Shown: positions 1 through 64,000 of the stretch, piece by piece | Position numbering within the stretch: position 1 is the first letter of the stretch | Layout of the letters: each line of letters opens with the position of its first letter | From: Candidatus Sericytochromatia bacterium | GTDB taxonomy: Bacteria; Cyanobacteriota; Sericytochromatia; S15B-MN24; UBA4093 | NCBI GenBank assembly: GCA_036676985.1 | Contig: JAKFBU010000039.1 | Span: 64,001 to 128,000 of the forward strand | Direction of reading: 5' to 3' | Length of the DNA: 64,000 bases | Made by a program: the position numbers and the translations under genes | Notes under the pieces: generated by a model | The model's database searches: none | What the model saw: only the letters and a program-made list of their open reading frames with translations | Told to the model about the DNA's origin: nothing

Positions 1-429
1 ATGTATTCCCGCCGAACGAACAGGAGATGTTGACTTTCTTCGCTGCCTTAGCTGTGGATTTTTCTCAATAAAACTCCTAGGAACCCATATAAGCTCACAA
101 TCTGGCACCGGAAGCACCAAAGATTTTGCAAGCCGATAGGCCAAATATTCGTTTGGAAGGGTCTTCGGGTATAAGTAATCTGGCCTTACATCGTTAAACT
201 TAACAATATAAGTTTTGCCATTGTCACATTCAATAAGAGCTGACTCTGAGACGCCAGCGCCAGCAAACCCCTTAAAAAATTTGGCCGTAACATACTTCCT
301 AAGGGAATATATGTTTGATACTCGCCGGCCTGCCCAGGAGATGGACTTCGGCTGTTGCCAGCCACGTACCAAAAGAATGGGTCTTCGTTTAGAGGCGGCC
401 ACAATTTGACCAACGATAGTCTTTGACAT
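1..429 (-). CDS. HipA-family (HipA_2-like) kinase, N-terminal part; runs off the left edge
   Basis: Manual translation of an open minus-strand frame from ATG 429 to position 1 gives ...GAGVSESALIECDNGKTYIVKF...LPNEYLAYRLAKSLVLPVPDCELIWVP...AGIH. This is a kinase N-lobe (Gly loop, VKF lysine, NE helix, LPVP). The region is AT-rich and the true start is uncertain. Confidence 0.7.
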   Translation of the reverse strand, partial: MSKTIVGQIVAASKRRPILLVRGWQQPKSISWAGRRVSNIYSLRKYVTAKFFKGFAGAGVSESALIECDNGKTYIVKFNDVRPDYLYPKTLPNEYLAYRLAKSLVLPVPDCELIWVPRSFIEKNPQLRQRRKSTSPVRSAGIH

Positions 430-618
430 TCTAGGAGCGAGCCCCTTTTAAGCCAGATTTAGGAACGAATTCCGAGTTGGGCCAACGATTAAAATAGATT
501 GCAATTAAGTTATGAAACTAGCCTAGCTATCACTTTATCATCATACACTAAATCTTCTGGTCCGGGAACTTGCTTGGCTGGCTAAGCTCCTTGCTTAAAG
601 CCATTATGGCTCATAGTG

Positions 619-2022
619 CTAGAGTGCATTCCTCGTTGCAATAGACTTATAGACTTCCACCGTCTCGGTCGGAACCCGCGCCAGGTTCCGGCCGGCCCTT
701 CGATCAATCTTGTAGAGGCCGAAGCGCGAGGCGTAGCCCTCCACCCACTCGAAGTTGTCCGTCAGGGTCCAGTGGACGTAGCCGCGCACGTCCACGCCGT
801 CCCAGATCGCATGCATGACCTGCTTCAGGTGCTCGACGAGGTAGGAGCTGCGCACGGCCCCCTTGCGATCGTCGATCCCGTTTTCGGTGATGATGATCGG
901 CACCCGGCGCCCGTCCGGAAGGCGCGAATAGCCGTCTGCCAGCATGAGCGCCCGGTACAGGCCTTCCGGATAGATCTCCCAGCCCAGGTCGTTGACCGGA
1001 GCCCCCGGTGTCGCCAGGCGATCCTTGGGCCCGAAGGACGTGACCCGCCAGCGCGTGTAGTAGTTGATGCCGATGAAGTCCACCGAGTTCTTGGCCTCGG
1101 GCACCTGGGCCTTCACGCCCTTGGCCCCCGGAATGCCGAAGTCCAGATCGCCCGTCGTCACGGCCTTGAGCATCGCCCGGTTGAAGACCTGGTCGTTGAA
1201 GTAGGCGTAAAGATGGTCGATGGGATTCCAGGCGTTGTAGGGGTCGAAGATGGCGAGGTGCTGCGAGATCCCGACCTGAGCGGCCAGGCCGTCGCCATCC
1301 GCGTCCTGGGTATCCGCCGCATGCAGGGCGCGGTACGCGAGGGCGTGCGCGCGGGCCATGTTGGCCATCACCTGGAGGGCCTCGTCCCGGTTCTTGTGCT
1401 GGGGCGGCCAGATACCGGCGTCGTACGACTGGAAGGCGTAGACGTTGGGCTCGTTGATGGTGATCCACCAGTCCACCTCGCCCCCGTACTCGCGGGCGAC
1501 GAAGTCGGCGAAGCGCTCGAAGTCCTTGAGCGTCTCTTCCGCGAGCCAGCCGCCCTGGGCGGCCACCCAGACCGGGTTGGTGAAATGGTGCAGGGTCACC
1601 ATCGGCTTGATGCCGTGGCGCTTCAGCGAGCGAAAGACCTCGTGGTAGTGGGCGATGGCCGCGGCATCCCACTTGCCCTTCTCGGGCTCGATGCGCGACC
1701 ACTCGATGGACAGGCGGTGGACGTTGTGGCCCATGTCGGCCGCGAGGGCGAAGTCGGAGTCGAAGCGGTTGTAGTGGTCCACGCCTTCCTCGGACGTATC
1801 GCCGTTGGCGACGACGCCCTTCAGCTTCTCGAAGTCCGACCAGTCGTTGCGGAGGTGGCCCTCGACCTGGTGTGCGGCCGTCGCGGCGCCCCACATGAAG
1901 CCCTTGGGGAAGGGGACGTCATGCATCGACTTGGCGGAAGCGGGCCCCAGGTTGAAAGCCGAGAGGGCCACCAGGAAGCGCGCCAGATGACCGCCCAGGG
2001 ACCCGAGCTTGCTCCGACGCAA
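619..2022 (-). CDS. Glycoside hydrolase family 1 (beta-glucosidase), probably secreted
   Basis: FMWGAATAAHQVEG, RLSIEWSRIEP, catalytic INEP and ITENG, and DNFEW motifs; hydrophobic N-terminus. Confidence 0.95.
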   Translation of the reverse strand: MRRSKLGSLGGHLARFLVALSAFNLGPASAKSMHDVPFPKGFMWGAATAAHQVEGHLRNDWSDFEKLKGVVANGDTSEEGVDHYNRFDSDFALAADMGHNVHRLSIEWSRIEPEKGKWDAAAIAHYHEVFRSLKRHGIKPMVTLHHFTNPVWVAAQGGWLAEETLKDFERFADFVAREYGGEVDWWITINEPNVYAFQSYDAGIWPPQHKNRDEALQVMANMARAHALAYRALHAADTQDADGDGLAAQVGISQHLAIFDPYNAWNPIDHLYAYFNDQVFNRAMLKAVTTGDLDFGIPGAKGVKAQVPEAKNSVDFIGINYYTRWRVTSFGPKDRLATPGAPVNDLGWEIYPEGLYRALMLADGYSRLPDGRRVPIIITENGIDDRKGAVRSSYLVEHLKQVMHAIWDGVDVRGYVHWTLTDNFEWVEGYASRFGLYKIDRRAGRNLARVPTETVEVYKSIATRNAL

Positions 2023-2024
2023 GG

Positions 2025-2795
2025 CTAGTGACCGCCGCCTTCGCCGTGCAGGTCGTTCTCCTTGCTGGCCTCCGCCTTGGCGAAGAGACCGATGGAGGCG
2101 ACGGCGGCCGCAACCGCGGCGACCTCACCCACGCCCGTCTCGGCGAGCAGGCCGCCGACCGCAGCACCCCAGTCCGCCGTGCTGGCGAGGGCGTAGTAGG
2201 CCTTGGTCTCCTTGGAGAGGCGCGGGTCGAGGAAGGCGGTGGCGGTGTCGTAGGTGCCCCAGACGGCGATGCCCACGCCCACGACCGGGATGGCCTTGGC
2301 CACACCGCGGCCCACCGAGCTCTCGGCGATGCGCGCGAGCGTTACCTCGGAGAGGCGGGGGAACTGGGTCTTCAGGCTGGTCAAGACGCCCTTGTAGGTC
2401 TGGGCGATCTTGGGCATGGCCTCGAGCAGAGGCTTGCAGAGCGTCGGATGGGCGTTGATCTTCTTGAGGAGGGTACCAGCGAGGTCCGGGGCGTAGCGGC
2501 CCATGTCGATCATGGCGTTGATGATTCGCGAGTCGAGGCGGGGGTTGTGGGCCAGGACCTCGGCGATCTCGGCCGCGATGTGCGGGGCCTCTTTGGCGAG
2601 CTTGGCGAGCTCGATGCCCGTGTGCGAGTTGTGGGCGGTGTGCCGGTTGTGCTCGTTGAAGATGGAGTCGTGCGGCGTGCCGTGGGAATTCTTTTGCTCG
2701 GCCTTGGCCTCGGGAGCCTTGTGATTGCCCGGCTCGGCGGTCTTCTTGGGGGGGACCTTGGCGCCGTGGGAACCGGCCGACTGAATTCCGCTCAT
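2025..2795 (-). CDS. Hypothetical protein with C-terminal Gly/Ala-rich hydrophobic helices
   Basis: Host-like codon usage, GGAGG RBS, stop adjacent to the GH1 start; no recognisable catalytic motif. Confidence 0.75.
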   Translation of the reverse strand: MSGIQSAGSHGAKVPPKKTAEPGNHKAPEAKAEQKNSHGTPHDSIFNEHNRHTAHNSHTGIELAKLAKEAPHIAAEIAEVLAHNPRLDSRIINAMIDMGRYAPDLAGTLLKKINAHPTLCKPLLEAMPKIAQTYKGVLTSLKTQFPRLSEVTLARIAESSVGRGVAKAIPVVGVGIAVWGTYDTATAFLDPRLSKETKAYYALASTADWGAAVGGLLAETGVGEVAAVAAAVASIGLFAKAEASKENDLHGEGGGH

Positions 2796-2935
2796 CGCAA
2801 CCTCCGGAGATTAGAAAGCACTAATCATCATTTACCCAGGTTGCTCGCTTGGTCCACGTGCGTACTGCATGGATGGCAGCCGGCAGAACGCCGGCGCTCC
2901 CAGGGATCAAATCCTCTTTGGGTCGTGCTTCTAGG

Positions 2936-4396
2936 CTAATCAGCTTGGCGAAGGCGGCACTTGTCGACTTTGCCACTCGGCGTTCGGGGCAGGGCGTCCA
3001 CCAGCGTGACCTTGCGAGGTAGCTTGTACGGCGCGAGACGGGTGGACAGGGCCTGGATGACCTCCTCGGTGTCCACCGGTGCGGACGGCACGACGTAGGC
3101 GCGCACGATCTCTCCGAAGACCTCGTGAGGCTCCCCCACGACGGCCGCCTCATGGACACGGCCGTCCGCACACAAAGCTTGTTCGACCTCCCAGGAGGAG
3201 ACGTTGGCACCGCCCGAGACGATGATTTCCTTCAGCCGACCCCGAAGCGCCACGAAGCCTGCGGAGTCTATGACCGCCAGGTCTCCGGTCGAAAGCCAAC
3301 CGTCCTTCAAAGGGTCCTCGCCCAGGTAGCCGATCATGCGACTGGGCGTCCGGACCTGGAGCTCCCCTTCCGTCCCAGCGGGCAGGGGCAACTCGGGCTC
3401 GCGCAGATCCACCACCCGCAACTCAATGCCCCGCAAGGGTAGGCCAATGGAGTCGGCCCGTTCGTTGAGACTTTCGGCCGGCAAGGTCGTGACCCGTGGC
3501 CCCGCCTCGGTCAGGCCGTAGGTTACATGCACCCGGGCCTCGGTCTTGGTGGAGAACTCGGCGGCGAACTCGCGGAGCAGCGTGGGCTCGATGGGGGCCG
3601 CGCCGATCGTGAGGGTCTCGAGGGACGAGAGGTCGGATGCCGCGACGATGGGCGATCGCATCGACCGCTTGTCCTGAATGAGCCGCACGTGGGTGGGCGT
3701 CAGGGAGCTGACGGTGATCCGTTCGGTTTCGATGGCCTTGAGGTACGCCCGGGGCATGAAGGGGCCGCGCATCAGGACGAGCGTGCCGCCGTGCCACAGG
3801 GTGGCGATCAGCTGCGCGACGAGCGTCGCCGAGTGGTACATGGGCGAGACGACGAGGACCCGATCATCGGGCCCAAGTCCGATTGACTCGGCGTGGGCGA
3901 GGGCGTTCCAGACGGATCCCGCCTCGGAGAGGCGCGCGATCCGTGGCTGACCGGTCGAGCCCGAGGTCGGCACCAGAAGCTCCGCCCCCGGATGATGCCC
4001 CCCATGGTCGGTCTCGGACTCCTGCACGAAGGGCTCGGCCACGAGAGGCGCCGGGCCGTCCTGCGCCGCGGCCGCGAGCCCCGCGTTGACGAGCTTCACC
4101 GGGATCGTGAGCCCCGCGAGCAACGCTGCCCGCTCGTCGGGCGGCGTGGAGGGCGGCAAGGGTAGCGGGTGGGCCCCCAGGCGCAGCACCGCGAGCAAGG
4201 CCACGACGAAGTGGGTGTCGTTGTCGAGCATCAGGGGGACGATGGTCCCGGGCCCCACGCCGACGGCACGCAGGCGATCGCACAGCCCGCAGACCCTGCG
4301 CCGCAAGGTCGCGTAGCTCACGCGCTCCGCGCCCGTGACCAGGGCCTCGTGGCCAGGACGGGTGCGGGCGTGACGATCGAGGGCGGTATTGAGCAT
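2936..4396 (-). CDS. AMP-dependent acyl-CoA/acyl-ACP ligase (ANL superfamily)
   Basis: PTSGSTGQPR P-loop, YGLTEAGP, STGDL and PSGKVDK motifs. Confidence 0.93.
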   Translation of the reverse strand: MLNTALDRHARTRPGHEALVTGAERVSYATLRRRVCGLCDRLRAVGVGPGTIVPLMLDNDTHFVVALLAVLRLGAHPLPLPPSTPPDERAALLAGLTIPVKLVNAGLAAAAQDGPAPLVAEPFVQESETDHGGHHPGAELLVPTSGSTGQPRIARLSEAGSVWNALAHAESIGLGPDDRVLVVSPMYHSATLVAQLIATLWHGGTLVLMRGPFMPRAYLKAIETERITVSSLTPTHVRLIQDKRSMRSPIVAASDLSSLETLTIGAAPIEPTLLREFAAEFSTKTEARVHVTYGLTEAGPRVTTLPAESLNERADSIGLPLRGIELRVVDLREPELPLPAGTEGELQVRTPSRMIGYLGEDPLKDGWLSTGDLAVIDSAGFVALRGRLKEIIVSGGANVSSWEVEQALCADGRVHEAAVVGEPHEVFGEIVRAYVVPSAPVDTEEVIQALSTRLAPYKLPRKVTLVDALPRTPSGKVDKCRLRQAD

Positions 4397-4398
4397 GG

Positions 4399-5169
4399 CT
4401 AGAGGCTCAGCATCCCGAGTTCGCGCCCGCCCGTGACGGGAATCTCGGCCCCCGTCACGTAGGAAGCCTGCACGGAGGCCAAAAAGGCGACCACGGCCGC
4501 GACCTCCTCGGGCGTGCCCTCGCGGCGCATGGCGATGGCCTTCTTCATAGCCTCGGCAGCCCGCTCGCTGAGGCCCGCCGTCCGCTCGGTGGCGATGCGA
4601 CCGGGGATCACGAGGTTGGCGGTGATGCCCTGACGCGCGTACTCCTGGGCGATGGTCTTGATGAGCCCCACGAGGCCCGCCTTGGCCGCGGCGTAGGCGC
4701 CCTCGGCAAAACCGCCCTGCAGGCCCATCAACGAGCCGAGAGCCATCACCCGGCCCCAGCCTCGCTGGGCCATGCCCGGAAGAAAGACCTGGGCGCAGCG
4801 GTAGAGGCCACCGAGATCCGTGGCGAGCACGTCGTTCCAGTGGGTCTCGGGGAGGGTGGCGAGGCGCGCGGGACGGTCTGGAGCGGCCGCCGCGTACACG
4901 AGCACCTCAACGGGCCCGAGCTCCGCCTCGATGGCCTCCCGGGCCTCCAGCCAGCGCGCCTGATCCGCCCGAGCGGCATCCAGGACGACCGATCCGGCCT
5001 GGGCCCCGCCGGCCCGCAGCTGATCGACGGTCTCAGCGAGCGCCTCGGCGCTCCGGCCCATGACGGCCACCCGCATGCCCTCGGCTCCGAGCGCGAGCGC
5101 CACGGCCCGGCCGATGCCGCGCGAGGCGCCGACGACGAGGGCGGTCTTGCCCGTGAGCCCCAAGTCCAT
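4399..5169 (-). CDS. SDR ketoreductase (FabG-like) 1
   Basis: Starts MDLGLTGKTALVVGASRGIG; YAAAK catalytic motif. Start reassigned to ATG 5169. Confidence 0.92.
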   Translation of the reverse strand: MDLGLTGKTALVVGASRGIGRAVALALGAEGMRVAVMGRSAEALAETVDQLRAGGAQAGSVVLDAARADQARWLEAREAIEAELGPVEVLVYAAAAPDRPARLATLPETHWNDVLATDLGGLYRCAQVFLPGMAQRGWGRVMALGSLMGLQGGFAEGAYAAAKAGLVGLIKTIAQEYARQGITANLVIPGRIATERTAGLSERAAEAMKKAIAMRREGTPEEVAAVVAFLASVQASYVTGAEIPVTGGRELGMLSL

Positions 5170-5171
5170 GG

Positions 5172-5438
5172 CTAGGCCTCCCGGCTCGCGAAGTGGTGGG
5201 CGATCGCCCCCACCGTCGCCAGTCCCGCAAGCTCCGTCTCGTCGACCGCACGTCCGAGGCGCGTCTCGAGGCCCACGGCCAGGTCTAGGAGCGCCACCGA
5301 GTCCACGCCAAGGTCCTCGATCAGGCGGTGCTCTGGCCGGATCTCGGCCGGCGCGATGCGCGGACGGAAGTCGTCCATGGAGGCGAGGATCTCGCGCAGG
5401 TGAGTCAGGATGGCGTCTGGCTGCATGGATGTCACCAT
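5172..5438 (-). CDS. Acyl carrier protein
   Basis: About 85 aa and acidic; DLGVDSVALLDL phosphopantetheinylation motif. Confidence 0.93.
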   Translation of the reverse strand: MVTSMQPDAILTHLREILASMDDFRPRIAPAEIRPEHRLIEDLGVDSVALLDLAVGLETRLGRAVDETELAGLATVGAIAHHFASREA

Positions 5439-6199
5439 TGGTTGTTGAGGTGGGAGCCGCCCCCCACGGGCAGGACCGTCCCGGTGATGAAGCTAGCGGC
5501 CTCGGAGGCCAAAAAGACCACGGCGTCCGCCACCTCTTCCGGGCGGCCGAGCCGCTTGAGGGCCGAGCCCTCCGCGTGCCGAGCGGCCATCTCGGCGGTG
5601 GCGATTTCCCGGAACCGCTCCGTGTCGATGAAGCCCGGAGCCACGACGTTCGACGTGACGCCGAAGGGGCCGTAGTCAAGGGCGAGTCCGCGCGCCATGG
5701 CCTCCTGGGCCGCCTTGAGCGTGCTGTAGAGGCCGTTGCCCCGAGCCCCCACCGACGCGACCAGCGAGCCGATGAACACCACCCGACCCCAGCGCCGGCG
5801 CTTCATCGCGGGCAACACGAGGCCGTTGAGCTGGATGACGCCCCGGAAGTTGACGTTCATGGACTCCGTCCAGTCCTCGGGCGCGTACTGAGCGAGCCGC
5901 AGGCGCCGCGAGAAGCGGGCCGCATTGTGCACGAGCACCTCGGCATCACCCCAGTGGGACGTCAGACGCTCGTGCGCCGCGACGACCGAATGGGGATCCC
6001 CCATGTCCGCCACCAGCGACAGGGCCTCCCCCCCCGCCGCGCGGGCGAGCGTACAGGTCTCGTCCAGCAGCTCCGGGTTGCGGCCGAGCACCGCGACCTT
6101 CGCCCCCTGTGAGGCGAGCGCCACGGCGACCGCGCGGCCGATACCGCGGCCCCCGCCCGTGATGAGAGCTACCTTGCCTTCGAGCCCGAGCCGCCTCAC
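5432..6199 (-). CDS. SDR ketoreductase (FabG-like) 2
   Basis: GKVALITGGGRGIG, HNAA and YSTLK motifs; GTG start overlaps the upstream stop (GTGA). Confidence 0.92.
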   Translation of the reverse strand: MRRLGLEGKVALITGGGRGIGRAVAVALASQGAKVAVLGRNPELLDETCTLARAAGGEALSLVADMGDPHSVVAAHERLTSHWGDAEVLVHNAARFSRRLRLAQYAPEDWTESMNVNFRGVIQLNGLVLPAMKRRRWGRVVFIGSLVASVGARGNGLYSTLKAAQEAMARGLALDYGPFGVTSNVVAPGFIDTERFREIATAEMAARHAEGSALKRLGRPEEVADAVVFLASEAASFITGTVLPVGGGSHLNNQW

Positions 6200-7641
6200 T
6201 GCCAGCCGCTCCGGCGCAGGCGCGAGGCCGGCGATCGCGACGGAAACATGCGCAGCGCCCCCAACAGCTCGTCGCGGGTATGCCGGGGCTCGATGATCCG
6301 GTCCACGATGCCGCGCTGGGCGGCCGCAAGGGCCGACGAGCCGCGCTCGGCCCACTCGGCGCCAAGGCGCTCCAGGGCGCTCTCGTCGTCCTTGCCGCCC
6401 AGGATCTGCATGGCGATCTCGGCGCCGGCCACGCCGATCTTGGCCTGCGGATAGGCGAAAACCACCGAGCCGCCGCCCTGCTTCGAGTTGAGCAGGCCGT
6501 AGGCGCCGCCGTAGCACTTGCGGGTGACGACCGTGAGGCGTGGGACGTCGGTGTTGAGGGCCTTGTAGAAGTTCGCGCCCTCGATGAGGATGCCGTCGTG
6601 CTCGGGCTCCACGCCGGGCAGGATCCCGGGCACATCCACCAGGAACACGAGCGGCAGCCCGAAGGCGTCGCAGAGCTTGACGAAGCGCGTCATCTTGCGG
6701 GCGGAGCGGGTCGTCACGGCCCCGCAGTCCACAGCCGGCTGGTTGGCGATGACGCCCACCGAGCGCCCCCCCAGACGGATGAAGCCCGTCACGACGTTCT
6801 TGGCCCAGCGCGGCCACAGCTCGCAGAAGTCCCCGCCGTCCGCGAGCCCCTGGATGTGGGGCACCACGTCGTAGGCATGCGCGGGGTGCGCGGGCAGCGC
6901 GGGCATGGGGCCCAGGGGCGAGCGCGCCGGGCGGGTGCAGCGGGCGTCCAGGTACGAGAGGACCTCGCGGGTCTGGGCGAGGGCCTCCGCCTCGTTGGGG
7001 GCCGTGCGGTGCGCCACGCCCGAGATCTCGGCGTGGGTCTTGGCGCCGCCCAGCTCCGGCAGTCGCACGCTCTGGCCCGTCGCGGCCCGGATGACCGCCG
7101 GGCTCGTCGTCACCAGGAAGCTCGAGCGCTCGACCATGATCACCACGTCGGACAACGAGGCGAGGTAGGCCGGGAAGCCCGAGCAGAAGCCCATGGCCAC
7201 GGCGACCAGGGGAATGCGGCCCGAGTAGACGATGTAGCGGTGGAAGACGGCCGTGGCCCCCTCTAGGGAGCCGACGCCCTCGCTCAGGCGCGCCCCGTTG
7301 GAGTGCAGCATGGCCACGAGCGGCGCTCCAGCGTCCACGGCGCGGTCCATGAGGTCCACGATCTTCTGGGCGCCCCTCTCGCCGAGCGTGCCCTCCAGGA
7401 CCGAGAAGTCCATGGCGTAGGCGAAGGTGATCCGGCCGTCGACCTCGCCGATGCCCGCGATCACCCCGTCCCCGCGGGCGTCCGCCGGCTGGGGGCCGAA
7501 GGACTGGGGAACGGGCTCGACCTCGGCGCCCCACTCGACGAAGGTGCCCGCGTCGAAGAAGGCCTCCATGCGCTCGCGGGCGGACATGGCCCCGTGGCGC
7601 ACCCGGCGCGCGGGCGCCTGCGGAACGACTTCCTCGATCAT
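6196..7641 (-). CDS. Acyl-CoA carboxylase carboxyltransferase (beta-like) subunit
   Basis: SARERM..FFDAGTF, GDGVIAG, SNGARLSEG, ELGGAKTH, FLVDVPG and RKCYGGAY motifs. Confidence 0.92.
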   Translation of the reverse strand: MIEEVVPQAPARRVRHGAMSARERMEAFFDAGTFVEWGAEVEPVPQSFGPQPADARGDGVIAGIGEVDGRITFAYAMDFSVLEGTLGERGAQKIVDLMDRAVDAGAPLVAMLHSNGARLSEGVGSLEGATAVFHRYIVYSGRIPLVAVAMGFCSGFPAYLASLSDVVIMVERSSFLVTTSPAVIRAATGQSVRLPELGGAKTHAEISGVAHRTAPNEAEALAQTREVLSYLDARCTRPARSPLGPMPALPAHPAHAYDVVPHIQGLADGGDFCELWPRWAKNVVTGFIRLGGRSVGVIANQPAVDCGAVTTRSARKMTRFVKLCDAFGLPLVFLVDVPGILPGVEPEHDGILIEGANFYKALNTDVPRLTVVTRKCYGGAYGLLNSKQGGGSVVFAYPQAKIGVAGAEIAMQILGGKDDESALERLGAEWAERGSSALAAAQRGIVDRIIEPRHTRDELLGALRMFPSRSPASRLRRSGWQ

Positions 7642-8897
7642 GGCTGAGCCCCCACATGCGAGACGACGGCCATCTCCACGCCGTCGGCGATGGTGGCGGC
7701 CGCGTCGTAGCGCTCGATCTTGTCGGAAAGGCCCGTGAGCTTTTGCGTGTACTGATCCCGCCGTTCCATGGTCTCGATCACCGCCTGGCGCAAGAGGCCC
7801 GGCTTGTCGATGACGTGCCGGCGGTGGATGGCGCGGGCGATCCCCAGGCGCTCGGCGTCATGACCGTTCCACTCCTGGTCGCCGCGCATGGGAACGAGCA
7901 GCATGGGCTTCTTCGCCTTGATGGCCTGGTAGATGGTGCCGGAGCCGCCGTTGAGGATCGAGAGGGCGCTGCGCGCCATGACCTCCTCGCCGGGCAGGAA
8001 GTCCCGGATGGTGAAGTTGTCGGGGATCTGCCGGGGCAGCTCGAGGCCTGCGGTGGTCATGAGCACCCGGTAAGGCAGGTCGCGCAATTCCCGGAAGAGG
8101 GCCGGGAACACGTCCGGGTTGGCGGAACTGCCCGCCGAGAGGTAGAGCCAGGGCTGGTCGTGCGGCAGGTCCTCGTCCCAGCCGGCCGGAGTGGGCGCCG
8201 ACCAGTAGAGGGGGCCCGCGACGCGGATCTGCGGGGGCAGGTGGGCCTTGGTCTTGCACCACTCCGGGGCATCGGTGAGGTAGGTGGCGACGCTGCCCTC
8301 GAAGAGCCTGAGGATGTCCGCGTGGGGCGGCAGGCCGTGCTCGGCCAAGAGCGCGTTGTAGATCGTGACGTTGTCCTTGAAGATGCGCGCCGAGACGATG
8401 GGCACCAGCTGGTTGAGGATTGCCATGCCGAGCGTCCGGCCGAGCATGCCCGTGACCTTGAGCGTCACCTTGTGCTCGAGGGGTGGGGTGATCTTGGTGC
8501 CCCAGTAGTGGGTCCAGTGGGTGTTGGTCAGGGCGATGACGCCCACCTTCTCGATGGCCGCCGCCACGTGGATCGAGGGGCGGTAGTCGCTCACGATGAC
8601 CGACGGCTTGAGCTTCTGGATCATCTCGCGCTCGGCCGAGACCAGGCGGCGCAGGGACTCGGGCGTGTGGAAGTCGAAGCCGTTGACCAGCACCTCGTCC
8701 ATGGTCATGTCGAGGAGCGGGTAGACCTCGATGCCCGCCCGGCGCACCAGCGAGTCCTCGGGCAGGACGAACGGGCCGTCGCCCACGAAGACGCAGCGGT
8801 AGCCGCGGCGCTGCAGCTCCAGGGCGACCAGGAGCGAGCGGCCCACATGCGAGAGGCCCCACGAGTGCGGGGCGAAGACGATGGGCGCCTTGGTCAT
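7638..8897 (-). CDS. GT1-family (UDP/MGT-like) glycosyltransferase
   Basis: N-terminal GLSHVGR histidine; C-terminal DFLPG..., NGGSGT and PMRGDQEWN donor-binding signature. Confidence 0.88.
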   Translation of the reverse strand: MTKAPIVFAPHSWGLSHVGRSLLVALELQRRGYRCVFVGDGPFVLPEDSLVRRAGIEVYPLLDMTMDEVLVNGFDFHTPESLRRLVSAEREMIQKLKPSVIVSDYRPSIHVAAAIEKVGVIALTNTHWTHYWGTKITPPLEHKVTLKVTGMLGRTLGMAILNQLVPIVSARIFKDNVTIYNALLAEHGLPPHADILRLFEGSVATYLTDAPEWCKTKAHLPPQIRVAGPLYWSAPTPAGWDEDLPHDQPWLYLSAGSSANPDVFPALFRELRDLPYRVLMTTAGLELPRQIPDNFTIRDFLPGEEVMARSALSILNGGSGTIYQAIKAKKPMLLVPMRGDQEWNGHDAERLGIARAIHRRHVIDKPGLLRQAVIETMERRDQYTQKLTGLSDKIERYDAAATIADGVEMAVVSHVGAQP

Positions 8898-9955
8898 GAG
8901 CGGACCTCCTCGGTGGGGTGTTCGTCGGCGGGCACGCGGTAGAAGGCCACCCCGCCGGAGTAGCCGCCACCCAGCGTGGCGAGGGCGATGAGGGCGCCGG
9001 GCCGCCAGGCCGGCAGGCGACGGGCGCGCTCCAGGGCGATCGCGATGGACGCCGCCACGGTGTTGCCCGTCTCGGGGATGGTCACGACCCGCTTCTCCAC
9101 GGGCAGCTCAAGTAGCTCGAAGATGCGGTCGAGCATCACGAGGTTGGCCTGGTGCGGGATGACCATGTCGAGGTCGTCCAGGCCCACGCCCATCTCGCCG
9201 CATGCCCGGCGCACGAGGTCCGCCATGGCCCTGACGCCCTTGGCCGTGAGCTCGGCAGCGTCGCGGATGACGATGTAATGGCGCCCCGCCGCCACCGTCT
9301 CGGCGCTGGGGGGCTCGACGGTGCCGCCCGCGGGAACCATGACCATCTGGTTCAGGTCGCCCTCGGTCTGGAGCATGAGGCCGATGAAGCCCTCGTCCGG
9401 ACGGCTCGCCGGGCCCAGGATGGCCGCCCCCGCGCCGTCCCCGAAGATGGGGGCCGTGCGGCGGTCCTGGTGGTTGATGAAGCGCGATCGCAGCTCCGCT
9501 CCCATCACGAGCACCCGGGAGAGCCCCGTGTCCACCCCGCGCAGGCCGTGGTCGAGAGCAAAGAGAAAGCCCGCGCAGGCCGAGTTGACGTCCATGGCAG
9601 GGCAGGTGGCCCCCAGCTTGGCCTGCACCGCGCAGGCCGTGGCGGGGGTGGGCCAGTCGCCGGAGATGGTGGCGAGGACCATGCGATCCAGGTCCGTGGG
9701 GGCGAGGCCCGCATCCGCGAGGGCCGCGCGAGCGGCGGCCACCGCGAGGTCGGAGGTGGCAAGCGACGGGTCGGCCCAGTGGCGCGATCGCACGCCCGTG
9801 TGGCGCTCGATCCACTCCGGGGTGAGGCGCAGGCCCGTGCGCGCGATGAAGGCCTCGTTGGTCAGGGGCTCGCCCGGCAAGAAGGAGCCGGTGCCGAGTA
9901 GCCGAGCGGTCTGACGCGGACGGTAGAGCACGACTAAATCCTCAGCACCACGCAA
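8894..9955 (-). CDS. 3-oxoacyl-ACP synthase III (FabH-like) A
   Basis: Catalytic Cys (NSACAGF), His (IPHQAN) and Asn (TGNT); FGDGAGA. The true start is probably ~20 nt downstream of the ORF start. Confidence 0.93.
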   Translation of the reverse strand: MRGAEDLVVLYRPRQTARLLGTGSFLPGEPLTNEAFIARTGLRLTPEWIERHTGVRSRHWADPSLATSDLAVAAARAALADAGLAPTDLDRMVLATISGDWPTPATACAVQAKLGATCPAMDVNSACAGFLFALDHGLRGVDTGLSRVLVMGAELRSRFINHQDRRTAPIFGDGAGAAILGPASRPDEGFIGLMLQTEGDLNQMVMVPAGGTVEPPSAETVAAGRHYIVIRDAAELTAKGVRAMADLVRRACGEMGVGLDDLDMVIPHQANLVMLDRIFELLELPVEKRVVTIPETGNTVAASIAIALERARRLPAWRPGALIALATLGGGYSGGVAFYRVPADEHPTEEVRS

Positions 9956-10944
9956 GCCGCCGTCACGCCACCCCCCACGGCCACCATGGCCACATGCTGC
10001 CCGCTCCGCAGGCGTCCTTCACGCCGGGCGTCATGCACCGACAGGAGCACGCTCGCCGAGCTCGCGTTGCCGTAGCGCTCGAGGGTGTGGAAGGCCCGCT
10101 CTTCGGGCACGCCGCAGTCGCGCAGGGCCCGGCGCAGGATAGGAGCGCTCGCCTGGTGCGGGATGACGAGGTCCACGTCGTCGGGAGCAAGGCCCGCGGC
10201 CTCGAGGGCCTCGCGGTAGACCACGGGGTAGCAGTCCCGGACGAGCTCCGAGACGTCTTCCGTGAGCCGGATCTGGTACTCGTCCCGGGCGATGGCCTCC
10301 GGGGTGGGCGGATAGAGGCCGGGGGGCATCATGGCCGCCGCGTGCTCCGCCTTGGTCCAGAGGGATCCGCCGAGAAAGGCCCCCGGGCCCCGACCCAGGA
10401 CCAGGGCTGCCGCCCCGTCGCCCGCGACCGCCATGGGCCCGGGCAGGCCGGGTGGCGTGAGCTTGGTCCAGGCCTCGGAAGCGACCAAGAGGATGGTGCC
10501 CGTGCCGAGGGACATCATGGAGGCTGCGACCGTGAGGCCGTAGAGGCTGCTCGAGCAGCCCGCCTTCAGCTCGAGGGCAAAGCCCCCGATGCCCAGGGCC
10601 TTGGCCACGTGGTTGCCTGTGTTCACGCTCGGGCGCGGGGCGGTGGTCGTGATCATGAGCAGCCCGTCGATGGCCTCGGGGGAGATCCCCGCGTCGTCGA
10701 GCGCGCGGCGGGCGGCCTCGATGGCGAGGTCCTGGCTCGTGGTCTCCGCGTGGTCCGCGGGCTGGCCGATGACGTGGGTCCAGTGGCGGGTCTCGACGCC
10801 CGAGAGCTTGCGCAGGCCTTCCGGGCTGAGGGCCTGGGTGGCGCCCGCGGCCTCGAGCAGCTCCTGGTTGGTGATCCGGCGCTCCGGAAGGGCCGCGCCG
10901 GCCCCCAGGATGGTCATCCCGTCGAAGCGACCGAAACGGCTCAT
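9934..10944 (-). CDS. 3-oxoacyl-ACP synthase III (FabH-like) B
   Basis: Starts MSRFGRF; Cys (KAGCSS), His (IPHQAS), Asn (YGNASS); AGDGAAA. Confidence 0.92.
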   Translation of the reverse strand: MSRFGRFDGMTILGAGAALPERRITNQELLEAAGATQALSPEGLRKLSGVETRHWTHVIGQPADHAETTSQDLAIEAARRALDDAGISPEAIDGLLMITTTAPRPSVNTGNHVAKALGIGGFALELKAGCSSSLYGLTVAASMMSLGTGTILLVASEAWTKLTPPGLPGPMAVAGDGAAALVLGRGPGAFLGGSLWTKAEHAAAMMPPGLYPPTPEAIARDEYQIRLTEDVSELVRDCYPVVYREALEAAGLAPDDVDLVIPHQASAPILRRALRDCGVPEERAFHTLERYGNASSASVLLSVHDARREGRLRSGQHVAMVAVGGGVTAACVVLRI

Positions 10945-11723
10945 GCGCGCTCCGCCACGATGACGCCGTAGCCGAAGCGGCGCTTGTGGATCTTCCAGAA
11001 GGCCCCGAGGTCCCGGAGGTAGGCGCGGAACTGCGGATCCCGGACGAAGAGCCCGATCATGCGGGCCACGGCCTTGAGGCCGCCCGTGCCGTTGTCCCGC
11101 AGGAAGGAGCCCAACGTGGAGCGATCGGAGATGGTGGGGTGGAACTCCCAGTAGACGATGCGGAATCCCGCCCGCTCGTAGGCCGCGCGCCACTCGTCCT
11201 CGCTCAGGGGGTTCATGCGCACGCCCTCTAGGCCCTCGAGCGTGTCGAGCACCTCGGTCGGCACGGGCTCGTGGCAGGTCATGACGATGTCCGCGATGCG
11301 CCCGCCCGGCTTGAGCACGCGGCGCAGCTCGGGCAGCACCCGGTCCTTGTCCAGAAAGAGGGTCACGGACTCGGCGAAGAGCAGGTCGAAGGTCTCGTCG
11401 GCAAAGGTGAGGGCGTAGGCGTCGCCCTCGACGAAGGTCGCCTTGGCGCCGAGCGAGCGGGCGCGCTCCCTGGCGCGCTGGATCATACCGGGGCTGCGAT
11501 CGACCCCCGTCACCTCGGCCCCGTAGCGGGTCGAGAGCAGGCAGGACGTCTGCCCGACGCCGCAGCCCACGTCCAGGAGCTTGTCGCCGGCCTTGAGGCC
11601 CGTCTCGCGGATGAGGCGGTACGTCGCGGCCATGCCGCCCGGGTGCATGCTCGACATGCCGAGGGCGGCGATGCGCTCGAACCGGTCCAAACGCGCGAAA
11701 TCTTGAGCGTTGAGCTGCAGCAT
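10941..11723 (-). CDS. Class I SAM-dependent methyltransferase
   Basis: HPGG, LLDVGCGVG, VTGVD, GDA..L.F.DETFD and RVLKPGG motifs; start at ATG 11723. Confidence 0.92.
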   Translation of the reverse strand: MLQLNAQDFARLDRFERIAALGMSSMHPGGMAATYRLIRETGLKAGDKLLDVGCGVGQTSCLLSTRYGAEVTGVDRSPGMIQRARERARSLGAKATFVEGDAYALTFADETFDLLFAESVTLFLDKDRVLPELRRVLKPGGRIADIVMTCHEPVPTEVLDTLEGLEGVRMNPLSEDEWRAAYERAGFRIVYWEFHPTISDRSTLGSFLRDNGTGGLKAVARMIGLFVRDPQFRAYLRDLGAFWKIHKRRFGYGVIVAERA

Positions 11724-11770
11724 GGGGTCATTATACCAGAGCGACACGGCGTTTGGACTACTGATATACT
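11724..11770. promoter_or_regulatory. Back-to-back extended -10 promoters for the biosynthetic operon (-) and the acyltransferase (+)
   Basis: Minus strand TGGTATAAT lies 6 nt before ATG 11723; plus strand TGATATACT at 11762-11770. Confidence 0.6.
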
Positions 11771-11808
11771 TTGTAGTGCCCGTCCGATCTGCCAAAGAGG
11801 ATGCCCGC

Positions 11809-12627
11809 ATGTCCCGCACCGCGCCCAAGAGCCATGGCCCCATCCGTTTCGCGCTCTGGATCGTCTACGACCTGGCCTGGATCGCCTTCGCCGGTCTGCT
11901 CTACGGCGCGGGCGTGCTCGCCGCAGGGGCGTTCCTCACGTGGGTCCACGGGCTGTGGGGCTGGACCGGCGTCGCCTTCGGCGTGCTGCCCGCCTACATC
12001 CTCATGCTCCTGGTGGTGGTGGTCCTGATGGGCGTGGTGAGCGCCCTCAGCCCAAAGGTGACGCCGGGCATCTACGAGAAGTTCAAGCCGGGCCCCTTCT
12101 TCGCCCTCGTCTGGCGCACGGGCCTGAGCAACGTCATCTTCGCCATGCCCTTCCTGCGCACGGTGCACTTCATCGCCCTCCTGCGCTTCCTGTACTACCG
12201 CGGCCAGGGCATGAAGACCCATTACGAGAACTGGATCAGCCCGGACGTCACGATCGCCGACGCCTTCATGATCACCCTCGGGCGCGGCGTGAACATCGGG
12301 GGCCTCGCGAGCCTGAGCGGCCACCTGGCCCTGCCCGATCGCATGATCATCCTGCCCATCGTCATCGGCGACCGGGCGGTCATCGGGGCCCATGCCAAGA
12401 TCGGCCCGGGCGTGGAGGTGGGCGCGGACGCCATGGTGGGGGCGAACGCGACCCTGTCCATCAACGTCAAGGTCGGCGAGGGCGCCACCGTCGAGGCCGG
12501 CAGCTTCGTCAAGACGAGCACGATCATCGGCCCCTACGAGAAGTGGGGAGGCTTTCCGGCCGAAAAGATCGGTGAGGTGCGGCGCCCGAAGGCCGAGACC
12601 GCCTCAGCCGCGCCAAGCCAGGATTGA
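11809..12627 (+). CDS. Membrane-anchored hexapeptide-repeat (left-handed beta-helix) acyltransferase
   Basis: Two to three N-terminal TM helices followed by IVIGDRAVIGAHAKIGPGVEVGADAMVGANA repeats and WGGFPA. Confidence 0.85.
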   Translation: MSRTAPKSHGPIRFALWIVYDLAWIAFAGLLYGAGVLAAGAFLTWVHGLWGWTGVAFGVLPAYILMLLVVVVLMGVVSALSPKVTPGIYEKFKPGPFFALVWRTGLSNVIFAMPFLRTVHFIALLRFLYYRGQGMKTHYENWISPDVTIADAFMITLGRGVNIGGLASLSGHLALPDRMIILPIVIGDRAVIGAHAKIGPGVEVGADAMVGANATLSINVKVGEGATVEAGSFVKTSTIIGPYEKWGGFPAEKIGEVRRPKAETASAAPSQD

Positions 12628-12761
12628 CGGCAAAGCCCCGGATCGCATCCCCTAGGTACGGGGGCGGGAGCCTCGTCAGCAAGTTTCGCTCAAACTTAAC
12701 CGACCGTTAAGAAGCCGTTCTCCCGCTGGGCGCGATAACGCTCCTGGTGGAGGAGTACGAC

Positions 12762-13427
12762 ATGCGGATTCCAGGCTCCAACCTGATCATGAACCGGCTG
12801 GCCAGCAAGGCCCGCCAGGCCGCGCCCATCGAAAAGGCCGCCCAGGCCGTCAAGGCCGTGGCGCCCCGCGTGTTCTTCTTCCATGGCGTGGATGCCAAGG
12901 GGCTCAAGGACCACGGCCGCGGGGCCATGGACGCCCTCGCCGAGCGCTTCCGCAAGGAAGGCTTCCCCGAGGCAAAGGCCCTCCACTACAACAGCGACAA
13001 CTTCCTAGTCAATCAGCTCGCCATTCCCCGCGAGCAGCTGTTCGGCACCTTTTCGGATCGCCTGACCAAGCAGATCCTCGACGAGATCGATCGCATGCCG
13101 CTCGTGCCCGGCCAGAAGGTCAACCTGGTGGGCTACAGCCTCGGCACCAAGGTCGCGGCCAACGTGGCCGAGGCCCTCGACCAGCGCAAGGTCCCCGTCG
13201 GCGTGCTCGCCCTCATCGAGCCCAAGAACGGCAACACGGCGCAGGCCCTGCGCAAGCTGCCCAAGGCCGAGAAGGTCGTGCTCGTCGAGAACCAACGCAA
13301 CCTCACCTTCCAGAATCCCTTCGGCGACACCTTCGTCTCGAAGCACGTGCCCCACAAGAACCACTTCGAGATGGTCGAGCAGCCCGACGAGGGCATGATC
13401 CGCTACCTGCTGGATCAGATGAAGTAG
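12762..13427 (+). CDS. Alpha/beta-hydrolase, thioesterase-like
   Basis: FFHG, GYSLG nucleophile elbow, LALIE and C-terminal NHFEM; GGAGG RBS. Confidence 0.8.
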   Translation: MRIPGSNLIMNRLASKARQAAPIEKAAQAVKAVAPRVFFFHGVDAKGLKDHGRGAMDALAERFRKEGFPEAKALHYNSDNFLVNQLAIPREQLFGTFSDRLTKQILDEIDRMPLVPGQKVNLVGYSLGTKVAANVAEALDQRKVPVGVLALIEPKNGNTAQALRKLPKAEKVVLVENQRNLTFQNPFGDTFVSKHVPHKNHFEMVEQPDEGMIRYLLDQMK

Positions 13428-13434
13428 CCAGCCC

Positions 13435-15624
13435 TTGCTCCACCGGTTCCTGGCTTCCCTCGCGCACGGCGTCCGCCGCTTCCCGCACCTCTTCATCGCC
13501 TGCTGGCTCATGCTGGCCGCCCTCGGGCTGGTGGCGCGGCCCGCGCTCGAATCGCGCCTCGTCCAGGCCGGCAACCCGCCCATCGGCAGCGAATCGGCCG
13601 AGGTCCAGCGGGTGCTGCGCGAGGCCTTTCCCCGCTACGCGGGCCTCTCTCACCTGATCGTCCTGCACCACCCCGATCGACCGCTCGATCCGGCACAGGA
13701 GCGTGCCCTTCGGGATCGGCTCGGCACCTTACCCCTCGTCCGCTCGGTCTCCGGGTGGGAGCTCGACGCTCGGGATACGGACGCGCTCCTGGTCGTCACG
13801 GACCCCGCGATCCCGGCCGTTCAGGCCGTTCAGGCGTTGCGCGGCGCCGTACCGCCGCTATCCGGCGTCGAGGTGTCGGTCACAGGGGCGTCGGCTGCCT
13901 CCTACGACCTGTTCGAGCTCCTGGGCGAGCGCCTGGCCGTCATCGAGGTCGTCTCCCTCCTGCTCGCCGCCCTCGCGCTCGGGTACGTCTTCGGAAGCCC
14001 GTTGCTCGTGGCGGTGACGCTGGGTGCAGGGCTCTGCTGCCTCGCCATCCTGCCCGGTCTGACCTACCTCGTGTCCCAGGGACTGCCCGTGAGCAGCCTG
14101 AACATGGTGATCGCCGCCGTGTTCGCCCTGGCCCTCGGCCTCGACTACCCGCTGTTCTTCCTGAGCCGCCTGCGCGAGGAATACGCGGGGGAGGCGGCAA
14201 CCGCCCTCGAGGCGAGCCTCGAGGGAGCCGGAGCCACCATCGTCGTGTCGGCCGCCGTGATGACGGCCGGCGGACTGTCCCTGTGGGCCGTGCCCTCCGG
14301 AGAGCTGCGCTCGATCGCCGTCACCATCGCGGGCTCGGCCGTGCTGGCGGCAGGCCTCACGCTCACCTTCATCCCGGCCCTGCTCGGGCTTTTCGCCCGA
14401 CGATGGGATCTCGGGCGCCAGCTCAGGCTCGAGCGGCGGGAGGCGGGCGATCGCCTCTGGGCCGAGCTCGCGCGCCGCGTGACGAGCCGCCCGGTTTCGG
14501 CCCTCATGGGGTCGCTCCTCTTCTTCGGGCTCCTGATAGCGCCGGTCACCCAGCTCAAGAGCTGGGCGCCGTACATCTCCCAGCTGCCGTCGGAGCTGGA
14601 GTCCAAGCGTGGCCTGGATCGGCTGCTCGCCCTCGAGGAGGGAGGCGGCATCAGCCCCCTCCTCGTGCTGTGGCAGGCCGACGGGCCCGACCAGGTGCTC
14701 GATCCGGGCTTCATCCGCCACATGCGGGGGGTTTCGCAGGATCTGACCCGGGATCCGCGCATCGCCCACGTGGAGAGCGCGGCCTCGCTGCCCGTGGCCC
14801 CGGAGGGCATCCGCACCCTCGCCCGGGCCCCGACCATGCTGCTCGGCGGCCGGGACCTGGGGATCAGCCCGGACGGCCGGGTGGCGCTCATGCGAGTGAC
14901 CTCGACGTACGCGCCGGACGATCCGCGGGGAGAGGGGCTGGTCGGTGAGCTGCGCGATCGCCTCCAGGCCAAGCCATACCCTGGCGTGACGCCGCTCGTC
15001 GGCGGCATGCAGGCGGAGCTGGCCGACACCCAGACAGCCTTCGCCCGGGGCCTGCCCTGGGTGGTCGGGACGACGCTCCTGTCGGTGACGCTCTTGCTCG
15101 GGTGGTACCTGCGATCGGCCGTCCTGCCCCTCAAGGCCCTCGTGACCAATCTCCTGCCCGTGCTAGCGGCCCTCGGCATCGTCGTCATGGTCTTCCATTG
15201 GGGTTGGGGGCCGGAGGTCCTGCGGGCGGGCCCGCCCATGCCCCTCCAGTCCACCACCGTCACGATCCTGCTCTCCGTGCTGTTTGCCGTGAGCATGGAC
15301 TACGAGATCTTCATGCTGGCGCGGATCCGCGAGGCCTATGACGCGAGCGGCGCACCGACAGAGGCGATCGCCCACGGCCTCAGCCGATCCGGCCGCGTGG
15401 TGCTGGGGGCCGCCCTCATCCTGCTCGGCGTCTTTATTCCCTACACGGCCATCGAGGTGCGCGGCCTCAAGGAGCTGGGAGTGGGCCTGTCCGCGGCCAT
15501 CCTGCTCGACGCGACGTTGGTGCGCCTGCTCCTGGTGCCCGCCGTCATGGTCCTGATGGGTCGCTGGAACTACTGGGTTCCCAGCAAGCAAGATTTAGCC
15601 AGATTTAAACAAACTGGGAACTAA
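13435..15624 (+). CDS. MMPL/RND-family transporter
   Basis: About 12 TM helices; ALGLDYPLFFLSRLREE and AVSMDYEIFMLARIRE motifs; LDATLVRLLLVPA. Confidence 0.93.
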   Translation: MLHRFLASLAHGVRRFPHLFIACWLMLAALGLVARPALESRLVQAGNPPIGSESAEVQRVLREAFPRYAGLSHLIVLHHPDRPLDPAQERALRDRLGTLPLVRSVSGWELDARDTDALLVVTDPAIPAVQAVQALRGAVPPLSGVEVSVTGASAASYDLFELLGERLAVIEVVSLLLAALALGYVFGSPLLVAVTLGAGLCCLAILPGLTYLVSQGLPVSSLNMVIAAVFALALGLDYPLFFLSRLREEYAGEAATALEASLEGAGATIVVSAAVMTAGGLSLWAVPSGELRSIAVTIAGSAVLAAGLTLTFIPALLGLFARRWDLGRQLRLERREAGDRLWAELARRVTSRPVSALMGSLLFFGLLIAPVTQLKSWAPYISQLPSELESKRGLDRLLALEEGGGISPLLVLWQADGPDQVLDPGFIRHMRGVSQDLTRDPRIAHVESAASLPVAPEGIRTLARAPTMLLGGRDLGISPDGRVALMRVTSTYAPDDPRGEGLVGELRDRLQAKPYPGVTPLVGGMQAELADTQTAFARGLPWVVGTTLLSVTLLLGWYLRSAVLPLKALVTNLLPVLAALGIVVMVFHWGWGPEVLRAGPPMPLQSTTVTILLSVLFAVSMDYEIFMLARIREAYDASGAPTEAIAHGLSRSGRVVLGAALILLGVFIPYTAIEVRGLKELGVGLSAAILLDATLVRLLLVPAVMVLMGRWNYWVPSKQDLARFKQTGN

Positions 15625-15684
15625 ATTTTACCGACCCGTCCCGGGCACCGTCCGATAAGCTCTGAGGGGAACCAACTGGGAAGG

Positions 15685-16986
15685 GTGGCACAAATGGCAG
15701 GACTGGTCGATTCTCGCAACTTCAGCTCGGCAGTGCAGCGGATGGCGGGCGCTCAGCGCTCCCCCGTGGAGGCGGGCGGCGGCCTTTCCAAGCCCAACGT
15801 CATCTCCATGCCCTCGCCGAACCAGAACGATCGGCCCGGTGGGATCGATATCGACACCATCGTCCTCCACCACACCGCCGGCGGCGGTCGGGCCGAGGAC
15901 ACCGGTCGCTTCTTCCAGAACGCCTCGGCGCAGGTGAGCTCGCACTACATCGTGGGCAAGGACGGCACCATCGTGCAGTCGGTCCCCGACAACAAGCGCT
16001 CCTGGCACGCCGGCACCAGCAGCTTCAAGGGCAAGGACGACGTCAACGACTTCTCGCTGGGCATCGAGATCGTCAACCTGGGCAACGGTAAGGATCCCTA
16101 CACCGATGCCCAGTACGATGCGCTCATCAAGCTCGTGGCCTGGATGTGCCAGACCTACAAGGTCCCCATGGACCGGATCACCGGGCACAGGGACGTGGCC
16201 CTCCCGCGCGGCCGCAAGGTCGATCCGTCCGATAACTTCGACTGGAACCGGGTTCGCAACGGCGTCGACAAGCTGCTCAAGGGTCAGCAGGCTCCGGCTC
16301 CCAAGCCCGAACCCAAGCCGGAACCCAAGCCCGAACCGAAGCCGGAGCCCAAGCCGGAGCCCAAGCCTCAGCCCGCTCAGGATACCGTTCAGATCAGCCC
16401 CGACGCCCGCGCCCAGGCGCCGGCGCCCGTCACGTCGCGCGACATCCAGCCCGTGGTGGCGAACGACATCCAGCCGTTCACCCCGCCCGCCGCACCGCCT
16501 GCGACCGCCTACGGGCCGCCCCTCTCGACCGCTCCCTACACCGCGGCGGTTCCTGTTTACCCGCAGGCTCCGCTCGCCTACGGCACGCCGACGCCCATGG
16601 GCACCATCGGCACGACCCCCGGCACTCCCTTGCCGATGGTCCAGCCCGCGGCCTTTGCCTACCAGCAGCCTGCTGCCTACGGGTACCAGCAGCCTGCGGC
16701 CTACGCGTATCAGCAGCAGGTCGCCTACCAGCAGCCCGCGACCCACGCGTACCAGCAGCCGGTCGCTTACCAGCAGCCCGCGACCTACGCGTATCAGCAG
16801 CCCGGCTACGGCTACGCGACGTACCAGGCCCCCGTGGCCTATCAGCAGCCCGTTTCGTACGCGGCCTATCAGCAGCCGGTCGCTTACCAGCAGCCCGTCA
16901 CGTACGCGTCCTACCAGCAGCCCGTCGCGTACCAGCAGCCCGGCTACGGCTACGTCCAGCCCGCCTACGGCTACGCCCAGGCCTGA
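15685..16986 (+). CDS. N-acetylmuramoyl-L-alanine amidase (Amidase_2) with PKPE linker and YQQP repeat tail
   Basis: IVLHHT, SSHYIV, SWHAG, SLGIEIVN and GHRDV..RKVDP zinc-amidase motifs. Confidence 0.9.
   Translation: MAQMAGLVDSRNFSSAVQRMAGAQRSPVEAGGGLSKPNVISMPSPNQNDRPGGIDIDTIVLHHTAGGGRAEDTGRFFQNASAQVSSHYIVGKDGTIVQSVPDNKRSWHAGTSSFKGKDDVNDFSLGIEIVNLGNGKDPYTDAQYDALIKLVAWMCQTYKVPMDRITGHRDVALPRGRKVDPSDNFDWNRVRNGVDKLLKGQQAPAPKPEPKPEPKPEPKPEPKPEPKPQPAQDTVQISPDARAQAPAPVTSRDIQPVVANDIQPFTPPAAPPATAYGPPLSTAPYTAAVPVYPQAPLAYGTPTPMGTIGTTPGTPLPMVQPAAFAYQQPAAYGYQQPAAYAYQQQVAYQQPATHAYQQPVAYQQPATYAYQQPGYGYATYQAPVAYQQPVSYAAYQQPVAYQQPVTYASYQQPVAYQQPGYGYVQPAYGYAQA
16300..16368 (+). repeat. Intragenic 12-bp tandem repeat encoding (PKPE)n
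   Basis: ccNaagccNgaR repeated about 5.5 times. Confidence 0.9.
16657..16986 (+). repeat. Intragenic imperfect repeats encoding (AYQQP)n
   Basis: 12 YQQ units (taYcagcagccN). Confidence 0.9.
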
Positions 16987-17001
16987 TCCCTCCTCCCCCA
17001 C

Positions 17002-17037
17002 GCCTCGCCCTCACCGCTGCCGCGGTGGGGGCGAGGT
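17002..17037 (+). terminator. GC-rich stem-loop downstream of the amidase
   Basis: gcctcgccctcaccgc-tgcc-gcggtgggggcgaggt; no clear U tract. Confidence 0.5.
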
Positions 17038-17152
17038 GCTCCAAGGAGGTTTCAACGAAAGTTAAATCAAGCGCAACCTCGCAATAAGAAAGATCCCCCG
17101 GATCTCCCGGATAAGCAGTACAAGAGTTGTTAAGTGAGGGGGAGGTCCACCC

Positions 17153-17926
17153 ATGACGTTCGCGAAGAAATCTCTGCTCACCCTGCTGGCGGCCGTCGTC
17201 AGCGCGAGCCTCATCGCGGGCTGCGGCGAGGCCCCCGGCACCGTCGTCGACGACGGCAAGAACATGAAGGACCTGCGCCTGAACCAGAACAACCAGCAGG
17301 TGTCGCAGCAGAACCAGCAGGCGCTGATCCAGCAGATCATGCAGGGCGTGACGGCCACCCGCGCTCGGGTCAACAACATCCGCTGCGACCTGACGGGCTA
17401 CTTCGTCAACGAGAAGACCGGCCAGCAGGGTTCCAACCAGGCGAAGTTCGCCTTCGAGAAGCCCAACAAGACCTCCATCTACATGGTCCAGAGCAGCGAC
17501 CCCAAGACGGTCGGCACCAAGCTCGTCTGGACGGGCGGCAAGGACCTGGCCGTCAAGACGAAGTTCATCGGCTTCTGGGTCAAGACCAACATCGATGTCC
17601 ACGATCCCCGTGCCACCGACCAGCGCGGCTTCTTCCTCGACGAGACGGGGATCAACCCCCTGATGGACACCCTCCTGGATCCGCGCAACCAGGTGACGGT
17701 GATGGGCACGGGCCAGTTGAACGGCGTCCCCGTCGCCCAGCTGAGCATCGTCTCGCCGCGCAGCCTCCGGGGCATCGCCCGCGAGGTCTACGTCATCGAC
17801 GGCCAGAAGATGGTGCCCATCGTCCGGGAGATGTACGATAAGAGCGACAAGCTCGTCGTCCGCCTGAGAATGGACAACATGGTCCTCAACTCGACCATGC
17901 CGAGCAGCACCTTCCAGCTGGAGTAA
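17153..17926 (+). CDS. Lipoprotein with LolA-like (outer-membrane lipoprotein sorting) fold
   Basis: Lipobox LIAGC; KFAFEKPNKT; beta-rich C-terminus ending STFQLE. Confidence 0.7.
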   Translation: MTFAKKSLLTLLAAVVSASLIAGCGEAPGTVVDDGKNMKDLRLNQNNQQVSQQNQQALIQQIMQGVTATRARVNNIRCDLTGYFVNEKTGQQGSNQAKFAFEKPNKTSIYMVQSSDPKTVGTKLVWTGGKDLAVKTKFIGFWVKTNIDVHDPRATDQRGFFLDETGINPLMDTLLDPRNQVTVMGTGQLNGVPVAQLSIVSPRSLRGIAREVYVIDGQKMVPIVREMYDKSDKLVVRLRMDNMVLNSTMPSSTFQLE

Positions 17927-17927
17927 C

Positions 17928-18518
17928 ATGACCGAGCTGAACGCCACCAACTGGGACGACCGCTATCGCGAGCGCAACACGCCGTGGGACCTTGGTGGTC
18001 CCACGCCTGTTTTTTTGCGCCTCATCCGCGCGGGGACCATCCCAAAAGGACGCCTCCTGGTGCCCGGAGCGGGACGGGGGTACGACGCGATCGCCTTCGC
18101 CCAGGCGGGTTACGAGGTGACGGCGCTCGATTTCTCCCCTTTGGCGTCGGAGGCGCTGCGAGCGTCGGCGGAGGCCGCGGGCGTGGCCCTGGACGTGCGC
18201 GTGGGGGACTTCTTCGAGGCCGAGGGTGAGTACGACGCGGCCATGGAGTACACCTTCTACTGCGCGATTGCGCCGGAGCTGCGCACGGCGTACCGGGACC
18301 GGATGGCCCGGCTGATCCGGCCGGGCGGGCTCTTGTTCGGGCTGTTCTTTCCGCTGCGGGAAAAGGACCCAGAGGGGCCGCCGTTTAAGGTGAGCATCGA
18401 GGAGATCAAGCGCTCGTTCGGGGAGTGCTTCGAGCTGGTGTGCGAGGAGATGCCGGAGGACTCGATCAAGCCCCGGAAGGGGAACGAGGTCCTGATGATC
18501 TGGCGGAGGAAGGGGTAG
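17928..18518 (+). CDS. Thiopurine/halide S-methyltransferase-like class I methyltransferase
   Basis: WDDRY..TPWD, LVPGAGRGYD, EYTFYCAI and GPPF motifs. Confidence 0.9.
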   Translation: MTELNATNWDDRYRERNTPWDLGGPTPVFLRLIRAGTIPKGRLLVPGAGRGYDAIAFAQAGYEVTALDFSPLASEALRASAEAAGVALDVRVGDFFEAEGEYDAAMEYTFYCAIAPELRTAYRDRMARLIRPGGLLFGLFFPLREKDPEGPPFKVSIEEIKRSFGECFELVCEEMPEDSIKPRKGNEVLMIWRRKG

Positions 18519-18531
18519 CCTTTTTTCTAAG

Positions 18532-18675
18532 GAGACCCCCCCCAGCCCCCCCTCTAGAGGGGGGGTGTAAGGATCATGGGTGGGTGGAAAGCCAGGTGGC
18601 TCCTTTAGATCAGGGATGAGATACCCCCTCTCAAGAGCTTCCCCCCCTCTAGAGGGGGGGCTAGGGGGGGTCCTC
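18532..18675. repeat. REP/MITE-like element with ~34-bp terminal inverted repeats
   Basis: Each arm carries the palindrome ccccccctctagaggggggg; the arms are reverse complements; it lies between convergent genes. Confidence 0.8.
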
Positions 18676-18684
18676 CTTGTTCCA

Positions 18685-19863
18685 CTACCCCAGCGCCGGC
18701 AACTCCTGCAGAAACCGCCGCCCCGTCGACGCCCACGTGAAGTGCGCCTCGATCCACGCCCGGGCGTTCGCTCCCAGCGCCGAGCGCAAGGGCGGCGCCT
18801 CGAAACACCGAACCAGCGCCCCCAGAATCTCTTTCGGCTCGTCGGCCACCAGGTACTCCCGACCGTCCCGGCCCCCGATGGCCTGGGTCGCGATCGTCGA
18901 GGCCACCACCGGCTTGCGCAACGCCATCCCCTCGAGCACCTTGTTCTGCAGCCCCGCCCCGAAGCGGATCGGCGCCACCACCACCTTCGCCTTCTCCAGG
19001 TACTGGTAGGGATCCTCCACGAAGCCCGTCACCACGATCCCCGGCCGCTCCGCGAGCGCCTGGATCTCCCGCGAGGGCTCCGTGCCCACGATGTAGAACT
19101 TGCACCCCGGCACCCGCTCGCGCAGCTTCGGCAAGATGCGATCCGCGATAAAGAGCGCCGCGTCCGTGTTGGGGTGGTAGTTCATCTTGCCGAGAAAGGC
19201 GATCGCGTCCTCTTCGGGCCCCTCGTATGCCGGGCGTGCGATCACGTGCTCCTGGACGCCCACGGGCGTCGTCACCAGCCGCGCGGGATCCGCCCCATGG
19301 TCGAGCAGGTAACGCCGATCGACGTCCGAGACCACGAAGCTCCGCGCATAGCGATTGACCGTCTCGACCTCGTAGCGCAGGAGACGCTCGCGCTCCACGC
19401 CGTAGACGAGCTTCCGAAGGCCCCCGGCCTGCTCCAGGGCCCGCTCGTAGTTGAGCGAGATGGCGTCCACCAGGTCGATCGCCACCGGGACGTCCAGGTC
19501 CCGCAACAGCTCGGCCACCCGCACGTGGCAGCCCACGATGGCCTGGTACTCGTGCTGGTGCGCCACGATCCACGACCGGATCTCGGGGAAGGTGAAGAGG
19601 TGCACCTGCATGGGCGCGGTCGATACCACGCCCCGCAGCCCGTTCAAGGCATAGCGCGCGGTCGAGAACCGGAAGGGTACGAGCCGATCGAAGATCTCCG
19701 CGAGCCCCGCCGTATCCCCCGGCTCGCCCCGATCCTGGTAGAGCAGGTCCACCGTGAAATGCTGGGCGAGGTAGCGGGCGGTGTTGATGAATCGGATGCC
19801 GAACCCCGCCGTCGGCGGGTTGGTGAGCTTGCGGGACGCAACCATGAGGATCCGAGGCTTCAT
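18685..19863 (-). CDS. GT4 glycosyltransferase
   Basis: Starts MKPRIL; FLGKMNYHPN and GAGLQNKVLEGMA motifs. Confidence 0.9.
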   Translation of the reverse strand: MKPRILMVASRKLTNPPTAGFGIRFINTARYLAQHFTVDLLYQDRGEPGDTAGLAEIFDRLVPFRFSTARYALNGLRGVVSTAPMQVHLFTFPEIRSWIVAHQHEYQAIVGCHVRVAELLRDLDVPVAIDLVDAISLNYERALEQAGGLRKLVYGVERERLLRYEVETVNRYARSFVVSDVDRRYLLDHGADPARLVTTPVGVQEHVIARPAYEGPEEDAIAFLGKMNYHPNTDAALFIADRILPKLRERVPGCKFYIVGTEPSREIQALAERPGIVVTGFVEDPYQYLEKAKVVVAPIRFGAGLQNKVLEGMALRKPVVASTIATQAIGGRDGREYLVADEPKEILGALVRCFEAPPLRSALGANARAWIEAHFTWASTGRRFLQELPALG

Positions 19864-19889
19864 GGGCAACCTCCTCGGGCGACAGGCCC

Positions 19890-21020
19890 TCAAGAAAGGG
19901 TGGCGCGCTGCAGCATGCCGGCCGGGCACGTGTCGAGCTGGTCCAGGTAGAGCGCCTCGAAGCGGCTCACCATCTGATCCAGCGTGAAGTGGGCGGAGAC
20001 GTGGATGCGGCCCGCCTGGCCCATGCGCCGGGCCATGACCGGATCCGCGACCAGCTTGTGCAGGGCCTCGCAGAGACGCGCCGGCGAGCGGAGCTCGACC
20101 AGCAGGCCCGTGATGTTGTCCAGCACGATCTCGGGCATGCCTCCCACCGGGGTGGCCACCACGGGCAAGCCCGCCGCCATGGCCTCGGCCACCGACAGCG
20201 GCAAGCCCTCGTCCCAGGACGGCAGGGTGAAGACATCCGCCGCGGCCAACAGGCGATTCACGTCGTTCCGGAAGCCGAGGAAGGAGACGGCCTCCTCGAT
20301 GCCGAGACGGCGGGCCTGCGCCTTGCATTCGGGCAGCGCCTCACCGTCGCCCGCCAGCACCAGTCGGACTTCCGGGCAGCGCCAGCGCACCTGCGCCACG
20401 GCGGTGAGCAGCTCGTTCAGGCCCTTGTCCCGCGTACAGCGCCCCACGTAGATGATGACGGGCGCGTCGGCGGGCAGACCGAGCTCTGCGCGGACCTCGG
20501 CCCGCAGCCCAGCGTCCGGAGGCGACGAGCGGAAGGGAATGCCGTTGTGGATGGTCATGGCCTTGTGGCGGTTCAGGCCATGGCGCACCAGATCCTTCGT
20601 CAGGGCCTCGCTGCAGCCGACGACCCGATCCGAGCCGACGGAGAACATGCGGGCCACGTAGGGCTTCACCCGCTCGTCCCACGACCCATGGGCCGAGGTC
20701 ACCACGGGGACGGCCCGGCTCCAGCAGGCGAGGCTGGCGGCGAGGGCCGTGGTCGGCGAGTTGGCATGTACTACCTGGATCTCGTGGCGCTGGACGAGGT
20801 TCGCGATCTGGCGCGACAGGCCCCAGATGGCCCGGGGCGTCTTGGCCCGGGCAGGACCCGTGACGTGGGTGACGCGGTCGTCGAGCAAGCGGACCAGGTC
20901 GCCGCCCGCCGTCAGGACGACCACCCGATGCCGCCGATGAGCGAGCTCGTTCGAGAGGCGGACGACGAAGTGCTCGGCCCCTCCCATGCTCAGCTGGTTC
21001 GTGATGGCGAGGATGTTCAT
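19890..21020 (-). CDS. GT4 glycosyltransferase
   Basis: GGAE, KG and PSWDEGLPLSVAEAMA (EX7E) motifs. Confidence 0.93.
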   Translation of the reverse strand: MNILAITNQLSMGGAEHFVVRLSNELAHRRHRVVVLTAGGDLVRLLDDRVTHVTGPARAKTPRAIWGLSRQIANLVQRHEIQVVHANSPTTALAASLACWSRAVPVVTSAHGSWDERVKPYVARMFSVGSDRVVGCSEALTKDLVRHGLNRHKAMTIHNGIPFRSSPPDAGLRAEVRAELGLPADAPVIIYVGRCTRDKGLNELLTAVAQVRWRCPEVRLVLAGDGEALPECKAQARRLGIEEAVSFLGFRNDVNRLLAAADVFTLPSWDEGLPLSVAEAMAAGLPVVATPVGGMPEIVLDNITGLLVELRSPARLCEALHKLVADPVMARRMGQAGRIHVSAHFTLDQMVSRFEALYLDQLDTCPAGMLQRATLS

Positions 21021-22189
21021 GCGGGGCTCACCTCCAAGGTCGCTGGGAGGGTCAGAGCGGCGAACAGTCGCTCGTAGGCGCCGATGGTCCGATCGAAGGT
21101 GAAGTCCCGGGCCCGGATCGCCCCGCCATGGCGCAGGCGCTCGGCAAGGGCCGGATCGCCGATCACGCGGCAGATGCCTTCGGCCAGCGCCTTGACGTCC
21201 TCGGGCGGCACGAGCAGGCCGTCCACCTCATGGGTGATGATCTCGCGCGGGCCCTGCGGGCAGTCGAACGACACCACGGGACAGCGCACGGCCATGGCCT
21301 CGACGACGACGGTCGGAAAGGTCTCGACCAGCGACGGCATGACGAAGACGTCCGCCCGTCGAAGCCAGGCGTAGGGGTTGGAGTGAAAGCCGAGGAAGTG
21401 CACGTGCTCGTCGAGACCGAGCTCGGTGGTGAGGCGCCGGAGGTTCTCCGCCTCGGGCCCATCCCCCAGGAAGGCCAACCGGACGGGCATGCGCTCGAGC
21501 ACGTGGGGCAGTGCCTGCAACAGGAGCGCGTACCCCTTGTCGAGCGTGAAGCGACCCACCGCCAGCACGACCGGGCGGCCGTCGTCTTGCCAGGGCGGCG
21601 CAACGGGCTGTGCGGCGCGCTCGGCCACGTCGTCGGGCAAGATGGGGTTGTAGAGCACCTGCACCCGGCGGCGCGAAATCCCGTAGAAGCGCTCGAGATC
21701 CGCCGCCACTCCCAGCGAGACCGCCACCGACGCGTCGGCGAAGCGATAGAGATAGGGCAGTACGCGGCGGACCAGATGGTCGACGGGGCGCCTGCTGAGG
21801 CGGCTGTCGTACCACTCGTGATAGACCAGCGTGTGCTCGGCCAGGACGAGCCGGGCGACGCGGCCGCTCAACGCGTGGGCGATCGCGGCCAGGGCATTGA
21901 GGTAGGAGCGCTGGGAGATGAGCGCGGCGGGTCGCTCGGCCCGCAGGAAGTCCGCAAGCCGGCGTACGCCCTGGGCGAAGTTCGTGATCCCCAGAACGTG
22001 CACCGGCACGTCGGCAGGGAGCTCGGCCAAGAGGGCGCCCTCACGGCGGTTGAGGACCAGCACCGGGGACCACCCGGCCGAGCGCAAGCCCTTGAGGACG
22101 TTCACGACGATCCGCTCGACGCCGCCGATCTCGAGGTGATCGAGGTAAAAGGCGATGCGACGGGGATCCGGAGGAGCGAGGTGGGGCAT
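21017..22189 (-). CDS. GT4 glycosyltransferase
   Basis: GGVER and PSLVETFPTVVVEAMA motifs; start reassigned to ATG 22189. Confidence 0.92.
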   Translation of the reverse strand: MPHLAPPDPRRIAFYLDHLEIGGVERIVVNVLKGLRSAGWSPVLVLNRREGALLAELPADVPVHVLGITNFAQGVRRLADFLRAERPAALISQRSYLNALAAIAHALSGRVARLVLAEHTLVYHEWYDSRLSRRPVDHLVRRVLPYLYRFADASVAVSLGVAADLERFYGISRRRVQVLYNPILPDDVAERAAQPVAPPWQDDGRPVVLAVGRFTLDKGYALLLQALPHVLERMPVRLAFLGDGPEAENLRRLTTELGLDEHVHFLGFHSNPYAWLRRADVFVMPSLVETFPTVVVEAMAVRCPVVSFDCPQGPREIITHEVDGLLVPPEDVKALAEGICRVIGDPALAERLRHGGAIRARDFTFDRTIGAYERLFAALTLPATLEVSPA

Positions 22190-22438
22190 GGGGGGGTACC
22201 TCTGACGGAGCAAGGGGGCAGGTAGGTCGTACTTTACAGCCGGGCAAGCGAGCTTCCCTTGGCACTTTGGCCGAGGCACTCCGTCGGGTCTGCCGAGGGT
22301 TGCGCAACACTCCCGTGACGAAGCGCCGCCTTCGATGCAATACGGCCGTGATACGCTCCACACCATCATTCCAGCGGATCACCCACCCCATGACCGCGCC
22401 GTACCGGCCTTCGCCGGCCTAGAAACGATAGGTCCCCC

Positions 22439-23932
22439 ATGCCCCTGATAGACTGGAAGCGATTGGTTTTCCGGCAGCCCGCAGGAGGCGCCATGTCGCT
22501 CTCGATCGCCCTCGGCCTGGCCGTCGCCGGCTGCGGCTCGGCCCCCATGGCCCTGACTCCCGACGTGTCGGGCGATGCCTCCCTGGGCGCCCAGCCCTGG
22601 CTCGAAGTCCAGCGCCGGCGCCCGACCCCCAAGCCGGCGCCCACGGCCACCCCGGCCCCGACGGCGACCCCGGCGCCCACGCCGAGCCCCACTCCCACGT
22701 CCACGCCCATCCCGACCAGCGGCAGCGTTCTTTACGTCTCGCCCCAGGGCCAGGACGGCAATGCGGGAACGGCCACGAGCCCGCTGCGCACCATCTCGGC
22801 AGCCGCGAGCAAGGCCAAGCCGGGCATGACCATCCTCATCGCAGGCGGCACCTACCGCGAGCAGGTCATCACCAAGGTGGCGGGAGCCGCGGGCCAGGAG
22901 ATCACCTTTAGGAGCTACAACGGCACGGCCGTGATCGACGGCTCGGATCTCGCCTGGACGACCGGTGGTAACCAGAACCAGGGCCTGTTCGAGCTGCGCC
23001 ACTCCTTCGTGCGGCTCGACGGCCTCAAGATCGTCAACTCCAAGAACACGGGCGTGGTGCTCGCGGCCGATAACCTGACGATCCAGGGCTGCGAGATCGC
23101 CAACATCCAGCGCCACGCCATCAGCACCAACACCTCGCGCCAGGTGGCGGCCGGCAGCACGATGATCCGGAACATCACCCTGGACGGCAACGACGTGCAC
23201 AACGCGACCATGGGCGGATCGGGCTCCGGACAGGCCATCAGCCTCATCGCCGACGGCTTCGTCATCCGCGGCAACCGCGTCCACGGCAACGGGGACATCG
23301 GCATCGACGTGTGGCTTGGCTCCAAGCACGGCGAGGTGGTCTCCAACACCGTCTACTCGAACCCCAACTCGTCGGGGATCTACGTGGACGGGGCCTCGGA
23401 CGTCCGGATCCACCGCAACACCGTCTACGCCAACAAGAACGGCATCGGCGTCTCCTCCGAGGACACGCGCTACTCGACGGCGCGCATCTGGGTCTACAAC
23501 AACCTCGTCTACGACCATCCCACCAGCTCCGGCTGCTTCATCTGGGATCCGGACACGGGGGCCAAGGACGTGGTGTTCGCCCACAACACGCTCATCAACA
23601 ACAAGAACGCGTTCTACCTGTCCGGGAGCGGCAACACGGCCGAGATCGCGAACAACCTCGGCTACTCCACGTCCGCGGGGCTCTACGACTCGTCGACGGG
23701 CTCGACCTACCGGAACCACAACAACCTGTGGATGACCTCCGTGACGGGCTTCGTCGCGCCCGACAGCAAGGACTACCGCCTCACCTCGACCTCGCCCGCC
23801 ATCGACAAGGGCTCGAGCCTCGCGCCCTTCCAGGACGACCGGGGGCAAACGTATGCCGTCGACACGGACTTCATCGGCACGCGTCGGCCCGCGGGCGCAG
23901 CCCCCGACCTGGGAGCGTACGAGCGGCTCTAG
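22439..23932 (+). CDS. Right-handed beta-helix (pectate-lyase-like/DUF1565) lipoprotein
   Basis: Lipobox AVAGC, PT linker, YVSPQG.DGN.GT..SPLRTI, Asn-rich ladder repeats, and C-terminal DYRL..SPAIDKG...PDLGAYE. The start may be ATG 22493. Confidence 0.85.
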   Translation: MPLIDWKRLVFRQPAGGAMSLSIALGLAVAGCGSAPMALTPDVSGDASLGAQPWLEVQRRRPTPKPAPTATPAPTATPAPTPSPTPTSTPIPTSGSVLYVSPQGQDGNAGTATSPLRTISAAASKAKPGMTILIAGGTYREQVITKVAGAAGQEITFRSYNGTAVIDGSDLAWTTGGNQNQGLFELRHSFVRLDGLKIVNSKNTGVVLAADNLTIQGCEIANIQRHAISTNTSRQVAAGSTMIRNITLDGNDVHNATMGGSGSGQAISLIADGFVIRGNRVHGNGDIGIDVWLGSKHGEVVSNTVYSNPNSSGIYVDGASDVRIHRNTVYANKNGIGVSSEDTRYSTARIWVYNNLVYDHPTSSGCFIWDPDTGAKDVVFAHNTLINNKNAFYLSGSGNTAEIANNLGYSTSAGLYDSSTGSTYRNHNNLWMTSVTGFVAPDSKDYRLTSTSPAIDKGSSLAPFQDDRGQTYAVDTDFIGTRRPAGAAPDLGAYERL

Positions 23933-24029
23933 AAGGGAGTGGCAGAAGGACTTCGGCTAGGCTCGCCTAGCCGCTAGACCCGGGACCCGGTAGGCTGCAT
24001 GGTGCTCGCCCCTCTTGGGAGAAGCCGCC

Positions 24030-25367
24030 ATGCGTCCCCGGGTCCTGTCCGTTCTGATCGTCCTGTGCGCCATGCCGTTCATGGCCTTCTGCGCCTCTCT
24101 GCCGCCGACCGACCAGGCCCGGTCCCCGCTCGTCCTCGACGGCCTCGAAGCGGGCCCGAGCATCCTCTACGTCTCGGAAGCGGGGAGCGATAGCCATCCC
24201 GGCACCTCTCCCGGGCAGCCCCTGCGCACCCTCGCCGCGGCCGCGGAGCGTGCGGGTGCCGGGACGACCGTCCGCATCGCGGGCGGCACCTACCACGAGC
24301 AGCTCCGGACGGTGCGCGGCGGCGCCCCAGGGCACCCGATCACCTTCGAGAGCTACGGCGGCACGGCCATCCTGGACGGGAGCCGACTTCCCTGGCGGGC
24401 GAAGGAGGACCAGAACCAGGGCCTGGTCGAGCTGCGCCACTCCAACGTGCGGCTCGAAGGTCTCAAGATCGGCAACTCCAAGAACACGGGCGTGGTGCTC
24501 GCGGCCGATAACCTGACGATCCGGGGCTGCGAGATCGCCAACCTCCAGCGCCACGCCATCAGCACCGACACCTCGCGCCAGGTAGCGGCGGGCGGCACGC
24601 TGATCCGGAACATCACCCTGGAGGGCAACGACATCCACGACGCGACCCTGGCAGGCTCCGGCTACGGGCAGGCCATCAGCCTCATCGCGGAGGACTTCGT
24701 CATCCAAGGCAACCGGGTGTACGACAACCGGGACATCGGGATCGACGTGTGGCTCGGTGCGCGCCATGGCGAGGTGACGGGCAACGAGGTCCACGGCAAC
24801 GGCTCGACCGGGATCTACGTGGACGGGGCGGCCTACGTGCGGATCCACGGCAACGCCGTGCATGACAACCGGCATGGCATCATCCTCTCCTCCGAGGACA
24901 AGCGCTACCGGACCCACCACGTGTGGGTCTACAACAACGTGGTCCACGACCACCGCTCGGGCAACGGGTGCGGAACCTGGGACCCGGACACCGGGGTCCA
25001 GGACGCTGTCTTCGCCCACAACACGCTCGTCGACAACCAGCGCTCGTTCTACCTGTCGGGCGCCGACAACACCGTCGAGATCGCGAACAACCTGGGCTTC
25101 GCCCTGCAGGACGACCTGATCGACCGGACGTCGGTCTCGGCGATCAGCCGCCACTCCAACGTGTGGCTCCCGCACCTCGCGGGCTTCCGGTCGGTCTCGG
25201 GGCGCGACTTCCGGCTCACGCCGGGCTCGGCGGCCATCGATCGGGGCCAGCCGCTCGCCGCCTTCCGGGACGACCGAGGCCGGACCTTCGCGATCGCAAC
25301 GGACGTCGCCGGCACGCCCCGGCGCTCCCGGCAGGCTCCTGACGCGGGGGCGTACGAGCTGCCCTGA
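24030..25367 (+). CDS. Right-handed beta-helix protein, paralogue of 22439-23932
   Basis: Same architecture with long identical peptide stretches. Confidence 0.85.
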   Translation: MRPRVLSVLIVLCAMPFMAFCASLPPTDQARSPLVLDGLEAGPSILYVSEAGSDSHPGTSPGQPLRTLAAAAERAGAGTTVRIAGGTYHEQLRTVRGGAPGHPITFESYGGTAILDGSRLPWRAKEDQNQGLVELRHSNVRLEGLKIGNSKNTGVVLAADNLTIRGCEIANLQRHAISTDTSRQVAAGGTLIRNITLEGNDIHDATLAGSGYGQAISLIAEDFVIQGNRVYDNRDIGIDVWLGARHGEVTGNEVHGNGSTGIYVDGAAYVRIHGNAVHDNRHGIILSSEDKRYRTHHVWVYNNVVHDHRSGNGCGTWDPDTGVQDAVFAHNTLVDNQRSFYLSGADNTVEIANNLGFALQDDLIDRTSVSAISRHSNVWLPHLAGFRSVSGRDFRLTPGSAAIDRGQPLAAFRDDRGRTFAIATDVAGTPRRSRQAPDAGAYELP

Positions 25368-25527
25368 GGTCCGCTCCGGCGCGTTCGCCCGCCGGATCCG
25401 CATGTTCACGGGCCGTATGGACTGATAATTACTTGTCGTTAGCTAAACCATAACCTGAACATAACCGACTTCTCGTTCGCATGCGGGATAACTGTCATGA
25501 CCCCATGCGTGATCCAGGAGTTAGTGA

Positions 25528-26325
25528 ATGATGTTCAAGCGTTTGGCCTCGGCCCTTCTGATAACGACCATGTTCCTGGCCGGCTGCGGCAGCAGCCCGC
25601 TCATTCCGACGGCGAGCCAGAAGACCGCCGCGCGTCCGATCTCCCAGAGCTCGGGCGGCTCGTATGCCCTCATGCCCGTCGCCCAGGGCGCGCCCAATCA
25701 GTCGTCGAGCGCCGGACTCAAGGCCTCCGCGGTCCGCGTCCTCGGGATGGTCGACCTCTCGGAGGACGAGATCGCCGAGGATGCCGACGAGACCTACGGC
25801 ATCCAGGCCAACGACAAGCCCAAGGGCTACAGCGGCCTCCTGCGCCGCACCGAGTCGAGCTTCACCATGGAGCACACCACGGGCTTCTTCAAGAAGACCA
25901 AGAAGCTCTACACGATCCAGCCCCTCAACAACGACGTCGCCGCCTCGCTGCAGGGCCAGGAGAACCGCAAGGTGCTCATCAAGGCCGTCGCGCAGGGCAA
26001 CAACACCCTCGTGGTCCACTCGGTGAAGCGGTTCGTGGATCTGGGCTTCCTCTTCAACTGGTACACCAAGGCCAAGATCGCCGGCACCGTGAAGGACATC
26101 CAGGGCAAGGCGCTCTCGGGTGTGATCGTCCGGGCCAAGAGCACCGAGGGCTTCCTGTTCACGGCCACGACCGAGGCCGACGGCGAGTTCGCGTTCAAGA
26201 ACGTCACGCCGGGCACCTACTCCGTCAGCTTCGTCAAGGACGGCTACCTGTCCGCCACGTCGAACGTCTTGACCAACAAGCGCAAGACGACCAGCGTCGA
26301 GGCCACGCTCGTTCCGACGAACTAA
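25528..26325 (+). CDS. Lipoprotein with C-terminal carboxypeptidase-regulatory-like (transthyretin-like) domain
   Basis: Lipobox FLAGC; IAGTVKD..GKALSGVIV...TTEADGEFAFKNVTPGTYSV. Confidence 0.8.
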   Translation: MMFKRLASALLITTMFLAGCGSSPLIPTASQKTAARPISQSSGGSYALMPVAQGAPNQSSSAGLKASAVRVLGMVDLSEDEIAEDADETYGIQANDKPKGYSGLLRRTESSFTMEHTTGFFKKTKKLYTIQPLNNDVAASLQGQENRKVLIKAVAQGNNTLVVHSVKRFVDLGFLFNWYTKAKIAGTVKDIQGKALSGVIVRAKSTEGFLFTATTEADGEFAFKNVTPGTYSVSFVKDGYLSATSNVLTNKRKTTSVEATLVPTN

Positions 26326-26338
26326 CCCCCGTCACCCG

Positions 26339-26373
26339 AGGCCCCCGGCGAATCGCCAGGGGCCTTCGCTTTT
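26339..26373 (+). terminator. Rho-independent terminator
   Basis: aggcccccggcg-aat-cgccaggggcct followed by tcgctttt; between convergent genes. Confidence 0.6.
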
Positions 26374-26395
26374 GTCAGTGAGCTTGCCTCTGAGG

Positions 26396-27529
26396 CTACC
26401 GGACAGGCGCAGAGGCCTGTCCCACCGTGACTACCGGCGCGGCCACGAGCTCGCGGTACATGGCCATGTGGCGCTGGGCGATGATGGGCCAGCCGATGGT
26501 CGATTCCACCAGGCGCTTGCCCGCCTCACCCAGGGTTTGCCGGAGCCCCGGGTCGCACCAGAGACGCTCGATGGCCTCCGCCAGGGCCACCTCGTCGCTG
26601 GGCGGGACGAGGATCCCCGCCTCACCATGGGCCACCGCCTCCGGCAGACCGCCGACGGTGGTGACGACGGCGGGCTTTCCGAAGGCGAAGGCGATCGCGA
26701 GCACGCCGGATTGCGACGCCTCCGTGTACGGCAACACGACCAGGCGCGCGCGCTGGAAGAGGTCGGCCACCTCCTCGTCGGCCAAGAAGCGGTTGATGAG
26801 CGTCACGCGCCCCGACGGCCCGATCTCCTCTTCGAAGAACGAAGGATCCCCTTCGCCGGCCACGACGACCCGGTAGCCGGTGAGGCGATCCGCCAGGAGG
26901 CGCTCGGCTCGGCACAGGACCTCGATGCCCTTGTACTTCACCACCCGGCCGAAGAAGAGGATGAGCGGCTCCTCCGGCACGTCGGGGGCATGGCGCCGCA
27001 AGAACCCGTAGTCCCCGTGCGGGATCACGGCGACCCGGTCTTTGGGGTAGCCTCGCTCGACGAGCACCTCGCGCAGGCGCTCGGCATGCACCACGATGCG
27101 ATCGCACCGCCCGGCCGTCCACCGGGTGAGGCGCGCCTTGAGCCACGCCTCCTCGCCCGGGTGCTGGGTGGCGTCGTGCTGCGTGAACACCACCTTGAGG
27201 TCGCCCAGCATGGCGGCCAGCACGCTGTTGGACGGATGATCCGTCACCAGGTGGACCACGTCCGGACGGATCGCGCGGATCATGCGCGCATTCCGGGCGT
27301 GCCGGAAGGGGTTCGCCTGGGTGGCGACCGAGCGCCAGCCCTGGCCGGGGAAGCTGAGCGGCAGCGTCGCATGACGCTCGATCCCGGGCGCGAGGTAGCC
27401 GTCCAGGGAGGCGGGATCCGGCGTGAAGCAGTGCACCTCGGCGTGGGCGGCGACGGCGTTGGCGAGCTGCGAGGCATAGTGCAGCATGCCGCCGCGCGGG
27501 CAGGACAGGGCGACGATGGCGACGCGCAT
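26396..27529 (-). CDS. GT4 glycosyltransferase
   Basis: FFGRVVKYKG and LPYTEASQSGV motifs. Confidence 0.92.
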   Translation of the reverse strand: MRVAIVALSCPRGGMLHYASQLANAVAAHAEVHCFTPDPASLDGYLAPGIERHATLPLSFPGQGWRSVATQANPFRHARNARMIRAIRPDVVHLVTDHPSNSVLAAMLGDLKVVFTQHDATQHPGEEAWLKARLTRWTAGRCDRIVVHAERLREVLVERGYPKDRVAVIPHGDYGFLRRHAPDVPEEPLILFFGRVVKYKGIEVLCRAERLLADRLTGYRVVVAGEGDPSFFEEEIGPSGRVTLINRFLADEEVADLFQRARLVVLPYTEASQSGVLAIAFAFGKPAVVTTVGGLPEAVAHGEAGILVPPSDEVALAEAIERLWCDPGLRQTLGEAGKRLVESTIGWPIIAQRHMAMYRELVAAPVVTVGQASAPVR

Positions 27530-27716
27530 GGGGACCTCCTCTCCATGGAGCGGGCAAGCGAACCGACCCTCACCTTACGCGCGCCGGGACGGCGCATTCC
27601 TGCCTGCCCGGTCGGGATTTTTCGGCCGCATCGCACAAGTACCGCTCAGGCTTCCTTGCTTAGGATGCGAAAGCCCCACCCACCGTGTCCCCAACGCAGC
27701 AAGGGTGAACCCACAC

Positions 27717-29132
27717 ATGCTCAACCGCATCACGATCAACACGGCCTTCCAGATCGCCACCCGCATCCTGGAGCTGGTGAGCGGGCTGGTCGTCAACGCA
27801 TGGCTCGCCCGACAATGGGGCAGCCAGGCCTTCGGCCAGGTCGGCCACGTCAGCAGCCTCGCGGGTCTCTGCAGCTTCCTGTTCGACCTGGGGCTGAGCA
27901 ACCTCCTGGTCCGGAGCGTCTCCCGGGACAAGGAGAAAGCGCGCCACTATCTACTCAATGGCCTGATGGCCATCCTCCCGCTGTCGCTCGTCGGCAGCCT
28001 GGTCATCGTGGCCGCCGGGATGTGGACGACCACCGCGGCCTACCTGCCGGTGCTCGTGCTCGTGAGCCTGCAGATGGTGCTATCGGCCACCGCCGGGCTG
28101 TTCCGGGGAACCTTCTACGCCTACGAACGCATGGAGTTCGAAAGCATCCCCGTGATCCTGGACCGGCTGGCATGGATCGGCGGGGGCCTGTGGCTGTCCT
28201 TCCTGCCCCCTACCCTGGTGGGCCTCTTCGCCTGGGTGGTCTGCTGCAAATCGCTCAACACGCTCGTTAGCGCCTACCTGTTCTTCCGCCACATCTGGCC
28301 GCTCGCCGAGCCCGCTCGCCTGAGCCTCAAGGCCCAGCTGGGCCTGCTGCGACAATCGGTGCCCTTCGGGCTCAACCTCGCCTTCTCGACCGTCTACGTG
28401 AGCCTGGACATCCTCCTGGTGGCCCACTGGGCGGGAGACGACCAGGCGGGTTACTACCGGGCGGCCAGCATGCTGCTCGTGCCCCTGACACTCGTGGCCG
28501 CCGCCCTCAACAACTCCCTGTTCCCCCGCGTGAGCCACGCGGCCAAGCACGATCCCCAGTCGGCGGGCGCCTTCAGCATGGCCACCATCCAGCTCGTGCT
28601 GGCGCTCGCCATGCCGGTCGGCCTCTTCGTGGCGCTCTTCGCCGAGCCGCTCGTCCTCCTGCTCTTCGGCAGCGAGTATCGGCCGGCGGCCCAGATGCTC
28701 CAGATCCTGAGCCTGGTGGTGCCCCTGCGCTACCTCAACAACAGCCTGGCCGCCTCCTTGACCGCCCACAACCAGCAGGCCCGGCGGACGGTCTGCGCGG
28801 GCATCGCCGCGGCCTTCAACGTCGTGGCCAACGTGATCGTCATCCAGCGGTACCAGGCCTTCGGGGCGTGCCTCACGACGCTCGCGACCGACCTCTTGAT
28901 CGTGGTGCTGCTCGCCTACTGTCTCAACGCCCACCTGGGACGCCAGAGCTTCCAGCTCTTGCGCGGGCTCGGCAGCCTGGCCGTCGCCGCGGCCATCCTG
29001 GTGCCCTTGGCCCTTCTCAAGGCCCCGCTGCTCGTCACGGGGCTCACGCTCGCCGTCTGCTACCCCCTCTTGCTGTACCGAGCCCGCCTGCTCTCGAGCT
29101 TCGAGCTGGGTCTGCTCTTGAGGCGCTCCTGA
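27717..29132 (+). CDS. wzx: Wzx-type polysaccharide flippase (MATE-like)
   Basis: About 12-14 TM helices; FDLGLS..LVRSVS and AGYYRAA..LFPRVS motifs; located in the EPS locus. Confidence 0.85.
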   Translation: MLNRITINTAFQIATRILELVSGLVVNAWLARQWGSQAFGQVGHVSSLAGLCSFLFDLGLSNLLVRSVSRDKEKARHYLLNGLMAILPLSLVGSLVIVAAGMWTTTAAYLPVLVLVSLQMVLSATAGLFRGTFYAYERMEFESIPVILDRLAWIGGGLWLSFLPPTLVGLFAWVVCCKSLNTLVSAYLFFRHIWPLAEPARLSLKAQLGLLRQSVPFGLNLAFSTVYVSLDILLVAHWAGDDQAGYYRAASMLLVPLTLVAAALNNSLFPRVSHAAKHDPQSAGAFSMATIQLVLALAMPVGLFVALFAEPLVLLLFGSEYRPAAQMLQILSLVVPLRYLNNSLAASLTAHNQQARRTVCAGIAAAFNVVANVIVIQRYQAFGACLTTLATDLLIVVLLAYCLNAHLGRQSFQLLRGLGSLAVAAAILVPLALLKAPLLVTGLTLAVCYPLLLYRARLLSSFELGLLLRRS

Positions 29133-29719
29133 TGACGCACGACGACTTCTGCACCTTCGACCCCCTGTTGCTGCTGCCGGCTCCGCCCCGGAGCGGGCTG
29201 CTCTTGGGCCCGCGCCTGGAGTGCGACCACTTGGCCGAAGGCTACGGGCACTTCGAGCGGATCCCGGAGCTGGGCGCCCCCCGGCCTCCCGCGGACGCCC
29301 TCGTGGCCCTCGAGTGGCAGGGCTCCGTCGCCGAGCTCGTGCAAGGTGCGGCGGCGCGGCTGGAGGTGCAGGGGGTCTTGCTCGCCCGGATCCCCAACCG
29401 GCAGCTCCCGTCGCGGCTGGCCCGCCGCCTGTACCCCCGGCTGGAGCACGCACCCGGAAGGGGGGCGAGCCTCGAGCAGATCCGGCGGGCCTCGATCCAG
29501 GCAGGCTTTGCCGAGCACGAGGTCCACTGCTGGCTGCCGAGCGACAGCTTCCCCTACGTGAGCTTCCCGGTTCACGAGCGGCGGATGTGGCGCTTCTACC
29601 TCGAGCAGCTCATGCCCACCTGGGGGCTGAAGAGCCGGATCTTCAGCCGCTGCGCAGGCTGGCTGCCTCCGACCTTGATCTCTCCTTACTTCCTGCTCGT
29701 GGCGCGGAAAGGCGGCTGA
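29132..29719 (+). CDS. Hypothetical protein resembling the C-terminal half of a class I methyltransferase
   Basis: Coupled start (TGATG); L...GVLLARIPNR, AGF and YFLLVARK patterns, but no GxGxG SAM motif. Confidence 0.6.
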   Translation: MTHDDFCTFDPLLLLPAPPRSGLLLGPRLECDHLAEGYGHFERIPELGAPRPPADALVALEWQGSVAELVQGAAARLEVQGVLLARIPNRQLPSRLARRLYPRLEHAPGRGASLEQIRRASIQAGFAEHEVHCWLPSDSFPYVSFPVHERRMWRFYLEQLMPTWGLKSRIFSRCAGWLPPTLISPYFLLVARKGG

Positions 29720-29721
29720 CC

Positions 29722-30687
29722 ATGGTGAGCCTCATCGAGGCCCGGTTGCACCGGCGAATGGGCATGCCCATCCGCCTCCTGCACGTGGGCCTCAACGCCC
29801 ACCGGCAAAACAAGATCCTGCTCTTCGGCTTCCGCAAGGAGCTGCGCGCGCCCGTCGTCGTCTGCCGGCTGAGCCGCACGCCACTTGGCAGCGAGCTCCT
29901 CCGGCAGGAGGCCTTGACCCGTTACGTGGCCTACGAGCGGCTCGGGCCCGACGAGCGGGAGGCCATGCCCTGGCTCGTCGTCGAGGAGCTGCCGACGGGC
30001 ACCTGTCTCATCGAGCCCTACGTGACGGGCAGCCCGGTCGCTTTGCCGACGCGGCCCGAGGACCTCGCGGCCTGGGGCGCCCTGTCGCTCGCCTGGATCA
30101 AGGGCCTGCGCCAGGCGACCCTCAACCGCATCGCGGCCCCCGAGGTCCTCTGCACCCAGGCCGAGTGGACGCTGAGACGAGCCGCCCAGGGGTTCGACGA
30201 TCCTGACATCCAGCGCATGGCCGAGCGACTGCTGGACGAGATCGGCATCCTGGCCGGCCTCTTGCCCGCGACGGTGCACGGGGACTTCTGGCACGGCAAC
30301 CTCAAGCTGGAGACGGGGCGCCTCAAGGTGCTCGACTGGGAGTACTCCCAGATCCAGGGAAACCCCTTCTTCGATCCGCTGCTCAACCTGGTGGCCCTCA
30401 GCGGTGCCCTCGGGGGCTCCCCTGTGGAGCGCTTCGAGGAGTGCTTCCTGCACGCCACCGACTACTCCCGGCAGATGGGCCGGATCCTGGGGGAGCACGC
30501 CGGGGAGGCCGGACCTCGCGAGGCCATGGCCCTGACGCTCGTGCTGGTGACCATGGAGCTGGTGCTCCGGAACCTCCCCATCACCCAGGACATCCGCGAG
30601 GACCGTCACTACCCGCTCCTGGAGCGACTTGCCCAGGAAAGGGAGCCCCTGGCCCGGATCTCGCAGGCCCTTTGGTCAAACGGCTGA
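29722..30687 (+). CDS. APH/choline-kinase-like phosphotransferase
   Basis: Brenner motif VHGDFWHGN and VLDWE. Confidence 0.85.
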   Translation: MVSLIEARLHRRMGMPIRLLHVGLNAHRQNKILLFGFRKELRAPVVVCRLSRTPLGSELLRQEALTRYVAYERLGPDEREAMPWLVVEELPTGTCLIEPYVTGSPVALPTRPEDLAAWGALSLAWIKGLRQATLNRIAAPEVLCTQAEWTLRRAAQGFDDPDIQRMAERLLDEIGILAGLLPATVHGDFWHGNLKLETGRLKVLDWEYSQIQGNPFFDPLLNLVALSGALGGSPVERFEECFLHATDYSRQMGRILGEHAGEAGPREAMALTLVLVTMELVLRNLPITQDIREDRHYPLLERLAQEREPLARISQALWSNG

Positions 30688-30799
30688 AAAATCCTGGTCA
30701 CACCTCCTGAGAGCGATCGCCCGGTGCCTCACCATAATGGGGGCCACTGGTTGTTTGCTTTGCACAACGTCCTGTTCGTCGATCGGGAGGTAGCCGCCC

Positions 30800-32884
30800 A
30801 TGAAGCCAGATTCCCGCCCCGACTCCAGCCTCCTCGCCCTCGTCCGGAGGAGGTACCGCGCGATGGGCCTCACCGCCGCGGTCCTCTTGGTGGGAGGGTT
30901 CGCGCTCCTGGCGCGCATGCCGAGTCAGTACGAAGCGAGCGCCAAGCTGCTCATCGTCCGAAACGAGCAGCGCATGGGCGGCCTCAAGGTCGTCAGCGAC
31001 GCGCTTCCCGAGCTCACGGGTGCTAGCCACCCGCTCTACACCCAGATCGAAATCATGCGCAGCTACCCCATCCTCATGGAGGTCATCAAGCGGGTCGGCC
31101 TCAAGGAGTCGGACGGTACGCAGACGAGCCCCGATCAGCTCCTGGAGCGCCTCTCCATCACCTCCATCAAGGGCACGGACCTCATCTCCATCTCCTACCG
31201 CTCGACCGATCCCCTAAAGGCCCATAAGGTCGTCTCCAGCCTGTGCGACGCCTACATGAGCGCCACGGAGCGCTATCGGCGCGACGGCGTGCGGGATGGC
31301 CTGCGCTACCTGGACGAGCAGCTGGAGATCGTCCTCGGCCGCCTCAAGATCAGCGAGGCCCGGCTCGAGGCCTACAAGTCGCAGCAAGGCACGGTCTCTT
31401 TCCAGGAAGAGGTCCAGGCCTCGGTCAAGGAGCTCGCCGAGCTCGACCAGATGACCGCCATCCGCCGGCATGACTTCGAAGCCGCCAAAGCACGGGCCGA
31501 AAACCTGCGCCGCCAGCTGGGCATGCGCGCGCAGGACGGTCTGGTCGCCGCCACCCTCACGCAAAGCCCCCGCCTCCGCACCTTGCAAGAGCAGCTGCTC
31601 GCCGCCGAGACGGCTCCCATCCGGGCCGAGGCCGCCCCCGACCATCCCCAGCTCATGGCCCTCGACCGGCAGGCCGACCGCCTGCGCCAGCAGCTGAAAG
31701 ACGAGCTCAGGCGACTGGGCATGCCCCAGGCGCATCCCCTCAACGACGTGCAGCTCGACATCCTCAAGGAGCTGACGGCCGCCGAGAACGACGTGCAGGC
31801 CGCCGCAGCCGGGCTCAAGTCGGCCGATGGCAGCCGACGCCAGGTGCAGACGCGCCTGGCAGGCATGCCCTCGCGCGAGATCCAGCTCACCCGCCTGACG
31901 CGCGACGTCGAGGTGGCCAGTCGCCTCTATCAGGACATCCTGGCCAAGCGCGAGGAGGCCCGGCTCAATCTCGCCATCGCCCCCACCTACGCCCGCTTGC
32001 TGCAGCCCGCGCGCATCCCGACCCGCCCGTTCGCGCCCCTCAAGGGCCAGGGGGCGCCCGTCATGGTGCTCCTGGCGCTCGCGGGAGCCTTCGCCGTGGG
32101 GATGGGCCGTGAGCTCTTCGATCGCCAACCCGAGGCCACCGCCATCGTGCCCGCGCTCCCCGATCTCACGCTGTTCACGACCCTGCCGACCCTGTCGGCG
32201 GCCGAGCGGCGAGAGGGAGAGCTGGTGGCACGCACCGGGAGCAACGTCCCCTACGTCGAGGCCTTGCGGCACCTGGGACTGGCGCTCGAGGACCAGCTGG
32301 ACGCTCAGACGGGCCGGGTCCTGTCCGTCACGAGCATCGGCGTCGGCGAGGGCAAGAGCGTGACGCTCGCGAACCTCGCCCTGTGCCTCGCCCATGCGGG
32401 CCACCGGGTCCTGCTCGTCGATGCCGACCACCGCTGGCCGAGGGTGCATGAGCTCTTTGGAGAGCCCAGCGCCGCGGGCGGCCTCTCGGACATCCTCGCC
32501 GACGGACAGGATCCGGCGAGCGTGGTCCGGCGGGTCGGCGAGATCGACATCGTCAAGGCCGGCGGCGCTCGGCTCACCTCCCACACCTTGCGCCTGCAAG
32601 CAGAGCTGAAGCCCACCCTCGATCTGTGGCGCCAGTCCTACGATTACATCCTCCTGGATCTGCCGCCCCTGCTCATGTTCTCGGAGGTGGCCTACTTCGG
32701 GCGGATGTCGGACGGCATGCTCCTGGTCGCGAACCTCCCGCGGCTCGCCCCCGAGGCGCTCGGGACCGGCGTGGCCCAGCTGCAGTCGGCCCGGGTCCCG
32801 GTGCTCGGCGTGGTGGCGCTCGGCATGCCGGGGCTGCAAGGAGCGGCTCCGGCGAGCTTCGCCGCCGTCGGAGGTCGGGCATGA
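30800..32884 (+). CDS. wzc: Wzc/GumC-like polysaccharide co-polymerase with BY-kinase domain
   Basis: TM, coiled coil, TM; Walker A GVGEGKS, LLVDAD and ILLDLPP. Confidence 0.88.
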   Translation: MKPDSRPDSSLLALVRRRYRAMGLTAAVLLVGGFALLARMPSQYEASAKLLIVRNEQRMGGLKVVSDALPELTGASHPLYTQIEIMRSYPILMEVIKRVGLKESDGTQTSPDQLLERLSITSIKGTDLISISYRSTDPLKAHKVVSSLCDAYMSATERYRRDGVRDGLRYLDEQLEIVLGRLKISEARLEAYKSQQGTVSFQEEVQASVKELAELDQMTAIRRHDFEAAKARAENLRRQLGMRAQDGLVAATLTQSPRLRTLQEQLLAAETAPIRAEAAPDHPQLMALDRQADRLRQQLKDELRRLGMPQAHPLNDVQLDILKELTAAENDVQAAAAGLKSADGSRRQVQTRLAGMPSREIQLTRLTRDVEVASRLYQDILAKREEARLNLAIAPTYARLLQPARIPTRPFAPLKGQGAPVMVLLALAGAFAVGMGRELFDRQPEATAIVPALPDLTLFTTLPTLSAAERREGELVARTGSNVPYVEALRHLGLALEDQLDAQTGRVLSVTSIGVGEGKSVTLANLALCLAHAGHRVLLVDADHRWPRVHELFGEPSAAGGLSDILADGQDPASVVRRVGEIDIVKAGGARLTSHTLRLQAELKPTLDLWRQSYDYILLDLPPLLMFSEVAYFGRMSDGMLLVANLPRLAPEALGTGVAQLQSARVPVLGVVALGMPGLQGAAPASFAAVGGRA

Positions 32885-34044
32885 GGGCCGCCTGGGCTTC
32901 TGTCCCCGCGTGGTTCCTGCCCTGGGGGCTCTTCATGGCCCTCATCCCCTTCTCGGGCGGGATCATCGAGGGGATGGGGCTGTCCCTGCCCTACAACGCC
33001 CTGGGGGTCGGAGCGGGCCTGCTGCTGTTCCTCGGCGCGGGCCGCCATGCGCCCGTCAACGGCCGCATGTGGAGCGTCACCCTCCTGGTCGCGGTCCTGG
33101 CCGGGACGTACTTCGCGTCCCTGGATCCGCTCGCGAGCAAGCAGACGCTCGTGCCCATCGGGATCATGTGGCTCATCTACCTGCTGGCCACCAGCGCCCG
33201 CTTGCCCGATCGCCTGATCGAGCTGGGCCTGCGCGCCTGGCTCTGGGGGGGGACGGCTGCGGCCACCATCGCCCTCTCCGGCTTCATGCGCGGCATGGGC
33301 GACATGGATGGGCGCGCCACCTTGATCCTGGGGGGCGCCGAGATGGACCCCAACTTCTTCGTCGCGAGCCTGATCGTCCCCTTCGCCCTGTGCGTGCACT
33401 TCAGTCGGCGCCCCGAACGGCGGCTCGAGGGGCTCGCGGCAGGCCTCATCCTCATGCTCGCGGCCGTCCTCACCCAGTCGCGCGGGGGCCTCATGAGCCT
33501 GCTGCTCGCGACCGTGCTCGTGCTCCTCTGGGAGCGCCGCTGGCGCACGCTGCTCGTCACCGTCACGATCGCCCTCGCGGCCGGAGTGACCGTGGTGAGC
33601 ACGCTGGAGCGCTTCAACCTCAACTCGGATCCCACCGGGGCCGGCCGCACGGAGATCTGGCAGGTGGCCGTCCAGGCGGGCATCGAGCACTGGCCCACGG
33701 GCGTAGGCTTCAGCGCCCTGCCGAGGGTCACGGCCCCGGCCCCCGGGCTGTACTGGTCGCGAGATGCACACAACGTCTACGTCCAGGCCTTCTCCGAGGC
33801 GGGCTTGCCCGGCTTGCTGGCGCTCGGGGCCGTCTTTGTCGCGCACATCGGTGGCCGACGCCGCAAGGACCTGCTCATCGTCACCCAGGCCCCGCTTTTG
33901 GGGTTGCTCGTCGCCGGCTGCTTCCTGCACCTGTTGACCTACAAGCTGCTCTGGGCCGCCTGGCTCATGGCCGCCCAGGCGGCCGTCGCCGACCCCGAGC
34001 CCACCGTCGTCGCCCCCATGTCGCCCAGGAGGATCACGCCATGA
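32881..34044 (+). CDS. O-antigen ligase/Wzy-family polymerase
   Basis: Multi-TM; DPNFF, TQSRGG, GR.EIW, GVG and AHNVYVQ..E.GLPG motifs. Confidence 0.87.
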   Translation: MRAAWASVPAWFLPWGLFMALIPFSGGIIEGMGLSLPYNALGVGAGLLLFLGAGRHAPVNGRMWSVTLLVAVLAGTYFASLDPLASKQTLVPIGIMWLIYLLATSARLPDRLIELGLRAWLWGGTAAATIALSGFMRGMGDMDGRATLILGGAEMDPNFFVASLIVPFALCVHFSRRPERRLEGLAAGLILMLAAVLTQSRGGLMSLLLATVLVLLWERRWRTLLVTVTIALAAGVTVVSTLERFNLNSDPTGAGRTEIWQVAVQAGIEHWPTGVGFSALPRVTAPAPGLYWSRDAHNVYVQAFSEAGLPGLLALGAVFVAHIGGRRRKDLLIVTQAPLLGLLVAGCFLHLLTYKLLWAAWLMAAQAAVADPEPTVVAPMSPRRITP

Positions 34045-34664
34045 GACGCTGGATCGTCGCCTTCGCCCTCGCCTTCCTCATGGGCCTGCCGGCCCAGGCC
34101 GAGCCCGAGGCCTATCGCCTGCGGGACGGGGATAGCCTCACCGTGACCGTGCTCGGACATGCCGAGCTGTCGGTCCAGGCCCAGGCGATCCGCCCCGACG
34201 GGCGGCTCTCCTTGCCCCTGGTGCCGGAGCTCAGCGCTTCCGGCCTGACGGTGCAGGAGCTGAGCGCCGCCCTGTCCAAGGCCTATCGCCCCTTCTTGAC
34301 CAGTCCCCAGGTGCTCGTGAGCATCGCCAAGCTCCGCCCCTTGCGGGTGACGGTGCTCGGGCAGGTACAGCGGCCGGGGACCTACGACTTCGACGAGACG
34401 CCGACCTTGCTGGACGCGATCGCCCGGGCCGAGGGGCTGACGGATCGCGCGGATCGCCAGGCCATCCACGTGATGGCGCCCGGCATGGAGGCCCGCCGTT
34501 TCGAGCTCGACCGGCTCTTGGCGGGCAAGGAGCAGCTGCCGCGGGTGGGCGAGGGCAGCGTGATCGAGGTGCGGGAGACCTGGGGCCCGGACTGGTACCG
34601 GATCATCCCGGTGCTGTCGACGGCCGTGACGGCGGCGGCGCTGGTGTTGCAGGTGATGCGTTAG
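34041..34664 (+). CDS. wza: Wza-like polysaccharide export protein (Poly_export + SLBB)
   Basis: YRLRDGDSLTVTV, IRPDGRLSLPLV and VLGQVQRPG motifs. Confidence 0.88.
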   Translation: MRRWIVAFALAFLMGLPAQAEPEAYRLRDGDSLTVTVLGHAELSVQAQAIRPDGRLSLPLVPELSASGLTVQELSAALSKAYRPFLTSPQVLVSIAKLRPLRVTVLGQVQRPGTYDFDETPTLLDAIARAEGLTDRADRQAIHVMAPGMEARRFELDRLLAGKEQLPRVGEGSVIEVRETWGPDWYRIIPVLSTAVTAAALVLQVMR

Positions 34665-34685
34665 CCGCTGGTCCGCCGACTCGTT

Positions 34686-34797
34686 CTCCCCCCTTCCCCC
34701 CCTGCTAGGGGGGGCCTTGTGCTGTGAGATCCCCGATCAGCTTCTCCGGGGAAGCCGGCAAAAAACTGCCCCCCCTAGCAGGGGGGGAAGGGGGGAA
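34686..34797. repeat. REP/MITE-like element with ~30-bp terminal inverted repeats (related to 18532-18675)
   Basis: ctccccccttccccccctgctagggggggc ... gccccccctagcagggggggaagggggga; between convergent genes. Confidence 0.8.
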
Positions 34798-34811
34798 GAG
34801 GAGTTGCCGCC

Positions 34812-35855
34812 TTAGAAGTTCGACTCCAGCCGCGACCTCGGCTGGTGCTCCCCTCGTTCCTGCAGGGCCCGGAACTCGTGCGCCTCCACGTAGACCTCGT
34901 TGACGTAGCGCATGGCCACGCCGGGGCGGATGGTCATGGGAGCCAGGTCCTCGCCCATGAGGAAGGAGCGCAGCGTCGCCTCCACCTCGTTGAAGCCGAA
35001 GTGCGCCCGGATCGAGACCGAGCTCGAGAAGCGGGCGTTGATCTCGAAGGCCGTGGGACGCCCCTCCCGGTTGCGCCGCAGCTGGACGTTGCACGCCCCG
35101 CGGATGCCGAGGGCCGTGACGATCCGGGCGACCTCGGCCTCCACGTCCGGGACCGGGCCCGCGACCGCGTTGGCGGTGCTGCCGTTGGAGAGCGATCGCC
35201 GGAGCGTCGCCACCCCCTTGAGCTCACCGTTGGCGTCGACGAAGGCCCCGCACGTGTACTCTTCGTCCGGCGTGCCCAAGTACTCCTGGATCACCGAGTT
35301 GGGCACCTTCTCGAGGAAGTACGCGAGCTCCGGAGCGCTCGAGACGACGTAAACGTCCCGCGAGGAGGCCCCCCGCCGCGGCTTGACGACGAGCGGAAAG
35401 CCCACCTCCGCGAGGAAGGCCTCCACGGCCTCCCACGCCACGGGCAGCGTGCTCCGGGCATAGGAGCAGCCGTGATCTCGCAGCCAGCAGGCCGTGCAGT
35501 ACTTGTCCTGGGTGATGGCGAGGACGTCCGGCGAGGTGACCATCACCTTGCAGCCGGTCGCCGCCTCGATGGCCTCGCGTCGCTCGGCCAGGGCGACGAG
35601 CTCCGGCTCGACGCCCGGCAGCCATGCATCGATGCGGTGGCGGCGCAAGAGGTCGATGAGCTGGGTCTCGTAGTCCGGGTGGCTGAAGGGCAAGACCAGG
35701 AAGGCCTGATCGACCCTGTAGAGTCCGGGGCTGTACGGGTTGATGTCCATGCCGAACGTCGTGGCCTCGAGGCCCGAGGCGTTGAGCGCCTTGAGGATCG
35801 ACTGAGCGGCCGTCCCGTTGAGGCCGCTGACCAGAACGTTATGAGGCATGGGCAC
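34812..35855 (-). CDS. ATP-grasp ligase (CarB-like, polysaccharide-locus type)
   Basis: QDKY, FPLVVKPRRGASS, IQEYL and FEINARFS motifs. Confidence 0.9.
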   Translation of the reverse strand: MPMPHNVLVSGLNGTAAQSILKALNASGLEATTFGMDINPYSPGLYRVDQAFLVLPFSHPDYETQLIDLLRRHRIDAWLPGVEPELVALAERREAIEAATGCKVMVTSPDVLAITQDKYCTACWLRDHGCSYARSTLPVAWEAVEAFLAEVGFPLVVKPRRGASSRDVYVVSSAPELAYFLEKVPNSVIQEYLGTPDEEYTCGAFVDANGELKGVATLRRSLSNGSTANAVAGPVPDVEAEVARIVTALGIRGACNVQLRRNREGRPTAFEINARFSSSVSIRAHFGFNEVEATLRSFLMGEDLAPMTIRPGVAMRYVNEVYVEAHEFRALQERGEHQPRSRLESNF

Positions 35856-36594
35856 GTCCTTCCAGGAGGCGCCCGATGCGTCCGACTTCCTCCGTGCGGT
35901 GGGCGTTCGAGCCGAGCGTGACCCATGCCCCCTCCCGGGCGCACACGTCGATCAGGCGCTCGAACTCCGCGGGGGGGACGTACTCGCCGTTGAGCTCGAT
36001 GGCCTTGCCGCAGCGCGCCGCCTTCCAGACGAGGAGGCGCAGGCCCTCTTCGGGGAAACTGCCGAATTGCTTGCGGGTGTAGGCCCCCGGGTGCGCGAGC
36101 ACGTCGAGGTCCGGGTGCTCCAGGAGCTCCCAGAGCGCCTGGAACTCGATCTCGGCGGCCTGGACCGCCGTCAGCTCGGAGGCCGGCACGAAGCCGCCCC
36201 GCCCGTCCGGGTAGTTGTGGCAGGCCCCGAGCACGAGCTCTGCCCGGGCGATCGTCGCCGCATCCGCGTCGAGGCCCCCCGACAGGTCGTAGGCCTTGGC
36301 CTCGAGGCCGATGAGGACGCGCAAGGACGGATAGGCCGCCGCCGCCCGCCGGATCTCGGCGTAGAAGCCGTCGTACCAGTCGATGCCGCGCCGGACGTGC
36401 TCGGTGAAGGCGACCAGCGTCAGGCCCGCCTGGCTGGCGGCCAAGAGCATCTCCTGGACCGTCGCGCGGCCGTCGGTATAGGACGTGTGCAGGTGCAGAT
36501 CGGTGACCAGCGCCTCGCGCATGAGCTCGGTGGCCGGAAAGACCGCCTCTCGCGCCAAGCGAAGCAGCCGCGGAGTCGACAGGGTGCGAAGCAT
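35839..36594 (-). CDS. PHP-domain phosphoesterase
   Basis: DLHLHTSYTDG, FTEH, LAHP and GSNAH motifs; the start may be ATG 36522. Confidence 0.9.
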   Translation of the reverse strand: MLRTLSTPRLLRLAREAVFPATELMREALVTDLHLHTSYTDGRATVQEMLLAASQAGLTLVAFTEHVRRGIDWYDGFYAEIRRAAAAYPSLRVLIGLEAKAYDLSGGLDADAATIARAELVLGACHNYPDGRGGFVPASELTAVQAAEIEFQALWELLEHPDLDVLAHPGAYTRKQFGSFPEEGLRLLVWKAARCGKAIELNGEYVPPAEFERLIDVCAREGAWVTLGSNAHRTEEVGRIGRLLEGRAHAS

Positions 36595-36830
36595 GGCGAT
36601 GTGCCCTTTCTAGGTCGTCGGCAGGAAGGACGGGCGATCGCACCACCCTTGCATGGTTGTATCAACTCGCCCGGCGCGACGATTGTGCAACCTCCACCAT
36701 GTTTCTCAACCTCCTCTCGGTTGATCGCTTTTGGGCCGGATCGTTAGGGTGAGGAGACACCTCCCCCTGTCTCCCGACCTGCCACCCATTACAGCCCGTG
36801 ACGCCGCCCTTTGAGAACGGAGAACGCGCC

Positions 36831-37472
36831 ATGAGAATCATCGCCATTGGGGCCCACCTGGACGACATCGAGCTCGCCTGCGGAGGGACGCTCGCCAAGG
36901 CCGTGAAGAACGGCCACGACGTGCGCATGCTGGTCCTCAGCGAGTCGGACTACACCAACTTCAAGGGGGACGTCCTCCGGACCAAGGGCCAGGCCCTCGA
37001 CGAAGGGAAGCGTGCCGCCCAGGTGCTCGGCGTCGATGACCTGGTGATCCTCGACAACCCCACAAAGGACATCCCCTACCACTCGACGGTCGTCGAGCAG
37101 ATCGAGGCCGAGATCACCGACTTCAAGCCCGATCTCATCTTCACGCACTGGGCCTTCGACACCCACCAGGCCCACCAAGGGACGGCCCTCTCCACCATCT
37201 CGGCCGCCCGTCGCCATTCCTCGATCCTCATGTACGAGCCCATCTCGCCCTCGGGACGCTCCTACGTCGGCTACCGGCCGCAGCTCTACATCGACATCAG
37301 CTGCAGCATCGACAAGAAGCTCAACTCCCTCAAGGCGCACCAGAGCCAGTACGAAAAGTACGGCGACTGCTGGATCGAGGCCATCGAGGCGCGAGCGCGC
37401 CACCGGGGCTTCGAAGGCGGCTACCGGTACGCCGAAAGCTTCGAAATCCTGCGCATGGGCCTGGCCCTCTAG
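36831..37472 (+). CDS. PIG-L/LmbE-family N-deacetylase
   Basis: AHLDDIELACGG, HWAFDTHQAH and HQSQ motifs. Confidence 0.9.
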   Translation: MRIIAIGAHLDDIELACGGTLAKAVKNGHDVRMLVLSESDYTNFKGDVLRTKGQALDEGKRAAQVLGVDDLVILDNPTKDIPYHSTVVEQIEAEITDFKPDLIFTHWAFDTHQAHQGTALSTISAARRHSSILMYEPISPSGRSYVGYRPQLYIDISCSIDKKLNSLKAHQSQYEKYGDCWIEAIEARARHRGFEGGYRYAESFEILRMGLAL

Positions 37473-37489
37473 TCGTCGGAGGGTACGCC

Positions 37490-38848
37490 ATGTCGACAGG
37501 CTCCCGGAATCTTGCCTCGGAGCCCCTGTCCAGCGCCCAGGGGGTTCTCCAGACCGCTCTCTACCAGGCGCAGCGCCGCTTGCGTTGGTGCCTCATGCAG
37601 CTGCGCGAAGCGGATCGTCGCGGGCTCCTGGCCCTCAGCGACGGCCTCCTCCTGTTTGTCGCGTGCTTTGGCGCCATGGCCTTTGCGGGCCTTCGTGACG
37701 CCGCCCTCCCGGCGGTCTTCTCGGCCGTCGGCATGGCGGCCCTCTACGCCTCGGATCAATACAACCTCCAAGCGCCCGAAGAGCGAGCCATCGGAAAGGC
37801 GATCGCCTTCGGAGCGCTCTGCACGCTCCTGGCGGCGTGGTCCGGGCACGATCCGCTCAAGCTCGCAGCGACGCTCGGCCTGGCGATCTGCCTGTCGCTC
37901 CTGATCGTGCTGTGGAGCCGGGCCCTGTGGATCCGGCTCCTCAGCCACCCCAGTTGCTCGCGCAAGACGATCCTGCTGTGCGATCGCCCCGAGTCCGAGG
38001 CGGCCCTCGCGGAGCTCGAGCAGCATCCGAGTGCCGGGTGGACCCCCATCGGCATCGGCGGCTCCTTGAGCCGGGCACATTCGGCGGACACCGTGCTAGC
38101 CGGGCCCTCGGCCATCCAGGAGCCCGAGTGGCTCTCGGCCATGCCGTCGGGCATCGAGACCCTGGATCTGCCTCGGCTCTTCGAGCGTCTCAGCAGGCGC
38201 GTCCCGGTCCGCTTTGTCGACGACCGCTGGTTCGTGGAGCAGTTCCCGTGGACCCGCGGCCTCGGCTACCACATCACCAAGCGGATGCTGGACATCGGCC
38301 TCAGCCTGCTCGGACTCTTGCTGGCAGCTCCCCTATTTCCCCTCATCGCCATCGCCAACCGGCTGGGCGACGGCGGCCCCCTCTTCTACTCCCAGCAGCG
38401 GGTGGGCCTCAACGACCAGACGTTCCGACTCTACAAGTTCCGGACCATGCGCACGGACGCCGAGAAGGAGGGGGCCATCTGGGCGAGCCAGGACGACGCT
38501 CGGGTCACGCGCCTGGGGCGCTTCTTGCGCCGGACCCGCCTGGACGAGATTCCCCAGCTCTGGAACGTGCTGGTGGGCCACATGAGCCTGGTGGGTCCGC
38601 GTCCCGAGCGACCCGAGTTCGTCGCCGAGCTCGAGCGCCAGATCCCGCACTACCCGCGCCGGCACTACGTCCTTCCGGGCGTCACCGGCTGGGCGCAGGT
38701 CCGGTTCCAGTACGGCTCGTCGGTGGACGACGCCGAGGAGAAGCTCAAGTACGACCTGTACTACCTCAAGCACCGCTCCCTGGTTTTCGACCTGCTCATC
38801 CTCGCCCGGACCGTCTCGGTCGTCCTGAACAAGACCGGCTCCCGCTAG
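37490..38848 (+). CDS. Priming polyprenyl-phosphate sugar phosphotransferase (WcaJ/WbaP family)
   Basis: KRMLDI, YKFRTM, LDEIPQLWNVLVGHMSLVGPRPERP and PGVTGWAQV motifs. Confidence 0.95.
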   Translation: MSTGSRNLASEPLSSAQGVLQTALYQAQRRLRWCLMQLREADRRGLLALSDGLLLFVACFGAMAFAGLRDAALPAVFSAVGMAALYASDQYNLQAPEERAIGKAIAFGALCTLLAAWSGHDPLKLAATLGLAICLSLLIVLWSRALWIRLLSHPSCSRKTILLCDRPESEAALAELEQHPSAGWTPIGIGGSLSRAHSADTVLAGPSAIQEPEWLSAMPSGIETLDLPRLFERLSRRVPVRFVDDRWFVEQFPWTRGLGYHITKRMLDIGLSLLGLLLAAPLFPLIAIANRLGDGGPLFYSQQRVGLNDQTFRLYKFRTMRTDAEKEGAIWASQDDARVTRLGRFLRRTRLDEIPQLWNVLVGHMSLVGPRPERPEFVAELERQIPHYPRRHYVLPGVTGWAQVRFQYGSSVDDAEEKLKYDLYYLKHRSLVFDLLILARTVSVVLNKTGSR

Positions 38849-38873
38849 CGCTGCGCAAGAAAGTAGGTGCCCC

Positions 38874-39629
38874 ATGATCGTGACCATCCACCAGCCCGAG
38901 CACCTGCCCTGGCTCGGGTACTTCCACAAGATGGCCCTGGCCGATCGCTACGTGGTCCTGGATGCCACCCAGTACCGGCACCAGTACTTCCAGAATCGCA
39001 ACCGCATCATCGGCAACTCCGAGCCCCTGTGGCTCACCGTCCCCATCCAGAAGCTCCGGACCCGCTACGGGCTCATCACCGAGCAGCTCATCGACCACTC
39101 CCACGCCTGGATCGACACCTACTGGAAGTCCATCGAGTACCAGTACCACCGCCATCCGTACTTCGACACCTACGGCCCGGAGCTCCGGGCCATCCTGAAG
39201 GCGGCCCCGGAGCACCTGGCCTCCCTCAACTACGCCCTCATCGACTTCTTCCGGCGCGCGCTCGCCATCGACACGCCGCTCGTGCTCGCCTCGAGCCTCG
39301 GGGTGCAGGGCCAAAAGACCGAGCTGATCCACGACCTCTGCCTCAAGACCGGGGCGACCGTTTACCTCTCGGGGCCGTCGGGCCGTGACTACCTGGACGA
39401 GACGCCTTTCCGACACTCGGGGATCGAGGTCTGGTACCACGACTTCCAGCACCCCCTCTACCCGCAGCGCAAGAAGAAAGCGTTCTTCTCGCACCTGTCG
39501 GCCCTGGACATGCTCATGAACTGCGGGCCGGACAGCCGCTACCTCCTGGGGCTGGACGACCTGGAGAGCGAGCGGGCGCGCTACCGGCAAGCCGGCGCCC
39601 GGCTCGCCCCGAGCCCGGTCGATTGCTAA
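38874..39629 (+). CDS. WbqC-family protein
   Basis: IHQPEHLPWLGYFHKM, FQNRNRI, YLSGPSGRDYL and LSALDML motifs. Confidence 0.92.
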   Translation: MIVTIHQPEHLPWLGYFHKMALADRYVVLDATQYRHQYFQNRNRIIGNSEPLWLTVPIQKLRTRYGLITEQLIDHSHAWIDTYWKSIEYQYHRHPYFDTYGPELRAILKAAPEHLASLNYALIDFFRRALAIDTPLVLASSLGVQGQKTELIHDLCLKTGATVYLSGPSGRDYLDETPFRHSGIEVWYHDFQHPLYPQRKKKAFFSHLSALDMLMNCGPDSRYLLGLDDLESERARYRQAGARLAPSPVDC

Positions 39630-39885
39630 CTTCTTTGGATAGAACGCCCAACCTCCAACCGGGCAAGCTGGCCTAAGATGATTGTGCTCCAAAGGAATCC
39701 GTCTCCTTTGGAGCACGCCAGCTACCTTGGCCCGTCGACCACCCTCCTCCGCCTTCGCCGGGGAGGCCTGGCACCGGCCCGAAGACCTTCCGCCAAACCG
39801 ACTTCCCCCTCCCTCGCCCAAGCACGGCTTGTTCGAGTTGCTGCCGCTTGCGCGCGGGGCTTGCCCCCTAGAAACGGAGGTTGCC

Positions 39886-40230
39886 ATGAACTCCCTCGAC
39901 ACGCTCACGCACACGCTGCCCGCCGCCTACGACAACACCTCGATCGCTTGCCGGCTGCTCGACCTCCTGCCGCTGTGCCTCGAGGCCGACGAGTGCTTCG
40001 AGCTGATGCTCTTGAGCAAGCTCTTCTTCACCCGAACGGGTGTCACCCGCGAGCAGTTCATGCAGGCCACCGAGCAGCGCCAGCGCACGGGGCTGAGCAT
40101 CGAGCACCTCCTGGTGCGCAACGGCCACTGCGAGATGAAGGACGCCCTGGCGGTCGTCGCCGAGCGCCGCCGGATCTTGCGCCTCATCCAGCAGGAGGCC
40201 GCCCCCTGGGATTTCGCGCCCCAGCCGTAG
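39886..40230 (+). CDS. Hypothetical protein (MshEN/GSPII_N-like helical repeat)
   Basis: GGAGG RBS; LSKLF..TGVTREQF.QA...Q...G..IEHLLVRNG pattern. Confidence 0.6.
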   Translation: MNSLDTLTHTLPAAYDNTSIACRLLDLLPLCLEADECFELMLLSKLFFTRTGVTREQFMQATEQRQRTGLSIEHLLVRNGHCEMKDALAVVAERRRILRLIQQEAAPWDFAPQP

Positions 40231-40302
40231 CCAGCGACGATCCCCTCGCCGTCGCGGCCAGCATCCGGACGGCCAATCGCTCCAGGAGCGGAAGGAGGGC
40301 CC

Positions 40303-40512
40303 ATGATTCCGACGGCGAACTGGTACTGCGTCAAGTGTTCACGCTTTGTCGACAACCGCTCGGCCATCTGCGACGTCTGCGGGCGGACCCGCGGCAGCGC
40401 CCGTTCCCGATCGGCTCAGGAAGAGCCCAGCCTCTACTGGATCCGCGTGACGCCGGGCAGTAAGTCCGAGCGCGCGAAGGCCCCCGACCGCCGGTCGATG
40501 CCGCCCCGCTGA
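40303..40512 (+). CDS. Small zinc-ribbon (RanBP2-like) protein
   Basis: GGAGG RBS; WYCVKC-x10-CDVCG. Confidence 0.6.
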   Translation: MIPTANWYCVKCSRFVDNRSAICDVCGRTRGSARSRSAQEEPSLYWIRVTPGSKSERAKAPDRRSMPPR

Positions 40513-40587
40513 CCCCTCGTCGCTCCGGGGGCCGAACGGCCTCCGTGCAGGCCTTGCAGCCGATCCACGACAGGAGGTAGCCATCCG

Positions 40588-41367
40588 ATGACCAAGCGCA
40601 TCCTGTTCCTGTTGGCCTTGTGCTCTCTTGCCGGGTGCCAATCGACCCTGGCGCCCACCGCACCATCAGCCGTCCAGTCGGACCCTTACCAAACCCAGCA
40701 CCAGCCATCCATCGGCCACCTCAAGCAGGCCCTCGATCGACACAAAGGAAAGTGGTACGACAAGCACGGCTTCGTGCTGGTGCCCGCCCTCGAGATCGCC
40801 CGCTTTCAACTGAGCGTCCGGCCCGATGCCCCTCCGGAGGCCTGGGACGCCGCGACCCTGACGCTGATTAGCCCAGATCCCCTGGTGCCGCCCGTTTCTA
40901 GGACGCTCTACCAGGGGTCCGATCTCCTGGCGCTCGATGGCTCCTTCCAGGCGGCTGACTCGAGCCTCCCGGAGCTCATGCCGGGCGACTACACCGTCAC
41001 CCTCAGCCTCTGGCGGGACGGCCCCGCCGGGACCCTGGTCGGCGAGGACCAACAGGACGTGACGCTGGTAAACGGCTCCAACACCCTCGAGCTCAAGCCC
41101 TCCACCCTTGCGACCCTCGGCCTCAAGGACTTCGCGCCCACCTCGGCCGCGCCCGGTGCGACCGTGAGCCTCGTCGGGCAGGGCTTCAGCGTCCTGCCGG
41201 CTCAGAACCTCGTCACCATCGGCGGATCGGCCGTCCCGGTCGTGAGCGCGTCGAGCACGCAGCTGGACGTCGTCGCGCCGAACCTCCCGCCCGGCAGCTA
41301 CGCCGTCTGGGTCCAGGTCGGAGGCGGCATGGTCGGAAGGCTCGGCTTCACGATAACGGCCCCCTGA
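40588..41367 (+). CDS. Lipoprotein with beta-sandwich and IPT/TIG domain
   Basis: Lipobox LAGC; FAPTSAAPGATVSLVGQGFS...ASSTQLDVVAP is an IPT pattern. Confidence 0.82.
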   Translation: MTKRILFLLALCSLAGCQSTLAPTAPSAVQSDPYQTQHQPSIGHLKQALDRHKGKWYDKHGFVLVPALEIARFQLSVRPDAPPEAWDAATLTLISPDPLVPPVSRTLYQGSDLLALDGSFQAADSSLPELMPGDYTVTLSLWRDGPAGTLVGEDQQDVTLVNGSNTLELKPSTLATLGLKDFAPTSAAPGATVSLVGQGFSVLPAQNLVTIGGSAVPVVSASSTQLDVVAPNLPPGSYAVWVQVGGGMVGRLGFTITAP

Positions 41368-41374
41368 CGCCCCG

Positions 41375-41416
41375 AACGACGTCGCCCCCGCCGGCATCGG
41401 CGGGGGCGACGTCGTT
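41375..41416. terminator. Perfect 19-bp hairpin, probable bidirectional terminator
   Basis: aacgacgtcgcccccgccg-gcat-cggcgggggcgacgtcgtt; between convergent genes. Confidence 0.8.
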
Positions 41417-41422
41417 TGGGGA

Positions 41423-43228
41423 CTAGCGGACGCGCTGGGCCTTGAGGTCGCCCGCGTTGGCGGCGTCCTGGTAGGCGACCATGGCCGTCCGACCGGCGGG
41501 GTCCACCCCTACGGCCGCAGGTCCCTGGTCGCCAGCACCGGAGGCGATCGCGAAGTTGGCGCCCCACCGGGTGCCGTCGCTGCCCACGTACTGCCCGTAG
41601 ACGTCCGGCGCACCGTTGCGGCCGTCGGTCCAGGTCACGAGGAACTTCTGGCGGTAGGGCTGGTAGGCGAGCCGGGGAGCGCCCTTCGTGCCCGGGCCGT
41701 CGCCCACCGTGAAGGTCGCACCGAGGGCACCCGCGGTGCTCACGCGCCGGGCGACGACCTGCTGGGGGCTCGCCTGGCTCACCCAGGCCACGAGGAACTC
41801 CCCGGTGCCGGTATCCACGGCGATCCGGGGCTCGGCCTGGGGAACGGTCTCGCTGGGCGTGAGGTCGAAGGGTCCAACGACCAATGCGGCCGCCGACGAG
41901 GAGATGAGGCCCTTGAGGCGCCGGACGCCCGAGCTGTCGTCCTCCCAGACCAGGAGCATGCGACCGGAGGCCGGATCGGTCGCGATGACGGGATTCTCCT
42001 GGTTGCCCGACCCGCCGCCCGCCAGCGCCGCGCTGCCCACGGGCAGGCCGTTCGCGGCGAAGCGCAGGCCGTAGACGTCGCTTGTGCCCGTGCGGTTCTC
42101 CGCCCAGACCACCGCGTACTGGCCGCTCGCGGGGTTGAAGGTGAGCCGCGGCTTGGACTGGGGGAAGGCCCCGGTTGCCAGCCCGAAGGTCGTCCCGCTC
42201 AAGGTGCCGTCGGCGTTGACGATCTGGCCCCGGACGTCGCCCGAGTTCACCGCGTCCTCGTAAACGACGGCGTACTGGCCGAGGGTCGAGTTGTAGGCCA
42301 CCTCGGGGTAGCGCTGGTGTCCTGCTCCGTCGGCGATCGTGATCTCCGAGCCGACGAGGCTCCCGGTCACGCCCACCCGCCGGGCGTAGAGGCCGTGGTC
42401 GGAGGCACCCAGGCGATCGTCCTGCCACGCGACGAGGTACTCGCCGGACCCAAGGGCGATCGCGGGGGTCAGCTGGCTGGAGGCGAGGCTCACCCAGGAG
42501 AGGGCCGAGCCCATGAGGCCCAGCAGGGAGAAGCCCGTTCGGCCCGCGAGGGACGAACCCACCTGCAGCTGCCAGCTGGCGATCGACGCGGGGACGTCGG
42601 GCACGGTGGTCGTCAAGGAGCCGCTCGCGGCCGCGCTCACGGTCGCCGAGACGCCGCCCAGGGAGAGCAGATCCTGGCCGGGAAGGACGCTGATGCCCTG
42701 GCCCGACAAGGTGACGGTGTCGCCCACGAAGCCGTAGGCGGGCGAGAAGCCGGCAAGTCCGAGGGCGGGGTACACCTCGATGGGCACGGTCACGGCATTG
42801 GGACCGGCCGCCAGATCGAGGGTCAACGCCTTCTCGCCGACGAGCATGCCCGCGCTCCACAGGCTCACGGTGAGCGTGTAGCCCGGCGCCGGGCGCAACA
42901 GCCCGAAGGCCCCGGTGGCCGTGTAGCCGCCGGAGCCGTTGGGCGTGAGCTGGACGCCTTTGGTGAGGCTCTGAACCCGAGGGGATGACAGCGCGGTCGG
43001 ATGCGTCAGGTGCAGCGTGGCGGTGTCCCAGCTCGCGGGAAGCGCCTGGACGCTGCGCTCGGCGGCACTGATGGCGACCGAGAGGCTCAAGGTGCCCGCG
43101 ACGTCTCGCGTCAGGCTAAGCTCCCTATCGGGCAGGCGCTCGATCGCAGGGAGCTGCAGGACCGCGGGAGGCTGGCAACCTGCCAGCCCCACCACCGTCA
43201 GCCCCAAGAGCCAATGCGGCCTGGCCAT
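41423..43228 (-). CDS. Lipoprotein: beta-sandwich + IPT + C-terminal beta-propeller-like repeats (putative adhesin)
   Basis: Lipobox LAGC; six Q..P.(I/V)A...(Y/F)LV.W.D repeats. Confidence 0.82.
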   Translation of the reverse strand: MARPHWLLGLTVVGLAGCQPPAVLQLPAIERLPDRELSLTRDVAGTLSLSVAISAAERSVQALPASWDTATLHLTHPTALSSPRVQSLTKGVQLTPNGSGGYTATGAFGLLRPAPGYTLTVSLWSAGMLVGEKALTLDLAAGPNAVTVPIEVYPALGLAGFSPAYGFVGDTVTLSGQGISVLPGQDLLSLGGVSATVSAAASGSLTTTVPDVPASIASWQLQVGSSLAGRTGFSLLGLMGSALSWVSLASSQLTPAIALGSGEYLVAWQDDRLGASDHGLYARRVGVTGSLVGSEITIADGAGHQRYPEVAYNSTLGQYAVVYEDAVNSGDVRGQIVNADGTLSGTTFGLATGAFPQSKPRLTFNPASGQYAVVWAENRTGTSDVYGLRFAANGLPVGSAALAGGGSGNQENPVIATDPASGRMLLVWEDDSSGVRRLKGLISSSAAALVVGPFDLTPSETVPQAEPRIAVDTGTGEFLVAWVSQASPQQVVARRVSTAGALGATFTVGDGPGTKGAPRLAYQPYRQKFLVTWTDGRNGAPDVYGQYVGSDGTRWGANFAIASGAGDQGPAAVGVDPAGRTAMVAYQDAANAGDLKAQRVR

Positions 43229-43237
43229 GCGGACCTC

Positions 43238-44380
43238 CTAGTCGACCGTCAGGTTGATGGACGCCGGCTGGACCACGGCCAGGGGCTGGGTCCGGATCCG
43301 GATCAGGTTGTGGCTGTAGGTGTTGTCGTAGTAGCGGTAGATGAGGCGGTAGTTCTCGGAGAGCGCGGTCTCGTCGGCAAACGCGAAGGGGAAGTCGCCC
43401 GAGATGGTGTTCCAGTTGAACGTGCCCGCGAACGTGCCCGAGCCGGTGCGGGTCGCCGCGCCGCGCGCGGGCCAGGTGGCTCCGTCGCCCGAGTCGGCGA
43501 GGCTCGCCCAGGTCACGCCTCGAACGGGCTCGTTGTTGGCGCGCACCCAGTCGGTCAGCAAGGTCTCGCCAGCCAGGAGGTTGGCGCCGGTGGGCGAGAC
43601 GGTGCTGCGGGCGTAGCTCACCACCACCCGGCTCAAAACGCCGGGATCCAGGTCGCCGACCACCGAAACGGTGGAGCCGCCCGCGGTCACGCTCGCCCCG
43701 CCGTTGGCCGAGGAGTCGGCGAGCAGGGGATCCAGTACCAGCGTGTCGCCCGCCACGATGACCGGGGTGCCGGCGGGCCCGCCCAGGGTGCTGTTGTTGT
43801 TGGTGGCCGACGAGCGGATGAAGCCCGTCGTGTCGCTCACGGTGGTGTTGAGCTCCGTGCCGCCCGAGGCCCCCGTGCCGTCCGTGGTCTTCATGGTGAC
43901 GGTGAGCGCGGTGCTCGAGCCGCCGTTGAGCAGGAGGTTGGTCGTGTGGACCGCGACGCTCGTGCCCGTCCCGTTGGCACCCGAGAAGAGGGTGACCTGG
44001 AAGACGTAGTTGCCCGGGCGCAGGTTGGTGAAGGCCGCGGCGTTGGTGGACGAGTTGCCGGCGCCGTCCGTGAAGCCGGTCGCCCGGTTGATGGTCGCGA
44101 CCCGGTCCTGAGTGAGCTTGGCGGTGGCGTCCGACGAGTGAAGGCGCACCACCGCGCTGTCCCACGACGCAGGAAGGGCCTGGGCCCGGTAGCCGGTGGC
44201 GCGGGTCCGGTCGATGAGCGCCACCCGGACGAACGCCGGCTCGAGCGCCGCATCGCCGGAGAGCATCGTGAGCTTGAGCGGGGAGGTGCCCGCGGGCCCG
44301 GGAAACAGCGGCAAGGAGGCGCTGCATCCGCCCAACATCACAGAGAGGGAAATAGGCACGACGATGCGGGAGGATCTCAT
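43238..44380 (-). CDS. Ser/Thr/Gly-rich beta-strand lipoprotein (putative pilin-like subunit)
   Basis: AAAGGAG RBS, lipobox LGGC, YRAQALPASWD motif. Confidence 0.8.
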   Translation of the reverse strand: MRSSRIVVPISLSVMLGGCSASLPLFPGPAGTSPLKLTMLSGDAALEPAFVRVALIDRTRATGYRAQALPASWDSAVVRLHSSDATAKLTQDRVATINRATGFTDGAGNSSTNAAAFTNLRPGNYVFQVTLFSGANGTGTSVAVHTTNLLLNGGSSTALTVTMKTTDGTGASGGTELNTTVSDTTGFIRSSATNNNSTLGGPAGTPVIVAGDTLVLDPLLADSSANGGASVTAGGSTVSVVGDLDPGVLSRVVVSYARSTVSPTGANLLAGETLLTDWVRANNEPVRGVTWASLADSGDGATWPARGAATRTGSGTFAGTFNWNTISGDFPFAFADETALSENYRLIYRYYDNTYSHNLIRIRTQPLAVVQPASINLTVD

Positions 44381-44423
44381 GGCGTGATCTCCTTTCAAGT
44401 AGCGCGATGGGGGTCGCGTTCGG

Positions 44424-44843
44424 TTATTCGAGGATGAGCTGGAACTGGCCCTCGTCCGTGGTCAGGGACAGGCGGATGCGGGCCGCGACGGTGGCACCGG
44501 CCACGATGGTCACCGGCGAGCTGCCGGCTGCCACCACCTCACCCTCGGCGCTGTAGGCCTTGACCACGACGGTCTTGTCGCCAGCGGGCACGCCGGTGAA
44601 GTGGGCTTGGGTCTGCTCCGGGGTAAGAGAGGCCGAGAGGACGGAACCCTTGGGGATCCCCTCGCCGCTGACGCGGATCTCGATCCGGTCGGTGGTGTCG
44701 GGGATGGCCTGGACGGCCCGAGCCGGGAAGCGAGCCCGCATGATCAGCTCGCCATCGGTCCAGTCGGGCGTGGCCGGGTAGTAGGTACACCCCGTCACGC
44801 CCAAGATATTCAAGCTGATCATGAGTAGCGCGATCCGTTTCAT
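44424..44843 (-). CDS. Small single-domain lipoprotein related to its neighbours
   Basis: GGAGG RBS, lipobox VTGC, RAVQAIP motif. Confidence 0.8.
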   Translation of the reverse strand: MKRIALLMISLNILGVTGCTYYPATPDWTDGELIMRARFPARAVQAIPDTTDRIEIRVSGEGIPKGSVLSASLTPEQTQAHFTGVPAGDKTVVVKAYSAEGEVVAAGSSPVTIVAGATVAARIRLSLTTDEGQFQLILE

Positions 44844-44954
44844 CGGGAACCCTCCCTTGACCGCTATTAAAGATCGATTCGCTTAACAATTCAACATATA
44901 TTTTTGTGAAGATTCGACGCAAAGCGTTGGTCATTCCTCACAGGGGCGCAGCGC

Positions 44955-46160
44955 CTAGAAGTGAGCCTGGAGGTAGGGGCCGCCTTCGGTGAACCAAGAG
45001 AACGTTTCGGGTGATTGCTGCGTTCCCACAAGGGCCCGGACGCCGACGCGCAGACCGGGCGCAAGCTCCTGCTCGAGCGCGGAGTAGGCATAGGCACGGT
45101 AGGTGGGCTTCGAGACGATCATGGGGTCCACCCGCTGCACGGTGCCCTGGACCTGGACGTCGGTGGAGGCGAGCTTGACCTGATAGCCGAGGCGCAGGGT
45201 CTGGCCGTAGTAGCTGTTTCGCAGGGCCCGGGCATCCAAGCGCTCGGCCGAGAGCGTGCCGTACCACGTGCCGTTGGCGAACCCCCGGCCGTAGGTGCCG
45301 AGGCCGCCATACAGGTCGGTGTCGAGGAAGCTCAAGGTCTGGAAGGCGTTGGCCGCGCTCACCATCATGGCCCCGCCCTCGAAGACGTGCAGCCATGGGG
45401 TGAGCGGGTGGCTGAGGGCCATGGAGGTCACGAGGCTGCCGTAGTCGAAGCGCGAGTCGGCGAAACGCAGCGTCTGCTGCTCGATGTGGCCGAGCAGGAA
45501 GCCCCTCAGCATGGGCTGGTGGCTCTGGTGGGTGCCCTGGTAGCTCAGACGGGCTCCGCCGAGCGACGGGCCGCGCCCGAAATGGGCGACGTTGCTCGTC
45601 AGCAGCATCTGGGACATGGCCCGCCAGCGCCAGGCCTTCGGGCTCTCGGTCGCAAGGCCGTACGTGGCCTCTCGAGCGCTCGCCGCATAGGGCGCGGCCT
45701 GGTAACGCGCGGCGAAGGGCGGAGCGGCCGGTCGGGCAGTCGGAACCCGCATGCGCACCACCTGGGCCGAGGGTTTCAGCTTGACGCGATAGGTCTTGCC
45801 GACCATCCGCCATGAGGAGAACGGCGAGCCCTTGTGACCCTCCAGCTGCAAGGCCAGGCGCACCCATTTCTTGTCGAGCTGGTTGATGACGAGGCCCGCG
45901 ATGGGTCCGTCGGGCATGTCGCGCAAGGTGAAGTCGCCGACAAAGCGCGCGTTGCGGAAGTCGATGACCCAGGCCCCGAGATCCTTGCGGTAGCAGCTCA
46001 GGGGCGTGATGGGCCCCTTGGCCTCCAGGACGAGCTCGCGAGTGGCCGGATCGTAGCGGAGACGGTCAAGCTCGGTCAGCGCCAGCGAAGCGCTGGCGCC
46101 GACGGCTTCGACCCCCACGAGCAGGAGGCCGATCACTAGGACTTGCGAGGTGCGCTTCAT
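44955..46160 (-). CDS. AMIN-like domain plus C-terminal outer-membrane beta-barrel protein
   Basis: Signal peptide; WVIDFRNA and INQLDKKWVRLALQL are AMIN-like; amphipathic strands ending YLQAHF. Confidence 0.7.
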   Translation of the reverse strand: MKRTSQVLVIGLLLVGVEAVGASASLALTELDRLRYDPATRELVLEAKGPITPLSCYRKDLGAWVIDFRNARFVGDFTLRDMPDGPIAGLVINQLDKKWVRLALQLEGHKGSPFSSWRMVGKTYRVKLKPSAQVVRMRVPTARPAAPPFAARYQAAPYAASAREATYGLATESPKAWRWRAMSQMLLTSNVAHFGRGPSLGGARLSYQGTHQSHQPMLRGFLLGHIEQQTLRFADSRFDYGSLVTSMALSHPLTPWLHVFEGGAMMVSAANAFQTLSFLDTDLYGGLGTYGRGFANGTWYGTLSAERLDARALRNSYYGQTLRLGYQVKLASTDVQVQGTVQRVDPMIVSKPTYRAYAYSALEQELAPGLRVGVRALVGTQQSPETFSWFTEGGPYLQAHF

Positions 46161-46187
46161 ATCGCCCTCCGCGCTGCGGGTCCGACG

Positions 46188-46463
46188 CTACTCGACCTCG
46201 ACTCCCAGCCCCCCGATGATGGGGGCCGGCACCGCGTACTGGAGATCCGTGAAGACCTCGGCCGGCAGGAACGGGGGCTGCGCGAGCTCGCGCATCAAGG
46301 CCTCCTGGCTCTGCTCGGCAGGAGACAGCGAGGCAGTGGCCACCCGGGCCTTCGGGGCCTCGAGCGGCTCGGCTCGGAGCGACGGGGCGTACGCCAGGAG
46401 CACCGCCCCCAGTCCCACGGCAGCCCAGCGTGCCAGCAATCCGTCCTTCGTCTCTCTGTCCAC
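46188..46463 (-). CDS. Small exported hypothetical protein
   Basis: GTG start with GGAGG-like RBS; signal-like segment; upstream of the barrel gene. Confidence 0.55.
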   Translation of the reverse strand: MDRETKDGLLARWAAVGLGAVLLAYAPSLRAEPLEAPKARVATASLSPAEQSQEALMRELAQPPFLPAEVFTDLQYAVPAPIIGGLGVEVE

Positions 46464-46648
46464 CCTCCACCCCCTCGGCTGAAATTTGTTAAAAGTTACG
46501 AAGATATGTAAAGCACTGTAACAAGGATCGGCCCGCATGACAAGTAAGGGATCGGGAGGAAAGCTTTAACGAAGCTTGAAAGTGACTTAAGAATCATCCA
46601 CCTTAACAGCCCGATAACACCCGTGTTCCCCTCTGGAAGGAGAGAGCC

Positions 46649-47878
46649 ATGTCCAGCCCGATCTCGACCAGCTCGCGCCAGGTTCCCGTCGCGCCCCAGC
46701 GCCCCGCGGCTCCGGCCCAGCCCCGAGCAGAGATTTGCCGCGTGCAGGGCGACAGCCTGCAGCTCGGACGCCAGCTGCCGCCGTCCCTGATCGAGGCGGA
46801 CCTGCGCATGACCATGACGGGCGGCACGGCCCTTGCAGCCGACGGCACCGTCACCATCCAGAAGGCCTTCGTCGATCGCCTGGTTCGCCACGCCCTGAAC
46901 GGCAGCCAGGACATCAAGGACGCCCGGATCGCCTTCGATGCCCAAGAGGGCGCCTTCTCGGTCCAGGCCAAGGTCGTCGTCAAGGGGATCCAGGTCCCCG
47001 TCGCGCTCAAGATCGCTCCGTTGATCGACCAGAACCAGGTCAGCTTCCAGTTCCGCGAGGTCGCCATCCCCACCCGCTTCGGCTCCGTCGAGCTCGACAT
47101 CATCAAGCGCAAGGCGACCGAGGCGATCGCCAAGGAGCTTCGCTACAACGGCTTCGCGAATACGACCGACGCCAAGCGCGGTGTCGTCCGCATGGACGTC
47201 AACAGCCTGCTCAGCCGTCTGGGGGCGCTGCCCTCGTTCGCGCGCATCGACTTCGACAAGACCCGCCTCTCGCTGGACGTGCAGGCCAACGGCAACATGG
47301 TCGTCGGCATGACGTCTCCCCAGCAGGCCCCCGTGTTGCCCAACACCTCGGCGTCGGACATCTCGGTCTTCGCTGACCAGCAGGCACTGCAGCAGGCCCT
47401 GCGCCAGGCTCTGGCTCCCGACTACGAGCTCCAGAACCTCACGCTCGACCAGGGCCGGCTGAAGCTCGACGGCAAGGCCGAGTTCAAGCAGGGCAGCGAC
47501 GCCATCAACGGCATCAAGGCGCTGGCGCTCATCCTCGCGGTCGCCGCCCGGGACCCCGTGGCCACGCAGATGAACACCAACCCCGAGCGCTTGATGGTGG
47601 GGCTCAGCCTCGACATCAAGCAAGAGGGCACCCAGTTCGTCATCACCCCGAGCATCGGCAAGGCCCTGAGCTCGCTCGAGGAGTCCATCAAGAAGGCCGG
47701 CCTGAATCCGGTCTCGGACGGCAAGAGCATCCGGTTCGACCTCAACGCGGTCTGGAAGGACAACTGCGGGACGATCGACGACCTGACCGTGAAGCGCGAC
47801 GGCGCCGGCGCCCGCATGCGCCTGGACATCGATTCGTTCTTCGATTCGCCTTGGCTCAAGCGGGACAGCAACGCCTAA
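46649..47878 (+). CDS. Hypothetical protein with repeated alpha/beta domains (possibly tubular lipid-binding)
   Basis: AAGGAG RBS, host-like codon usage, low-complexity N-terminus and no Sec signal. Confidence 0.75.
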   Translation: MSSPISTSSRQVPVAPQRPAAPAQPRAEICRVQGDSLQLGRQLPPSLIEADLRMTMTGGTALAADGTVTIQKAFVDRLVRHALNGSQDIKDARIAFDAQEGAFSVQAKVVVKGIQVPVALKIAPLIDQNQVSFQFREVAIPTRFGSVELDIIKRKATEAIAKELRYNGFANTTDAKRGVVRMDVNSLLSRLGALPSFARIDFDKTRLSLDVQANGNMVVGMTSPQQAPVLPNTSASDISVFADQQALQQALRQALAPDYELQNLTLDQGRLKLDGKAEFKQGSDAINGIKALALILAVAARDPVATQMNTNPERLMVGLSLDIKQEGTQFVITPSIGKALSSLEESIKKAGLNPVSDGKSIRFDLNAVWKDNCGTIDDLTVKRDGAGARMRLDIDSFFDSPWLKRDSNA

Positions 47879-47891
47879 ACTCCGGCAGCGC

Positions 47892-48533
47892 CTACCGGCT
47901 CGAAACCAGCTCGCTCTCGACGTTCCAACCCGGGATGTTCAGGTCGCTCTTGACGATGCCGACCCCCGGGGCCACCCAGTAGTCTCCAACCGCCGTGTAG
48001 GCCTGCGCATGGGTGCCGATGGCGCTGACCTTGTACGCCCGGTGCGTTCCGGCGCCGACCGTGACCGTCTCCTGGCCCTTGGCCTCACCGATCCACAGGC
48101 CGTCGTCCCACTTGGTACCCGCCGTGAGCGGGAAGCGCAGGAAGTCGAAGCTGTGGCCCTCGACGGTCGCCGCCGCGACGCCCAGGTACTCCACGTCCCG
48201 GATCGTGACCTTGTCCGCGGTCATGGTGACGACCGGGTAGCGGTAGCGGGTGGTGAAGGAGTCGATGGCCCGCATGGACAGGACCGTGGCCGTGCCCTCG
48301 CGACGCACGGACTCGATCTCCATGGTCTCGGTGCCCTCGTAGTCCACGTAGGGATCGTCCGCCGGGTGCGCGACCACCTTGTACTGCCATGTGTGGCCGG
48401 GCGTCGCCGGGAACATGGGGGCCTCGGAGGCGGCCTTCGCCTTCGGGGCGACCGTCACCGTGCGCATGCCCGCAGGCACGCCGCACCCCGCCAGCACCGC
48501 CATTGCCAACCCCGCCGAAAGCCACTGCTTCAT
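47892..48533 (-). CDS. Lipoprotein with DUF3108-like beta domain
   Basis: Lipobox LAGC; G.TWQY, ETVTVGAG and WVAPGVGIVK motifs. Confidence 0.75.
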   Translation of the reverse strand: MKQWLSAGLAMAVLAGCGVPAGMRTVTVAPKAKAASEAPMFPATPGHTWQYKVVAHPADDPYVDYEGTETMEIESVRREGTATVLSMRAIDSFTTRYRYPVVTMTADKVTIRDVEYLGVAAATVEGHSFDFLRFPLTAGTKWDDGLWIGEAKGQETVTVGAGTHRAYKVSAIGTHAQAYTAVGDYWVAPGVGIVKSDLNIPGWNVESELVSSR

Positions 48534-48694
48534 GGTCGCGCTCCTCTCTAACATTAAGGCCAGTTTAACAGTTAACCTAAAGACCGGCAAGGCGTTCGTG
48601 AGGCATGCGCGAGGGCTGGCCCAAGAAGTTCTCGGCCCGGGGCTTGGCACCCCGGACACGGGCATGGCCCATGGACATGGAAGGAGGAAGGCCC

Positions 48695-49150
48695 ATGCAT
48701 CTGATCAGCCCGGCGTTCGATCACGGAGCACCTATTCCCCCCGAGCACACCTGCGACGGCTCGAACGTCTCGCCCGAGCTGCGCTGGGACGACGTGCCGG
48801 AGGGGACGCAGAGCCTCGCGCTCATCGCGGACGACCCGGACGCCCCCCGCGGCACGTGGGTGCACTGGGTCCTCTACGATCTGCCCGCCGACGCCCAGGG
48901 CCTCCCCGCTCGGATCCCCGCTGGCAAGACCATTGCCGGCGGCGGCACGCATGGCCGCAACGACTTCCCGGAGCTCGGGTACGGCGGACCCTGCCCGCCT
49001 GGCGGCATCCATCGCTACTTCTTCAGGCTCTACGCGCTGGATCGCACGCTGGAGCTGGAGGCGGGCGCCACCAAGGATCGCCTCCTAGCGGCCATGCAGG
49101 GTCACGTGCTCGCCACCGCCGAGCTCATGGGGACCTACCGGCGGCGCTGA
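48695..49150 (+). CDS. YbhB/YbcL (PEBP/Raf kinase inhibitor-like) protein
   Basis: DDPDAP.GTWVHW and YGGPCPPGGIHRYFF motifs. Confidence 0.93.
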   Translation: MHLISPAFDHGAPIPPEHTCDGSNVSPELRWDDVPEGTQSLALIADDPDAPRGTWVHWVLYDLPADAQGLPARIPAGKTIAGGGTHGRNDFPELGYGGPCPPGGIHRYFFRLYALDRTLELEAGATKDRLLAAMQGHVLATAELMGTYRRR

Positions 49151-49162
49151 TCACCCCCGAAT

Positions 49163-49192
49163 ACTAACCTATCCTTAACACTATCTTAAGAA
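49163..49192 (+). promoter_or_regulatory. Pho-box/OmpR-type triple direct repeat upstream of the secreted nuclease
   Basis: ACTAACCT-atc-CTTAACAC-tat-CTTAAGAA with 11-bp period, similar to the cyanobacterial SphR box YTTAAYYW. Confidence 0.55.
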
Positions 49193-49252
49193 GGATTCCC
49201 TTCCGCGGGCGGGATATCCCCCTTGTCCCTGATCGTGGAAGGAGCTGCCGGC

Positions 49253-50212
49253 ATGTCGCTGCGACCCCGTTTCCTCTGGATCTCGCTGGTGGCCCTCAGC
49301 CTCGTGGGCTGCGGCGCGCCCCTCTCCGGGCCGACGGCGGGCACCTCGGCCGAGATGGCGGCCGACGCCAAGCTGCCGCCCGCCGGCAAGTTCAAGCTCG
49401 GGACCTACAACATCGAGAACCTCTTCGACGGCTCCAACACCGTCCTCGACCCCAAGACCAACCCCGCCAAGAGCGACGAGGACAAGAAGCTGCTCGCCAA
49501 GAGCATGCGCTCCCTCAACGCCGACGTCCTGGGCCTGGTGGAGGTCGAGTCGCTGGCCACCCTGCGCCATTTCCGCGACGGCTACCTCGCCGACATGGGC
49601 TACCAGTACATCGCCCTGGTCGAAGGCAACGACATGCGCGGCATCGACGTGGCCATCATGAGCCGCTACCCGATCACGCACATCAAGAGCCACCGCACCA
49701 CCACCTTCGGCGTGCCGGGCAAGCCGGCGCCCGAGCGACTGAGCCGCGACCTCTTGCAGGCGACCATCAAGCCGGGCAAGGGCTATTCGTTCACCTTCTT
49801 CATGACCCACCTCAAGGCCCGCCCCGGCGATGCCCCCTCGGATGCCAAGCGCCACGCCGAGGCTCAGTTCATCCGCCGCGTGCTGCGGGACTTCGAGGAA
49901 GAGCATCCCAACGCCAACTACGCCATGGCCGGCGACTTCAACGATCGACCCAACTCGGAGACCATCCGCTACTTCACGGAGGGACGCGATCGCGACCCCA
50001 AGCTCTTCGACGCCCTGTCGGAGCTTGGCCCCAACGCTTACTCCTACCACCCGATCAAGTACCGCGGCCGGATCGACTACATCTTCCTCTCGGAAGGCAT
50101 CCGCAAGGAATACGTCCCGGGGTCCGCGGCCATCCAGAACACGCCGGAGGCCGTGGAGGCCTCGGACCACCTGCCCGGCAGCGTCATCATCGACGCGACC
50201 CGTGACCTCTAA
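49253..50212 (+). CDS. Endonuclease/exonuclease/phosphatase-family lipoprotein
   Basis: Lipobox LVGC; TYNIENLFD, LVEVE, THLK, AGDFND, IDYI and ASDHLP motifs. Confidence 0.92.
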   Translation: MSLRPRFLWISLVALSLVGCGAPLSGPTAGTSAEMAADAKLPPAGKFKLGTYNIENLFDGSNTVLDPKTNPAKSDEDKKLLAKSMRSLNADVLGLVEVESLATLRHFRDGYLADMGYQYIALVEGNDMRGIDVAIMSRYPITHIKSHRTTTFGVPGKPAPERLSRDLLQATIKPGKGYSFTFFMTHLKARPGDAPSDAKRHAEAQFIRRVLRDFEEEHPNANYAMAGDFNDRPNSETIRYFTEGRDRDPKLFDALSELGPNAYSYHPIKYRGRIDYIFLSEGIRKEYVPGSAAIQNTPEAVEASDHLPGSVIIDATRDL

Positions 50213-50226
50213 TCCCATCCGCCCGG

Positions 50227-50253
50227 GGCCTGCCAGGACGAACCTGGCAGGCC
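50227..50253. terminator. Hairpin between convergent genes
   Basis: ggcctgccagg-acgaa-cctggcaggcc followed by tcttccttt. Confidence 0.65.
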
Positions 50254-50260
50254 TCTTCCT

Positions 50261-50560
50261 TTAGACCCTGAGGCGCGCCTGTTCCCAGGTGAAGAAGCGC
50301 TTGAGGAGGGTCCTCAGCACGACCATGACGGCCAGTCGCGCGAGGTGGTCCCAGCTGGGGACCGCCATCGCCGTGAGCAGGGTGCCCGCCAGCTTGAAGG
50401 AGAGGCCCATCACGGCGCCCTCGGCGACCAAGAGTCGGGCCGTCTGGATGCCTTGCGGTCGCGCGACGCTCCAGAGGGCCGCCATGCAGTAGCCTACGAC
50501 CCAGAGGGCCCCGATGAATTCCAGGAGGGCGGCTCCGTTTGCCACGGTGAGCTCAGGCAC
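50261..50560 (-). CDS. DUF1622-family membrane protein
   Basis: GLSFKLAGTLL..PSW...VVLRTLL; paired with a second DUF1622 gene. Confidence 0.75.
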   Translation of the reverse strand: MPELTVANGAALLEFIGALWVVGYCMAALWSVARPQGIQTARLLVAEGAVMGLSFKLAGTLLTAMAVPSWDHLARLAVMVVLRTLLKRFFTWEQARLRV

Positions 50561-50900
50561 TTGGAGCGCGCCCCTCGGCGTGCTCGATCTCGCGCTGCAG
50601 GAAGAAGTTGAGGGCCGTTCGGATCACGATGATGGCCGCCAGTTGGCCGATCTCGTTCCAGGTCGGGGCCACGGCCGTCCGGAGGATGTCCGCGGCGAGC
50701 TCGAACTCCAGGGCCAGGGCGAGCCAGCGCCCCAGATCCAGCCGGATGCCGTTGATGTCGGCGGCGGACCAGGGTCGCTGGAGGTAGGTGCGAACGGCGC
50801 GTACGGTGGTCATGAGGGCGGCCAGGCCGATGATGAGCGCGGCGCTCAGCTCGACCCCGGCCGCCAGGTAGAGGCTCCACTGCTTGAAGTACGCGAGCAC
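50553..50900 (-). CDS. DUF1622-family membrane protein
   Basis: IRLDLGRWLALALEFELAADILRT..PTW...IRTALNFFLQREI. Confidence 0.88.
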   Translation of the reverse strand: MLAYFKQWSLYLAAGVELSAALIIGLAALMTTVRAVRTYLQRPWSAADINGIRLDLGRWLALALEFELAADILRTAVAPTWNEIGQLAAIIVIRTALNFFLQREIEHAEGRAPSA

Positions 50901-50951
50901 TGGCCCCCCTTTGGCAAGAGGGAAGGGCGATCGCCCTTCCCTCACGAGTGC

Positions 50952-51440
50952 CTAGCGCTGCTGGCGCTCTTCGACCTTGGACTCGGGCGCCATGGTGATC
51001 TTGAGCTTGGGCGCCGACCGCTGCGGTTTGCTCTGCTCGAGGCGCTCGCCCAGGCGCTGGAGCATCTGCTCGCCCAGGACCTGGCGGGCCTTGGGGAACA
51101 TCTCCTGCTCCTCTTCCTCCACGTGATCCGCGATGATCTGCTTGAGCTCCTTGATCTTGGCGACGAGCTGGTCGTCGCCGAGATCATCGGTCAGCGAGCC
51201 CAGGAGGTCCTTCATCTCCTGGTGCTCCTCGAGGGCATGCTTGATCATTCCCTCGTCCTTGCTGGCCTCACGGAAGGCCGGATAGAAGATCTCCTCCTCC
51301 TCCTGCGCATGCAGCTGCAGCTCCTGGTTGATCTCCTGCACGATCTTGAGCCGGGCGACCCGTGAATCCAGCTCCTCGAAGCGCGCGATCAGTTGCTCCA
51401 CCTTGCGGTGGTCCTCCATCAGATGCTTGACGGCGTCCAT
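50952..51440 (-). CDS. Hemerythrin/HHE cation-binding protein
   Basis: DHRKV, HAQEEEEIFYP, EEH and HVEEEEQEMFP motifs. Confidence 0.9.
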   Translation of the reverse strand: MDAVKHLMEDHRKVEQLIARFEELDSRVARLKIVQEINQELQLHAQEEEEIFYPAFREASKDEGMIKHALEEHQEMKDLLGSLTDDLGDDQLVAKIKELKQIIADHVEEEEQEMFPKARQVLGEQMLQRLGERLEQSKPQRSAPKLKITMAPESKVEERQQR

Positions 51441-51535
51441 CGTGCCTCCTTCTCGCTAAAAGGCTCACCCTTCGTGCTAACCGTAACACGAGGGGTGAGC
51501 GAGGTTGAACAATCAGGCGACGCTTGGACAGCGGG

Positions 51536-52300
51536 CTAGAGCGGGCTCTTCTGGCCCGGAGTCAGCTCGCGCACCTTGATGTCGGTCCCCTTGAGGGCTT
51601 GGGTGAGCTCGGCAGGAGTGCCCTTCAGGAGCGGGAACGTGCCGTAGTGCATCGGAACCACCTGACTCACGCCGAGGTAGCGCGCCGCGACGGCTGCCTG
51701 AGCGGGATCGAGCGTGAAGTGGCCGCCGATGGGCAGCATGGCGACCTGCGGCTTGAAGACATCCCGCACGGCCTCGAAGTCGCGGGTCAGGCCCGTGTCA
51801 CCGGCATGCATGAGGGTGGGCTCCCCGTTGGCCTGCAGGATGAAGCCCACGGGCGTGCCGGCGTAGTGCGGGGGCTGCTCTCCGCCGCCGATGCTGCTCG
51901 AGTGGACGGCGGGCACCAGGGAGATGCGGATGCCCTTCACTTCGAAGGTGCCTCCGATGTTGCCGCCGATGCCGGGCGTGCCGCCCTTGGGCTGGAGCTG
52001 GCCGACCAGCTCGGCGCAACCGACCACCGGGGCCTTGAAGCGGGTGCTCAGGTCCGCGGCCGAGGACGAGTGGTCGAAGTGGCCGTGGCTGACGAGCACC
52101 GCGTCGACTCGATCGGGCCACTGGTAGCCCTTGGGGAACTTGGGGTTCTGCAGCCAGGGGTCGATGAGCACGCGGGTGCCGTCCTTGGCCTCGACGAGAA
52201 AGCCCGCGTGGCCGAGCCAGGTGACCTGCCAGGCATGGGCCGGGGCGGCCAGGGCGCAAACGCCGGCGACGGTGAGGGCTGCCAGGGTGCGTCGGAACAT
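51536..52300 (-). CDS. Exported metallo-beta-lactamase-fold hydrolase (UPF0173-like)
   Basis: Signal peptide; WLGHA, SHGHFDH, HAGDT, LPIGG and PMHYGTF motifs. Confidence 0.9.
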   Translation of the reverse strand: MFRRTLAALTVAGVCALAAPAHAWQVTWLGHAGFLVEAKDGTRVLIDPWLQNPKFPKGYQWPDRVDAVLVSHGHFDHSSSAADLSTRFKAPVVGCAELVGQLQPKGGTPGIGGNIGGTFEVKGIRISLVPAVHSSSIGGGEQPPHYAGTPVGFILQANGEPTLMHAGDTGLTRDFEAVRDVFKPQVAMLPIGGHFTLDPAQAAVAARYLGVSQVVPMHYGTFPLLKGTPAELTQALKGTDIKVRELTPGQKSPL

Positions 52301-52476
52301 GGGTCCTCCCTCCATTGAAAGCAAGAGACGGTTGATTGAACCATGTCCCGCCCGAGACCGCGACGCTCGACGTCGCCTCCCGGCCTCCCGGAGCGTCGGG
52401 GCTCGCTCGACCGGCCAGCCGGGGGAATTGGAGCTTCGAGCGTCTCAAACGGCACTTCATGCCGTATCATGGGAGC

Positions 52477-52851
52477 ATGCAACGCTGGTCGTCCATGCTG
52501 CTCGCCGTGCTCGTGCTCGCCCTCATGGGGCTGGCCCGCATGCCCGTGCCGTGCGTGGGCGACGGGGCGGGCCAGCATTGCACCGTCAACGCGTGCGCAT
52601 GCACCGACGCCTGCAGTTGCCGCCTCTCTTGCCAGGCCATGGCCTCCGACCCGCACTTCCTCTGCCGCATGGACCAGGGCGAAAAGGCACCGGCCCACTT
52701 TTCCCTGCCCGAGCCGCCGCCGGCCGTGCTCGGCGTGCGGATCGTCTGGCCGGCGCCGGTGGCCGCCGCCCCCGACCTGCCCGCCGCGGCCTCGTCCCGG
52801 GAGCCGCCCGTCCTCACCCTGCCCGAACCGCCCCCGCGCGCTCTTTCCTGA
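52477..52851 (+). CDS. Cys-rich exported leader protein with C-terminal Pro-rich motif (DUF2946/CutF/CruR-like)
   Basis: Signal/TM segment, HCTVNACACTDACSCRLSC, ending LPEPPPRALS. Confidence 0.7.
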   Translation: MQRWSSMLLAVLVLALMGLARMPVPCVGDGAGQHCTVNACACTDACSCRLSCQAMASDPHFLCRMDQGEKAPAHFSLPEPPPAVLGVRIVWPAPVAAAPDLPAAASSREPPVLTLPEPPPRALS

Positions 52852-52880
52852 TCAGACTTCCCTTCGCTAATCAGAAAGAG
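52841..52880 (+). promoter_or_regulatory. Stem-loop pairing the leader stop region with the downstream RBS
   Basis: ctctttcctgat (52841-52852) is complementary to atcagaaagag (52870-52880) with one bulge. Confidence 0.6.
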
Positions 52881-52889
52881 AGATCGGTC

Positions 52890-53828
52890 ATGAGACATGT
52901 CGTCTCGGGCCTGGCTGCTGCTTCGATCGCCTTGGCGATCGGCGGAGGCCCGGCCCTGGCATGCGGCACCTGCGCATGCTCGGTGAACATGAGCGAGGTC
53001 GGCGCCCTGGGGGGCGGCTCCAACCTCTACCAGCGCTCGAATCGCTTCCTCCTCCAGCAAGACGTCTCCTATCGGAGCGTCAACGGCACCTTCAACGACC
53101 AGGGCACCCTGCGCGACATCCCCATGGGATCGTCGATCCAGGCCATGCAGGCCACCTTCGGCCTCGCCTACTTCGCCACCCCCGAGTTCCTGATCGGCGT
53201 GCAGGCGCCCCTGCTCGGCAACATGTACCAGGGCGCCGCACCGGGCTCCTTCGGGACGGTGGGGCTGCTCGAGGCTGACAGCCGGGCTGCCTTCTTCGGG
53301 GACGTATCCCTGCAGGCCGCCTACCGCTTCCTGCCGGGCAACGGCCCCTGGCCCGCCCTCGGGATCTGGGCCGGCAGCCTTGCACCCACCGGGCGTGCGG
53401 CCGGGATCGACGCCGAGATCACGGGCGCCGGCGTCTGGAACGCCACGGCCGGCGCCACCGCCACGGGTGAGAGCGGCGCGTGGAGCTACGAGGGCAGCCT
53501 CGGCTACCAGCGCCCCCTCGGCACGCCCGTGGGCCAGGCGACCAACTACTTCATCGGAGACGCGGTGATCTTCCAGGCCACGGGCGGCTACCAGCTCGAC
53601 GAGAGCTGGAAGCTCGGCCTCGGCCTCAGCGGCTACCGCGGGCAGAGTCAGCAGCCGACGGGCAGCGCCATTGCCATGAGCAACGTCAAGGTCGTGCCGA
53701 GCGTGACCTACTCGTTCTCGCCGGACATGTCCGTGCGCCTGGGCATCGGCTTCACGCCGGGCTACGTGGCGCGCAACGCCCTCAGCGACCTGTCCGCCTA
53801 CTGCACGTTCTACCAGTACATGAACTAG
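52890..53828 (+). CDS. Outer-membrane beta-barrel transporter with N-terminal CxxCxC motif
   Basis: Signal peptide ending ALA then CGTCAC; FFGDVSL, APTG and GAG motifs of MetA-pathway/transporter barrels. Confidence 0.75.
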   Translation: MRHVVSGLAAASIALAIGGGPALACGTCACSVNMSEVGALGGGSNLYQRSNRFLLQQDVSYRSVNGTFNDQGTLRDIPMGSSIQAMQATFGLAYFATPEFLIGVQAPLLGNMYQGAAPGSFGTVGLLEADSRAAFFGDVSLQAAYRFLPGNGPWPALGIWAGSLAPTGRAAGIDAEITGAGVWNATAGATATGESGAWSYEGSLGYQRPLGTPVGQATNYFIGDAVIFQATGGYQLDESWKLGLGLSGYRGQSQQPTGSAIAMSNVKVVPSVTYSFSPDMSVRLGIGFTPGYVARNALSDLSAYCTFYQYMN

Positions 53829-53842
53829 CCGAAAGGAACATC

Positions 53843-54997
53843 ATGAAATCGATTATTCGCATCGCCCCGGCGCTCGGGGTGGTGCTCGTCCTCGGCTGCC
53901 AACCCAAGCTCCCCCACGACGGCACTCCGGCGGACGGGACCTCCGTCCAGGGCGTCAAATCGGTGGCTGCCATGGCGCACGTGCCCACGACCCGCTCGCC
54001 GCACGGCATCGCCTACGCCAACGGGCGGGCCTACGTGTGCAACGTGGGCTCCAACGTGCTCACGATGATCGACGGGGCCTCCGGCACCAAGCTCGCGGAC
54101 CTCACGGTCCAGCAGGGGCCGACCTACGCGGCTGCGAGCCACGACGGCACTCGGGTGTACGTGGCGAACGGCGCCTCGGGCAGCCTGAGCGTGGTCGACG
54201 GCGCCCAGGCCGTGACGCACGTCGAGGGCTTGGGCAGCAAGCCCGACAAGGTCCACGACACGGCGGACGGTCGCTATGCCTACGTCACGCTGGTCGGCGA
54301 GACCAACCTCGCCCGCGTCGACCTCCAGGCCACCCCGCCCACGGTGTCCAAGATCGCCGTCGGGCCCGCCGAGGGGCACCGCTCCTTGATCGTGCTGGAC
54401 GACATGGCGATCACCCCGGATTCCGCGGGCAACACCGTCCACCTCGTCGACCACACCACGCAGACGCCGACCCCCGTCACGGTGGGCACCAAGCCCAACG
54501 CCATGGCCGTCGGCAGCTACAGTGCGGACGGCGCGACCCGGCGCGTGCTCGTGGTGGGCAACGGCGGGTCCAACACGGCGTCGCTCATCGATCTGGCGAC
54601 CAAGGCCGTGGTGAAGACGCTGGACGTGGGGATCGCGCCCTCCGACGCGGTCGCCGTGGGCAAGCACGTGTACCTGACGAACTCCGGCTCGAACACGGTC
54701 TCGGTCATCGACGTGCAGGAGCAGAAGGTCGCAACCACGGTCCAGGTCGGAAGCAAGCCGGTCCACCCCTTCGTGGCGCCCGCGGGCGGCGGCGGTCCGG
54801 CGAGCCAGGTCTGGGTCGGCAACGACGGGGAGTCGTTCGTGTCGATCATCGACACGGCGACCAACGCGGTCTTCGCCAAGGTCGAGTGCCAGGCGGGGCA
54901 CCACAAGATGACCTTCTCGCCCGACGGAAAGAAGGCGTTCATCACCAACATCGCCTCGAACTCGGTGTCGGTCATCGACCGGACGACCATCAAGTAA
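53843..54997 (+). CDS. YncE/YVTN-repeat beta-propeller lipoprotein
   Basis: Lipobox VLGC; repeated YVxNxGSNTVSVID units; several His residues. Confidence 0.9.
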   Translation: MKSIIRIAPALGVVLVLGCQPKLPHDGTPADGTSVQGVKSVAAMAHVPTTRSPHGIAYANGRAYVCNVGSNVLTMIDGASGTKLADLTVQQGPTYAAASHDGTRVYVANGASGSLSVVDGAQAVTHVEGLGSKPDKVHDTADGRYAYVTLVGETNLARVDLQATPPTVSKIAVGPAEGHRSLIVLDDMAITPDSAGNTVHLVDHTTQTPTPVTVGTKPNAMAVGSYSADGATRRVLVVGNGGSNTASLIDLATKAVVKTLDVGIAPSDAVAVGKHVYLTNSGSNTVSVIDVQEQKVATTVQVGSKPVHPFVAPAGGGGPASQVWVGNDGESFVSIIDTATNAVFAKVECQAGHHKMTFSPDGKKAFITNIASNSVSVIDRTTIK

Positions 54998-55002
54998 GGC
55001 AA

Positions 55003-55028
55003 GAGGGGGCGGCAAATGCCGCCCCCTT
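55003..55028 (+). terminator. Hairpin terminator
   Basis: gagggggcggca-aa-tgccgccccctt. Confidence 0.6.
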
Positions 55029-55061
55029 CGTCTATCTTCCGGTTGATGGATGGGATAGGGA

Positions 55062-55138
55062 GTCATCCCGGCGAAAGCCGGGATCCAGGATCTACTCTGG
55101 GCTCGTCTACCCTGGACCCCGGCATGCGCCGGGGAGAC
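55062..55138. repeat. Inverted REP doublet (REPIN-like)
   Basis: gtcatcccggcgaaagccgggatccag ... ctggaccccggcatgcgccggggagac. Confidence 0.8.
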
Positions 55139-55172
55139 GGCCAACCGCTTGCGAATGAACCGAACCCTGTGA

Positions 55173-55616
55173 CTAGATCAGCGTCTTGACGATGTCCGTG
55201 CGGCTGATGATGCCCACCAGCGCACCCGCCGCGTCCACGACGGGCAGGCGATCGACCTTCTTGTCGACCATGAGGGAGGCCGCCTCGCTGATGTCCGCCT
55301 CGGGCCGGATGGTGACGGCCGGGGCCGTCATGATGGCCCCTACCCGGGCGCCCACCGTCTTCCGGATCTCCTCCCGGAAGTGGCCCGGGATCTCCATCGG
55401 GATGACGGCGTCGAGGATGGTCACGAAGGCGGGCGGCTTGATGGGCCGATCGCGATACATCAGGTCGCTCTCCGAGACCACGCCCACGACGCGATCGCCC
55501 TCCACCACCGGAAACCCGCCCACCGGGTGCTCTTTCCAGAGATCCAACAGCTCCTGGACGCGCGCGTCCTTGGCAATGGCGATCGCCGGACTGGTCATGA
55601 TCTCACCTACACGCAT
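55173..55616 (-). CDS. CBS-domain pair protein
   Basis: VGEIMT, GFPVV..VVGVVSESDL and RLPVVD..LVGIISRTD motifs. Confidence 0.93.
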   Translation of the reverse strand: MRVGEIMTSPAIAIAKDARVQELLDLWKEHPVGGFPVVEGDRVVGVVSESDLMYRDRPIKPPAFVTILDAVIPMEIPGHFREEIRKTVGARVGAIMTAPAVTIRPEADISEAASLMVDKKVDRLPVVDAAGALVGIISRTDIVKTLI

Positions 55617-55624
55617 AGCTCCTC

Positions 55625-56185
55625 CTAGAACCGACCGAGACGCCCGCCACCGGTGCCTGCCAGGCCGAAAAACAGGTCGATCACCACGACCGCGAGCAGC
55701 ACCCGCAGGCCCACCGAGCCGAACATGGCAAAGAAGCCTTCCATGCCGTCCTTGAGCGCGCGGTCGAAGCGCTGTCCCTTGTGCCCGCTGAACTGCACGG
55801 CCACCGTGCCCACGAGCACGCCGAGCAGCATCCAGAGCGCGCCGCCGAAGAGGAAGAGGCCGATCATGCCCCCGATGAGGCCGCCCCAGACGGTGTTCTG
55901 ACCGATCCAGCCGAAGCGCAGGTGCAGGCGCTCGCTGATGGTCTCGAGGCTTAGCCCGAGGGCCGCCAAGGCGACGATGAGCCCGAAGACCACCCAGCCC
56001 GTCGTCGAGAGCTGCCAGCCCGTCTGGTAGGCCTGCCAGAGGCCGTAGCCCACCGCGGTCAGGCTCACGAGCGCGAAGCCCACGGTCTGACGGCGGACGG
56101 CCAGGACCAGGCCCACCATCATCAGGACGAGGGCGAGGGGATAGAGATAGGAAAGCAACGAAGTCGGCACGATATTCCTCCTCAT
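55625..56185 (-). CDS. DUF456-like membrane protein
   Basis: Five to six TM helices; WGGLIGGMIGLFLFG Gly pattern. Confidence 0.7.
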   Translation of the reverse strand: MRRNIVPTSLLSYLYPLALVLMMVGLVLAVRRQTVGFALVSLTAVGYGLWQAYQTGWQLSTTGWVVFGLIVALAALGLSLETISERLHLRFGWIGQNTVWGGLIGGMIGLFLFGGALWMLLGVLVGTVAVQFSGHKGQRFDRALKDGMEGFFAMFGSVGLRVLLAVVVIDLFFGLAGTGGGRLGRF

Positions 56186-56375
56186 GGACGCGGCCATTGT
56201 AAGCGTTCGAGCGATGGTCGGCAACAGCCGTTAGGGATAAGGAGTCGTTCGCACTTCGAGAGCCTCAGTGTGAACGGTTGTTGTGGGTGTGCGAACTAAT
56301 GACAACCGTTCCCCTTAGTCTGCCACCAAAGCGAAACGGCCGGGCAAATGCCCGGCCGAGGTCGCATGAGGCTAG

Positions 56376-57362
56376 CTAGACCCGGGTGGCGAGGCGAAAG
56401 GAGTTGCGCTCCAGGGCCATCTTCAGGATTCGGTCGAGCATCTCGGGGAGCATGATCCCCGCCGCCCGGGCCGCCTTGGGCAGGAGGCTGTTCTCCGTGA
56501 GGCCGGGGATGGTGTTGGTCTCGAGCACGAAGATCTCGCCCGCCTCCGTGATGCGCATGTCCGTGCGCGACATGCCCCAGCAGCCGAGGGCACGGTGCGC
56601 CCGGACGGCGAGGTCCTGGATGCGCGCCGTCAGCTCCGGCGAGATGCGCGCGGGCACGATCTCGTCCGAGGCCCCCGCCTTGTACTTGGCCTCGAAGTCG
56701 AACCACTCGGTCTTGGGGACGATCTCGACCACGGGCAGGGCCTCGACCCTGGAGCCGCCGAGGACGCCGCAGGTCACCTCGAGGCCGGGCACGAAGCGCT
56801 CGACCAGCAGCTCCGGAGACAGCTTGCCGGCCTCCTGCCACGCGGGCACGAACTCCTCGGGCGATCGCACGATGTAGACGCCGAAGCTCGAGCCCTGGTT
56901 GTCCGCCTTGAGGACCACGGGCCAGCCGAAGGCCTGGCCCACCTGGTCCCGGGCCGCCTCCGGGGAGACGCCCGGCTCGACGCGCAAGTCGTAGGTGAAG
57001 GAGTCCGCCGTCGGGATCCCCGCCTGGCGGTAGACCTCCTTGGTGCGGGCCTTGTTCATCGCCAGCGCGCTCGCGAGCACGCCCGAGCCCGTGTAGGGGA
57101 TGCCGTACAGCTCGAGCAGGCCCTGGAGCGTGCCGTCCTCGCCGCCCGCCCCGTGGATGGCGATGAAGACGACGTCCGTCGACTGCTTGAGGTCGAGCCA
57201 CTGGCGGGTGCCGCCCGGCAGGAACTCGTTGAGGTCGTAGACGGCGACCTCGTAGGCCTCCGGGTCGAGGTTGCGGCGGACCATCTCGCAGGACCAGCTC
57301 GACACCTCACGCTCGGTGGAGAACCCGCCCCACAGGACGGCAACCCGGGTCTTCTCGGTCAT
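56376..57362 (-). CDS. ddl: D-alanine--D-alanine ligase
   Basis: GGFSTEREVS, HGAGGEDGTLQG, GSSFGV, DFEAKY and LETNTIPGLT..SLLP motifs. Confidence 0.95.
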   Translation of the reverse strand: MTEKTRVAVLWGGFSTEREVSSWSCEMVRRNLDPEAYEVAVYDLNEFLPGGTRQWLDLKQSTDVVFIAIHGAGGEDGTLQGLLELYGIPYTGSGVLASALAMNKARTKEVYRQAGIPTADSFTYDLRVEPGVSPEAARDQVGQAFGWPVVLKADNQGSSFGVYIVRSPEEFVPAWQEAGKLSPELLVERFVPGLEVTCGVLGGSRVEALPVVEIVPKTEWFDFEAKYKAGASDEIVPARISPELTARIQDLAVRAHRALGCWGMSRTDMRITEAGEIFVLETNTIPGLTENSLLPKAARAAGIMLPEMLDRILKMALERNSFRLATRV

Positions 57363-58802
57363 TTACGCTCCTTGCGCGTAGGTCCGGCCGGCCTCCAAGA
57401 GGCTGCGGACGTGGTCATGGGTGGGGGCCTCCGAGTAGATGCGGAGCAGGGGCTCGGTGCCGGACGCCCGGAAAAGGAGCCACGCCCCGTTGTCGAAGTT
57501 GAACTTCACGCCGTCCAGGGTCTCGATGCCCGTGACGGCGAGGCCCGCGAAGGTCGCGGGGGGATTGGCCTTGAGGGTCGCGAGCACCCGATCCTTGGCG
57601 GCGTTGTCCGTCAGGTGCAGGTCGATGCGATCGTACTTGTGGGGGCCGTACTTGGCCTCGAGCCGACCGATCAGCTCGCCGAGGGTCGCCTGGCGCTTGG
57701 CCATGATCTCGAGCAGCAGGAGCGCGCACAGGATGCCGTCCCGCTCGGGGATGTGGTTCTTGATGCCGATGCCGCCCGACTCCTCGCCGCCCAGGAGGAT
57801 GTCCTCGGCGACCATCAGGTCGCAGATGTATTTGAAGCCGATGGGCGTCTCGTGCAGCGGAAGGCCGTACTCCGCGGCCATCTTCCCGACCATGCGTGAG
57901 GTCGAGAAGGTGCGGATGACGCCGCCCTTCCAGCCCTTGTCCTCGACCAGGTGCTGGAGGATGAGGCTCAGGATCTGGTGCGAGTTGACGAACTCGCCCG
58001 TGGCGTCCACCGCCCCCACCCGGTCCGCGTCGCCGTCGCAGGCGAGGCCCACCGTCAGGGGACGGGCTTTGGCGGTCTCGCGGGTCTGGGCGGCGAGCTC
58101 CTGAAGGTTGGGCGCGATGGGCTCGGGGTTGGTCCCGTTGAAGCCGGGGTTCGCCTCGCCGTGCAGCTCGGTGATCTCCAGGCCCGCCTCGGCCAGCAAG
58201 GTGCGCAGGTAGCCCGAGCCCGCGCCGTACATGGGGTCATGCAGGACCGAGAGGCCGGCCTTGGCGATCGCCCCCGTGTCGACCATGCGCTTGAGCTGGG
58301 CGAAGTAGCCCGCGCGCGGGTCGAAGGTCTCGATGGGCTCGCCGCCGTACGCCTTGGGCGCGCGCACGGTCTTGAGGGCCGCCTCGACGCGGGCCGTGAG
58401 CTCGGGCGAGGCCGAGCCGCCGTAGTGGGCCTTGATCTTGAAGCCGTTGTACTCGGGCGGGTTGTGGCTCGCCGTGAGCATGATGGCGCCGATGGCACCC
58501 TGCTCCTTGACGCTCCAGCTGATGGCCGGGCTCGAGCAGTGGCGCTCGGAGAGGATGACGCGGAAGCCGTTGGCGGCCATGACCTCGGCCGCGGCCCGGG
58601 CGAACTGGTTGGACAAGAAGCGGGTGTCGAAGCCCACCATCACCGGGCGCGTCGCGAGCTCGCCCGCGAACTCCTGGCTCCAGACTTCGGCGAGCGCCTG
58701 GGCCACCAGGCGCACGTTGTCGAAGGTGAACTCCTGGGCGATGACGGCGCGCCAGCCGTCGGTCCCGAACTTGATGGCGGGGGTCGCTTCTTGCGTCAGC
58801 AT
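57363..58802 (-). CDS. Phosphomannomutase/phosphoglucomutase
   Basis: FGTDGWR, TASHNP, DGDADR, GEESGG and RASGTEP motifs; start at ATG 58802. Confidence 0.95.
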   Translation of the reverse strand: MLTQEATPAIKFGTDGWRAVIAQEFTFDNVRLVAQALAEVWSQEFAGELATRPVMVGFDTRFLSNQFARAAAEVMAANGFRVILSERHCSSPAISWSVKEQGAIGAIMLTASHNPPEYNGFKIKAHYGGSASPELTARVEAALKTVRAPKAYGGEPIETFDPRAGYFAQLKRMVDTGAIAKAGLSVLHDPMYGAGSGYLRTLLAEAGLEITELHGEANPGFNGTNPEPIAPNLQELAAQTRETAKARPLTVGLACDGDADRVGAVDATGEFVNSHQILSLILQHLVEDKGWKGGVIRTFSTSRMVGKMAAEYGLPLHETPIGFKYICDLMVAEDILLGGEESGGIGIKNHIPERDGILCALLLLEIMAKRQATLGELIGRLEAKYGPHKYDRIDLHLTDNAAKDRVLATLKANPPATFAGLAVTGIETLDGVKFNFDNGAWLLFRASGTEPLLRIYSEAPTHDHVRSLLEAGRTYAQGA

Positions 58803-58810
58803 GCAGGCTC

Positions 58811-59881
58811 CTAGTTGGCGATGCGGGTGCCCTTGCCGACCACCGAGTCGTCGGCGAGGACCATGTTGTGGCCGAGGGAGGCGTGGGCGCCGATGGTGCA
58901 GTTGCGGCCGACGATGCAGCGCTCGAGGGTCGCCTCCTCGCCGATGGTGCTGCCGGCGCCGACGAGCGATCGCTCGAGCACCGCCCGATCGTCCAGCACC
59001 ACGCCGCTGCCGAGCACGGAGTACTCGTGCAGCTTGGCCTTCTTGCGGACCTTGGAGCCGTGGCCGATGTAGACCGGGCCGCGCACGTCGGCGCTGTCGT
59101 CCAGGTCCACGTCCTCGCCCACCCACAGGCCCGGCTTGAGCTCGGTGCCTGGCATGTTGACCTTGACGCGCTTCTGGAGCACGTCCGTGTGGGCCTGCAT
59201 GTACTTCAAGGGGCTGCCGATGTCGAGCCAGTAGGAGTCGGTCACATGCCCCGAGAGGCGCTCGTCGAGCTGCAAGAGCAGCGGGAAGAGGCCGCGCTCG
59301 AAGCTGTAGGCCTCGTTCTTGGGGACGTAGCGGAAGACGTCCGGGTCGAGGACGTAGATGCCGGCGTTGACCGTGTCCACGTTGAGGGCCCGGGCCTCGT
59401 CCATGGTGGGCTTCTCGAGGAAGCGCGTGATCCGGGTGTCGTCCATCATCACCAGGCCGTAGGCCGTGGGGTCCTCGACCCGGATGAGCGTGAGGGTCGC
59501 CCGCGCCTTGGAGTCCCGGTGGGTCTTGAGCACCGCCGAGAGGTCCACGTCCGTGAGGATGTCCCCGTTGAAGACGAGCATGGGCTCGTCGTCGAAGAAC
59601 TCCTCGGCGTTCTTGACGGCCCCGGCCGTGCCGAGCGCCTTGTCCTCGAGGCTGTAGTACAGCTTGACGCCTAACTTGGAGCCGTCGCCGAGCACGTCCT
59701 TGATGGTGTCGGACAGGTAGTGCAGGTTGATGACGATGTCCTTGATGCCGTGGTCCCGCAGCAGCTCGATCTGGTACTGCAGGAACGGCTTGCCGAACAG
59801 GGGCACCATGGGCTTCGGCGTGTTGTACGTCAGGGGGCGAAGGCGGGTGCCGGAGCCCCCGGCGATGATGACAGCACGCAT
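58811..59881 (-). CDS. NDP-sugar pyrophosphorylase (mannose-1-phosphate guanylyltransferase-like)
   Basis: AGGSGTRLRPLT..PKPM, LGTAGAV, NGD, FLEKP and a C-terminal hexapeptide domain. Confidence 0.93.
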   Translation of the reverse strand: MRAVIIAGGSGTRLRPLTYNTPKPMVPLFGKPFLQYQIELLRDHGIKDIVINLHYLSDTIKDVLGDGSKLGVKLYYSLEDKALGTAGAVKNAEEFFDDEPMLVFNGDILTDVDLSAVLKTHRDSKARATLTLIRVEDPTAYGLVMMDDTRITRFLEKPTMDEARALNVDTVNAGIYVLDPDVFRYVPKNEAYSFERGLFPLLLQLDERLSGHVTDSYWLDIGSPLKYMQAHTDVLQKRVKVNMPGTELKPGLWVGEDVDLDDSADVRGPVYIGHGSKVRKKAKLHEYSVLGSGVVLDDRAVLERSLVGAGSTIGEEATLERCIVGRNCTIGAHASLGHNMVLADDSVVGKGTRIAN

Positions 59882-60946
59882 CTAGCGAATCTCCTGCGGG
59901 ACGGCGAGCGCCATCCGGTCCTTGAGGCCGAAGATGGCCTCGACCGGCGTGGGGTCGACGTCGTTCATGAGGGCGAGGTAGACGCTCACCCAGTCACCGA
60001 GGTAGCTGAGGGACATCTGCCGGCTGAGGGCGTCCGCGCCGTCCGCCACCAGGTCGATCACGTCGTCGAGGCTCGGGCGCATGATGTCCCGGGCGAAGGT
60101 GAGCTGACGGGTCAGGAGGGGCGGATCCTGCGGGTCGCGCAGGATCACCATGACGTGGCCCGGGTGCGGGCGGTGCGCCAGGTTGACGATCTCGTTGTGC
60201 GTGAGCTCCGGGAAGATGCCGAACAGGCACGTGACCTTGCTGTTCTCGTTGAGCTGGGCCTTCCAGCGCATGGCGACCGCCTCGGTCGAGGGATGCACGC
60301 CGAAGACCACGGGCGTCTTGCCCGAGAGCCTGGAGGCGAGCTGCTTGGCCGGGTTCTGGGCCGCTTCGACCGCCAGCAGGTAAGTCTCGCGCTCGCGCTT
60401 GAGCTGGGCGATCGCCGCGGTGGGATCCACCGCGCACCCGGGCAGCTGGCTCAGCAGGCCCAAGAGGGCGAAGTAGAGCTCGCCCAGGGCCGCGCGGGGC
60501 ATCCAGCCCGGCTCGACGGAGACGGTGGGCAGGTTGTGCGCCTCGGCGAGGGCCTTGAACTGGCCGCCCGAGGTGACGAGCACGCAGGGGACCTCTCGCG
60601 CGATCGCGTCCTGCAGGCACCCGAGCGTCTCGGCGGTGTTGCCGGAGTAGGAGAGGAGGATGACCAGGTCCTCGCGGCCGGCCGATGCGGGCAGCCCGCA
60701 GTGGCGCGAGACCAAAAGCGGCACCTCGGAGCGGCCGAAGAACAGGTTGCGGGCCAGATCCCCGCTGATGGCCGAGCCGCCCATGCCGCAGATCAGGACC
60801 TGCCGGGGCCGCGTGGTCGGCAACCGGGTCGCCTGGCCGCGCTCGAAGGCCCCCTGGGCCATGTCGGGCAGGCGGTGCAGGAAACCGAGCATGCCGCCGG
60901 GGTCAGCGGCCGTCAGGCGCGAGGCGTCGTCGAGCAAAGAAGCCAC
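59882..60946 (-). CDS. Bifunctional phosphoglucose/phosphomannose isomerase (SIS)
   Basis: GMGGSAISGD, SYSGNTAET, PRAA, QLNENSK and FPELTHNEI motifs. Confidence 0.93.
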   Translation of the reverse strand: MASLLDDASRLTAADPGGMLGFLHRLPDMAQGAFERGQATRLPTTRPRQVLICGMGGSAISGDLARNLFFGRSEVPLLVSRHCGLPASAGREDLVILLSYSGNTAETLGCLQDAIAREVPCVLVTSGGQFKALAEAHNLPTVSVEPGWMPRAALGELYFALLGLLSQLPGCAVDPTAAIAQLKRERETYLLAVEAAQNPAKQLASRLSGKTPVVFGVHPSTEAVAMRWKAQLNENSKVTCLFGIFPELTHNEIVNLAHRPHPGHVMVILRDPQDPPLLTRQLTFARDIMRPSLDDVIDLVADGADALSRQMSLSYLGDWVSVYLALMNDVDPTPVEAIFGLKDRMALAVPQEIR

Positions 60947-61072
60947 GGGAGATCCTCCACTTTCAATGGCGATCGACTCCTGGGTCGGAACTCCCCGTCA
61001 GGGGGCCCGGAGCCGAATCGTTCGAGAGCGCTGAAAGGCTTGCGCGCCCTCGATCATAGCACACGGGCGGCG

Positions 61073-62086
61073 CTACTTCCAAACCGCCCGGAACACGCGT
61101 GCCCAGTTTCCGCCGAGGATCTTCTCGATGCGCTCGGCCGAGTAGCCGCGACTCAGCATCCCCTCTGTGAGGTTCGGCAGGCATCCGACGTGGCTCAGAC
61201 GGGTGGGCGGGGTCGTGATGCCGTCGAAGTCCGAGCCGAGCCCCACGTGGTCGTCGCCCACGAGCCCCACGATGTAATCGATGTGGGCGAGCACGTGCTC
61301 GAGATCCGCCGGCTCCTTGGAGAGGAAGCCCGGCACGAAGGTGACGCCGACCAGACCGCCGCGATCGGCGATCGCCTTGATCTGATCGTCGCGCAGGTTG
61401 CGCCCGTGGGCGTGCAGGGCGTGGGCGTTGGCATGGGTCGCGACCACCGGGCCCTCCGAGCACTCGAGCGCGTCCCAGAAGCCGGGCTCGGCGATGTGCG
61501 CGAGGTCGAGGACCACTCCCAGCTCCTGCATGCGCGCGACCAGCTCGCGGCCGAGCTCCGTCAGGCCCGACGGCCGCGGCCCCACCCGCAGGCCGTCGGC
61601 GAAGGCGTTGCGGCCGTTCCATGTGAGCCCGATCATGCGCACGCCGAGGCGATAGAAGACCTCCAGGAGGCTCACGTCGTCCACCAGCGGATCGGCCCCC
61701 TCGAAGGAGAAGACGAAGCCGGGGCGCGTGGGGTCGAGGTCGGCCACCGAGGTGATCTGGCGCAGGTCCGGGCAGTCGCGCTGCATGTCGAGGAAGGCCG
61801 CGATGAGCTTGAGGGCCCGGTGCAGGGCGCGCTCGCCCTGGTACTCGGGCGGGGTCCACAGGGAGAAGACCTGCGCGTTGATCCGTGCCTCCTTGAGGCG
61901 GGGCAGATCGATGTGGTAGTCGGGCGCCGACTCCGTGAGCGGCAGGCCCTCGTTGAGGACCCGGTCCAGGGTGTCGGCATGGCCGTCGATGACCAGACAG
62001 CGCTCATGGAGGGCGCGAGCCTCGGCGGCGAGGCCGGTCTGCGGCTGGGACGGGGCGGGGGTGGCGGCCTGTGGAACCAAGATCAC
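61073..62086 (-). CDS. Membrane dipeptidase (peptidase M19)
   Basis: IDGHAD, SFEG, LTWN, THAN..RNL.D, GLGSDFDG and GGNW motifs; start inferred at GTG 62086, with TGGTACAAT upstream. Confidence 0.92.
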   Translation of the reverse strand: MILVPQAATPAPSQPQTGLAAEARALHERCLVIDGHADTLDRVLNEGLPLTESAPDYHIDLPRLKEARINAQVFSLWTPPEYQGERALHRALKLIAAFLDMQRDCPDLRQITSVADLDPTRPGFVFSFEGADPLVDDVSLLEVFYRLGVRMIGLTWNGRNAFADGLRVGPRPSGLTELGRELVARMQELGVVLDLAHIAEPGFWDALECSEGPVVATHANAHALHAHGRNLRDDQIKAIADRGGLVGVTFVPGFLSKEPADLEHVLAHIDYIVGLVGDDHVGLGSDFDGITTPPTRLSHVGCLPNLTEGMLSRGYSAERIEKILGGNWARVFRAVWK

Positions 62087-62380
62087 GTTACCTCGTGTGG
62101 GGGGAAGGGCCGTGGCATTGTACCACGCTCGCCCGGCCCAAACTCCCGCTCGATCCTGATGGGGCGGACCTTCCGGGGCACCGGCGTCATCCCCCTGCCA
62201 TCGCCCTGCGCACGGCCCGAGGCGATGCCTCGCCGGGTCCCCCCGCTCGCCGAACAATCCTCCCAGGCCCTTACAACCGTACCAGGGAGCGTTGTGTCCA
62301 AACTTTTCGGGTGTTAACGTCTTTACAAACCTTTACATCCTTGGGGGGATGTTCGCAGGGATCGGCAAGGAGGAAACGCG

Positions 62381-63235
62381 ATGCTTGGGAAGAATCTGCT
62401 CGCCCTGGGGCTGGCCGGGACCCTGACCGTGGGCCTGGCTGAGACCGCCAACGCCCAGATGCGGACCTCGACCAGCACGGTCGCGGTGCCCGTGGTGTCG
62501 GTGGCTCAGCAGGCAGGCCCCACCCGGATCTACTCGGTTCCCCGTGCGGACGTGCTCGGAGCGGGTACCAACCTCATGAGCCTCAATCTGGGTATCGGGG
62601 GGATCGGCATCGCGCCGGCCCCGGTGGGCGTCGGCATCTCCTCGGTGGCCGGCAACAACCTGAACCTGCGGGCCGACATGGGGATGTCGCCGGGCTTCGA
62701 GCTCGGCACGGGGATCGGCGTCATTGCGACCGCTCCCTGGCGCGGCCGCCTCGATCTGAGCGGTAAGTGGGCCTGGATGCAGGAAGGGGCCGCCATCGCG
62801 AGCATCGCGGGCCTGGCGGGCGGCGTCCTCGAGATCGACGCCAACGGCAACCCCAGCCTCGGCCTGCAGGTCGGTATCCCGATCTCGAAGATGTTCCCGT
62901 TCGGCGCGGGCCAGATGCTCGGCCTGAACCTGGTGCCGACCTGGAACCTCGGCCTCCTCAACACCGCGGCCGCGGTGGGGGCGACCGGACCCTTCAACTT
63001 CTTCGGCCTGGGCATGGGCGCGGACCTGTTGCTCATCCCCAACCTGCACCTGTTGGCCGACACCAACCTCGGCTTCCCCGTGGTGGGCATTAACACCCAG
63101 TCCGCGCTGGGCGTCCGCTACGACTTCAGCCGCGACCTGACGGGCGACCTTTACGTGGGCTTCGCCTCGGGCCAGAACCTGGGCCTCGGCGGGGGCGTCT
63201 CCTCGCTGGGCGTGGGGAGCAGCTGGCGCTTCTAG
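62381..63235 (+). CDS. Gly-rich outer-membrane beta-barrel protein
   Basis: Signal peptide (ANA), alternating hydrophobic strands, C-terminal SWRF. Confidence 0.7.
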   Translation: MLGKNLLALGLAGTLTVGLAETANAQMRTSTSTVAVPVVSVAQQAGPTRIYSVPRADVLGAGTNLMSLNLGIGGIGIAPAPVGVGISSVAGNNLNLRADMGMSPGFELGTGIGVIATAPWRGRLDLSGKWAWMQEGAAIASIAGLAGGVLEIDANGNPSLGLQVGIPISKMFPFGAGQMLGLNLVPTWNLGLLNTAAAVGATGPFNFFGLGMGADLLLIPNLHLLADTNLGFPVVGINTQSALGVRYDFSRDLTGDLYVGFASGQNLGLGGGVSSLGVGSSWRF

Positions 63236-63255
63236 TCACCGATCGATCCAACGAC

Positions 63256-63288
63256 TTCGCCGCCGGGCTCGTCCCGGCGGCGAATTTT
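63256..63288 (+). terminator. Rho-independent terminator
   Basis: ttcgccgccggg-ctcgt-cccggcggcgaa followed by tttt. Confidence 0.8.
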
Positions 63289-63305
63289 CTTGGCGTTACC
63301 GAGCA

Positions 63306-63334
63306 TTGACGCCGCTTGTCCGCCGTGATAAACC
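63306..63334 (+). promoter_or_regulatory. Putative sigma70 promoter for the metK leader
   Basis: TTGACG-N17-TAAACC with TG at the extended position. Confidence 0.5.
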
Positions 63335-63415
63335 CATTACAGCGCAATGCGGCTCGTGGGGCCGGATCCCTCAAGTTTCGCCCCCGCGATGCCGATGCTG
63401 AAACTGATTTAACTC

Positions 63416-63525
63416 GGCCTCACGGCCCAAAAACTGAATAGTAAGCTTATCGCGCCTTGCGGCGCCGGAAAGCTTAAGTTGTAGTCGGTGGCCTCACGGC
63501 CAAAAAATTGAATAGTAAGCTTATC
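63416..63525 (+). repeat. 36-bp direct repeat in the metK leader (63416-63451 and 63490-63525)
   Basis: ggcctcacggccMaaaaaYtgaatagtaagcttatc; 34 of 36 positions identical. Confidence 0.9.
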
Positions 63526-63620
63526 AAGAGACGGCGGAGGGACTGGCCCGATGATGCCCGGCAACCGGCGCGATGCGTGCGGTGCCAATTCCTGCGAGGG
63601 GTAACCCTCGGGAGATGAGC
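63519..63620 (+). ncRNA. SAM-I riboswitch (S-box)
   Basis: cttatcaagag..ggagggactggcccgatga..cggcaacc..ggtgccaattcc..gatgag consensus, directly upstream of metK. Confidence 0.97.
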
Positions 63621-63633
63621 GAGTCGAGCGATC

Positions 63634-63674
63634 GCCTCTTGCCCTCTTGATTCATCGGCAAGCGGGCTTTTTTT
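63634..63674 (+). terminator. Riboswitch-controlled intrinsic terminator
   Basis: gcctcttgcc ... ggcaagcgggc followed by T7. Confidence 0.8.
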
Positions 63675-63698
63675 ATGGCCCAGCAGGAAGGAGCTCCC

Positions 63699-64000
63699 AT
63701 GACCCAGCGCCGTCGTCTGTTTACGTCGGAGTCCGTGACGGAAGGGCACCCCGACAAGATCTGCGACCAGATCTCCGACGCCATCCTCGATGCGATCCTG
63801 GCCCAGGATCCCATGGGCCGCGTGGCCTGTGAAACGACCGTCACGACCGGCCTGGTGCTGGTGGCCGGCGAGATCACGACCACGGCCAACCTGGACATCC
63901 CGGACCTGGTCCGCAAGACCGTCCGCTCCATCGGCTACGACCGCGCCAAGTACGGCTTCGACGCCGACACCGCGGGCGTGCTCGTGGCGCTCGGCAAGCA
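63699..64000 (+). CDS. metK: S-adenosylmethionine synthetase (5' part)
   Basis: [31 protein letters not shown]...RVACET; AAGGAG RBS. Confidence 0.98.

What the first reader, a model, noticed from the sequence alone, without database searches (positions are those of the whole stretch)
40588..46463. Four related lipoproteins with an 'R-x-x-QA' site and mirrored N-/C-terminal strands: candidate type V-like (donor-strand) pilus outside Bacteroidota
Seen: all four lipoproteins share one beta-sandwich pattern, e.g. QALPASWDTATLHL..LRPAPGYTLTVSLW, QALPASWDSAVVRL..LRPGNYVFQVTLF, QAIPDTTDRIEIRV..VPAGDKTVVVKAY and PPEAWDAATLTL..LMPGDYTVTLSLW. In three of them an amphipathic strand follows the lipobox and is followed by a basic linker ending in QA (RSVQA, YRAQA, RAVQA). 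Two end in a free amphipathic strand that resembles their own N-terminal strand: PAFVRVAL vs C-terminal PASINLTVD, and GELIMRAR vs C-terminal GQFQLILE. The other two end in IPT or propeller domains instead. An AMIN/beta-barrel gene lies upstream on the same strand. Known: Bacteroidota type V pilins (FimA/Mfa1) are lipoprotein precursors whose first strand is removed by a protease and replaced by the C-terminal strand of the next subunit, and tip pilins lack the donor strand. Inference: 43238 is a major subunit, 44424 an adaptor/anchor, 41423 a tip adhesin, and 40588 an uncleaved variant.
Basis: partly seen in the sequence, partly recalled or inferred. Interest (0 to 1): 0.82.

Follow-up and report, generated by a model that had tools for sequence, protein, structure and literature searches.

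The report
Lipoprotein–barrel envelope module, not proven pilus
A gene cluster from a soil or groundwater bacterium encodes an outer-membrane barrel and four related lipoproteins built on a lineage-specific N-terminal domain; in outline they resemble pilus subunits, but nothing yet shows that they form a filament.

Summary
All four ORFs are lipoproteins and share one N-terminal beta-sandwich. An N-terminal strand followed by a basic loop ending in Q-A-[LI]-P is present in three. The free C-terminal strands of the 386-aa and 139-aa proteins are the most conserved segments of both families and always sit at the exact C-terminus.

The pilus reading is not established. There is no FimA/Mfa sequence signal. 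Fold matches to type V pilins (Z 5.3-6.2, N-domain only) tie with transthyretin and FN3. The shared domain is a class-specific module found at the N-terminus of 53 ORFs in this genome, ahead of Kelch, NHL, IPT or Big_2 domains.

The conserved unit is a three-gene set: an AMIN-linked 12-stranded barrel, the 139-aa lipoprotein and the 386-aa lipoprotein. All three occur in the same 5 of 47 class genomes. A dedicated barrel is not a described type V component.

Best reading: an uncharacterised, Sericytochromatia-type outer-membrane lipoprotein-barrel module, probably held together by strand docking. Donor-strand polymerisation remains a minority possibility of about 0.1. Interest is moderate.

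The parts
44955..46160 (-). Outer-membrane protein, 401 aa: SPI-type signal peptide, AMIN-like domain (residues 29-128), disordered linker (131-173), 12-stranded beta-barrel (178-400) ending in F.
   Evidence: ORF. Pfam AMIN E 0.0099, 16.4 bits, below the 20.5 cut-off. AF2 model mean pLDDT 71 with 12 strands. Foldseek finds generic barrels; best target coverage is KdgM, TMt 0.64-0.68. The barrel part occurs only in the 5 class genomes that also hold the 139 and 386 families.
44424..44843 (-). 139-aa lipoprotein: a stand-alone copy of the N-terminal module plus an extra terminal strand.
   Evidence: A2 has 18 sequences at 52-91% identity, with C19, G132, F134, L136, L138 and E139 invariant. N-module profile E 3.4e-31, but it was a seed. 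No Pfam or NCBIfam hit.
44727..44753 (-). N-terminal strand GELIMRARF of the 139-aa protein.
   Evidence: Translation. Mean column identity 0.78.
44700..44720 (-). RAVQAIP loop motif of the 139-aa protein.
   Evidence: R 16 of 18, Q 17 of 18, I and P 18 of 18.
44427..44450 (-). Terminal strand GQFQLILE of the 139-aa protein.
   Evidence: Mean column identity 0.88; last residue E in 18 of 18.
43238..44398 (-). 386-aa lipoprotein (the true start is probably M7 at 44380). Two beta-rich domains: a transthyretin-like N-domain and a Trp-rich C-domain.
   Evidence: A1 has 19 sequences at 55-88% identity, and the homologues begin at M7. AF2 model mean pLDDT 58.9, pTM 0.62. Residues 55-241 align to whole transthyretin chains at Z 6.1-6.8 with about 100 aligned residues. 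The family is narrow: 4 clusters at E<1e-10 among 1.84 billion representatives.
44213..44239 (-). N-terminal strand PAFVRVALI of the 386-aa protein.
   Evidence: Strand 55-61 in the model. The 41-63 segment has mean column identity 0.70.
44171..44212 (-). Basic A-B loop DRTRATGYRAQALP of the 386-aa protein.
   Evidence: Loop 64-72 has mean identity 0.44, with R/K in 19 of 19; QALPxxW has 0.80. pLDDT is below 50 for residues 63-75.
43241..43267 (-). Terminal strand PASINLTVD of the 386-aa protein.
   Evidence: Mean column identity 0.84; it is always the exact C-terminus. pLDDT is below 50 in the monomer model.
41423..43228 (-). 601-aa lipoprotein: N-terminal module (38-154), IPT-like domain (161-225), and a C-terminal repeat region that is probably a beta-propeller.
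   Evidence: Full-length paralogues lie at C41 and C26 outside any such cassette.
40588..41367 (+). 259-aa lipoprotein: N-terminal module without the R-x-x-Q motif, followed by IPT/TIG. It is a short paralogue of the 601-aa protein.
   Evidence: Pfam TIG E 2.7e-10. BLASTP vs 601 E 1e-26. N-module profile E 1.9e-9.
46515..46543 (-). Sigma-70-like promoter match upstream of the barrel gene.
   Evidence: One site found against 0.2 expected in shuffles. This is a consensus match only.

Best explanation
The region encodes an uncharacterised outer-membrane module specific to a Sericytochromatia-type lineage. The class name is inferred from the record titles of the homologues.

The conserved core is three genes in one operon: a barrel protein whose N-terminal AMIN-like domain would tether it to peptidoglycan, the 139-aa lipoprotein, and the 386-aa lipoprotein. 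The 601-aa IPT/repeat lipoprotein behind them and the 259-aa paralogue opposite are exchangeable accessories.

All four lipoproteins start with the same transthyretin/Ig-like beta-sandwich. This genome places that domain at the N-terminus of about 50 lipoproteins, in front of very different binding or enzyme-like domains. The shared 'R-x-x-QA' pattern is therefore the signature of a generic membrane-proximal stalk domain, not of a pilin.

Proposed mechanism (inferred, not shown). The lipoproteins sit at the outer membrane next to the barrel. The invariant free C-terminal strands of the 139-aa and 386-aa proteins are docking strands that add to an exposed sheet edge of a partner, either the barrel or an N-module. 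This would give a defined, non-filamentous complex that presents the C-domain and accessory IPT/repeat domains for adhesion or ligand capture.
For: Operon. The genes are tightly packed on one strand, with gaps of 111, about 25-43 and 9 nt, and one promoter-like site lies upstream.

Synteny. The order barrel, small lipoprotein, ~380-aa lipoprotein is kept in L001, L003 and L004.

Co-occurrence. Full-length 386 family: 5 of 47 class genomes including this one. Orthologue-level 139 family: the same 5, each 32-46 nt from the 386 homologue. Barrel part of the OMP: the same 5, adjacent in 4; in the fifth, a 64%-complete assembly, it lies on another contig.

Generic N-module. 53 of 3958 filtered ORFs match at E<=0.01. 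Of these, 47 of 53 have a lipobox-like Cys and in 51 of 53 the domain starts within the first 110 residues. Partner domains are Kelch, NHL, TIG and Big_2. The module occurs in 41 of 47 class genomes and in 0 of 121 sampled genomes of other classes of the phylum.

A second, paralogous set. At C38:169-183 kb, tandem cassettes combine N-module lipoproteins, barrel OMPs and lipoproteins ending in a lone strand behind a Pro-rich linker.

Terminal strands. They are the best-conserved segments, yet the one in the 386-aa monomer model is placed at pLDDT below 50. Endings of the type [LIVFM]x[LIVFM][DENQ] occur in 25 of 381 lipoprotein-like ORFs against 31 of 3577 others (odds ratio 8, p 6e-12).

Barrel. 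It has 12 strands and a generic fold; the best-covered Foldseek matches are small KdgM/OmpG-type barrels.
Against: No physical interaction has been shown. Localisation (periplasmic face or cell surface) is unknown.

The gene set used for genome-wide counts is a crude ORF filter (at least 80 aa, GC3 > 0.82, GC2 < 0.60) combined with a regular-expression lipobox. It misses known cases, including the 139-aa protein itself.

Outside the two barrel-containing loci, tagged lipoproteins have no barrel gene next to them, so the tag cannot be a barrel-specific signal in general.

The terminal strand may simply be the eighth strand of its own sandwich. The N-domain of the 386-aa model is already a complete transthyretin-like sandwich in cis.

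The model of the 386-aa protein is only moderately confident (mean pLDDT 58.9).
Confidence: 0.4

Rival explanations
1. Type V-like donor-strand pilus. A protease cuts the basic loop after the N-terminal strand. The lipidated strand leaves, and the C-terminal strand of the next subunit fills the groove. The 386-aa protein would form the shaft, the 139-aa protein an adaptor or base, and the 601-aa protein a tip.
For: Outline match with type V pilins as described in PMC13655056 (passages):
- lipobox;
- conserved N-strand;
- poorly conserved loop that always holds R/K (19 of 19) before a conserved Q-A-L-P;
- transthyretin-like N-domain plus a second beta-rich domain;
- a terminal strand that is the most conserved segment and always exactly terminal but is not confidently docked in cis.

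Eight type V pilin entries appear among the 50 listed VIA rows, at Z 5.3-6.2: 4h40, 3gf8, 3ufi, 4qdg, 5nf3, 5cag, 3up6, 5nf4 (I identify the six Bacteroides entries as type V pilins from recall).

Clusters of N-module lipoproteins elsewhere in the genome contain small tagged members beside large untagged ones (10 of 25 tagged against 62 of 366 untagged lipoprotein-like ORFs lie within 3 kb of an N-module gene, p 0.013). A subtilisin-like lipoprotein gene follows the operon in L004.
Against: No FimA/Mfa family signal in the four proteins or in the genome (control positive).

The structural matches cover one domain only and tie with FN3, CBM and transthyretin rows.

The N-strand resembles the C-strand no more than internal strands do.

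The supposed anchor carries the best-conserved R-x-x-Q site.

Only 6 of 53 N-module proteins end in a tag.

A co-inherited barrel has no counterpart in type V pili.

The shaft candidate is 55-88% identical across families of the class. I would not expect that of a surface pilin, but this is my judgement, not a test.

No protease gene is conserved at the locus.
Confidence: 0.1
2. Independent monomeric lipoproteins next to a peptidoglycan-tethered small porin. The N- and C-terminal strands are ordinary strands of their own sandwiches. The genes co-occur because they serve one pathway, for example capture and uptake of a substrate through a KdgM-like channel, without forming a stable complex through strand exchange.
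For: The N-domain is complete in cis in the model, aligning to whole transthyretin chains 10-125. Both termini look like generic amphipathic strands. The barrel is closest in size and shape to 12-14-stranded specific channels such as KdgM and OmpG. The VIA rows also include starch- and polysaccharide-binding sandwiches at the same Z. Partner domains of the N-module (NHL, Kelch, IPT) are typical binding or enzyme scaffolds.
Against: This reading does not explain why the terminal strands are the most conserved parts and never extended. It does not explain why lone strands sit behind Pro-rich linkers in paralogous cassettes. It does not explain the low confidence of the cis placement.
Confidence: 0.3
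3. Dedicated surface-lipoprotein translocon, working like Slam without being a member of that family. The barrel moves the two tagged lipoproteins to the cell surface, and the conserved C-terminal strands are the export signal.
For: The barrel co-occurs strictly with exactly the two lipoproteins that carry the tag, while the untagged 601/259 family also exists without a barrel. The second barrel locus likewise holds tagged lipoproteins. From recall: Slam substrates are recognised through their C-terminal strands.
Against: No DUF560 or TPR signal in the barrel protein. It has 12 strands, a narrow barrel. Most tagged lipoproteins in the genome have no barrel gene nearby.
Confidence: 0.15

Closest known systems
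Type V pili of Bacteroidia (FimA/Mfa1 superfamily)
   Same: Lipoprotein precursors; an N-terminal strand followed by a basic loop; a transthyretin-like beta-sandwich; a conserved C-terminal strand in some members and none in others; several paralogues in one operon.
   Different: No sequence membership. Only generic fold similarity. A different class of bacteria. A co-inherited 12-stranded barrel. One subunit has a single domain only (139 aa). The cleavage-like motif is present in the supposed anchor. No gingipain-type protease was found, but that search's control was silent.
Slam (DUF560) with its surface lipoproteins (Neisseria); comparison from recall
   Same: A barrel gene next to the lipoproteins it would serve; a conserved C-terminal element in the lipoproteins.
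   Different: No DUF560 or TPR signal. 12 strands rather than 14. An AMIN-like periplasmic domain. The lipoproteins do not end in a small barrel domain.
Peptidoglycan-tethered outer-membrane barrels (OmpA type; SLH-barrel OmpM type); comparison from recall
   Same: One chain combines a wall-binding domain and a membrane barrel joined by a flexible linker.
   Different: The wall-binding domain is AMIN-like and N-terminal. The protein is not a core gene (5 of 47 class genomes) and is always paired with two lipoproteins.
SusE/SusF-like surface lipoproteins of Bacteroidota uptake loci; comparison from recall
   Same: Tandem beta-sandwich lipoproteins encoded beside an outer-membrane channel; N-terminal Ig-like stalk domains.
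   Different: The barrel is a small 12-stranded one, not a TonB-dependent transporter. There is no SusD-like partner and no glycan-degrading genes in the operon.
Transthyretin / 5-hydroxyisourate hydrolase fold
   Same: The N-domain aligns over about 100 of about 115 residues at Z 6.1-6.8.
   Different: 9-16% identity, no catalytic context, and Z below the level that separates relatives from common arrangements.

Membership tests
Type V pilin (FimA/Mfa1 superfamily) | Lipoprotein precursor with a lipobox cysteine | tested here: met
   LAGC, LAGC, LGGC and VTGC. The Cys is invariant in A1 (C25) and A2 (C19).
Type V pilin (FimA/Mfa1 superfamily) | Sequence match to the FimA/Mfa Pfam families | tested here: not met
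   No such family at E<=0.1 in any of the four proteins. PF06321 has no match in the 100%-complete genome, while the control rang in Bacteroides thetaiotaomicron. Profile searches of PDB sequences with A1 and A2 found no pilin.
Type V pilin (FimA/Mfa1 superfamily) | Two beta-sandwich domains in a transthyretin-like arrangement | tested here: inconclusive
   The N-domain is transthyretin-like at Z 6.1-6.8. Type V pilin chains score Z 5.3-6.2 with 100-120 aligned residues in the N-domain only, tied with FN3 and CBM rows. The C-domain is beta-rich but barely tested. The 139-aa protein has one domain only.
Type V pilin (FimA/Mfa1 superfamily) | Anchor strand followed by a loop with a conserved Arg/Lys that a protease cuts | tested here: inconclusive
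   Strand and loop are present. R/K is in the loop in 19 of 19 (386 family); R42 is kept in 16 of 18 (139 family). Cleavage itself cannot be tested here. PF01364 (gingipain family) was not found, but the control rang nowhere.
Type V pilin (FimA/Mfa1 superfamily) | C-terminal donor strand that replaces the neighbour's anchor strand | not testable with these tools
   A conserved, strictly terminal strand exists. Insertion in trans needs a structure or biochemistry.
Type V pilin (FimA/Mfa1 superfamily) | Division of labour: the anchor lacks the cleavage site and the tip lacks the donor strand | tested here: inconclusive
   601 and 259 lack a terminal strand, which fits a tip. The 139-aa 'anchor' has the best-conserved R-x-x-Q motif, which does not fit an anchor (anchor described as lacking the site in PMC13655056).
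IPT/TIG domain (PF01833) | Score above the Pfam gathering cut-off | tested here: met
   259 aa: 40.5 bits against 20.9. 601 aa: 19.2 bits, just below, but it aligns with the 259-aa domain in BLASTP.
AMIN domain (PF11741) | Score above the Pfam gathering cut-off | tested here: not met
   16.4 bits against 20.5, E 0.0099. A beta-rich domain is modelled at residues 29-128, so AMIN-like is a reasonable but unproven label.
Outer-membrane beta-barrel (12-stranded, KdgM-like in shape) | Closed antiparallel barrel, C-terminal aromatic residue, signal peptide | tested here: met
   12 strands at 178-400, pLDDT mostly 75-88. 77 Foldseek matches at E<=1e-3, all among the 50 listed are barrel proteins; KdgM TMt 0.64-0.68. 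All 10 sequences in A3 end in F. No Pfam family, so this is the fold only, not KdgM membership.
Slam (DUF560) | DUF560 barrel with a periplasmic TPR domain | tested here: not met
   No Pfam hit other than weak AMIN. The model has an AMIN-like domain and 12 strands.

The most novel reading that the evidence does not exclude
The C-terminal tags are donor strands of a lipoprotein assembly system that arose independently of Bacteroidia type V pili or diverged from them beyond recognition. In Sericytochromatia-type bacteria, many lipoproteins built on one N-terminal transthyretin-like module would be linked head-to-tail or to small tagged anchors. After cleavage of the basic R-x-x-Q loop, the tag would take the place of the lipidated N-terminal strand (or fill the free edge next to strand G). 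The 386-aa protein would form a short fibre rooted at a dedicated peptidoglycan-tethered barrel.
Probability: 0.1. Interest if true: 0.85.

Novelty: new variant of a known kind. Interest (0 to 1): 0.45.

Why it matters
Sericytochromatia are the non-photosynthetic sister lineage of the oxygenic cyanobacteria, and their cell envelope is essentially unstudied. A full-text search for 'Sericytochromatia' with 'lipoprotein' and 'outer membrane' returned one unrelated paper.

This work defines three things:
- a class-restricted N-terminal lipoprotein domain with about 50 copies per genome;
- a strictly co-inherited barrel plus two-lipoprotein module;
- a recurrent terminal-strand tag.

If the tag mediates strand complementation, this would be a second, independent use of the protease- or strand-exchange principle so far described only for Bacteroidia type V pili (stated as unique to that class in PMC13655056). 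If it does not, the locus is still a compact, testable entry point to how these bacteria display surface proteins.

Tried and rejected
Complex prediction. Two copies of residues 73-386 of the 386-aa protein were folded with alignment A1. The job was accepted after repeated queue-full answers and collected. Verdict 'no answer': runs 0.58, 0.29, 0.24, median below the 0.42 mark, controls not run. This is neither support nor evidence against.

Foldseek of the 386-aa model against PDB: no match at E<=1e-3; the best rows were an archaeal S-layer protein and transthyretins at E 0.01-0.1.

ESM Atlas. 386 aa: best score 0.88 to unnamed clusters. 139 aa: 0.96-0.93 to unnamed clusters labelled Ignavibacteriota and Myxococcota, none with a Pfam family. 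These are leads only and were not followed up.

PDB sequence profiles with A1 and A2: nothing meaningful.

Sequencing runs: 20 rows hold all or part of the stretch, in soil, rhizosphere and groundwater metagenomes; no RNA holder is listed.

Rfam over 40300-46900: one sub-threshold SECIS_2 hit (30.7 bits against 70), taken as chance. No terminator-like site.

Barrel-specific tag idea: rejected as a general rule, because tagged lipoproteins at C23, C56, C59, C33 and C74 have no barrel gene beside them.

Core envelope component idea: rejected, because the three genes are absent from 42 of 47 class genomes, including all 9 other genomes of the same family.

One script failed on a division by zero and was corrected. 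Supplements of the cited paper were not consulted.


Full report
WHAT IS THERE

The window has about 68% G+C. On the minus strand, four tightly packed genes run from 46160 down to 41423:
- a 401-aa protein with a signal peptide (44955-46160);
- a 139-aa lipoprotein (44424-44843);
- a 386-aa lipoprotein (43238-44398; homologues start at its M7);
- a 601-aa lipoprotein (41423-43228).

A 259-aa lipoprotein (40588-41367) lies convergently on the plus strand. One sigma-70-like site lies upstream of the first gene, and no terminator-like site was found. Homologues carry record titles such as 'Cyanobacteria bacterium UBA8530' and 'Candidatus Sericytochromatia bacterium'.

CHECKING THE OBSERVATION

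All quoted strings are present. The relatedness results are:
- 259 vs 601: clear paralogues over the N-terminal roughly 250 residues (E 1e-26).
- 386 vs 601: one shared domain (E 1e-7).
- 139 vs the others: not significantly similar pairwise.

I then built a profile from 13 N-terminal modules of this genome that carry R..Q.[LIVF]P; 601 and 139 were among them. It recovers the non-seed 259-aa protein at E 1.9e-9 and the 386-aa protein at E 3.5e-8. The four proteins do share one beta-sandwich.

In alignments of orthologues (A1: 19 sequences at 55-88% identity; A2: 18 sequences at 52-91%), the terminal strands are the most conserved segments, with mean column identity 0.84 and 0.88. No sequence extends beyond them. 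The loop after the N-terminal strand is among the least conserved parts (0.44), yet it holds R or K in 19 of 19 sequences. The following Q-A-L-P is well kept: Q in 15 of 19, L and P in 19 of 19. In the small protein, R is kept in 16 of 18 and Q in 17 of 18.

The claimed likeness of each protein's N- and C-terminal strands exists: rank 5 of 369 windows for the 386-aa protein, and ranks 2 and 6 of 124 for the 139-aa protein. Internal strands score as high or higher, so the likeness is that of amphipathic strands in general.

STRUCTURES

The 386-aa protein folds with moderate confidence (mean pLDDT 58.9, pTM 0.62) into two beta-rich parts. The signal and tether, the basic loop (63-75), a long linker (169-207) and the last eight residues all fall below pLDDT 50.

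Foldseek finds nothing at E<=1e-3. VIA-align places residues 55-241 on whole transthyretin chains (Z 6.1-6.8, about 100 aligned residues). In the model, therefore, the N-terminal strand is strand A of a transthyretin-like sandwich that is complete in cis.

Eight entries that I recognise as type V pilins, Mfa1 and Mfa3 among them, appear among the 50 listed rows at Z 5.3-6.2. They cover only this one domain and are tied with FN3, CBM and transthyretin rows. By the tool's own calibration, Z below 8 can reflect a common arrangement. The C-domain was barely tested.

The 401-aa protein folds (mean pLDDT 71) into a beta-rich domain at 29-128 (Pfam AMIN E 0.0099, below cut-off), a disordered linker, and a 12-stranded barrel ending in F. 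Its structural neighbours are generic barrels, with the best coverage for KdgM and OmpG. The best-covered matches are small barrels, not large pilus ushers (recalled as about 24 strands) or secretins.

THE SHARED PATTERN IS A GENERIC, CLASS-SPECIFIC N-TERMINAL MODULE

In a crude gene set of 3958 ORFs, 53 match the module profile at E<=0.01. Of these:
- 47 of 53 have a lipobox-like Cys in the first 75 residues;
- in 51 of 53 the domain starts within the first 110 residues;
- only 6 of 53 end in a terminal-strand tag.

Behind the module come Kelch, NHL, IPT/TIG or Big_2 domains. Pfam has no model for the module itself. With the A2 profile, the module is found in 41 of 47 genomes of the class. 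In a sample of the phylum it occurs in 24 of 29 further class members and in 0 of 121 genomes of other classes. The full-length 386 family is very narrow: 4 clusters at E<1e-10 among 1.84 billion representatives.

THE CONSERVED UNIT IS A TRIO THAT INCLUDES THE BARREL

Full-length relatives of the 386-aa protein occur in 5 of 47 class genomes, including this one. None occur in the 9 other genomes of its own family. Orthologue-level matches to the 139-aa protein occur in the same five genomes, 32-46 nt from the 386 homologue. The barrel part of the 401-aa protein occurs in the same five; it is adjacent in four and lies on a separate contig in a 64%-complete assembly.

Gene order is kept in L001, L003 and L004. 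An IPT-type lipoprotein follows in the window, L001 and L004, but not in L003. A subtilisin-like lipoprotein follows only in L004. The 601-aa family also has two full-length paralogues elsewhere in this genome without such neighbours. The module is thus an accessory, patchily distributed trio with exchangeable extras.

RELATED CASSETTES AND THE TAG

At C38:169-183 kb this genome has three tandem sets. Each set holds:
- a 286-343-aa N-module lipoprotein; two of the three end like the 386 family (…ASIGTVTMN, …ASITPATLN);
- an N-module-NHL lipoprotein carrying R-x-V-Q;
- in two of the three sets, a barrel protein, one of them with an AMIN-like start;
- a lipoprotein that ends in a Pro-rich linker plus a lone six- or seven-residue strand.

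The C-terminal 40 residues of one of the first type align weakly with those of the 386 family (E 0.0046).

Genome-wide, endings of the type [LIVFM]x[LIVFM][DENQ] are found in 25 of 381 lipoprotein-like ORFs against 31 of 3577 others (odds ratio 8, p 6e-12). Tagged lipoprotein-like ORFs lie within 3 kb of an N-module gene more often than untagged ones: 10 of 25 against 62 of 366 (p 0.013, clusters not independent). Most tagged genes have no barrel next to them.

HOW IT MOST LIKELY WORKS

What is shown:
- a co-inherited operon of a wall-tethered small barrel and two lipoproteins;
- a generic N-terminal stalk domain;
- strictly terminal, highly conserved strands.

What is inferred: the proteins form an outer-membrane complex, and the terminal strands dock onto a partner's sheet edge. 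I favour a defined hetero-complex over a filament for four reasons. The barrel is part of the unit. The N-module is shared by about 50 unrelated-looking lipoproteins. One of the tagged proteins is a single domain. The proposed shaft is strongly conserved.

My data exclude none of them. The pilus model keeps about 0.1, because the outline match is real and the terminal strand's conservation calls for an interaction.

COMPARISON WITH WHAT IS KNOWN

[quoted passage not shown] - are built from lipoprotein pilins with two transthyretin-like sandwiches;
- are matured by Arg-specific cleavage of the beta1-beta2 loop;
- polymerise through a C-terminal donor strand that displaces the anchor strand; anchors lack the cleavage site and tips lack donor strands.

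In this locus the lipobox is met. Sequence membership is not met. The fold is inconclusive. The cleavage site is plausible but untestable here. Strand exchange is untestable with these tools. The role pattern is only half consistent. I therefore do not file the locus as a type V pilus. It may or may not work like one.

I found nothing in print on this system. The searches were 'Sericytochromatia' + 'lipoprotein' + 'outer membrane' (one unrelated paper) and type V pili outside Bacteroidota (listing only, nothing relevant).

VERDICT

The feature is a real, uncharacterised, lineage-specific envelope module of moderate interest, with a low-probability but high-value reading that simple biochemistry could settle.

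Noticed in passing
own genome, contig C38:169300-182900 (loci L010, L011, L014-L020): Three tandem cassettes. Each holds an N-module lipoprotein of about 290-340 aa, an N-module-NHL-propeller lipoprotein and a lipoprotein with TTVAPL repeats, a helical part and a Pro-rich linker ending in a lone strand (…KVGITLE, …GLDVTFN, …IGVVLQ). Two of the three also hold a barrel protein.
   Followed up: partly
whole own genome (script counts): Lipoprotein-like ORFs end in a hydrophobic-alternating strand closed by D/E/N/Q about eight times more often than other ORFs. Several of them follow a Big_2-like domain with G-D-x-E-L-x-[VI]-E at the very end. This could be a sorting or assembly tag.
   Followed up: partly
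window 30800-39629 (+): A polysaccharide-synthesis-looking gene set lies convergent with the operon: a long Wzz/kinase-like protein, a LmbE-like deacetylase, a sugar transferase and a WbqC-like protein. I read these from the translations; they were not searched. This neighbourhood is not kept in L001, where ExbB/ExbD-like and flagellar genes flank the cluster instead.
   Followed up: no
L004:13264-14565 (+): A subtilisin-like (S8-looking) lipoprotein gene lies directly after the 612-aa IPT/repeat lipoprotein. It was seen only in this relative, and I read it from the translation.
   Followed up: no
window 41423-42500 (-), C-terminal half of the 601-aa protein: About seven repeats of roughly 45 residues, of the type Y/F-x-V-x-W-x-D-x-R-x-G-x-x-D-[IV]-Y-G. 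There are weak NCBIfam hits to a beta-propeller repeat and to a Leptospira LIC12048-family lipoprotein. Full-length paralogues lie at C41:144591-146471 and C26:222607-224469.
   Followed up: partly
window 44380-44398 (-): The listed TTG start of the 386-aa ORF is probably too far upstream. All 18 homologues align from its seventh residue, an ATG.
   Followed up: yes
window 46649-47878 (+) and 47892-48665 (-): A 409-aa protein with no family match is transcribed divergently from the operon. Next to it lies a lipoprotein with a weak DUF3108-like match.
   Followed up: no
own genome C26:92478-93977 (-): A 499-aa protein shares only the AMIN-like N-terminus with the barrel protein (E 7e-13). Similar N-terminal-only matches occur in most genomes of the same family.
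   Followed up: no
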